Part shown: piece after piece, positions 1 to 19,488 of the stretch
Position numbering within the stretch: the first letter of the stretch is position 1
How the letters are laid out: every line of letters starts with the position of its first letter
IMG/VR virus record: IMGVR_UViG_3300036876_000145
Span: 1 to 19,488 of that record
Reading direction: 5' to 3' (one strand)
Source of the DNA: a virus
Lineage: Duplodnaviria; Heunggongvirae; Uroviricota; Caudoviricetes
Length of the DNA stretch: 19,488 bases
Translations under genes and position numbers: made by a program
The notes under the pieces: generated by a model
The model's input: only the letters and a program-made list of their open reading frames with translations
Databases searched by the model: none
Told to the model about the DNA's origin: nothing

Positions 1-180
1 AGCGCCCGCGTAAATCCCAAGCTATGGAATTTGCAAGTAAATACGGGAAAATTTGCATCTCTGCCGATCATAGAGGAGAAGAGAGGAGAAGGGATACTAG
101 AAGGAGAATTAGAAGGAGATAATACTGCCGTAGTATTAACCTGTAAAAATAAATCTTTATCTAAAGGTGTAGGTAAATAA
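1..180 (+). CDS. 3' end of an upstream ORF, possibly the N-terminal/linker part of a phage replication initiator (partial)
   Basis: Frame 1 is open from base 1 to TAA at 178-180 (SARVNPKLWNLQVNTGKFASLPIIEEKRGEGILEGELEGDNTAVVLTCKNKSLSKGVGK*). The E/G/K-rich stretch resembles initiator linkers. The next ATG (181) follows in the same frame. Confidence 0.5.
   Translation, partial: SARVNPKLWNLQVNTGKFASLPIIEEKRGEGILEGELEGDNTAVVLTCKNKSLSKGVGK
72..119 (+). repeat. Purine-rich short direct repeats (AGAGGAGAAG x2, TAGAAGGAGA x2; AGGAGA core x4)
   Basis: AGAGGAGAAG at 72-81 and 82-91; TAGAAGGAGA at 98-107 and 110-119; AT-rich DNA follows at about 140-200. Confidence 0.6.
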
Positions 181-906
181 ATGTCATTAACAAATCCATA
201 CTGGTCTAAAATGACTAAAGAAGAATGGGATAATCTTGAACCAAAACACCAAGAGGAAATGAGACATAATCATGATCGTGAATTAATGTCAATGTCAAAA
301 AAGCGAAATAAGGTCTCAAATGCTCCTATAAAAATTAATCCAAATATTGCCGCCCAGAAAAGTGTTTCAGATAATAGTGATAATAGTACTAACCATCCTG
401 TAACTATAGAATTACCAAAAACTAAATTGAAAGGATTACGAGACTGGGATGAACAAGTTGGAGAATTTTCCGCTGAAAGACTTCGTGATTGTATTATCTA
501 TCAATTAGATGTAAAGAAAAATTCTTGGTATATAAGAACTTTAACTACAGGGTTTGTTTTTAAGAACGCGGCCAAGCTTGATGCTGACACACCACCAGAT
601 TACAGATATGAAGTAGACCCACTATTTGGATCATTCACATCTGGTGATCAAACCCATCCAAAAATACTTCGTATGCCGAAGAATAATGAAGAGCGTATGG
701 AAATAAGAAATAGACACGGAGTAAATAACGGAACTATTCCCTTTCTCGTCAAATTGAACTGTGCTACATGTAAGGGGACTGGTACTTACGAAATATCTTC
801 TTACCCAAACGCTAAAAGTAATATTATTAGACTTCATGAAAAAGTTATTTGTGATTGTGTGTATGGAAATTCCACAGACGATGGAAAATCTTCACCTTCC
901 CCATAA
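181..906 (+). CDS. Hypothetical protein, possibly replication-initiator-like C-terminal domain plus Zn finger (241 aa)
   Basis: AGGT SD-like motif upstream. The segment IYQLDVKKNSWYIRTLTTGFVFKNAAKLD loosely resembles the C-terminal domain of lambda O-type initiators. C-terminal CATCKGTG...CDC suggests Zn binding. Confidence 0.6.
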   Translation: MSLTNPYWSKMTKEEWDNLEPKHQEEMRHNHDRELMSMSKKRNKVSNAPIKINPNIAAQKSVSDNSDNSTNHPVTIELPKTKLKGLRDWDEQVGEFSAERLRDCIIYQLDVKKNSWYIRTLTTGFVFKNAAKLDADTPPDYRYEVDPLFGSFTSGDQTHPKILRMPKNNEERMEIRNRHGVNNGTIPFLVKLNCATCKGTGTYEISSYPNAKSNIIRLHEKVICDCVYGNSTDDGKSSPSP

Positions 907-932
907 AAATTTTCTGTATCACTAGTGAAATT

Positions 933-954
933 TTTTCCCAATCCCCGAAGTATA
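933..954 (+). promoter_or_regulatory. Candidate phage promoter motif TTTTC-N7-CCGAW-GTATA, copy 1
   Basis: Intergenic, upstream of nrdJ. The same motif with the same spacing occurs at 3936-3957, upstream of the Fic gene. Confidence 0.3.
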
Positions 955-1007
955 TATGACCGCTTCAGTATTAACACATAGAACATTCCTAAGAGAGAAA
1001 GTATTTC

Positions 1008-2924
1008 ATGGTAAGTAAATTTGAGTTATCGCCGTATTCTACATTCATTCATAAATCCCGTTACGCCCGCTGGTTAGAAGAAAAAACTCGAAGAGAAAAT
1101 TGGGATGAAACCGTAAATCGATATATTACTTATTTCGCTCATCGTATTCCGAAATCCGATCGTGAAGCAACATCCGCTGAAATTGAGAAAGCTATTTTTC
1201 ATATGGATGTCATGCCATCAATGCGAGCGATGATGACCGCAGGTCCCGCTCTGGACAAAGACAATGCTGCGGGTTTCAATTGTAGCTATTTAGCTGTAGA
1301 TGATCCTCGTGCTTTTGATGAAGCAATGTACCTCAGTATGTGCGGTACAGGTGTAGGATTTTCTGTTGAACGTCAGTATGTAAATCAACTTCCTATTATT
1401 GCTGAAAATTTCTATCCAGTAGATACCTGTATTAAAGTGCGTGATTCTAAAATTGGCTGGTCGAATGCGTTCCGACAATTGCTTAGTCTACTTTATTCAG
1501 GCTCTATTCCCACATGGGATATGAGTGCTGTTCGCCCAGCAGGATCACTTTTAAAAACCATGGGGGGTAGGTCCAGTGGTCCCGAACCCTTAGATCGTCT
1601 TTTCAAATTCTCCGTTAATCTCTTCCAAAAAGCCGCGGGGCGTAAACTAAATTCTATTGAATGTCACGATTTGATGTGTATGGTCGCAGATATTGTAGTT
1701 GTTGGAGGGGTGCGACGTAGCGCTATGTTGTCTCTTTCCAATCTCTCAGATGAGCGTATGCGTAACGCCAAAAACGGTCAATGGTGGGATGAGAAAAACC
1801 CTCAAGGGGCTCCCTGGCGTAGACTAGCAAACAATTCTGTAGCATACACAGAAAAACCAGAACCAGAAATTTTTATTCGAGAGTTTCTTACTTTGATAGA
1901 ATCAAAATCTGGAGAGCGGGGAATTTTTAATCGAGTATCCGCCGTCAATAGCGCAAAGAAAACAGGTCGCCGGAAATGGGAAGGTATAAATTTTGGTTCA
2001 AATCCCTGTGGTGAAATAAATTTACGCCCTAACCAATTTTGTAACCTATCCGAAGTAGTTATAAGACCTCACGATACTAAAGCTACCATTAAACGTAAAG
2101 TTCGCATCGCTGTAATCATCGGCTGCTTACAATCTACTTTAACTGATTTCCGATATCTTCGCAAAGAGTGGCAAAAAAATACTGAAGAAGAGCGTTTATT
2201 AGGGGTGAGTCTCACAGGAATTATGGACAATGTGATGATGTCCACTAATGGCGCGGATCTAGCAAAACTATTAGATGAACTTCGTGAATACACAATCGAG
2301 GTCGCTACAGAGTGGGCTGGGAAGCTGGGTATAAACGTCCCTACGGCGATTACTTGCATCAAACCATCTGGAACAGTCTCCCAACTCGTAAACTGCTCCC
2401 CAGGCATCCATAGCCGTTACTCGCGTTGGATTAAACGAGGTACGCAAGAAGATGCTAAGAGTCCAGTAAACACTTTTTTGAAATCTATAGGTTGGTTGTA
2501 TGAACCTGAATTGAACAAACCACAAGACTCTGATCTTTTCTTTTTCGCCTTAGAATCCCCAGATATTAGTATATGTAGGAATGATCGTAATGCTATCGAA
2601 CAATTAGAAATTTACAAAACTTACAAACTTCATTGGACTGAACATAATCCTAGCTGCACTGTGTATGTAAGAGAATCTGAATGGACGGATGTATTGGCGT
2701 GGATTTACAAACATTTCGATATTATTGGTGGGGTTAGTTTTTTACCCTACGATAACGGAATTTACCGTCAGGCCCCATTCACTGAAATTACCGAAGCTGA
2801 GTATGTGAAATTGAAAGAAAAAGAACCGGTAATCGACTGGTCGAAATTACCAGATTTTGAAAAAGAAGACATGACTACAGCTTCCCATGAAATGGCCTGC
2901 TCCGCTGGCGGATGCGAAGCCTAG
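1008..2924 (+). CDS. nrdJ: Class II (adenosylcobalamin-dependent) ribonucleotide reductase, monomeric type
   Basis: Motifs FNCSY, GGVRRSA, NPCGEI (thiyl-radical Cys), QFCNLSEV, TCIKPSGTVSQL and C-terminal CSAGGCE redox pair. 638 aa with no sign of an intein. Confidence 0.95.
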   Translation: MVSKFELSPYSTFIHKSRYARWLEEKTRRENWDETVNRYITYFAHRIPKSDREATSAEIEKAIFHMDVMPSMRAMMTAGPALDKDNAAGFNCSYLAVDDPRAFDEAMYLSMCGTGVGFSVERQYVNQLPIIAENFYPVDTCIKVRDSKIGWSNAFRQLLSLLYSGSIPTWDMSAVRPAGSLLKTMGGRSSGPEPLDRLFKFSVNLFQKAAGRKLNSIECHDLMCMVADIVVVGGVRRSAMLSLSNLSDERMRNAKNGQWWDEKNPQGAPWRRLANNSVAYTEKPEPEIFIREFLTLIESKSGERGIFNRVSAVNSAKKTGRRKWEGINFGSNPCGEINLRPNQFCNLSEVVIRPHDTKATIKRKVRIAVIIGCLQSTLTDFRYLRKEWQKNTEEERLLGVSLTGIMDNVMMSTNGADLAKLLDELREYTIEVATEWAGKLGINVPTAITCIKPSGTVSQLVNCSPGIHSRYSRWIKRGTQEDAKSPVNTFLKSIGWLYEPELNKPQDSDLFFFALESPDISICRNDRNAIEQLEIYKTYKLHWTEHNPSCTVYVRESEWTDVLAWIYKHFDIIGGVSFLPYDNGIYRQAPFTEITEAEYVKLKEKEPVIDWSKLPDFEKEDMTTASHEMACSAGGCEA

Positions 2925-2952
2925 AAATTTCCAAAAATGAGTATTGTACAGT

Positions 2953-3231
2953 ATGGAAATACATCTAGAATTTAAAATTACTCTCGCTAGCGGGGAAATC
3001 GTTACTCAAGATATTCAACTCCCCGCTGATCCAAATTACCCCATCGACAAACAAATGAAAGCTCTCATGCAAACCATGATAAACCAATATTCTACCGTGG
3101 GTATGCTACGAGAAGTTGAACCTGGGGTTTACAGGTTGCTTTGCCATAGCCAAATATATTGGGTAGAATGTTCTTTACCGAAGATTGTTTTGGCAAATGC
3201 TACGGAAGTACCGCAGGTGACTCTTGAATGA
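2953..3231 (+). CDS. Hypothetical protein (about 92 aa)
   Basis: The ORF track starts at TTG 2944; ATG 2953 is the more likely start. Fills the gap after nrdJ with phage-like codon use. Confidence 0.7.
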   Translation: MEIHLEFKITLASGEIVTQDIQLPADPNYPIDKQMKALMQTMINQYSTVGMLREVEPGVYRLLCHSQIYWVECSLPKIVLANATEVPQVTLE

Positions 3232-3403
3232 TTTCCTTTGGATTGAATGGAAGATAGTGATTTTATTGATAGCTTTTTTCTGGTTGTTTATGGCGATTCA
3301 TGAACAAAAAGCTTTATCAAAACCTATAGCTGTTCAAAATCCTTGGTGCGATGCCTCTCCAGTTGATGGGGCAGGAAAACCAGAAATTTGTGATCACCAA
3401 TGA
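3224..3403 (+). CDS. Small single-pass membrane protein (59 aa; not in the ORF track)
   Basis: TTG 3224 preceded by AGGTGA. Translation MNDFLWIEWKIVILLIAFFWLFMAIHEQKALSKPIAVQNPWCDASPVDGAGKPEICDHQ* has one hydrophobic helix and a Cys pair. Confidence 0.55.
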   Translation: MNDFLWIEWKIVILLIAFFWLFMAIHEQKALSKPIAVQNPWCDASPVDGAGKPEICDHQ

Positions 3404-3763
3404 ACGATTATCAAAGATTTTGCATACACAGGTGTAAAATGCTGTTCCTTATGTCACGAAACGGGGTATGATATATCAGGACTGGAAGTTTGTATAGTTG
3501 ACGGACAGCCAGTTTTATTGTGTTGTACATTACATGTATTTTTTTATCCGCTAAAAGAAGATGGGTCGAAAATTACCCCCGAAGAAAAACTTCTTCGGGC
3601 AATTTTTGGAGAACGACCTCACCTTCAAGCAAAATATAGACTACTGACCTTTTTCAGTAGGGGGACTTTATGGATGAGATTGTTACTCCCGAAGCACAAA
3701 TCGAAACGCTTCTTCAAATTCTCGCCGCTATATTGGATAAACAAGGTGGGGAGATTGTTTTAA
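3404..3763 (+). CDS. Cys-rich small protein carrying an RNA polymerase beta flap-tip-helix motif (start codon uncertain)
   Basis: The track ORF 3518-3763 extends upstream without a stop to 3404: TIIKDFAYTGVKCCSLCHETGYDISGLEVCIVDGQPVLLCCTLHVFFYPLKEDGSKITPEEKLLRAIFGERP... The motif TPEEKLLRAIFGE (3575-3613) matches RpoB. The 3' end overlaps the next gene by 94 nt. Confidence 0.6.
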   Translation, partial: TIIKDFAYTGVKCCSLCHETGYDISGLEVCIVDGQPVLLCCTLHVFFYPLKEDGSKITPEEKLLRAIFGERPHLQAKYRLLTFFSRGTLWMRLLLPKHKSKRFFKFSPLYWINKVGRLF

Positions 3764-3906
3764 GCCGTAAAGACTTTGAAATGTACGAAGGTGCCCCTGT
3801 TGTTGTCCGACGCTTGTCCGGTGATTATGTCTTAATTCGCATCGCTTACGAAGATGAAGTTGCGGAAACGGATGAGTTGGATATTCCAGAAACTCCTCAA
3901 ACCTAA
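3670..3906 (+). CDS. Small acidic hypothetical protein (78 aa)
   Basis: GGGGGA SD upstream of ATG; D/E-rich C-terminus. Confidence 0.75.
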   Translation: MDEIVTPEAQIETLLQILAAILDKQGGEIVLSRKDFEMYEGAPVVVRRLSGDYVLIRIAYEDEVAETDELDIPETPQT

Positions 3907-3929
3907 CAAAACAAAGAAGAAATCAAATT

Positions 3930-3959
3930 TAGCCATTTTCAGTGTTTCCGATGTATACT
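3930..3959 (+). promoter_or_regulatory. Promoter upstream of the Fic gene (TAGCCA-18-TATACT; includes copy 2 of the TTTTC-N7-CCGAW-GTATA motif)
   Basis: TATACT at 3954-3959; TAGCCA at 3930-3935; shared motif at 3936-3957. Confidence 0.4.
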
Positions 3960-3997
3960 AGGAATATGAACGGAATTCACAGGGAGTGAGGATTTAA

Positions 3998-4492
3998 ATG
4001 AACGTAATTGAGTACTGCACAGAGGAAGTGCGTAGACAAGGGCATGATATTACTCTGCTTGACGGCATTCAGAGAGTTGGTTGGATGTTAGACGGTTGGA
4101 CTTACGCTCTTGTTAACGTTTCCGATCGCATGCCTGATCTAGGTGATGCAATCAGTTTGGGTATGCTTGTGGAAGTTAAGAAGAATGTTAACGGACTGCG
4201 TAACTGTGACATCCGAGTAGGTGATTGTATATGCCCAAGACCAGATGAACTTCGTCGGCTGCTTAACAGGCTGTTCGATCTCCGTGATAGTATGACACCA
4301 ATCGAGTTTTACAAAGAGTTTGAGATGATTCATCCGTTTGTTGACGGTAATGGGCGAACGGGTAAGATTCTGTTCAACTGGTTAAATAGGACGTTATTTG
4401 ATCCAATCTTTCCGCCGAACGACTTGTTTGGTTATGTTGTAGCTAAACTGCCAGACGGACAGCGCGTTGCTGCCGAATTACCGACCGCATAA
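3998..4492 (+). CDS. Fic/Doc-family protein (minimal Fido domain, 164 aa)
   Basis: HPFVDGNGRTGK matches HxFx(D/E)GNGRxxR with the last R replaced by K. GAGG SD upstream. Confidence 0.9.
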   Translation: MNVIEYCTEEVRRQGHDITLLDGIQRVGWMLDGWTYALVNVSDRMPDLGDAISLGMLVEVKKNVNGLRNCDIRVGDCICPRPDELRRLLNRLFDLRDSMTPIEFYKEFEMIHPFVDGNGRTGKILFNWLNRTLFDPIFPPNDLFGYVVAKLPDGQRVAAELPTA

Positions 4493-4506
4493 ATGAGGAG
4501 ATTCCC

Positions 4507-4758
4507 ATGCTTGGAGATGCGACTTATTCCGAAAGAGAAATAAAGCTGTTCGCCCATTTCAAAATGGCGGACATTGCCTACAACATCCAACCGCCCCTAC
4601 TTTATACGATGCTGGCGTATAGAGCGTTCTTGACGAACGATCAGACCGAGTATGCCTCCGCGTTGCGGCGGTGCCTTGAGGCTCTTGAAAGCTTTGAAAA
4701 AGACAAGGTTTATCGCTGCACCCCTGAGTGGGATGCGCTTATTGGAGACTGCGAATAA
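4507..4758 (+). CDS. Hypothetical helical protein (83 aa)
   Basis: Strong GAGGAG SD; the stop overlaps the next start (TAATG). Confidence 0.7.
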   Translation: MLGDATYSEREIKLFAHFKMADIAYNIQPPLLYTMLAYRAFLTNDQTEYASALRRCLEALESFEKDKVYRCTPEWDALIGDCE

Positions 4759-5018
4759 TGACAAATGCGGAATTTGTTGCTGCTCTCAGTGAAAAATTCG
4801 GTTGCGACTTTGAACTAAGCACTCACGGACGCAAGTTTACTAGGGTCACCAAGTACGGCTCTGCTTATTGCTTCCTTGATGCAGACGGCAACATCTATAA
4901 GGCCGCCAGCTGGAATACTCCTGCCAAGGGAGTGCGCAGCACACTTGCTAGTGTGGATATGACAGAAGTTGATGAGTACGGCTGCTGGCTCTACTGGCGG
5001 CGAAAAGAGAAAAAGTAA
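4758..5018 (+). CDS. Conserved phage hypothetical protein (86 aa)
   Basis: Start better placed at ATG 4758 (TAATG coupling). GRKF...AYCFLDADGNIYKAASWNTPAKGVR is a pattern I recognise from a widespread phage family of unknown function. Confidence 0.8.
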   Translation: MTNAEFVAALSEKFGCDFELSTHGRKFTRVTKYGSAYCFLDADGNIYKAASWNTPAKGVRSTLASVDMTEVDEYGCWLYWRRKEKK

Positions 5019-5040
5019 TCGGGCAGTACCGGAGCAACTA

Positions 5041-5238
5041 ATGTCACTTGAGAAAATGATTTGCTGGCGTTGCCACGGTACTGGTGGGAAACGAAAAGTT
5101 CCCGCACGCCCGCGACATACCGTGGTTTGTAACTACGGGCACAAGCACACAGTACCGGCCAAAAAAGCCACCACGGTATTTTGCAAAGAATGCGGGGGTA
5201 GTGGTATTGTTTTGGAAGTAAACTTCGGGAGGCAATAA
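5041..5238 (+). CDS. Small Zn-finger protein with two DnaJ-like CxxCxGxG motifs (65 aa)
   Basis: GGAG SD then ATG 5041; CWRCHGTG and CKECGGSG. Confidence 0.65.
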   Translation: MSLEKMICWRCHGTGGKRKVPARPRHTVVCNYGHKHTVPAKKATTVFCKECGGSGIVLEVNFGRQ

Positions 5239-5270
5239 CCAGTCAAAATCCAAGATATGAAAGGGACAAC

Positions 5271-5930
5271 ATGGCAGTAGCGGGAGCAGCAAAGGCGAAG
5301 AAGGTGTGTGAGGTGTTTGACACACCATATATCATTACCCTAGTTCAACAAGCAAAAGCTGGAGATGAAGCGGCTTTTTCAACTCTATATCACAAATTTT
5401 ATCGGTATTTGAGTAATACTATAAGGCGCGTTCTTCCCGGGCAACAACCGGATACAGCGGACTGGCTCGCCAACAAAGCCATGACCCAAGCCTGGTTAAA
5501 TCTCAAAAATTTCAATGAGAAATCCACATTTCAAACCTGGATTACACGCATTGCCATCAACGAATGGAAGATGTATATTCGTGAAGAAACATCCGTAGGT
5601 CGTCAACGAGACAAAGAACTTTCTCTAAATGAAATTTTGGATGAAAATCCTAGCGACGGTAAATTTGGACAACGGGACATTAATTTAGCTGGTATCGCTG
5701 ATCGACAAATGCTTGATTTGTCGCTTAAAGGTATCCCTAGTGTTTACCGTGATATTGTGTATTTAAAATTGTGGATGGGATTTTCCGTGAAGGAAATTGA
5801 AAATATCTTGGGAGTGAAAAGACCCAAAAAAGTCGGAATGAATATCGTTAAGGGTCGTAAGATGTTGCTGGAACAGGTAAAAAAGAATTCTACAAATAGT
5901 CCTTTACAAACAAGGATGACCGGGGTATAA
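5271..5930 (+). CDS. ECF-type (sigma-70 family, group 4) RNA polymerase sigma factor
   Basis: Region 2: LVQQAKAGDEAAFSTLY and STFQTWITRIAINEW. Region 4: IPSVYRDIVYLKLWMGFSVKEIENILG. 219 aa. Confidence 0.88.
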   Translation: MAVAGAAKAKKVCEVFDTPYIITLVQQAKAGDEAAFSTLYHKFYRYLSNTIRRVLPGQQPDTADWLANKAMTQAWLNLKNFNEKSTFQTWITRIAINEWKMYIREETSVGRQRDKELSLNEILDENPSDGKFGQRDINLAGIADRQMLDLSLKGIPSVYRDIVYLKLWMGFSVKEIENILGVKRPKKVGMNIVKGRKMLLEQVKKNSTNSPLQTRMTGV

Positions 5931-5931
5931 T
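5903..5931 (+). promoter_or_regulatory. Sigma70-type promoter TTTACA-17-TATAAT, likely driving the PEP-CTERM gene
   Basis: TTTACA at 5903-5908, 17-nt spacer, perfect TATAAT at 5926-5931, embedded in the 3' end of the sigma gene. Confidence 0.7.
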
Positions 5932-5978
5932 CATTTTACTGTTAGTTTCGTGTGGCAGTCGTTGCAGTTGTGCTCCAA

Positions 5979-6028
5979 CCAATCCGCTGCATGTTTTTTC
6001 GTGAGAGCCTAGACATGCAGCGGATTGG
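5979..6028 (+). other. Perfect 16-bp inverted repeat in the predicted 5' UTR
   Basis: CCAATCCGCTGCATGT (5979-5994) and ACATGCAGCGGATTGG (6013-6028) with an 18-nt loop. Confidence 0.85.
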
Positions 6029-6057
6029 CTGCTATAAAAATATAGGGGGAATTAAAA

Positions 6058-6705
6058 ATGAGAATAAGTAAGGTAACAATTTTTGCGTTAATTTTGAGTT
6101 TGCTTTCGTTTGTTTCCGCGGCATCTGCCGATCCCATCACTCTGACGAATCTATTCGGCACCATAAATATTAGCGATATCGGCGTAGGTGGAATGGGTAC
6201 GACTGGTTCAACTACCATTACATCTCACGGTTCGGAGCTAACAAACTTTGAAGGAATAACCGCTCCGCATGGGCATTCGCTTGGTTATGTAGGGTTTTCT
6301 ACCGGCGTGCTAGAAAGCGGAAGCGTGCTAAACGGTGGGGTATTTTCCAGTACCGGGTCCACTTTCGATGTTATCGGTAAGGGTAAATTTGGACAACCTA
6401 AGGGAAATATTTTTATCGGCAGCTTTGTAGGTCCTATTGACTGGACATTCATCTCCCAAAATAAACAGGAGCGAACCTACACTTTAACAGGTGAGTTGTC
6501 TGGAACACTCTGGAATGGGCGTTTTACAACTGGGTACACTACCCAAACCATCAATATACTCAACAAGAATCAATTGAATGGCGGTGTGGGGCACATTGGG
6601 CTTGGTTCTACGAGTATTTCCGCCCCTGAACCAGGGACTTTAGGTCTGTTGGGAACAGGACTCGTAGGGATCGCTGGAATGTTTCGCCGGAAGTATTTTT
6701 CTTAA
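6058..6705 (+). CDS. PEP-CTERM sorting-domain surface protein (exosortase substrate)
   Basis: N-terminal signal peptide ending ASA-DPI; G/T/S-rich beta-type body; C-terminal APEPGTLGLLGTGLVGIAGMFRRK (PEP + transmembrane helix + basic tail). GGGGG SD. Confidence 0.9.
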   Translation: MRISKVTIFALILSLLSFVSAASADPITLTNLFGTINISDIGVGGMGTTGSTTITSHGSELTNFEGITAPHGHSLGYVGFSTGVLESGSVLNGGVFSSTGSTFDVIGKGKFGQPKGNIFIGSFVGPIDWTFISQNKQERTYTLTGELSGTLWNGRFTTGYTTQTINILNKNQLNGGVGHIGLGSTSISAPEPGTLGLLGTGLVGIAGMFRRKYFS

Positions 6706-6740
6706 GTTTGCAGCACGATTTGGGTCGATGAGTTATCCCG

Positions 6741-7061
6741 ATGACAAACCAAGAAATCCTCCACGCATACGGCACTGGCACAACAGACCAGTGGCGTAAC
6801 GTGATCGTTAAGCAGAGTGCAGACTTCGTTGTAATCCGCACTCCAGGGCATACTGACTGGTCAGGTGTTGGCTCACGCGATTACTACCCAACGCACACCG
6901 TAATCATTCGCAAGGGTGAATGGTGCCTACATGGTGAGCGGGAAGAGTGGTATGGGCGCGTATCCAAAAAGATTTTGACTGAGCGTCTAGCTGCTGTGCA
7001 ACAAGCAGGTACTATCGTTCACACATTACATCAAGACAAAGATTCCACGAGGTTGCTATAA
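6741..7061 (+). CDS. Hypothetical protein (106 aa)
   Basis: ORF fills the gap between flanking genes; no motif recognised. Confidence 0.65.
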   Translation: MTNQEILHAYGTGTTDQWRNVIVKQSADFVVIRTPGHTDWSGVGSRDYYPTHTVIIRKGEWCLHGEREEWYGRVSKKILTERLAAVQQAGTIVHTLHQDKDSTRLL

Positions 7062-7375
7062 TTGCTTACAAACTATTTCGTCTACGCAAGGATGGCACCC
7101 TTGGCCCACTGTTTATTGGACAGCGTATCCGTGTACCTGTGGGCGAGTGGGTCAAAGCCAAGGCAATTCGCACCAGGGGTTTCGTCTACAGGCCGGGGTG
7201 GCATTGTTGCCAGAAGCCTAATGCGCCGCATTTATCCATCAAAGGGCGCGTGTGGTGTAAGGTAACAATTCACAGATTCGATGAGCATCAGAGGCCAAAA
7301 ACACAAGGCGGACTATGGTATACAGCCAAATGGCTGCGTGTGGAATGTATCATCAACAAGGAAACCACCAAATGA
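7058..7375 (+). CDS. Conserved phage hypothetical protein (about 105 aa), apparent ATA start
   Basis: The track ORF 7139-7375 extends upstream to (M)IAYKLFRLRKDGTLGPLFI...RPGWHC...APHLS...QGGLWY, a pattern I recall from phage proteins that begin MIAYKLFR. GAGGT SD at 7049-7053 precedes ATA 7058. Confidence 0.7.
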   Translation: MIAYKLFRLRKDGTLGPLFIGQRIRVPVGEWVKAKAIRTRGFVYRPGWHCCQKPNAPHLSIKGRVWCKVTIHRFDEHQRPKTQGGLWYTAKWLRVECIINKETTK

Positions 7376-7740
7376 AAATTCTTGATTTATTACTCCAACT
7401 AGAAGCGGCTGCTCCTCCGATTGTTCCCCATACCCATCATTGTTTAATGGTCACTAAGTATGGTTCTGATGAAATAGGATGGACAAACAAACTCACATTA
7501 CAAATGAATGTAAATGGAAATTTTCAATCTTTTTTTATAGACGATAAAGATTTGGAAAAACCCGTTGAGGATGTTGTTGCTGAGGTTATCGCTTTATTGA
7601 AAGCGCCGACACCCGATACTCAAATTTCATCTCAGGCTGGACTCGCACTAGAAACAGGTACCTGCTCCACCCCCGGACATTCGGGAGATAATCATATACA
7701 CGAATATTCCTGTAGCGATTTCATCCCTGTCACACAATAA
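7372..7740 (+). CDS. Hypothetical protein (122 aa) with a His/Cys-rich tail
   Basis: ATGA overlap at 7372-7375 supports this start over 7315. Confidence 0.7.
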   Translation: MKILDLLLQLEAAAPPIVPHTHHCLMVTKYGSDEIGWTNKLTLQMNVNGNFQSFFIDDKDLEKPVEDVVAEVIALLKAPTPDTQISSQAGLALETGTCSTPGHSGDNHIHEYSCSDFIPVTQ

Positions 7741-7770
7741 TTAAGAATTAAGACTTTTCTTTTCTATATT

Positions 7771-8406
7771 ATGGGAAAATGGTTTGATGTTCTTCCAATG
7801 ACTCAAGTTGACCATAGACTTTTTGTGGGGGGCACCGCTCCAGCTGCCGAACTCGCAAAGCAAAATCCAGCCAAAATATCCGCTGTTCTTTGTGTTCACC
7901 AAACAATGGATTATGAAAAAAACTCCAATATAATTTACATGCATGTACCGTTTGAAGATGGGGAACCTATTCCACCGCGCCAATTTATCAACGCTTTAGG
8001 CTGGCTCAAGTTTATGTATGAAAATGGGCATGTTATTTTGATCCATTGTGCCGCTGGTATCAGTAGGTCAGTGACTATACTCGCTGCTTTTATGCACTAT
8101 GAGGGAATATCCGATTTCAATACCGCGCTTGATTCAATTCGCATGAATCGACCTAGCATTGGTCCATCTCCAGCAGTTTTGGTGTCCGCAAAGAAGTTGT
8201 TGGGGGTATTTCCATACGATGGCAGTCTGCTTAAGACCCCAGGGCATGAAGTCATTGAACGGGTGCAAAATCAACGAACAGCATACGCACATCCAGACCC
8301 TAATTGCCCCATGCGCGTATTTTTGCTTTCTCAGCAAGAAAACAACACCCCAAGGCACGAAATCGACTGTACTTGCGCACTAAGCGGTGTGACTAGTTTG
8401 AAGTAG
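7771..8406 (+). CDS. Dual-specificity protein phosphatase (PTP superfamily) with a Cys/His-rich C-terminal extension
   Basis: P-loop IHCAAGISRS (CX5R); N-terminal LFVGG; acid loop PFEDG; C-terminal MNRPSIGPS. Confidence 0.88.
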   Translation: MGKWFDVLPMTQVDHRLFVGGTAPAAELAKQNPAKISAVLCVHQTMDYEKNSNIIYMHVPFEDGEPIPPRQFINALGWLKFMYENGHVILIHCAAGISRSVTILAAFMHYEGISDFNTALDSIRMNRPSIGPSPAVLVSAKKLLGVFPYDGSLLKTPGHEVIERVQNQRTAYAHPDPNCPMRVFLLSQQENNTPRHEIDCTCALSGVTSLK

Positions 8407-8493
8407 TAGCAGTTAAAGAAAAATCTATCATTCCCGGTTCCGGTCGGCTGCATCAAATATAGCGGAAATAAATGGAAATAACATTTTAAGCTA

Positions 8494-8516
8494 ACAGTCT
8501 CTTAGATGGGGACTGT
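8494..8516 (+). promoter_or_regulatory. Hairpin covering the SD of the 8517 gene
   Basis: ACAGTCTCT-TAGAT-GGGGACTGT: 9 pairs including two G-U. The 3' arm contains the GGGGA SD and ends at the ATG. Confidence 0.45.
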
Positions 8517-8864
8517 ATGGCTCAGACTTTGTATGTACTAACCACACTTATAGAAGAAACTACCCCATCAGAATGGAGACCGGTGGGTATTGTTTCGAGT
8601 GAAGAAACCGCAAATCAATGGGCAGCACACGGTGGGAATAATGATTGGATTTCTTTTATTGTTGATGATTTGAGTTTGACTGGACTTAGCGGAGAAAAAA
8701 GTCAATTTGAATCCAAGCCCCCCACGCCCGACGAAGAGAAAATCAGAGATATAGCGAATAAATTGATGGACACTAACGCACGTTTATTGAAAATAAATGA
8801 AGCATTAGAAGCAAAATTGAAGGGAAGAAAAAAGACCTCTTCCCTTTGGAAGAAAAAGGAGTAG
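8517..8864 (+). CDS. Hypothetical protein with a C-terminal coiled coil (115 aa)
   Basis: GGGGA SD; heptad-like C-terminal helix and basic tail. Confidence 0.7.
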   Translation: MAQTLYVLTTLIEETTPSEWRPVGIVSSEETANQWAAHGGNNDWISFIVDDLSLTGLSGEKSQFESKPPTPDEEKIRDIANKLMDTNARLLKINEALEAKLKGRKKTSSLWKKKE

Positions 8865-8873
8865 TATATAAGT

Positions 8874-9206
8874 ATGGCTGTTACACTTACACCAAAAGCT
8901 GTTACGAAAGTGAAAGAGATTATTGCTGGTTTGGATGACCCTAAACCTGTAGCTTTGCGCCTTAGTGTGATCGGGGGTGGCTGCTCTGGATTTCAATATT
9001 CCATGCAGTTCGAAAACGAAAAAGGCATGATGGATAAAGAATACGATTTTGATGGATTGAAACTTCTTGTGGATGGAACATCCGCAATGTACTTGGATGG
9101 TTGTGAAGTGGATTATTTGGAGACACTGGAGAGCAGTGGGTTCAAATTCAACAATCCCAGTGTGAGTCGAACCTGTGGTTGTGGTAGTTCTTTCGATGTA
9201 AAATAG
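8874..9206 (+). CDS. iscA: A-type Fe-S carrier (IscA/HesB/ErpA family)
   Basis: LRLSVIGGGCSGFQY; YLDGCEVDY; GFKFNNP; TCGCGSSF, with all three conserved Cys. Confidence 0.95.
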   Translation: MAVTLTPKAVTKVKEIIAGLDDPKPVALRLSVIGGGCSGFQYSMQFENEKGMMDKEYDFDGLKLLVDGTSAMYLDGCEVDYLETLESSGFKFNNPSVSRTCGCGSSFDVK

Positions 9207-9220
9207 TCGAAGGGGTAAAA

Positions 9221-9601
9221 ATGTACAGTGAAAAAGTAATTGATCATTATCTGCATCCCAGGAATGTCGGCTCCATGGACAAAGCTAGCTCCGATGTGGG
9301 CACTGGTTTGGTCGGCGCACCCGAATGTGGCGACGTGATGAAGTTACAAATTAAAGTGAACAAAGAAACCAATGTCATCGAAGATGCAAAATTTAAGACC
9401 TTTGGCTGTGGTAGCGCTATCGCTTCATCATCTCTGGCTACAGAGTGGGTGAAAGGTCGTACGATTGATGAAGCCCTCAGTATTCAGAATATGGAGATTG
9501 TAAAAGAGCTGGCTTTACCTCCAGTAAAAATCCATTGCTCAGTGCTTGCGGAAGATGCAATTCGAGCAGCGGTTGCTGATTGGAAAAAGAAACAAGTATG
9601 A
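9221..9601 (+). CDS. iscU: Fe-S cluster scaffold IscU
   Basis: HPRNVG; GAPECGDVMKLQI; KTFGCGSAIASSS; LPPVKIHCSVLAEDAI (LPPVK HscA-binding motif, three Cys and His). Confidence 0.97.
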   Translation: MYSEKVIDHYLHPRNVGSMDKASSDVGTGLVGAPECGDVMKLQIKVNKETNVIEDAKFKTFGCGSAIASSSLATEWVKGRTIDEALSIQNMEIVKELALPPVKIHCSVLAEDAIRAAVADWKKKQV

Positions 9602-9784
9602 AAAAATTTTTTAGGTATACCGACACCCAACGATCACTAGGTATTCAACGTCTGGTCAAGTACAGGAGAATTTTTGGTTTGGCGTCCTTACTGCTCTTCG
9701 TGGTAGCCGTGGTGTGCGTTGTCTTTCGCTTACGAACCGGCGATGGCCCTATTCACCTGCACGGTATGAAAAAATTTTTTAGGT
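9596..9784 (+). repeat. Perfect 21-bp direct repeat GTATGAAAAAATTTTTTAGGT with an internal A6T6 palindrome
   Basis: Copies at 9596-9616 and 9764-9784, 168 nt apart and in frame; both encode MKKFFR. Confidence 0.9.
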
Positions 9785-9810
9785 GGGAACCCTGTTGGTT
9801 TTCGTCATGA
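9598..9810 (+). CDS. Small single-pass membrane protein (70 aa)
   Basis: ATGA overlap with the iscU stop; hydrophobic segment IFGLASLLLFVVAVVCVVF. Confidence 0.55.
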   Translation: MKKFFRYTDTQRSLGIQRLVKYRRIFGLASLLLFVVAVVCVVFRLRTGDGPIHLHGMKKFFRWEPCWFSS

Positions 9811-9819
9811 AGGTGAAAG

Positions 9820-10080
9820 ATGCCCAAAAAACGTAAACGTAAAGCCAGTCCCGCACCGAAACGCAGCGTTATTTCTCGTAAAAAACAACGCCTCCGCAGT
9901 CTTGAAGAACGTATTGGACAATTAGAGGTTCATATTCATAAAGAATGCCCTATTCCGTTTCTTTCTAATTTTGTTATTCAACGACTCTCAGATAAACTAA
10001 TAAATTCTGCTATTGCGAAGCGTTTAGCATGGCTTCGAGCGAACAATGAAAAAGAACGCATGGGGCGCAGGAGATATTAG
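9820..10080 (+). CDS. Highly basic small protein with a coiled coil (86 aa)
   Basis: AAGGTG SD; K/R-rich N-terminus MPKKRKRK; LRSLEERIGQLE heptad. Confidence 0.65.
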   Translation: MPKKRKRKASPAPKRSVISRKKQRLRSLEERIGQLEVHIHKECPIPFLSNFVIQRLSDKLINSAIAKRLAWLRANNEKERMGRRRY

Positions 10081-10119
10081 ACTCACCGATCTCTATTGAT
10101 TTATTTGGGAATTATACGC

Positions 10120-10148
10120 TTGACAATGGGAGGCGGCTGTGAGACAAT
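10120..10148 (+). promoter_or_regulatory. Sigma70-type promoter TTGACA-17-GACAAT with extended -10 TG
   Basis: TTGACA at 10120-10125; TG at 10140-10141; GACAAT at 10143-10148; heads the membrane protein/MTase operon. Confidence 0.7.
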
Positions 10149-10205
10149 AGGTAATTTGAAGCACGGGGTGGCTGCGTAACCTATTCGACACACCGGAGGC
10201 TCACA

Positions 10206-10391
10206 ATGAGACTTTTGTATTCCGCTTTTGCACTTGCGCTCGGACTCATTCTTTCTTACTTCCTCATAGTCGAATCGGACATTGACTCTACGCCACTGTT
10301 CATGATATTGTTGTTGATTGCTGTCATATGCGGTGCGTGTGGCCTCGCCTTCTTTTTCGATACTCTCGCGGATTGTTTAATTGTCAACTAG
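10206..10391 (+). CDS. Small two-TM membrane protein (61 aa)
   Basis: GGAGG SD; two hydrophobic helices separated by ESDIDSTP. Confidence 0.7.
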   Translation: MRLLYSAFALALGLILSYFLIVESDIDSTPLFMILLLIAVICGACGLAFFFDTLADCLIVN

Positions 10392-10427
10392 TATATTGCC
10401 ATAGTTATTTTAAAAACGGAGGACAAA

Positions 10428-11315
10428 ATGAGTAAAGAGAAACAGATGCACAGCCTTATTAATATGGACTGTCGAGAGGGTCTCAAATCTTTGCCCGACG
10501 AAAGTGCTCATGTTGTTCTTACAGACCCCCCGTATGGGCTAGATGGTATGGGAGAAAACTGGTCTTCAGAAAAACTATTTGCGAGGGAAAAAACCGCCAG
10601 TGCTAAAACCGCTTCGACTGGCGGGTTGCCCCCCGTGCAGAAGTTTGATCGAAAACAAATGGATGACCTGTATTCTTTTTTGCTGCCTGTTTGGAAAGAA
10701 GCATATCGCATCCTATACCCCGGCGGGTTCTTACTTTCTTTTGGTAGTCCGCGGTTAATTGGTGCAATTTCATGGGCGGCACATGTGGCTGGTTTTGAGT
10801 TGCGAGACGAAGCCATCTGGGAGCACGAGGGCGGACAACCGAAAGCCCAACGCCATACTCGCTGGGTGCAGCAAATGAAGATTTCTAGTGCAGAGAAAAG
10901 AAGGATAGTAGCTCTACTAGACGACCGAACTACTGTGCAGCTGCGTCCGAAATACGAACCATTTATTGTGGCGCAAAAACCGGCTAACGGTACGCAGGTA
11001 CAAAATTTTGTTAAATATGGCGTCGGGCTGATTAAGTCTTATGATCTCGACGGTAAGTATCGAACACCGATTTTTCAACATCCCAAACCGCGAACGCGGG
11101 GAGAATTTGACCACATGACTATCAAACCACTGGAACTGATCGAGGATATTCTTGGTGTGTTTGCAGGACCACACTCAGTTGTTGTGGACCCCTTCACCGG
11201 AAGTGGCACAACGGGAGTAGCCGCACTGCACTTAGGTCATAGTTTTATAGGTTTTGAAAAAGACTCGCAACACTGCGCTACAGCGTTGCAACGGTTGAAA
11301 GAAGCATATGAATAG
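10428..11315 (+). CDS. Beta-class N4/N6 DNA methyltransferase
   Basis: Motif IV TDPPY near the N-terminus; HMTIKPLEL; motif I VVDPFTGSGTTG near the C-terminus. GGAGG SD. Confidence 0.93.
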   Translation: MSKEKQMHSLINMDCREGLKSLPDESAHVVLTDPPYGLDGMGENWSSEKLFAREKTASAKTASTGGLPPVQKFDRKQMDDLYSFLLPVWKEAYRILYPGGFLLSFGSPRLIGAISWAAHVAGFELRDEAIWEHEGGQPKAQRHTRWVQQMKISSAEKRRIVALLDDRTTVQLRPKYEPFIVAQKPANGTQVQNFVKYGVGLIKSYDLDGKYRTPIFQHPKPRTRGEFDHMTIKPLELIEDILGVFAGPHSVVVDPFTGSGTTGVAALHLGHSFIGFEKDSQHCATALQRLKEAYE

Positions 11316-12021
11316 TCTTTCACACGATGAGGTTGTAAAACGTTGCACCGACTCTCGGTTGCGAGGAGCATCTCATGATGCCCAGACTATGGGAGTAGCC
11401 GCGTTTGTGAAATTACCCGACCCTCTGCTTAAAAAGAACGACAGAATAGAAAATTGGCGACTCATACAGATTCAAGTAGCTGTCGCAATTGCGTGTAAAA
11501 ATCAACCCGTGAGCATAGCGGATTACACACACATCGCCAAAACATACAAACCCCAATCGCGCCAGCAGCAACCTTGGCATATGGCTGAAAGAGGGCTTCC
11601 TGTATACAAGGGCGGCGATACCCTCCCAAACGCCTTAGGCGTTGTGCCCGATGATTGCTATGTTTTTTATGTAGATAATAACGGGGTTATGGGAGCACCC
11701 AATTCTTACGACAGACGAAAGACCAGAAGCCGCCGCCCGGACCCAAATTTCACCTTAGATGGTGGTTGCCAAACTTGCGAAAATCCAAAAGCCACAGATC
11801 AAGGGCATCGAGATTACCGCAAGTCTCTGACCAATGAAAATAGTATTCGTCAGTGCCGTTCATGCAACCGCCCCGATAAAAATAATGTGATTTGGGGAGA
11901 AGGCAGCCGTCCGAGAGCCATTGGTTATTCCGCCAAAGGATTACAGCGGGTCGTTAAAAACTCTGACATTTCTGTCGAAAAGCGTGATAGAATACTTGAG
12001 ATTCTCAAGGATATCGCATGA
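11308..12021 (+). CDS. Putative HNH (beta-beta-alpha-Me) endonuclease, possibly a restriction enzyme (237 aa)
   Basis: C154-x2-C157, D-Q-G-H167, N178, C183-x2-C186-N187, K191. Overlaps both flanking MTase genes. Confidence 0.65.
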   Translation: MNSLSHDEVVKRCTDSRLRGASHDAQTMGVAAFVKLPDPLLKKNDRIENWRLIQIQVAVAIACKNQPVSIADYTHIAKTYKPQSRQQQPWHMAERGLPVYKGGDTLPNALGVVPDDCYVFYVDNNGVMGAPNSYDRRKTRSRRPDPNFTLDGGCQTCENPKATDQGHRDYRKSLTNENSIRQCRSCNRPDKNNVIWGEGSRPRAIGYSAKGLQRVVKNSDISVEKRDRILEILKDIA

Positions 12022-12956
12022 TTTACGGCAGCGTGTGCAGCGGTATTGAGGCTGCAACCGTGGCGTGGGAGCCGCTCGGCTGGAAGCCTGCGTGGTTTTC
12101 CGAAATCGAACCCTTTCCGAATTCAGTATTAGAACAGCACTACCCAAAAATTCCAAACTTGGGAGACATGACAAAAATACATGAAACCAAAACTTTCCAA
12201 GAAAATAAAATCGACCTGCTCGTCGGGGGCACCCCGTGCCAATCCTTCTCTCAAGCAGGCCTACGACGAGCCTTTGATGATCCTCGGGGAGACCTTGCCC
12301 TCAAATTTATCCGAATTATCAGCCTTGCTAAACCTGAATGGTTCTTGTGGGAAAATGTCACCGGAGTTCTATCCAGTGACGGCGGTAAGTCATTCCAAGA
12401 GTTTATCTATCAAATTCAAAAACTCGGGTATGGGTTCGCCTACCGGGTGTTTGACGCTCAATACTTTGGAGTACCCCAGAAACGCCGTCGAGTCTACCTT
12501 GTCGGACATCGCGGAGACTGGCGCACTGCCGCTCAAATATTATTTGAGTCGAAGAGCTTGCAAGGGGATATTGCGTCGAATGAAAACACGCAACAAAATC
12601 GTCCCGCAACTAGAGGCCGCGCTCAAGAAGGCAATCGGGTAATGGGGGCGGATGTCTACAACTATGCAATTACGGGAGACATTGCAGCGACTTTTGGGGC
12701 AAACTCAGGCGGCACGAATACCCATGGACCGAAATTCATCGACGAAAATGGTATCCGCAAACTTACACCCGTAGAGTGTGAACGCCTGATGGGGTTTCCC
12801 GACAACTACACCCGTGTCCCGCATAAAGGTAAAGTCAGTTCGGAGTGTCTTGACTCCTGGCGATATCATGCTTTGGGAAATAGCATGGTCATTCCAGCAA
12901 TGCGCTGGATTGGCGAGCGGATAAAACTTGTGGGTGAAAGTATGCAGGCACTTTAA
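12018..12956 (+). CDS. C5 cytosine DNA methyltransferase (alpha chain)
   Basis: Motif I SVCSGIEA; IV GGTPCQSFS; VI WENV; VIII QKRRRVY; IX RKLTPVECERLMGFP; X LGNSM. Confidence 0.95.
   Translation: MIYGSVCSGIEAATVAWEPLGWKPAWFSEIEPFPNSVLEQHYPKIPNLGDMTKIHETKTFQENKIDLLVGGTPCQSFSQAGLRRAFDDPRGDLALKFIRIISLAKPEWFLWENVTGVLSSDGGKSFQEFIYQIQKLGYGFAYRVFDAQYFGVPQKRRRVYLVGHRGDWRTAAQILFESKSLQGDIASNENTQQNRPATRGRAQEGNRVMGADVYNYAITGDIAATFGANSGGTNTHGPKFIDENGIRKLTPVECERLMGFPDNYTRVPHKGKVSSECLDSWRYHALGNSMVIPAMRWIGERIKLVGESMQAL
12181..12642 (+). CDS. Overlapping +1-frame protein resembling the beta subunit of two-chain C5 MTases
   Basis: 153 codons open entirely inside the MTase gene. The C-terminal half CLTLNTLEYPRNAVESTLSDIAETGALPLKYYLSRRACKGILRR resembles the SLSDILE...YYLS...CxGILRR peptide I recall from alternative-frame MTase subunits. 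Start uncertain (12181 or 12355). Confidence 0.65.
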   Translation: MKPKLSKKIKSTCSSGAPRANPSLKQAYDEPLMILGETLPSNLSELSALLNLNGSCGKMSPEFYPVTAVSHSKSLSIKFKNSGMGSPTGCLTLNTLEYPRNAVESTLSDIAETGALPLKYYLSRRACKGILRRMKTRNKIVPQLEAALKKAIG

Positions 12957-12977
12957 GGCCTAAAAATTTTTAAGTCA

Positions 12978-13017
12978 CTACTTCCGTCGTTAAGGGGTTC
13001 AGAACCCCCGTAAGTAG
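12978..13017. other. Nested inverted repeat after the MTase operon (GGGGTTC-A-GAACCCC inside CTACTT...AAGTAG)
   Basis: GGGGTTC at 12994-13000 and GAACCCC at 13002-13008; outer arms at 12978-12983 and 13012-13017. No U-tract. Confidence 0.6.
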
Positions 13018-13056
13018 AGCGCTACGAATGATTTACAAAGGAGGGTAGGGTCTGTA

Positions 13057-13086
13057 TTGACAAAAATTAAAAACTATGAGTATCAT
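13057..13086 (+). promoter_or_regulatory. Sigma70-type promoter TTGACA-18-TATCAT
   Basis: TTGACA at 13057-13062, AT-rich spacer, TATCAT at 13081-13086; upstream of 13159. Confidence 0.65.
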
Positions 13087-13158
13087 ATAACAGTAGTACA
13101 AATCTAGCAGAATTTCAAAAATGGGTCTTTATTCTGCGGGCCGTTTAAAAGGAGCAGT

Positions 13159-13986
13159 ATGTATAATAATCAATTCGCTGCCTGTGTCAAAGTAGGCGGT
13201 AAAGTTCTTCGTGAAACCTCTGGTACAGTAAGTATCCCCTTCGGCGCTGAGTATAGCGTCCAACTCAAAAACCTTAAATCTGTTCGTATGCTGGTTAAAG
13301 TGTCTGTAGACGGTACTGATGCCACTGACGGTACTTGGTTGATCGTTAACCCCAATAGCAGCATAGAACTGGAGCGCTACATTCGCAACGGCAACTGGGA
13401 TAAAGGAAATCGCTTCAAATTTATTGAGCGCACCGCAGAGATTGAACAATTTCGAGGCATTAAAGCCGATGATGGTTTGATCCGCATTGAGTACAAAGCC
13501 GAAATTGTTCCAGAACAAAGCGGGTTTGATAGGTTTTATGATGACTGGAATATTCCAGATATTCCAGATATTCCTAAATGTCCAAATCTTCCTAAAAGGC
13601 CATGGCGTAACATTCCTAAAAAACCATACCCATACTGGAAGGATCTTTATAAATCCAGTGGGACGATAATGCGTAGGGCTAAAATCACCGGACAAAGCAT
13701 GAGTTTTGATTCACAAGATGTTCCAATAAGTGGACAAACCTTGAATGACACAGGAATCACTGTGCCTGGTAGCGAAAGCTCTCAAAAATTTGTTGCGGGT
13801 GAATATTTTCCAACCGAATCCCAAAGCAATGTGATCGTTATCAAGCTAAGAGGGGATGTTAAAGGAAAAAAAGTAGTTAAACCCATTACCGTAGAGCATA
13901 AACCTCAGTGTTCTACTTGCGGTAAAACTGGAAAACCTCAAGATAAGTTCTGTGCAAATTGCGGAACATCCTTGGTATTGATATAA
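13159..13986 (+). CDS. Phage hypothetical protein: beta-rich N-terminal domain, Pro-rich linker, C-terminal double zinc ribbon (275 aa)
   Basis: AAGGAG SD; CSTCG...FCANCG at the C-terminus; IPDIPDIPKCPNLPKRP linker. Confidence 0.85.
   Translation: MYNNQFAACVKVGGKVLRETSGTVSIPFGAEYSVQLKNLKSVRMLVKVSVDGTDATDGTWLIVNPNSSIELERYIRNGNWDKGNRFKFIERTAEIEQFRGIKADDGLIRIEYKAEIVPEQSGFDRFYDDWNIPDIPDIPKCPNLPKRPWRNIPKKPYPYWKDLYKSSGTIMRRAKITGQSMSFDSQDVPISGQTLNDTGITVPGSESSQKFVAGEYFPTESQSNVIVIKLRGDVKGKKVVKPITVEHKPQCSTCGKTGKPQDKFCANCGTSLVLI
13550..13574 (+). repeat. 9-bp coding tandem repeat ATATTCCAG (about 2.8 copies) encoding IPD
   Basis: Copies at 13550-13558 and 13559-13567, partial at 13568-13574. Confidence 0.8.
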
Positions 13987-14047
13987 TAACACTTGGAAAA
14001 TCTCGATGTAGGTCTGGGAGTAAGTATTAAATAGGACACGGTAATGC

Positions 14048-14560
14048 GTGTCCTATTTTATGCCAGAAAAAAGAAAATATGTTGTTGGATTTTTATTTGA
14101 CCCCACTCTATCCCTCGTTGTTTTGATTCGAAAATTACGCCCCGGTTTTCAGGCCGGTTTATTAAATGGCGTAGGTGGAAAAGTAGAACTAGGAGAAACT
14201 GGTTACCAAGCTATAAACAGAGAATTTTTTGAAGAAGCGGGTATTCCAGACCTACCCTGGAAACATTATCTCACCTTAAACACCCCCAATTCCCATCTAG
14301 AATTTTTCAGCGCTATCGGCAATGTTCACAATGTTACAACTATACTTGATGAAGAAGTGACCGTCTATGAAGTTCTAGATGTAATGGATCGTTGTGATAC
14401 CATGCCAAATATTCGTTGGTGTATCCAGATGGCGAGAAGTTTATATTTTGGTGAACGAGCATCGGGGTTTGAAGTAACAGAAAACGCTCTTTCTGATCAA
14501 CATCACGATCACGATCAAATGTCTTTTGATTTTGAAGCAAATGCAGTTGTGAAACCATGA
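14048..14560 (+). CDS. NUDIX hydrolase
   Basis: Nudix box GGKVELGETGYQAINREFFEEAG. Start is GTG 14048 or ATG 14060. Confidence 0.88.
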   Translation: MSYFMPEKRKYVVGFLFDPTLSLVVLIRKLRPGFQAGLLNGVGGKVELGETGYQAINREFFEEAGIPDLPWKHYLTLNTPNSHLEFFSAIGNVHNVTTILDEEVTVYEVLDVMDRCDTMPNIRWCIQMARSLYFGERASGFEVTENALSDQHHDHDQMSFDFEANAVVKP

Positions 14561-15579
14561 AAGTAGAATCCAAACTTATTCTTACAAGTAAAAACCTACA
14601 CACAGGTGTAAATTTATACACTTTTGTTCTTGTGTATCCTCGTTGCATTTTAGCCGAAGTTAACACGCACCGCATGCTGAGTCGCAATACAGCATCATCT
14701 CGCGCTATACCCGCTCGTAAGCAACGGGAACGAGTGTTAACGGACCCCTTTGTGCCCCTTACCATCGGTCAAAATAAAAAAGGAATGCAAGCAGGTGAAG
14801 AACTAGCTGGCTGGAGAAAATTTGTAGCCCTTCAAACCTGGAAGTTCGCTCGTTATCCAATGGTGGGGGCGTCATGGATACTGGATAAAGTAGGAGCCCA
14901 TAAACAAGTTGTGAATCGGATTGTAGAACCATGGACATTCACTCAACAAGTAGTAACTTGTACCGATCTGAAGAACGTTTTCAAGCTGCGCAACCATCCC
15001 GATGCTGAGCCTCATTTTCATGAATTAGCTCGCCAAATGCAGGAACAAGTAGAGTATGTGAATCGTCTTTTTAAAATTCATGATCTTAACGCTAGGTGTA
15101 GAGGGGGTTATGAGAATGCCCCAGCATATCTAAACTCAGGGGTAAAGACCGGAAAATTGCAAGTATTACGCGCTACAGGTAACGAAATAGGGGATATGGA
15201 TTGGCATCTCCCATTCATTGATAACGAGGATGTTTATAAAGCGGTTTGTATTGAGCGAGAGGATAGAATAGCAGAAGAAAATCAAAGACATGGGCATATC
15301 CACAATCTCAAGCCAGTTCGAGGATTATATCTCATGGAAATCCTTAAGAAAATAAGTACCGCTAGATGCGCTAGAGTTAGTTATTTTCTACCTGAAAGCG
15401 GAGAAAGATCAGATATAAATCGTGATATTGAGTTGTGCGATCGTCTTAGCACCTCTGCACATTGGTCCCCCTTTGAACATATTGCTACGCCAATGGTATT
15501 AGATGAGTACAGTGGTAATTTTCGATCATGGAAACAATATCGAAAAGAATTTGAAGTAGAGGCAGGAGGGGATAGATAA
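14557..15579 (+). CDS. thyX: Flavin-dependent thymidylate synthase (phage type)
   Basis: ILAEVNTHRMLSRNTASSRAIP (variant of the ThyX RHRx7S motif); ARCARVSY; HWSPFEH. ATGA overlap with NUDIX. Confidence 0.85.
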   Translation: MKVESKLILTSKNLHTGVNLYTFVLVYPRCILAEVNTHRMLSRNTASSRAIPARKQRERVLTDPFVPLTIGQNKKGMQAGEELAGWRKFVALQTWKFARYPMVGASWILDKVGAHKQVVNRIVEPWTFTQQVVTCTDLKNVFKLRNHPDAEPHFHELARQMQEQVEYVNRLFKIHDLNARCRGGYENAPAYLNSGVKTGKLQVLRATGNEIGDMDWHLPFIDNEDVYKAVCIEREDRIAEENQRHGHIHNLKPVRGLYLMEILKKISTARCARVSYFLPESGERSDINRDIELCDRLSTSAHWSPFEHIATPMVLDEYSGNFRSWKQYRKEFEVEAGGDR

Positions 15580-16073
15580 TGGAACCCAATGTAGATAATA
15601 AGTGGAATACTGATGATGAAGCGTTAAAAGACAACCAGAAAAAATGGGATTTGAGATTTCTAGAGATGGCGAAACTAGTATCAACATGGAGTAAAGATAC
15701 TAGCACAAAATGTGGGGCCGTAATTGTAAGAGAAAATAAATCAGTAGCATCCGTTGGATTTAACGGATTCCCACAAAAAATGTCTGACGCGGATGAACTG
15801 TACAACAATCGAGAAGTGAAATATTCTAGGGTCATCCATGGTGAAGTAAACGCTCTACTTTTTGCTAATGAGCTGGTACAAGGTTGCACTTTATACACCA
15901 CCGGCCCTTGTTGTGATAGGTGCGCTGTGCAGATGATACAGGCCGGTATAACCAGATTTGTTGCTTATACAGCCCCGGAAATGGAACAACGATGGGGAGA
16001 AGCTTTTAAACGCACATTTAGCTACTATGAAGAGGCTGGGGTAGACCATAAAGAATATTCTGTGGTAGAATAG
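15579..16073 (+). CDS. dCMP deaminase
   Basis: WSKDTSTKCGAVI; GFNGFP; IHGEVNAL (HxE); PCCDRC Zn site; IQAGI. TAATG coupling with thyX. Confidence 0.92.
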   Translation: MEPNVDNKWNTDDEALKDNQKKWDLRFLEMAKLVSTWSKDTSTKCGAVIVRENKSVASVGFNGFPQKMSDADELYNNREVKYSRVIHGEVNALLFANELVQGCTLYTTGPCCDRCAVQMIQAGITRFVAYTAPEMEQRWGEAFKRTFSYYEEAGVDHKEYSVVE

Positions 16074-16086
16074 TTTATTGAGGATT

Positions 16087-17007
16087 ATGCCAACTAAACA
16101 AAGACCGTACAGAGTTGATTACTTCGACAAGCACGAGAGTCACATATACCCACCCAATATTAAATGGAACCAAGTTGATCATGATGCCAAGGCAGCGGTA
16201 CTTGTTCATTCGGTAATCGTGTGGACCGGAACGGCTAAAGACGCGAAACTTCTTCTTAGTGTGCCTGGTCGTTTTATTATTAGGGCTTATCGTTTTTACA
16301 AAAAACTCTCAAAGAGAAAAGTATGGAAGCCTTATACCCCAGCGTTAGCTAAGATCAAAGAATGTGGTTCATTTGCAGAGAAGTTCGACGAACTGTTCGC
16401 CTCCGACAGCGCATCTGCTGCACCTTTAACTGTTCGAGGTTTGGGATACGGAGATCAGGTAGAGATGAAATTATCTACCTTAGCGGATTGTCCAACTTGT
16501 CAAAGCACTGATAAAGATGTGCATCGTTGCACAGATGCTAGTTGCCTAGCAAGCCGAGAAGGAATATCAACTCATGAATTCACAGCTTGTACAGATTCTT
16601 GGCATGTCACTAACCCAGAAGCGCCTAAGCTGAATGACCCGGTAGAGGCGGAACGAGATATTGAAGCTGCAACTCATTATTGCCCGGTATGTGGTAGCAC
16701 CAGAAAAGAAGAACGCGGAGATATTCATTTTGTAAATGACGCCGGTAAATCTGAAATTGAATCATGCAAAAACCCTTGGCACGATAATGTATTTGATTGG
16801 ACAGATATATCTAAGTCTAAAATAGAAGATCTGTCTGACCCTCTGGAAAAGCAGGCATCGGATCAACCTCCCTGTAATCAACCAAGTTTCCAACTCGCAG
16901 ATGAAGGACAACAGCCCCGTGATCTCGGTCAAGTATTGGCTTGGGCTGCCATATTTAGTGGAGCTATAGTTATAGCCGCCACATTGATATACACCGCCAC
17001 TCGTTGA
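16087..17007 (+). CDS. Membrane-anchored hypothetical protein with two CPxC...CxxxWH Zn-like repeats (306 aa)
   Basis: GAGGA SD favours ATG 16087. CPTCQS...CTDSWH and CPVCGS...CKNPWH; C-terminal hydrophobic helix VLAWAAIFSGAIVIAATLIY. Confidence 0.75.
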   Translation: MPTKQRPYRVDYFDKHESHIYPPNIKWNQVDHDAKAAVLVHSVIVWTGTAKDAKLLLSVPGRFIIRAYRFYKKLSKRKVWKPYTPALAKIKECGSFAEKFDELFASDSASAAPLTVRGLGYGDQVEMKLSTLADCPTCQSTDKDVHRCTDASCLASREGISTHEFTACTDSWHVTNPEAPKLNDPVEAERDIEAATHYCPVCGSTRKEERGDIHFVNDAGKSEIESCKNPWHDNVFDWTDISKSKIEDLSDPLEKQASDQPPCNQPSFQLADEGQQPRDLGQVLAWAAIFSGAIVIAATLIYTATR

Positions 17008-17008
17008 T

Positions 17009-18131
17009 AAGCGAATACCTTATTAGGCGGTATTAGACACTATGCTACAAGTCCAACTCAAACTTCGACCTTGTAAGGCGCAAGAACAAATCTACGACCA
17101 GTGGCTCTATAATTTGGCTTCGGTTTACAACTTTGCCGTCCGCAAGATCGAGCTAAACGCCAAGGACAAAATCTACTTCTCCAAGAACGATTTTCAAAAC
17201 TTGTTGGCGAACCACGGAGAGAAGTTGGGTATACCGAGCCACACAATTCAGGGCGTGCTCTGCACCGTCCACGATGCGTGGAAGCGTTGCTTTAAGAAGA
17301 CCGCAGGCAAACCAAAACTCAAAGGGATGCGTAACAAGATGTCCAGCATCCCGTTCCCCGATCCCATCAAGGCACCAAAAGGCAACCGCATTACGCTTCC
17401 GGGTTTGGGCAGTGTCCGCTTTCACAAGCAGGAAATATCAGAGGGAAAGATCAAGTGTGGACGATTGATCAAGCGTGCGTCTGGATGGTATCTGTGTCTA
17501 TTCATAGACGCAGAGCCGAATCCGATTAAGCGTTTGGCGTTTGGGGCGATAGGCATTGATCCCGGATTTTCAAACCTGCTCACAACTTCGGATGGAGAGG
17601 TCATCGAACACCCACGGGAGTTAGAAGCGGCAGCAGAGCGTCTTGGACAAGCACAGCGTGGTCACAACAAACAGTTGGCAGCGAGGATTCAGGAGCGCAT
17701 CGCCAACCGCAAGAAAGATAGGAACCACAAGCTAACAACGAAGCTGGTATCTGAGAACGTGCTCATAGTTTGGAGCAAAGATGCAATCAAGGGAATCGCA
17801 AAACGATTCGGGAAGAGCGTGAGCAGTTCATCTCACGCACAAATTCGACAGATGTTGTCCTACAAGATGCCCAAAAGCGGTGGGACGTTTATCGAAGTTG
17901 CTTCCAAGTATTCCACCAAGACCTGTAACGAATGTGGTAATCCGACAGGACCCACAGGACTTGCAGAATTGTCGGTAAGGCAATGGCGATGTTCTGCTTG
18001 TGGAGCAGAGTACGACCGCGATGTCAATGCGGCTCGTAACACGCTATTCGCCGGGGCAGGATGTGCCCACGAGGAGTTGGCTTATGTCTAACTCGGACAG
18101 GAATCCCCAGAGTTTACTCTGGGAGCATCAA
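17009..18131 (+). mobile_element. Non-autonomous IS200/IS605-family (IS1341-type, tnpB-only) element
   Basis: Left: TTGAT at 17004-17008, then hairpin AATACC...GGTATT at 17014-17034. Right: GAAT (18101-18104), hairpin CCCAGAG-TTTA-CTCTGGG (18106-18123), terminal TCAA (18128-18131). No tnpA. The left boundary is inferred. Confidence 0.8.
17042..18091 (+). CDS. tnpB: TnpB RNA-guided endonuclease family protein (RuvC-II Glu apparently replaced)
   Basis: RuvC-I GIDPG (D173); Zn finger CNEC...CSAC; RuvC-III DRDVNAARN (D327); IVWSKD at the usual IxxEDL position. 349 aa. Confidence 0.93.
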   Translation: MLQVQLKLRPCKAQEQIYDQWLYNLASVYNFAVRKIELNAKDKIYFSKNDFQNLLANHGEKLGIPSHTIQGVLCTVHDAWKRCFKKTAGKPKLKGMRNKMSSIPFPDPIKAPKGNRITLPGLGSVRFHKQEISEGKIKCGRLIKRASGWYLCLFIDAEPNPIKRLAFGAIGIDPGFSNLLTTSDGEVIEHPRELEAAAERLGQAQRGHNKQLAARIQERIANRKKDRNHKLTTKLVSENVLIVWSKDAIKGIAKRFGKSVSSSSHAQIRQMLSYKMPKSGGTFIEVASKYSTKTCNECGNPTGPTGLAELSVRQWRCSACGAEYDRDVNAARNTLFAGAGCAHEELAYV

Positions 18132-18150
18132 TACCAACAATTAGCGTCCC
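17950..18150 (+). ncRNA. Predicted TnpB omegaRNA (right-end RNA) with guide from the flank; 5' boundary approximate
   Basis: Established IS200/IS605 architecture: scaffold overlaps the 3' end of tnpB and the right-end hairpin, and the guide is the flank after TCAA (TACCAACAATTAGCGT..., from 18132). Not directly visible as a gene. Confidence 0.5.
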
Positions 18151-18506
18151 GCACTGAAAGTACAGATTTTTCAACCATAGCTAAGCGTCTTTCTAATGAA
18201 AGAACGATTCGTCTTCTTCACGGTTCTTTAGGCATTCAAACTGAAGGTGGAGAAATAGCCGACGCTTTAAAGAAGCATATATTTTACGGCACCCCCCTTG
18301 ACATAGTAAATATTGCAGAAGAGGTCGGTGACTGCCTGTGGTATTTGGCTATATTCAGCAATGAAATCGGTATTGATTTTCCAACCATCATGGAAAACAA
18401 TATTGCTAAACTGAAAGCACGATATGGGGAAAAATTCTCCGAAGATCGGGCAGTGAATCGAGACTTGAAAACTGAGCGAAAAATCCTTGAAAATATAAAA
18501 ATATAA
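18084..18506 (+). CDS. MazG-like all-alpha nucleotide pyrophosphohydrolase; first 16 codons come from the IS right end
   Basis: YQQLASRT; LGIQTEGGEIADALKKHIFYG; EEVGDCLWYLA; NIAKLKARY. GAGGAG SD at 18071-18076 before ATG 18084. Confidence 0.85.
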   Translation: MSNSDRNPQSLLWEHQYQQLASRTESTDFSTIAKRLSNERTIRLLHGSLGIQTEGGEIADALKKHIFYGTPLDIVNIAEEVGDCLWYLAIFSNEIGIDFPTIMENNIAKLKARYGEKFSEDRAVNRDLKTERKILENIKI

Positions 18507-18637
18507 CTCTTTGTCCCGGTTGCAAGCATCCAATCGATAGACACACTGATACGGGTTGTATGGACAGGGTTGATGCCGCTGGAGATGTTGACTGGTGTGA
18601 GTGTTAGGGAAAAAGATTTTCGTGTTAGGAGTTTTTG

Positions 18638-18838
18638 ATGAAAGCTCGTGTGAAAGTTACCCCCGCTCGGATGGAACGCCTAATGTCCGGTAAACCCTTA
18701 GTTTACAATGTTCCAGCGGGGGTGACTGAGCTTGAACTTGTCCTGGATGATGGCGTTTTCGCCAAATTTGATAAGCTATTCTCAAAAACCTGGAATAAAG
18801 TGATGGCGAAAGCTGAAAAAACTATATCGGATCCTTAA
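18638..18838 (+). CDS. Hypothetical protein (66 aa)
   Basis: AGGAG SD; ATG 18638. Confidence 0.7.
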   Translation: MKARVKVTPARMERLMSGKPLVYNVPAGVTELELVLDDGVFAKFDKLFSKTWNKVMAKAEKTISDP

Positions 18839-18878
18839 GTAGGGTAGATCAGAGGTCTGCTCGTGAACAGGATACAGA

Positions 18879-19463
18879 ATGCCACCACGTTTTGTTGAAG
18901 TCGAAGAATCTAAAATTGTTGAAATGCGGGATACCCTTGATCTTTTGGAGATGCTTGATGCTGACTCCATAAAGGATATGAGGTTGCATATCTACGGGAT
19001 CACTACCAATCCTAATATTTTAGACGCTGCTAGAGAAGCCGTAGCTGATAGCGAGGATGTACAGGAAGAAGATGTACAAGTCAGCGAAGTAGCGGTTGCA
19101 TTGCCTCTCTCCGGAGATATTATTTATTACCTACACGGCAGCGGTTTGAAACTGGGGAACGATGATTTTGTTTACAGAGGAACTGGTGGTGAGGGTATAC
19201 GAACTTTGTCTTTCACATTCTCCACATTTAAGCCGCGAGCCACTTTCAAGGATTTCAGCAAACTGGCCGTTGCCTCATCTCAAGATGAACTAGTTGATTT
19301 TCTTCAAAAATATGGAACTCCTAATGCCGCTGAAGTTGTTCCCGCAGTACATCGTACAGAAGAAGCCACGGTTCCTCAAGCACCAATTTCCCCCACCAAC
19401 CCAGGCATTCCCAAGCAGACATCTTTCCTTTTAGCCGATATCGTCAACAATCTATTGGGCTAG
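18879..19463 (+). CDS. Acidic hypothetical protein (194 aa)
   Basis: Long ORF with a GGA SD-like motif; no motif recognised. Confidence 0.75.
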   Translation: MPPRFVEVEESKIVEMRDTLDLLEMLDADSIKDMRLHIYGITTNPNILDAAREAVADSEDVQEEDVQVSEVAVALPLSGDIIYYLHGSGLKLGNDDFVYRGTGGEGIRTLSFTFSTFKPRATFKDFSKLAVASSQDELVDFLQKYGTPNAAEVVPAVHRTEEATVPQAPISPTNPGIPKQTSFLLADIVNNLLG

Positions 19464-19488
19464 ACAACTCCAAAATTTTACTGTATTA

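Follow-up and report, generated by a model that had tools for sequence, protein, structure and literature searches.

A family of small cysteine-rich phage proteins carrying a copy of the RNA polymerase flap-tip helix, candidate surrogates for the partner of sigma region 4

The DNA stretch analysed here (the window, 19,488 nucleotides) opens a 102-kb IMG/VR record, of which it makes up the first 19.5 kb; the record has a CheckV completeness of about 30% and is a fragment of a huge phage. Among several small genes on its plus strand, the features of which are collected in Table 1, there is a frame that is open from stop to stop at positions 3404-3763. In this frame (frame 2), the codons ACC CCC GAA GAA AAA CTT CTT CGG GCA ATT TTT GGA GAA encode the peptide TPEEKLLRAIFGE, identical in 13 out of 13 residues to T896-E908 of E. 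coli RpoB, which form the beta flap-tip helix. The probability of meeting the exact 13-mer by chance is roughly 20^-13 per position, and a degenerate DNA pattern for the motif occurs once in the 102-kb record, with no occurrence of the reversed-pattern control.

An earlier reading of the window, made from the sequence only, had recognised the flap-tip 13-mer in these codons and placed it at about residues 896-908 of E. coli RpoB. Both statements were confirmed by the translation and by a PDB phmmer search, in which the stretch around the motif aligns residue for residue with E. coli RpoB 893-909; the same search also matches the sigma4/flap-tip chimeras 3T72, 6IDO and 7KUF. The remark that the flanks are not RpoB-like proved correct as well, because no Pfam match to RNA_pol_Rpb2_6 (PF00562), the profile holding the flap, was obtained at E<=10 in any of the 58 family members described below, and the alignment to RpoB is never longer than about 17 residues (residues 59-75 in the PDB phmmer search). 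Likewise, the metal-binding-like Cys cluster is present in the form of a CC-x2-CH group and a second CC pair, and the gene noticed 1.7 kb downstream does match phage sigma factors. On the other hand, the proposed open reading frame of about 119 residues holds only as a stop-to-stop opening: there is no ATG, GTG or TTG ahead of TTG 3518, and the last 42 codons are a read-through over the next gene, because TAT replaces the TAA stop.

Table 1. Features of the flap-tip locus, in window coordinates.
Feature	Position	Strand	Basis
Upstream neighbour, ~93 aa, no known family	2944..3231	+	47-71% identity, five lineages
Ancestral ATG start, overlapping the TGA (3401-3403) of an upstream 59-codon ORF as ATGA	3400..3402	+	Homologue frame agreement; out of frame with the core here
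Conserved core of the Cys-rich flap-tip-helix protein, frame 2, 77 codons	3404..3634	+	Homologues, alignments, AF2 model pLDDT 80
11-nt deletion site relative to L002/L003 (7 nt in L007)	3412..3413	+	Contig comparison
CC-x2-CH putative metal-ligand cluster, core C13, C14, C17, H18	3440..3457	+	Invariant columns in family alignment
Second CC pair; C40 invariant, C41 conserved to at least 90%	3521..3526	+	58-sequence alignment
Terminator-like RNA hairpin, 8+9 bp then T run, formed from motif codons	3567..3608	+	dG -19.1 kcal/mol; z about -4 to -4.5
TPEEKLLRAIFGE, copy of RpoB flap-tip helix	3575..3613	+	Exact match to E. coli T896-E908; helix by prediction
TAT in place of TAA stop	3635..3637	+	Three closest relatives
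Read-through tail, overlapping the next gene by 94 nt	3638..3763	+	No homologues
Downstream neighbour, 78 aa, acidic C-terminus, phrog_37448 (function unknown)	3670..3906	+	PHROG match and synteny
Phage sigma factor, regions 2 and 4	5271..5930	+	Sigma70_r2 3.8e-8; phrog_1740 4.7e-13; synteny

In regard to the state of the gene in the window, near-identical contigs from other samples (L002, L003 and L007; 98.7-99.8% identity over 0.6-7 kb aligned) allow its lesions to be traced. Where L002 and L003 carry ATC-AAAAAACCTGT-AAAG, 11 nt are missing from the window and 7 nt from L007, and the TAA stop shared by all three contigs is TAT in the window, which adds 42 codons and carries the frame into the next gene; a search for homologues of this read-through tail found none. 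The L002 form and the divergent homologue P0003 share the string Y-x-K-x-C-[KR]-DFAYTG, as does P0002, and from the agreement of the first two it follows that ATG 3400 was the ancestral start, with a gene product of about 82 residues ending in ...HLQAK. In the window, this ATG opens only a 23-residue peptide in a frame other than that of the conserved core, the 11-nt deletion having shifted the frame and taken out the first Cys of the core, which is at least 90% conserved among 58 sequences. L007 differs from the window by three substitutions and one indel over 3.8 kb, two of these changes, a substitution and the indel, being located inside the 235-nt gene. The core and the helix of the window are 95-100% identical to P0001/P0002; compared with the family as a whole, the copy lacks the first Cys, any start codon in frame and its stop codon. 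Due to the frameshifting 5' deletion, the lost Cys and the lost stop codon, the copy in the window is probably inactive, an assembly error being the alternative. The occurrence of such lesions in closely related genomes shows that the phage can do without the gene, at least for a short time.

A mobile element is found at the same place in two of these relatives. In L002 and L003, the flap-tip gene is immediately preceded by an IS200/IS605-type element that encodes TnpB (L003:468-545). The right end of this element, ...GAGCATCAA, is found again in a TnpB copy at window positions 17042-18131 and in a third copy at about 91,620-91,697 of the record. In TnpB/omega RNA systems, the DNA following the right end, as in L003, is the expected guide-matching target, and TnpB of ISDra2 cuts about 15-21 bp from the TAM. 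The 11-nt deletion of the window and the 7-nt deletion of L007, both in element-free genomes, cover about positions 9-21 of this flanking target. The 5' deletions may therefore be repair scars of TnpB cleavage or escape mutations, and not the outcome of selection against the flap-tip protein.

The window protein belongs to a family. A word-index search with it gave three small proteins, a three-sequence profile extended the set to 49, and further members came from an exhaustive HMM search over 1.84 billion representatives. With three unrelated repeat proteins left out, the family comprises about 72 clusters with lengths of 59-149 residues (in round terms 70-130). Its carriers are huge phages of peat and soil, while more distant members reside in prophages and other mobile elements; a contig scan with the helix as a pattern was dominated by rpoB genes and gave no prophage hosts. 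The part shared at the N-terminus is a domain of roughly 55 residues whose six Cys and single His are conserved, and it follows the pattern C-[KR]-D-F-x-Y-T-G-V-x-CC-x2-CH ... [IV]-D-G ... A-L-L-CC ... F-F-Y-P. This core is followed by a short linker, then by [ST]PEEKLLRAIFGE, and finally by a tail that is usually acidic: the median net charge of the proteins is -9, and the tail after the helix is negative in 50 out of 56. The Cys-rich domain is probably metal-binding, with a fold that was not recognised.

Conservation within the family is concentrated in the Cys positions and in the helix. In the alignment of 58 sequences, the invariant columns are C13, C14, C17, H18, C40, P49, L63, I67 and F68, and those conserved to at least 90% are C3, D5, C41, Y48, E60, E61, L64, A66 and G69. 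The equivalents of RpoB L901, L902, I905 and F906 are thus invariant or nearly so, and conservation extends to those of E898 and G907. In 56 of the 72 clusters, 10 or more of the 13 residues are identical to the E. coli helix, the match being exact in five. The 13 motif columns have a mean pairwise identity of 0.87, versus 0.48 for the rest of the core. Among six lineages for which DNA is available, all degenerate codon positions of the motif vary while the amino acids stay fixed; all four codons are used for Ala, for Gly and for CGN-Arg, four codons are used for the first Leu, and synonymous sites in the motif are saturated. Residues fixed over varying codons indicate that the motif is under long-term purifying selection as a peptide, and exclude a recent rpoB scrap. 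The sequence-only reading had argued for selection at the protein level and had proposed looking for small proteins in which the motif is kept while the flanks vary; this is the pattern that was found, with homologues retaining the motif amid different flanks and codons. Frame-broken homologues, which it had named as evidence against the idea, are a matter of the window copy, where the 5' frame and the stop are lost, and not of the family.

These data also bear on whether the peptide might be a recent remnant of a host rpoB gene in the course of decay, or a non-coding terminator hairpin whose translation happens to resemble the flap tip. Taken by itself, the copy in the window could give such an impression, since start and stop codon are both missing from it and it includes a strong hairpin of terminator type, composed of an A-tract, a 9-bp GC-rich stem and a T run, in which GAAGAA (Glu-Glu) pairs with TTCTTC within CTTCTTC (Leu-Leu). 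However, intact homologues at 45-60% identity hold the peptide with different codons, the similarity to RpoB is confined to about 17 residues, and the hairpin is absent in the five other lineages compared. The rpoB fragment is thereby refuted for the family, and the hairpin was rejected as the primary feature: being confined to the lineage of the window, it is not what has been conserved. We consider this explanation extremely improbable.

Not all members have the complete architecture. Distant ones are extended at the N-terminus and have a helix that has degenerated (E.KL.R.IFG type), such as SREEKLLRKIFGE or AEGKLLREIFGE; one setting in which they occur is a prophage-like island, others are the neighbourhood of serine recombinases and restriction-type genes and a chromosomal context. 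In P0048, P0090, P0092, P0093 and P0094, the Cys core continues up to FFYP and is followed by unrelated tails devoid of the flap-tip helix; the existence of such members indicates that the Cys domain is an independent module with its own role. A different kind of extension was noticed in P0029, P0037, P0039, P0042, P0043 and P0047, where the called open reading frames start with the near-identical string MEPD[AV]R[QL]SAM, which precedes the likely true start and has a counterpart, MGPDDHKLAM, in L009 (L009:10001-10027). Its sharing among divergent phages suggests a conserved upstream DNA element, possibly a promoter or a leader; a promoter common to the lineages was not evident by eye upstream of the gene.

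The AF2 model obtained with the family alignment (pLDDT 80) shows a small alpha/beta domain and a terminal helix at residues 63-72, which is the motif. No fold matches to this model were found in the PDB with Foldseek at E<=0.001, among 48,161 chains with VIA-align at Z>=2, or in AFDB clusters and BFVD, and a feature search of the ESM Atlas returned only noise-level scores (0.80-0.81). Pfam gave no gathering-level match for the window protein and the 58 members. Weak matches to Zn_ribbon_11 (PF11682) occurred in 9 of the 58, the best with an E of 0.0015, below gathering, accompanied by sub-threshold TRASH hints, while a structural match to a zinc ribbon was found neither by PDB Foldseek nor by VIA-align nor in AFDB clusters. 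A role of the helix in the architecture of the protein only, be it an amphipathic helix of convergent origin or a part of rpoB captured long ago, for packing on the Cys domain or for self-association, would agree with its being modelled with fair confidence in the monomer and with its degenerate versions in distant members. A helix of this kind would nevertheless be free to drift like the rest of the core, and internal packing alone is hard to square with 12-13 residues of near-identity in 56 clusters and with the reappearance of the helix in a second, unrelated architecture (see below), which makes a purely structural role quite improbable. For an exposed terminal helix, identical to the docking helix of RpoB and borne on an otherwise drifting protein, the best explanation is that it serves as a surrogate for the original.

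The genomic surroundings of the gene are stable. In five phage lineages (the window together with L002; L004; L009, a 278-kb contig; L014; and L015), a block is retained that consists of a class II ribonucleotide reductase, the protein of about 93 residues, the flap-tip gene and an acidic protein of about 80 residues. The neighbours within the block are 47-71% identical across the five lineages and diverge about as much as the flap-tip gene itself, and from the conservation of the block it follows that the gene is a stable component of the phage clade. In the window, L009 and L015, and thus in three of the four long contexts, a sigma gene (regions 2 and 4) follows within 2 kb, while L014 has no sigma gene within 6 kb of the flap-tip gene. 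Such proximity could mean that the protein serves the phage's own sigma as a dedicated partner, either an anti-sigma acting until a later stage or a chaperone of region 4 until core becomes available. The two genes are co-directional and less than 2 kb apart in the three contexts mentioned, and sigma/anti-sigma pairs are commonly linked. Still, two or three genes lie between them, the sigma gene is missing from the vicinity in L014 and in the elements that hold distant members, and the helix copies the host flap tip, which every sigma can bind; a partnership restricted to the phage sigma is unlikely. A phage-encoded multisubunit polymerase that would need a flap tip in trans was also considered and set aside, as no Rpb2 or Rpb1 domain is present in the 102-kb record, an observation of little weight at a completeness of about 30%.

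Furthermore, the same helix occurs in a second, unrelated family of 21 clusters and about 119 residues, in which it is fused N-terminally to an RpoD-like sigma region 4. These proteins begin with [LP]PEEKLLRAIFGE, continue with a linker of about 20 residues and end with region 4 (PF04545), terminating in ...LRHPSRS..L..YL. One member, P0054 (L008:253-612), is encoded on a phage-like contig together with RecT and a DnaA/IstB-type loader. Region 4 of sigma is the only natural fusion partner found for the flap-tip helix, and the fusion family connects the two in the manner of a natural Rosetta stone. Fusions of the P0054 type may act as polymerase-free binders of the -35 element. A single-sequence AF2 model of P0054 (pLDDT 48) is too poor to show docking of the helix on region 4. 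Engineered chimeras of sigma4 and the flap tip are stable enough to have been crystallised (PDB 3T72, 6IDO, 7KUF); they have in common with the proteins described here the use of the same 13-17 residues outside the polymerase, which in the chimeras form an isolated sigma4-binding helix, but are artificial, tethered to region 4 and devoid of the Cys domain, and their natural equivalent is the P0054 family and not the window protein.

The best explanation of these observations is a flap-tip surrogate that would occupy sigma region 4, most plausibly that of the host primary sigma, a proposal for which we regard the chances as evenly balanced. According to it, the free helix would present the hydrophobic face formed by the equivalents of L901, L902, I905 and F906, as the real flap tip does to region 4, and the protein would occupy the flap-binding groove of sigma, most plausibly of the host primary sigma before it joins core. 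Region 4 would consequently be uncoupled from the polymerase, an outcome like that of AsiA but reached through mimicry, and this would favour the phage's own programme. We infer each of these steps in turn: that the helix is a mimic, that it binds region 4, and that the sigma concerned is the one of the host rather than of the phage. Region 4 is favoured as the target because of the fusion family, the synteny with a phage sigma and the strong acidity of the proteins, which would suit the surface beside the DNA-binding face of region 4. A complex of the window core (family alignment) with E. coli sigma70 528-613 was predicted with a score of 0.27 against a mark of 0.32 and was counted neither way. 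Against a decoy it can be said that a free helix must compete with a flap tip tethered inside the holoenzyme. A decoy could also harm the phage's own sigma, since this sigma needs the host flap tip, unless the Cys domain provides specificity.

The residues in question are engaged by several partners. L901, L902, I905 and F906 form the interface with the region-4-like domain of phiEco32 gp36 (gp36-CTD) (PMC12276001), the same flap-tip residues insert into NusA-NTD (PMC5842316), and they insert into AsiA as well, where E898 and G907 matter too (PMC6755090). Because NusA-NTD and AsiA use the same face of the helix, its conservation does not single out sigma. The protein could therefore be a true mimic of the flap tip with another target, either NusA-NTD, in which case NusA would be titrated away from elongating polymerase, with less pausing and termination as the consequence, or the flap-binding regulator of a competitor phage (gp33-, Q-, P7- or gp39-like), against which it would be a protective decoy. 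Exactly the four hydrophobic positions are bound by NusA-NTD and AsiA (PMC5842316, PMC6755090), the long operons of huge phages could profit from antitermination, and the flap-tip gene is not always beside a sigma gene. As the sole natural fusion partner found is region 4, and a sigma gene is nearby in three of four long contexts, we find a non-sigma target rather unlikely.

A fuller version of the preferred reading, in which the free-standing copy of the flap-tip helix is stabilised by metal and put to use by huge phages and other mobile elements, can be put forward more tentatively, as possible though somewhat doubtful. The protein would be a decoy that titrates region 4 of the host primary sigma, its acidic tail may in addition cover the -35-binding surface, and it would represent the first known copy of a bacterial polymerase surface element turned by a virus against sigma, with the sister fusion as a polymerase-free reader of the -35 element.

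Comparison with known systems indicates where the family stands. AsiA of T4 is likewise a small, early phage protein, and its likeness to the family would extend to the target, sigma region 4 uncoupled from the flap tip, and to its belonging to a phage that redirects the host polymerase. AsiA itself, in contrast, is an all-helical protein of about 90 residues that lacks a Cys cluster and does not resemble the flap tip in sequence; its action consists in remodelling region 4, and it is also a ligand of the flap tip in its own right (PMC6755090). The AsiA profile gave no Pfam match in the family, whose model has beta strands and the Cys cluster, and no matching fold was found in PDB or BFVD. T4 gp33, lambda Q, Xp10 P7, P23-45 gp39 and phiEco32 gp79/gp36 act on the same polymerase surface and reprogramme host transcription, binding or displacing the flap tip or region 4 (PMC3351154, PMC3985653, PMC6606751, PMC12276001); none is reported to copy the flap tip, and they are possible targets of a decoy and not relatives. 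WhiB-like proteins of Actinobacteria and actinophages, also small and Cys-rich, are described as metalloproteins binding region 4 of the primary sigma (10.1101/2025.06.05.653497). They differ in having four Cys with a [4Fe-4S] cluster, another fold and motif, and no flap-tip helix, and WhiB (PF02467) had no Pfam match at E<=10 among the family members. Zinc-binding anti-sigma factors (ZAS, H-x3-C-x2-C), whose anti-sigma domain wraps around sigma regions 2 and 4, are represented by no zf-HC2 match either, the ligands of the family being arranged as C-x9-CC-x2-CH-x~21-CC. With the RpoB flap domain the family shares the 13-residue helix, up to about 17 residues in some members (L-S-P-E-E-K-L-L-R-A-I-F-G-E-K-A), and nothing else, as these proteins of 80-100 residues have neither an Rpb2 domain nor the beta-arms of the flap.

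To our knowledge, the phage proteins known to reprogramme the polymerase (AsiA, gp33, Gp2, P7, gp39, gp79) each use a fold of their own to bind the polymerase or sigma. Work on proteins of this kind has more than once uncovered working principles of the enzyme and sites at which it is open to inhibition. Mimicry of a subunit fragment would, if true, be a new strategy, and would offer a natural probe for the interface between region 4 and the flap tip, through which recognition of the -35 element, the action of NusA and several antitermination systems are controlled. As the helix is identical to that of E. coli, the idea is testable at once in standard E. coli systems. In accordance with the sequence-only reading, which knew of no phage mimic of the flap tip, no description of the peptide, of a flap-tip mimic or of such a decoy was found in the full-text literature, a survey of jumbo phages (PMC7824862) included. 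Searches for the flap-tip protein in PHROGs, for relatives among 50,697 GenBank phage records (blastn and tblastn) and in IMG/VR with back-translated peptides gave no match, and the family, the domain that carries the helix and the mimicry strategy all appear to be undescribed so far.

Several other genes in the vicinity deserve mention in their own right. Two genes downstream of the flap-tip gene, at positions 3998-4492, a Fic/DOC-domain protein is encoded (1.7e-10), and 25 nt at 4454-4478, near the 3' end of this gene, are missing from L002, so that the strains differ in the C-terminus of a possible host-modifying enzyme. About 5 kb downstream, according to the annotation of L002, lie an IscA-like gene (PF01521, Fe-S_biosyn; 8874-9206) and a NifU_N/IscU-like gene (PF01592; 9221-9601), which could bear on the choice between an iron-sulfur cluster and zinc in the Cys-rich protein. 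Finally, a protein of 215 residues (6058-6705) ends with a C-terminal PEP-CTERM sorting motif (4.7e-6), a signal that hints at a host with an exosortase system.

Follow-up and report, generated by a model that had tools for sequence, protein, structure and literature searches.

A copy of the RNA polymerase flap-tip helix in a new family of small Cys-rich phage proteins, proposed as an anti-sigma or polymerase take-over factor

Phage factors that redirect RNA polymerase, such as AsiA, gp33, Q, Gp2 and P7, have been key tools for understanding transcription, and to our knowledge all known factors of this kind bind the polymerase or sigma through surfaces of their own. The flap-tip helix (FTH) of the polymerase β subunit is shared by several partners, namely sigma region 4, the N-terminal domain of NusA (NusA-NTD), Q proteins, gp33, P7 and gp39, and it is on the FTH of the elongating polymerase that NusA docks. 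The interface between sigma and core is recognised as a point of attack for antibacterials. The FTH is the docking element for sigma region 4 (PMC12276001), and chimeras of region 4 with the FTH are standard crystallisation constructs (PDB 3t72, 6ido and 7kuf), in which a short tethered FTH peptide is enough to occupy the region 4 site (bioRxiv 10.1101/2025.06.05.653497). The peptide TPEEKLLRAIFGEK has been used as "the FTH peptide" in binding studies of 21Q (PMC6606751) and Xp10 P7 (PMC3985653), and a labelled FTH peptide served in the 21Q-FTH binding assay (PMC6606751); in published work the peptide thus binds as a unit of its own.

The phage protein family described here, family A, carries a copy of this helix. 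Its members are small, like T4 AsiA and the bacterial Rsd/AlgQ type, which bind region 4 of sigma-70 and keep it from docking on the β flap. Region 4 is also the proposed target of family A, and the proposed outcome is also that of AsiA, with loss of -35-dependent initiation and redirection of the polymerase. AsiA, however, is all-helical, bears no resemblance to the flap tip and remodels region 4, whereas family A presents a copy of the docking helix on a Cys-rich domain, and the two have no sequence or Pfam relation. T4 gp33, the lambda and 21 Q proteins, Xp10 P7 and P23-45 gp39 act at the same polymerase interface with the FTH peptide as their ligand; these proteins bind the flap tip, whereas family A would imitate it, which amounts to the reciprocal strategy. 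The crystallisation chimeras (3t72, 6ido, 7kuf) hold an FTH of about 15 residues on a flexible linker in the region 4 groove, an arrangement that is proposed here to form in trans, but they are artificial cis fusions and not natural regulators. Wbl proteins also bind region 4, that of sigma-A (bioRxiv 10.1101/2025.06.05.653497). They are small Cys-rich metal-cluster proteins of actinobacteria and actinophages, and resemble family A in their size, their richness in Cys and their occurrence in phages. In their case region 4 is bound in company with the flap tip and on another surface, through an aromatic patch near a [4Fe-4S] cluster, and the Cys spacing differs from the C-x9-CC-x2-CH...CC of family A; we know of no FTH-like motif described for them. 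Finally, ZAS anti-sigma factors are small Cys/His proteins encoded beside ECF sigma genes, a gene arrangement shared by one of the motif carriers described below (P0099). The ZAS motif, H-x3-C-x2-C, is absent from family-A alignment A5, and the proteins scanned gave no Pfam zf-HC2 match; a helical domain, and not a flap-tip copy, is what ZAS proteins use to wrap regions 2 and 4 of sigma. A full-text literature search, in which subscription journals were incompletely covered, returned no flap-tip mimic from phages or any other source, in keeping with the first-pass annotation of this DNA, which was aware of no phage protein reported to imitate it; in the same search the motif peptide occurred as RpoB alone. 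A natural protein that imitates an element of the polymerase would represent a new principle.

The DNA analyzed (the window) covers the initial 19.5 kb of an IMG/VR contig of 102 kb. CheckV rates this contig as about 30% complete, which implies that the source phage is large. All credible genes of the window are on the + strand, and a gene on the opposite strand at 3232-3997 was considered and rejected, as there is no - strand ORF of 40 aa or more in that interval. A blastn search of positions 2900-4600 against cultured phages returned no match, and a search of the phage's own contig with TIGR02013 (RpoB) found no rpoB. Proteins like IscU and IscA, for Fe-S assembly, are encoded by the same phage. 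The features of the window that bear on the analysis are:

2944-3231, + strand: gene of unknown function, 95 aa; upstream of family A in 8 of 9 loci; no Pfam match
3400-3402, + strand: probable ancestral start ATG, overlapping the upstream TGA as ATGA; now out of frame
3404-3634, + strand: family-A remnant coding region, from the frame-2 stop to the ancestral stop position
3412-3416, + strand: site of an 11-nt deletion, C-AAA-G in the window against C-AAAAAACCTGTAAA-G in L006 and L007 (alignment A1)
3440-3457, + strand: CC-x2-CH, a cluster resembling metal ligands; invariant in alignments A2, A3, A4 and A5
3521-3526, + strand: second invariant CC pair, followed by a conserved FFYP at 3539-3550 (alignments A2 and A5)
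3575-3613, + strand: flap-tip helix copy TPEEKLLRAIFGE, equal to E. coli RpoB β 896-908 (translation and phmmer)
3578-3599, + strand: perfect 9-bp hairpin with the loop AAAC in the PEEKLLR codons, situated between an A tract and a T tract
3635-3637, + strand: lost stop, TAT in place of the TAA found in 3 of 3 near-identical contigs (alignment A1)
3670-3906, + strand: gene of unknown function, 78 aa; follows family A in 9 of 9 loci; no Pfam match
5271-5930, + strand: phage sigma-70-family factor with regions 2 and 4 (Sigma70_r2, E 3.8e-8; phrog_1740)

Positions 3569-3616 of the + strand read, in frame 2, K-I-T-P-E-E-K-L-L-R-A-I-F-G-E-R, within the longer context ...KEDGSKITPEEKLLRAIFGERPHLQAK.... 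A phmmer search of PDB chains aligned the segment SKITPEEKLLRAIFGER of the window with E. coli RpoB 893-909, so that the 13-mer corresponds to β 896-908, the FTH. The exact RpoB 13-mer and its approximate E. coli numbering, both claimed by the first-pass annotation, are thus confirmed by translation and by the alignment. The match is confined to residues 55-71 of the ORF, the remainder of which has no counterpart in any solved chain, and together with the lack of a Pfam match this agrees with the earlier statement that the flanks are not RpoB-like. Genuine rpoB fragments do occur on viral contigs (L004, L035 and L046) and show RpoB flanks, which are of the type KGETQL...KA.DV.D; such flanks are absent from the window, and its ORF matches no RNA_pol_Rpb2 or other Pfam domain.

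The gene that carries this copy is damaged. What had been described as an ORF of roughly 119 aa proved to be only a stop-to-stop frame (3404-3763) and not an intact gene: its first ATG, GTG or TTG is the TTG at 3518, downstream of the CC-x2-CH cluster, and translation from the ATG at 3400 (frame 1, MNDYQ...) meets a stop after 23 codons. We aligned the window with three near-identical contigs (L006, L007 and L008) that were fetched via the relatives P0001 and P0002 (DNA alignment A1). The core DNA of the window equals that of these contigs but for one substitution, and the protein core is 100% and 99% identical to those of P0001 and P0002, and 60% identical to that of P0003. L006 and L007 have INDYQKTC at the homologous place, in the reading frame of the Cys domain. 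After the common ...GATTATC, these two contigs continue with AAAAAACCTGTAAA-GAT, the window with AAA-GAT and L008 with AAAAAAA-GAT; the last represents a different deletion, of 7 nt, at the same spot (C-AAAAAAA-G). The 11 nt lost from the window include the codon of the first Cys, which is invariant, and their loss changes the reading frame; the segment YQKTCKDF, whose Cys is invariant in family A, is kept by the L006/L007 form alone. At the other end, loss of the stop adds about 42 codons (3638-3760) before a new stop at 3761-3763 and takes the frame into the next gene (ATG 3670). The intact L006/L007 allele itself has Gly in place of Glu at the final residue of the motif, and the gene immediately upstream of it in L007 encodes TnpB.

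Of the family-A signature, the window retains CC-x2-CH, DG, CC and FFYP, whereas the invariant first Cys codon is deleted; by these marks the encoded protein appears to belong to family A by descent, though no longer in intact form. Because an invariant Cys codon has been lost, the ancestral ATG is out of frame and the stop is gone, the window copy is probably non-functional. The gene may be decaying or counter-selected in this phage lineage; alternatively, the deletion and the stop change may be an assembly artefact. Two conceivable rescues, a non-canonical start at ATT 3407 or ATC 3410, neither with a Shine-Dalgarno sequence, and a +1 slip at CAA-AGA, were set aside, as the invariant Cys would be missing in either case.

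The intact relatives define a new family of proteins of 85-110 aa. All those found to date come from uncultivated phages of large or jumbo size, with contigs reaching 332 and 463 kb; distant members were gathered by two IMG/VR pattern scans and by protein searches. The order along the chain is a short variable N-terminus, a Cys6-His domain, a variable linker, the FTH-like helix and an acidic tail. The domain has the pattern C-x9-CC-x2-CH, about 20 residues, CC, and FFYP, and from this ligand-like arrangement it probably binds metal. An upstream metal-binding-like cluster had been noticed at the first pass, and it is present in the window as CC-x2-CH at 3440-3457 and CC-x2-H at 3521-3535. The Cys6-His domain appears to be new. 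A Pfam-A hmmscan of the window ORF and of P0002, P0009 and P0016 returned no family, AsiA and Whib included; a PHROGs search of the window ORF and a Pfam search of near and far relatives were likewise without a match. The AF2 model of intact P0002 (mean pLDDT 77, pTM 0.61) is a small alpha/beta domain, for which the best hits were not significant either with Foldseek against the PDB (E 1.1) or with VIA-align wide (Z 2.1), and in the ESM Atlas we found unnamed clusters alone, with hints of Myxococcota and Uroviricota. Residues 79-88 of P0002, which belong to the motif, form a helix in the model, and the flap-tip copy is probably exposed on its linker.

The pattern of conservation within the family points to the motif. 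Alignment A5 comprises 16 sequences that are 38-56% identical to P0002; its invariant residues are C23, C33, C34, C37, H38, C60 and C61 of the domain, followed by F67, Y68 and P69, and E80, E81, L83, L84, A86, I87 and F88 of the motif. Mean pairwise identity is 0.13 in the N-terminus, 0.50 in the Cys domain, 0.14 in the linker and 0.09 in the tail, and reaches 0.81, the highest of the five regions, in the motif. The linker between FFYP and the motif varies in sequence and in length (2 to 13 residues), and the tail is short, variable and mostly acidic. The helix itself has the amphipathic consensus [L/I]-[S/T]-P-E-E-[K/R]-L-L-R-A-I-F-G-E, which includes the hydrophobic face of RpoB (L901, L902, I905 and F906), and in P0004 the identity to the RpoB helix extends to 16 residues. 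Among family members the codons of the motif vary at nearly every position, with Ser encoded by both AGY and TCN, while the peptide is constant, which indicates that conservation acts on the peptide. The protein-level selection that had been claimed for the motif is thereby upheld: the codons differ, the peptide is kept and the flanks diverge. A recent scrap of rpoB DNA, which had been argued against from the start, can be rejected on the same codon divergence and on the non-RpoB flanks, as homologs of 38-56% identity keep the motif with many synonymous differences. Based on these comparisons, a flap-tip mimic under protein-level selection appears well supported.

We then asked how closely the motif follows the domain, using as query the N-terminal domain with the motif left out (alignment A3). 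In IMG/VR this query returned five contigs, all of which carry the motif and all of which are the five found by the motif scan. The same query, used as a profile, had 79 matches among 1.84 billion representative proteins. The nearer clusters among them, short proteins with the Cys domain at the N-terminus (n=15), have the full motif in seven cases, a near-full motif in three (..LLNAIFGH, ..LLRAIFPE and ..LLRAIFNE) and none in five, two of which look truncated or frameshifted. Homologs that lack the motif, which the first-pass annotation had named as evidence against its reading, thus exist among a third of the near clusters, while 10 of the 15 keep the motif in full or nearly so. More distant proteins, of 100-250 aa, have the Cys domain in another architecture and mostly lack the motif, although a few show a weak echo of it, such as GKLLREIFGEK in P0023. 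Since five of the near clusters and most distant relatives lack the motif, the Cys domain appears to be an independent module with a function of its own, to which, judging from the distribution, the FTH copy is an add-on of one phage subclade. The P0023 locus is a mobile-element-like region with a resolvase gene. A domain scan of about 185,000 representative bacterial genomes detected no family-A member, no prophage and no direct host. Against cultured phage records, tblastn searches with families A, F and G gave no match, and one with a 31-aa FTH peptide gave contaminating rpoB alone.

The motif also occurs outside family A. A strict pattern, PEE[KR..]LL[..][AS]IFGE, recovered 11 viral loci, and a loose one, EE[KR..]LLxAIFG, recovered 39, as against 5 and 5 for two permuted controls. 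After masking of the motif, clustering resolved at least 15 unrelated protein contexts besides family A and the three rpoB fragments. In these unrelated carriers the motif is often terminal, at either the N- or the C-terminus: a 108-aa protein ends in ...PTPEEKLLRAIFGEKEEA, a 145-aa protein begins with MTPEERLLKAIFGEK, and a 59-aa family begins with MESREEKLLHAIFGE. A GC-rich contig encodes another carrier, of 101 aa, and there are small carriers of 60-66 aa that contain Cys. On low-GC contigs of 106-253 kb the motif takes the form TAEERLL[KN]AIFGD and is part of large proteins, including one with an HTH_3 domain. Of the 11 family-F clusters found, 10 have the motif at the N-terminus and the other, P0094, starts inside it; in family B the motif is missing from one cluster of three. 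Positions that the patterns do not enforce are also RpoB-like, with S/T and then P/A before the motif, and E/D, often with K, after it. The matches in L028 and L048 (terminase) appear fortuitous. A scan for SPEEKLLRAIFGE across about 185,000 representative bacterial genomes gave at least 120 matches, and among those listed all lie in true RpoB and none in a short bacterial ORF. The proposed check for the motif in small viral proteins with different flanks was therefore positive, and more broadly so than had been expected.

The sequence variants of the motif follow a taxonomic pattern. RpoB of Myxococcota, Desulfobacterota and Bdellovibrionota has the very sequence of the family-A consensus, LSPEEKLLRAIFGE(KA), and the low-GC contigs carry TAEERLL.AIFG or ..LLHAIFGE, with A at 897 or H at 903 (RpoB numbering), like the RpoB of Staphylococcus and Enterococcus. 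These correspondences hint at motif variants matched to the RpoB type of the host. It seems an even bet that flap-tip copying is a widespread strategy that has arisen many times, in at least 15 families with host-type-matched terminal copies, some of them paired with sigma region 4, and that it serves to capture sigma region 4 (or NusA). If true, these proteins would form an unrecognised class of take-over or anti-sigma factors that is defined by a short linear motif, not by a fold.

Two kinds of gene neighbourhood connect the motif with sigma. Family-A loci share the order RNR, a gene of about 92 aa, family A and a gene of about 78 aa, with RNR present in 6 of 9 loci. In the window, a 59-aa ORF (3224-3403) lies between the 95-aa gene and family A, and the 78-aa gene at 3670-3906 has a weak phrog_37448 match only. 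A phage sigma gene had been placed 1.7 kb downstream of the motif, and it is indeed found there, at 5271-5930; four more lineages of phages encode a homolog of this sigma, again downstream of the family-A gene, at 1-2 kb. Two family-A records have no detectable homolog of it, one of them rated 100% complete at 463 kb. Because family-A phages share their gene order, the linkage is partly inherited and does not constitute independent evidence. The second neighbourhood is that of P0099, a family-F protein with the motif at its N-terminus (MVKEERLLNALFGNE...), whose gene lies 143 nt downstream of that for a 165-aa Sigma70_r4_2 protein (domain score 30.5 bits, Pfam cut-off 25.7). This adjacency is seen in at least 24 contigs and is independent of the sigma linkage of family A. 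Family-F carriers in L026, L037 and L047 lie in a replication module with no sigma gene. The P0099 region also holds AAA_15, Fic and DndB genes, which are typical of defence islands, and a Fic gene is found nearby in the window too.

From the sequence evidence, we propose family A as a candidate phage anti-sigma or polymerase take-over factor, and we put the probability that it is a flap-tip mimic competing for sigma region 4, thereby uncoupling or capturing sigma, at roughly 55%. In this scheme, of which we infer both the target and the effect, the family-A helix would be a short linear mimic of the β flap tip and would fill the groove of sigma region 4 that normally takes the flap tip. Region 4 would then be uncoupled from the core polymerase, or free sigma would be captured; -35-dependent initiation would fall, and transcription would shift toward phage promoters or the linked phage sigma. 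As a purely speculative extension, the acidic tail may also mask the DNA-binding face of region 4. The net effect would resemble that of an anti-sigma or AsiA-like factor, achieved by imitation. One co-fold was run, of intact P0002 (alignment A5) with residues 528-613 of E. coli sigma-70 as a stand-in host. The outcome was weak support, and we do not count it as evidence. The runs gave a median ipSAE of 0.35 (0.39, 0.35 and 0.28), a score that may echo the sigma4-FTH structures already solved and that falls in the range (0.60 or below) where 7 of 80 solved complexes passed calibration along with both passing mismatches. The mark was reached overall by 58 of the 80 solved complexes and by 2 of 110 mismatched pairs. 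The best of three controls scored 0.00, and the runs share at least 61% of contacts, with a partner pLDDT of at least 48.

The sequence data cannot single out the target among the several FTH partners, and other readings have to be weighed. The mimic could target NusA-NTD; the pausing and termination that NusA stimulates would then diminish, which would help antitermination in long phage operons. NusA-NTD is an established FTH partner (PMC5842316), the conserved motif residues are those of the hydrophobic face common to all FTH partners, and large phages have long co-directional gene arrays, to which the exclusively + strand genes of the window conform; the genomic links, however, lead to genes for sigma or sigma region 4 and not to nusA or antiterminators, and we consider this target unlikely. 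Those same links invite the suggestion that the mimic has a cognate target, either the linked sigma of the phage itself or, in other elements, the neighbouring region-4 protein. It would then serve as an anti-sigma or holding factor that sets the timing of phage sigma activity, and not as a factor for host shut-off. The association of family A with a sigma gene in five phage lineages fits this suggestion, as does the position of P0099 directly downstream of a Sigma70_r4_2 protein, a classic sigma/anti-sigma gene arrangement. It is difficult to reconcile with the two family-A records that lack the sigma homolog, one in a 463-kb record rated complete, with the sigma-free replication modules of the family-F carriers, and with a motif that copies the host polymerase and does not co-vary with the phage sigma, and we regard this role as unlikely too. 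Any sigma with a region 4, the phage's own included, should bind an FTH copy, and a decoy directed at the host alone would therefore need extra specificity.

A decoy for other FTH binders, that is, for Q-, gp33-, P7- or gp39-like factors of competing phages or for a host defence sensor, would draw on the direct binding of FTH peptide by several phage regulators (PMC6606751, PMC3985653) and on the AAA_15, Fic and DndB genes around P0099. The recurrent link to sigma genes is better explained by a sigma target, and such a decoy seems quite improbable. Least probable of all, and largely refuted, is that there is no mimicry, the helix being a structural element of the fold or a recent, degrading rpoB fragment. 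The damage to the window copy and the weakly similar C-terminal helices of a few distant relatives (GKLLREIFGEK in P0023) would be in line with it, but an identity of 13 out of 13 residues, and of 16 in P0004, cannot be chance, and the flanks are unlike RpoB. The motif is, moreover, old within the family (38-56% identity), has persisted while its codons changed synonymously, follows a linker whose length varies, and recurs at the termini of at least 15 unrelated proteins.

Competition for sigma region 4 thus remains the reading that we favour, and because E. coli has the identical helix, the idea of a mimic is directly testable. The motif would provide a simple sequence signature for transcription regulators among the unannotated small genes of phages, and would supply ready-made peptide inhibitors of the sigma-core interface. 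A further feature of the window copy concerns its nucleic acid: the hairpin within the motif codons at 3578-3599 (MFE -20.5 kcal/mol, z -4.4) looks, from its sequence, like an intrinsic terminator.

The family-A gene, which encodes a small protein with a Cys6-His domain and a copy of the RpoB flap-tip helix, has three length alleles at an A-rich site near its 5′ end (window 3412–3416): the window carries an 11-nt deletion, contig L008 a 7-nt deletion, and contigs L006 and L007 are intact. The stop codon is additionally lost in the window, and the intact allele carries an E to G substitution inside the motif. Together, the length alleles, the lost stop and the substituted motif suggest that the gene has been inactivated recurrently within one phage population. 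In L007, the ancestral ATG is moreover replaced by ATC.

The PEEKLLR codons of the window motif form a perfect 9-bp hairpin, CCCGAAGAA-AAAC-TTCTTCGGG (window 3565–3610 including flanks), with an A tract on the upstream side, a T tract on the downstream side, and a predicted RNA MFE of -20.5 kcal/mol (z -4.4); the element looks like a bidirectional intrinsic terminator. The same architecture of hairpin and tracts is found in viral contig L016, and weaker versions are found elsewhere. The coding sequence of the flap-tip peptide is prone to such folding because the GAR-GAR (EE) and CTY-CTY (LL) codons are self-complementary, offset by one base from the frame.

A true rpoB fragment is carried by another viral contig, L004 (region 1–1041), where the rpoB frame stays open beyond the flap tip and runs into unrelated sequence, probably because the assembly is chimeric or crosses a junction with host DNA.

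A profile search with the Cys6-His domain only also retrieved a distant group of 100–250 aa proteins (P0023–P0083), which share an acidic linker and whose N-terminal helix, MTKAEII..KTL, is conserved. In P0049 the domain is fused to a metallophosphatase, and P0028 and P0072 have a C-terminal extension of ~130 aa. A Pfam family for the domain was found for none of the group.

Further features of the window, and one of contig L184, are:

1008–2924 and 10428–18506, dense nucleotide-metabolism and DNA-modification block (RNR, N6/N4 and C5 DNA methyltransferases, NUDIX, ThyX, dCMP deaminase, MazG)
3998–4492, Fic/DOC family gene near the flap-tip-motif and sigma genes
6058–6705, 215-aa phage protein with a C-terminal PEP-CTERM sorting motif (E 4.7e-6)
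7771–8406, dual-specificity phosphatase
8874–9601, IscA/HesB-like protein (Fe-S_biosyn) and IscU/NifU_N scaffold
17042–18091, IS605-type TnpB gene (OrfB_IS605 and Cas12f1-like TNB)
L184 5648–6637, Fic/DOC family gene near the flap-tip-motif and sigma-region-4 genes (P0099 contigs)

A TnpB-type gene also lies immediately 5′ of the family-A gene in L007 (3–467), and a mobile TnpB element appears to be active in the phage population. The window and the P0099 contigs are unrelated elements, yet both have a Fic/DOC gene close to a flap-tip-motif gene and a sigma or sigma-region-4 gene; this proximity may reflect coincidence or a common host take-over module. The IscA/HesB-like and IscU/NifU_N genes could be relevant if the Cys6-His domain holds an Fe-S cluster rather than zinc. 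The PEP-CTERM motif points to a diderm host with an exosortase, and the RNR weakly matches the insertion domain of B12-dependent RNR.

What the first reader, a model, noticed from the sequence alone, without database searches (positions are those of the whole stretch)
18071..18150. IS right end supplies the RBS, start codon and first 16 codons of the downstream MazG-like gene
Seen: GAGGAG (18071-18076) and ATG (18084) lie inside the tnpB 3' end. The frame reads MSNSDRNPQSLLWEHQ through the right-end hairpin and TCAA into YQQLASRTES, the typical MazG-like N-terminus. Joining TTGAT (17008) to 18132 gives TGA TAT ACA CCG CCA CTC GTT GAT|TAC CAA: D-Y-Q-Q fits the family, but there is no ATG/GTG/TTG in frame, and none in the next 70 codons. 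About 60 nt therefore serve as tnpB coding sequence, omegaRNA/right end and translation start of a neighbour. Inference: the element rescues the gene it interrupts without splicing (unlike IStrons) and cannot be excised without silencing it. Alternatively, recombination between two IS copies joined unrelated flanks.
Basis: partly seen in the sequence, partly recalled or inferred. Interest (0 to 1): 0.75.

Follow-up and report, generated by a model that had tools for sequence, protein, structure and literature searches.

The report
Transposon end restarts a phage gene
A small mobile element in a giant peat phage has cut off the start of a nucleotide-cleaning gene (MazG) but carries its own ribosome site and ATG in the right reading frame, and this "replacement start" is a built-in feature of the whole element family, not a one-off accident.

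Summary
GAGGAG (18071-76) and ATG (18084) lie in the last codons of tnpB. The frame runs without a stop through the right-end hairpin and TCAA (18128-31) into MazG. MazG has no other usable start: the next in-frame one is TTG at codon 71.

The left end is truncated: about 40 nt, including the left hairpin, are missing. TTGAT is not the family's target.

The family inserts right after TGAA. This is shown by two filled-versus-empty comparisons and by IS608-type guide/cleavage-site covariation. The site is often (A/G/T)TGAA, where NTG is the right-hand gene's start codon.

The right end carries a clade-conserved SD-ATG whose frame ends ...ATC AA|, the same phase as ATG AA|. It therefore restarts the severed gene. 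Examples are RF2 (prfB), an MFS transporter and a CoxS-like gene in an Acidobacteriaceae MAG, and many phage genes.

In this window the element landed about five codons inside MazG, out of phase. One extra C in the right-end C-run (18105-08) puts the exit ATG in MazG's frame. The junction is identical in all 10 contig places read.

Translation from 18084 is inferred, not shown. No publication was found. This scan had already noted the principle on other DNA (e1-5619130).

The parts
16078..17007 (+). Upstream 309-aa ORF of no known family, with a hydrophobic C-terminus. Its stop TGA (17005-17007) lies at the deletion junction with the IS remnant.
   Evidence: The junction is identical in 5 sibling contigs.
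17008..17041 (+). Remnant of the IS left end: only the part 3' of the left hairpin (TAAGCGAATACC..GGTATTAGACA). The TGAA target, the guide CAAT and the hairpin are missing.
   Evidence: Alignment A2 with L021, L009, L016, L010 and the mini element of the same genome.
17042..18091 (+). tnpB, 349 aa. RuvC-I D173 and RuvC-III D327 are kept. Ser stands at the RuvC-II Glu position in all 9 aligned family members.
   Evidence: Pfam PF07282 and PF01385. ISDra2 TnpB 8BF8/8EXA/8H1J at E=1e-18. Alignment A1.
18071..18076 (+). Shine-Dalgarno-like GAGGAG, 7 nt before the exit ATG.
   Evidence: An SD-like motif lies 4-16 nt upstream of the exit ATG in 28 of 29 family insertions.
18084..18131 (+). Exit ORF: ATG plus 15 codons (MSNSDRNPQSLLWEHQ). 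It overlaps the tnpB stop (ATGTCTAA) and runs through the RE to its last base.
   Evidence: ATG is an invariant column in alignment A3 although the overlapping TnpB C-terminal residues vary.
18105..18108 (+). C-run with one C more than in the closest relative (L021/L126: CCC). This shifts the exit frame from the family's usual phase 2 to phase 0, which is MazG's frame.
   Evidence: CCCC is present in all 10 sibling places.
18106..18123 (+). Right-end subterminal hairpin CCCAGAGT-TT-ACTCTGGG, preceded by the guide GAAT (18101-18104).
   Evidence: The layout matches IS608 (PMC3201880).
18128..18131 (+). TCAA, the right cleavage site and last bases of the element.
   Evidence: All copies diverge immediately after it.
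18132..18506 (+). MazG-like NTP pyrophosphohydrolase lacking its own first ~5 codons. Conserved motifs are intact (RTES, LLHG, ExGE, KKHIFYG, EEVGD, LWY, NIAKL).
   Evidence: Pfam PF03819. Alignments with 15 or more homologues. Nearest homologues are 76% and 72% identical.
18132..18151 (+). Flank that would be read as the guide of the element's omega-RNA (inferred by analogy with ISDra2/ISGst). It is at the same time MazG codons 17-23 of the chimera.
   Evidence: Inference from the family's mechanism (Meers et al., 10.1101/2023.03.14.532601). Not tested; there is no Rfam hit.

Best explanation
Bases 17008-18131 are a left-end-truncated, tnpB-only member of an IS608-like IS200/IS605 lineage.

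How the lineage works:
- It inserts on one strand immediately 3' of TGAA and ends in TCAA.
- Its last ~60 nt form a conserved 'exit cassette': an SD-like GAGG, an ATG overlapping the tnpB stop, and a stop-free frame through the right-end hairpin that normally ends ...ATC AA|.
- Surviving insertions are mostly at (A/G/T)TGAA, where NTG is the start codon of the gene on the right. TGA is often the stop of the gene on the left.
- The exit frame therefore has the same phase as the severed ATG AA|. The gene is re-started from inside the element with 15-19 extra residues and no splicing.

What happened in this window:
- The element landed about five codons inside MazG, after ..NNT GAA, the Glu before the conserved Tyr. 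That is out of phase.
- One extra C in the right-end C-run brings the exit ATG into MazG's frame. MazG is then made as a chimera in which 16 IS-encoded residues replace the native M-x-x-x-E.
- A deletion later removed the left hairpin together with MazG's orphaned start. This immobilised the element.

Shown: the anatomy, the family conservation, the target site, the phase rule, and the persistence of the junction. Inferred: that ribosomes start at 18084, the order of events, and the native first five codons.
For: 1. Anatomy and lack of any other start.

2. Family ends. The LE is NTGAA|C..(18-20 nt)..CAAT-hairpin and the RE is GAAT-hairpin-AGCATCAA|. The LE guide CAAT versus the RE guide GAAT covaries with TGAA versus TCAA. 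The spacings match IS608, where TTAC lies 19 nt 5' of the left palindrome and TCAA lies 10 nt 3' of the right one (PMC3201880).

3. Filled versus empty sites.
- prfB in MAG G001 carries the IS. The ortholog in G024 reads ..CATCCTCATGAA|TCAAGAG.., with the lnt stop TGA overlapping the prfB ATG. Only a junction after TGAA keeps RF2 in frame up to its CTT TGA C frameshift site. G001 has a single RF2 gene.
- Window 3224-3228 (TTGAA|T, where TTG starts ORF 3224-3403) is empty here. In sibling contig L156 it is filled by an IS with an intact LE.

4. Reconstructed native N-termini begin at the target NTG: MNGRIFFWSLTSALAGFLFGFD (MFS), MKKQLSELRVNG (CoxS-like), MKRILLSWSSGKDS (PP-loop ATPase), MKKILFLLALLF and MKKLILSVILILAC (signal peptides). 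One site has AAGGAG-N6-ATGAA on its left flank.

5. Statistics.
- About 9 of 14 insertions sit on a start-type codon opening a 75-aa or longer ORF, against 12% of TGAA sites in this phage (p about 8e-6).
- 32 of 33 unique insertions have the exit ATG.
- Exit frames run 60 or more codons past the RE in 15 of 36 cases, against 10 of 63 for the other frames (Fisher p=0.0075, Mann-Whitney p=0.0009).
- ATG-to-end distances are 44, 47, 50, 53, 56 and 59 nt, so the indels come in threes.

6. Exceptions fit their own neighbours. WIN1 (48 nt, extra C) is in frame with MazG. L117 has a C-run of 4 against 5 in L116 and is in phase 1, in frame with a 518-codon ORF.

7. MazG homologues start four to seven codons before the Tyr, and about 20 of the roughly 25 read have M-x3-(E/D/Q)-Y. 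GAA fits the TGAA target.

8. The 140-aa chimera is on record for about 28 contigs from JGI, ENA and Logan, of which 23 were read. The SD-ATG-RE(CCCC)-MazG junction is identical in all 10 places read, while the tnpB body is recombined or nested in three of them.
Against: - There is no expression, Ribo-seq or proteomic evidence.
- MazG is probably dispensable for a phage, so an inactive relic cannot be excluded. The sibling contigs are too similar (99-100%) to test purifying selection.
- No IS-free allele of this phage's mazG was found: the closest homologue is 76% identical. The five lost codons and the TGAA target here are inferred.
- The predicted RNA fold pairs part of the SD (GGAGUU with AACUC), and the RE hairpin lies 22 nt after the ATG.
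- The same RNA is expected to be bound by TnpB as omega-RNA, which would compete with ribosomes.
- The enrichment of in-frame neighbours could reflect survivorship alone rather than an evolved function.
- The insertions are phylogenetically related, so the p-values are approximate.
- The MAG loci could contain assembly errors.
Confidence: 0.72

Rival explanations
1. By-product plus survivorship. The ATG and the stop-free frame in the right end are kept only because that DNA encodes the TnpB C-terminus, the omega-RNA scaffold and the TnpA hairpin. In-frame neighbours are simply the insertions that selection did not remove. The element has no evolved 'rescue' function, although MazG may still use the ATG.
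For: The ~60 nt carry at least three other functions. The conserved stem GGGGCAGGATGTGCCC and the hairpin are obviously structural. About a third of insertions are not in frame with anything long (L012/L106, L028, L138, L132).
Against: ATG is invariant while the overlapping TnpB codons change (TAT-G, AAT-G, ATA-TG). Length changes between the ATG and the end come in multiples of three. The two out-of-phase copies match their own downstream genes. Sister clades at 57-59% TnpB identity (L140, L143) have no start codon near the tnpB stop.
Confidence: 0.2
2. MazG here is a dead, 5'-truncated relic. The in-frame ATG is a 1-in-3 coincidence and no chimeric protein is made.
For: There is no expression data. 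The left side of the locus has suffered a deletion. tnpB bodies are being recombined in siblings, and one sibling has lost 14.8 kb.
Against: The 124-codon MazG part has no stop or frameshift and keeps every conserved motif. The only nucleotide difference from the closest relative's right end that affects phase is exactly the +1 needed. The junction is invariant in all 10 places read, while the flanking tnpB varies.
Confidence: 0.1
3. MazG is translated, but from another in-frame start inside tnpB (GTG 18000, ATG 18021 or 18027, GTG 18063), or only by ribosomes that terminate at the tnpB TAA and re-initiate, rather than by independent SD-directed initiation at 18084.
For: The frame is open from 17979. 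One database gene call uses a longer 174-aa form (P0122). ATGTCTAA is a classic stop/start overlap.
Against: None of the upstream starts has an SD. They are not conserved features of the family, whereas the SD-ATG at the tnpB stop is. Re-initiation would still use ATG 18084, so it is a variant of the main explanation.
Confidence: 0.08
4. One reading: a complete element inserted precisely after TTGAT (17008) into a gene that then, and before, had no start of its own.
For: TTGAT is the ISDra2 target, and the join gives D-Y-Q-Q.
Against: The family target is TGAA and the family LE has about 40 more nt with a hairpin that is absent here. Two empty sites confirm TGAA|. MazG homologues start four to seven codons before the Tyr, most with M-x3-(E/D/Q)-Y.
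Confidence: 0.02

Closest known systems
IS608 (Helicobacter pylori) and ISDra2; IS200/IS605 family, peel-and-paste single-strand transposition with TnpB/omega-RNA homing
   Same: TnpB with RuvC and a zinc finger. Subterminal hairpins. A right end with guide GAAT and cleavage site TCAA, identical to IS608. Insertion 3' of a tetranucleotide recognised by a 4-nt guide 5' of the left hairpin, about 19 nt away. No target duplication. Transposase-less and core-deleted (PATE-like) derivatives exist.
   Different: The target is TGAA (guide CAAT), not TTAC or TTGAT. The right end carries a conserved SD-ATG reading out of the element in phase with ATG AA|. Nothing of the kind was found in the papers searched. 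The phage copies have no TnpA. The window copy has lost its left hairpin. RuvC-II Glu is replaced by Ser in the whole lineage.
IStrons (group I intron fused to an IS200/IS605 or IS607 element; PMC4227781, 10.1101/2023.11.20.567912)
   Same: A TnpB-carrying element that makes its own insertion into genes harmless. There is a built-in conflict between host-gene rescue and guide-RNA production from the same transcript end.
   Different: Rescue here is at the level of translation initiation (a new start and an N-terminal extension), not RNA splicing. There is no intron: no Rfam match in 16500-18700. It works only at or near the 5' end of a gene.
Outward-reading promoters and hybrid fusions of classical IS elements (IS1, IS2, IS10 and others; from general knowledge)
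   Same: An IS end supplies an expression signal to the neighbouring gene.
   Different: Those supply transcription signals or accidental fusions. Here a translation start in a fixed phase is matched to the element's own target sequence.
Free-standing homing endonuclease genes and TnpB 'cassettes' in phage operons
   Same: Selfish nuclease genes wedged between or into phage genes with start/stop overlaps that preserve expression of neighbours.
   Different: These are different TnpB lineages. In those notes the restart signal was judged not to be a general family feature. Here it is clade-wide and phase-locked to the target.

Membership tests
IS200/IS605 (IS608-like, tnpB-only derivative) | TnpB/OrfB protein with RuvC and zinc-finger (TNB) domains | tested here: met
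   PF07282 at 4e-21 and PF01385 at 1e-7. ISDra2 TnpB structures at E about 1e-18.
IS200/IS605 (IS608-like, tnpB-only derivative) | Right end: subterminal hairpin, a 4-nt guide 5' of it, and a cleavage tetranucleotide a few nt 3' of it as the last bases of the element | tested here: met
   GAAT-CCCAGAGT..ACTCTGGG-AGCA-TCAA|. All copies diverge after TCAA. The layout is as in PMC3201880.
IS200/IS605 (IS608-like, tnpB-only derivative) | Left end: hairpin with guide, and the target tetranucleotide about 19 nt upstream | tested here: not met
   Met in relatives and in the mini element of the same genome. In the window copy the hairpin, guide and target are deleted. It is a truncated, immobile member.
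IS200/IS605 (IS608-like, tnpB-only derivative) | Insertion 3' of a fixed short target without duplication, shown by empty-site comparison | tested here: met
   For the family: prfB locus G001 versus G024, and window 3224-3228 versus L156. For this copy's own insertion no empty site was found.
IS200/IS605 (IS608-like, tnpB-only derivative) | Y1 (HUH) transposase TnpA in the element or genome | tested here: not met
   No PF01797 in the 102-kb record (about 30% complete). It is present in MAGs G001 and G002, including decayed copies inside related elements.
IS200/IS605 (IS608-like, tnpB-only derivative) | omega-RNA made from the tnpB 3' end plus the RE, with its guide from the flank | not testable with these tools
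   No Rfam family matched. A conserved stem and hairpin are present. No RNA data.
IStron | Group I intron ribozyme at the 5' side of the element, allowing splicing | tested here: not met
   No Rfam match at E<=1 in 16500-18700 on either strand. Only 34 nt lie between the left junction and the tnpB ATG.
MazG-type NTP pyrophosphohydrolase (PF03819) | MazG domain with ExxE and EExxD acidic motifs | tested here: met
   PF03819 at 4e-8. The motifs align with 15 homologues. 923 relatives at E<=1e-10.
TldR (nuclease-dead TnpB-derived repressors) | Loss of RuvC catalytic residues, and a guide matching a promoter elsewhere rather than the element's own flank | tested here: inconclusive
   The RuvC-II Glu position is Ser in all 9 aligned members. 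D173, D327 and an invariant D247 are kept. The lineage is multi-copy with intact ends, so it is presumably mobile. Guide targets were not examined.

The most novel reading that the evidence does not exclude
This TnpB/IS605 clade has evolved a translation 'exit cassette' that is phase-locked to its own target sequence (ATG AA| versus ..ATC AA|). This lets it settle on start codons and ATGA gene junctions, even of essential genes such as prfB and in tightly packed phage genomes, without harming the host. The phase can be re-tuned by slippage in the right-end C-run when it lands out of frame, as at MazG here.
Probability: 0.5. Interest if true: 0.8.

Novelty: new variant of a known kind. Interest (0 to 1): 0.72.

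Why it matters
IS200/IS605-TnpB elements are among the most abundant genes known and are the ancestors of Cas12. How they persist in gene-dense genomes is an open question. So far it has been answered only by IStron splicing and TnpB homing.

A right end that replaces the start codon it severs would be a third, purely translational way of making an insertion harmless. It would explain why these elements sit flush against phage genes and can occupy the start of an essential gene (RF2).

It also has practical consequences:
- Gene callers will mis-annotate the N-termini of such genes.
- Proteins acquire 15-19 element-encoded residues.
- The same ~60 nt must serve TnpB coding, guide-RNA scaffold, transposase hairpin and mRNA leader. 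That is a testable conflict between guide-RNA production and host-gene expression.

Tried and rejected
- **Phage GenBank collection.** A DNA search with 16000-18700 found no match.
- **IMG/VR with the upstream 309-aa protein.** No match, so no IS-free sibling could be found that way.
- **Metagenome scan with MazG.** The best hit was 60% identical. The protein database gave 76%. No empty allele of this phage was found.
- **L156 left flank.** I first read it (..GTG ACT CTT GAA|) as MazG's native start (M-T-L-E-Y-Q-Q). I rejected this because the flank is 100% identical to window 3102-3225, so L156 is an IS-to-IS deletion variant.
- **Junction position.** I first placed the left junction after TGAAC. 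I rejected this because only TGAA| keeps RF2 and the other genes in frame, and the empty sites show a different base after TGAA.
- **Automatic hairpin-based RE detection.** It failed on many loci and was replaced by a motif rule.
- **Search of 201 genomes of the order of G001.** This TnpB was found only in G001 at E<=1e-60.
- **Literature.** Seven searches found no description of a start-codon-replacing IS end. PMC3119063 describes PATEs and core deletions only.
- **Unpublished genomes.** G204 and G220, flagged, were not used for any claim.
Full report
**Observation**

The window is the first 19.5 kb of a 102-kb IMG/VR virus record, estimated about 30% complete. It is a huge phage from peat.

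- tnpB occupies 17042-18091 (349 aa; Pfam TNB and OrfB_IS605; ISDra2 TnpB structures at E about 1e-18).
- GAGGAG is at 18071-18076. ATG is at 18084 and overlaps the tnpB stop as ATGTCTAA.
- That frame runs through the hairpin CCCAGAGT/ACTCTGGG (18106-18123) and the terminal TCAA (18128-18131) into a MazG domain protein ending at 18506.
- After 18132 the first canonical in-frame start is TTG at codon 71, beyond the first catalytic motif.
- Of the in-frame starts further upstream, none has a ribosome-binding site.

**Right end**

The same genome holds two more copies of the right end (RE).
- One is a ~260-nt mini element at 91.4-91.7 kb. It has a left end, 38 tnpB codons fused to the last 13 codons, and a right end.
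- The other is a 5'-truncated tnpB at 64 kb.

Both diverge from the window copy exactly after TCAA. Fifteen IMG/VR loci and five loci in Acidobacteriaceae/Terriglobales MAGs carry TnpB at 71-88% identity with the same end.

In all relatives with a complete element, the left end (LE) reads NTGAA|C, then 18-20 nt, then CAAT, then the hairpin CCCAGAC..GTCTGGG, then T(T/A)AGCGA.

In the window, similarity to the closest relative (L021, 88% TnpB identity) begins only at TAAGCGAAT (17008/9). The target, the guide and the hairpin are absent.

The left junction is therefore a deletion junction, and TTGAT is a coincidence. The same truncated junction occurs in five sibling contigs.

**Target site**

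By the IS608 rule, the cleavage tetranucleotide pairs with four bases 5' of the hairpin foot. In IS608, TTAC lies 19 nt upstream at the LE and TCAA 10 nt downstream at the RE (PMC3201880). Here the RE has GAAT with TCAA, and the LE has CAAT with TGAA. That is a G/C swap on both partners.

Two filled-versus-empty comparisons confirm cleavage right after TGAA.

(a) In MAG G001 an element of a second tnpB subfamily with the same ends sits between lnt and prfB.
- The ortholog in G024 (Lnt 86% identical) reads ..CATCCTCATGAA|TCAAGAG... The lnt stop TGA overlaps the prfB ATG.
- In G001 only a junction after TGAA keeps RF2 (MNQEFEQEY.. against MNQELEQEY..) in frame up to its CTT TGA C frameshift site.
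- G001 has one RF2 gene.

(b) Window 3224-3228 is TTGAA|T. TTG starts ORF 3224-3403, and the preceding ORF stops at 3229-3231.
- Sibling contig L156 has an intact left end inserted exactly there.

**The exit cassette is a family trait**

- In every close relative an ATG lies at the tnpB stop, preceded by GAGG. Its frame is open to the last base of the element.
- ATG-to-end distances are 44, 47, 50, 53, 56 and 59 nt, all 2 mod 3. The frame therefore ends ..ATC AA|, the same phase as a severed ATG AA|.
- ATG is an invariant alignment column, although the overlapping TnpB codons differ (TAT-G, AAT-G, ATA-TG).
- In a wider sample (49 IMG/VR loci at 54-88% identity; 33 unique insertions with a recognisable RE), 32 have such an ATG. 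25 of 36 exit frames are in phase 2. An SD-like motif precedes the ATG in 28 of 29.
- Exit frames continue 60 or more codons beyond the element in 15 of 36 cases, against 10 of 63 for the other frames (Fisher p=0.0075; Mann-Whitney p=0.0009).
- More distant loci (L140, L143; 58-59% identity) lack any start near the tnpB stop. The feature is therefore clade-specific.

**What the cassette does at other sites**

Reconstructed empty sites start good proteins at the target NTG:
- an MFS transporter (MNGRIFFWSLTSALAGFLFGFD);
- a CoxS-like 2Fe-2S protein (MKKQLSELRVNG);
- a PP-loop ATPase (MKRILLSWSSGKDS);
- RF2;
- two signal peptides;
- a site with AAGGAG-N6-ATGAA on the left flank;
- in this phage, a 77-aa ORF (MNNDPKLV..) after the mini element.

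About 9 of 14 insertions with both ends intact sit on a start-type codon that opens an ORF of 75 aa or more. For all TGAA sites of this phage the figure is 12%, and 2% if it must be the first start.

**The window's own case**

MazG is in phase 0, not phase 2. Compared with the closest relative, the window's right end has one extra C (CCCC at 18105-18108 against CCC). This is exactly the +1 needed.

A parallel exists elsewhere. L116 and L117 differ by one C in the same run. L117, in phase 1, is in frame with a 518-codon ORF.

In the roughly 25 MazG homologues whose N-termini I read, the start lies four to seven codons before the conserved Tyr. About 20 of them read M-x-x-x-(E/D/Q)-Y. The nearest are MDPKDYQ, (M)TPKEYQELASRTES and MVNTEYQELASRTES.

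The element therefore most likely inserted after ..NNT GAA, between Glu5 and Tyr6. That is a TGAA that is not a start codon. The fourth C then rescued the frame. The order of these events, and of the left-end deletion, is inferred.

**Persistence**

- The exact 140-aa chimera is on record for about 28 contigs from JGI, ENA and Logan, of which 23 were read.
- In all 10 places read, the SD-ATG-RE(CCCC)-MazG junction is identical, while the tnpB body is not.
- Two contigs have a second element, with a mini-element-type RE, abutting the last ~160 nt of the old tnpB.
- One contig (L156) has a hybrid tnpB.
- One contig has a 6-nt deletion.

The module that feeds MazG is the stable part of the locus.

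**Caveats**

- The predicted fold partly pairs the SD.
- TnpB binding to the same RNA as omega-RNA would compete with translation. This conflict is analogous to the one described for IStrons (10.1101/2023.11.20.567912).
- Enrichment of in-frame neighbours may partly be survivorship.
- The insertions are related, so the p-values are rough.

**Comparison and novelty**

The element is an IS608-like IS200/IS605 member by TnpB, right end, target logic and empty sites. This particular copy fails the left-end criterion, and the phage record has no TnpA.

It is not an IStron. I found no paper describing an IS end that replaces the start codon it severs.

This scan had already noted the same principle on another genome (e1-5619130) and this very junction on another record (e1-1603126). 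I reached it from the data before reading those notes, and I tested it with new material.

Noticed in passing
window 3221-3231; locus L156 1-200: TTGAA at 3224-3228 (TTG = start of ORF 3224-3403; the upstream ORF stops at TGA 3229-3231) is an empty target here. In sibling contig L156 it carries an IS with an intact left end. That IS is fused through a hybrid tnpB to the MazG junction, which implies a ~14.8-kb IS-to-IS deletion (3229 to about 18060) that removes thyX, dCMP deaminase and other genes.
   Followed up: yes
L153 and L155, about 2700-3000 (siblings of window 17900-18090): A second tnpB element, whose right end resembles that of this genome's mini element, ends TCAA| directly against the last ~160 nt of the resident tnpB (..|TTGTCGGTAAGG). 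This is a nested or recombinant IS. The old SD-ATG-RE still feeds MazG.
   Followed up: partly
G000 91,440-91,697 (L002 1320-1579): A PATE-like mini element: left hairpin, 38 tnpB codons fused to the last 13 codons, and a right end. It sits on ATGAA, where TGA stops the upstream small ORF and ATG would start a 77-aa ORF of unknown family. That ORF now reads from the element's ATG (MCSRSGIPDFKSGSIN|NDPKLV..).
   Followed up: partly
G000 64,030-64,771 (L003 791-1531): A 5'-truncated tnpB of a second subfamily (229 aa) with the same right end. Its exit ATG is in frame with the methionine aminopeptidase gene, which also has its own AAGGAG-ATG 8 codons further on.
   Followed up: partly
window 17774-17776 (TnpB Ser245): The RuvC-II catalytic Glu position is Ser (IVWSKD or FIAFSKD) in all 9 aligned family members, while D173, D327 and D247 are invariant. 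The site is either rearranged or nuclease-dead. Another first-reader note covers this (e1-5433689).
   Followed up: partly
L011 versus L012 (same left flank, same element): The 22-32 nt directly after TCAA differ completely between otherwise identical loci, then converge again at TAATGGCTACC. This is a variable stretch exactly where the omega-RNA guide would be read, and it is unexplained.
   Followed up: no
G001:C37 about 91,295-93,010 (L045): A 1.7-kb element with decayed tnpA fragments sits on the start codon of the only RF2 gene of an Acidobacteriaceae MAG, between lnt and prfB.
   Followed up: yes
L116-L122, L145, upstream of tnpB: More distant relatives (about 65% identity) have no IS605-type left hairpin. 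They are preceded by a conserved gene end (..IKQYIENQK*), possibly a different transposase partner (IS607-like?). They still carry the exit ATG.
   Followed up: no
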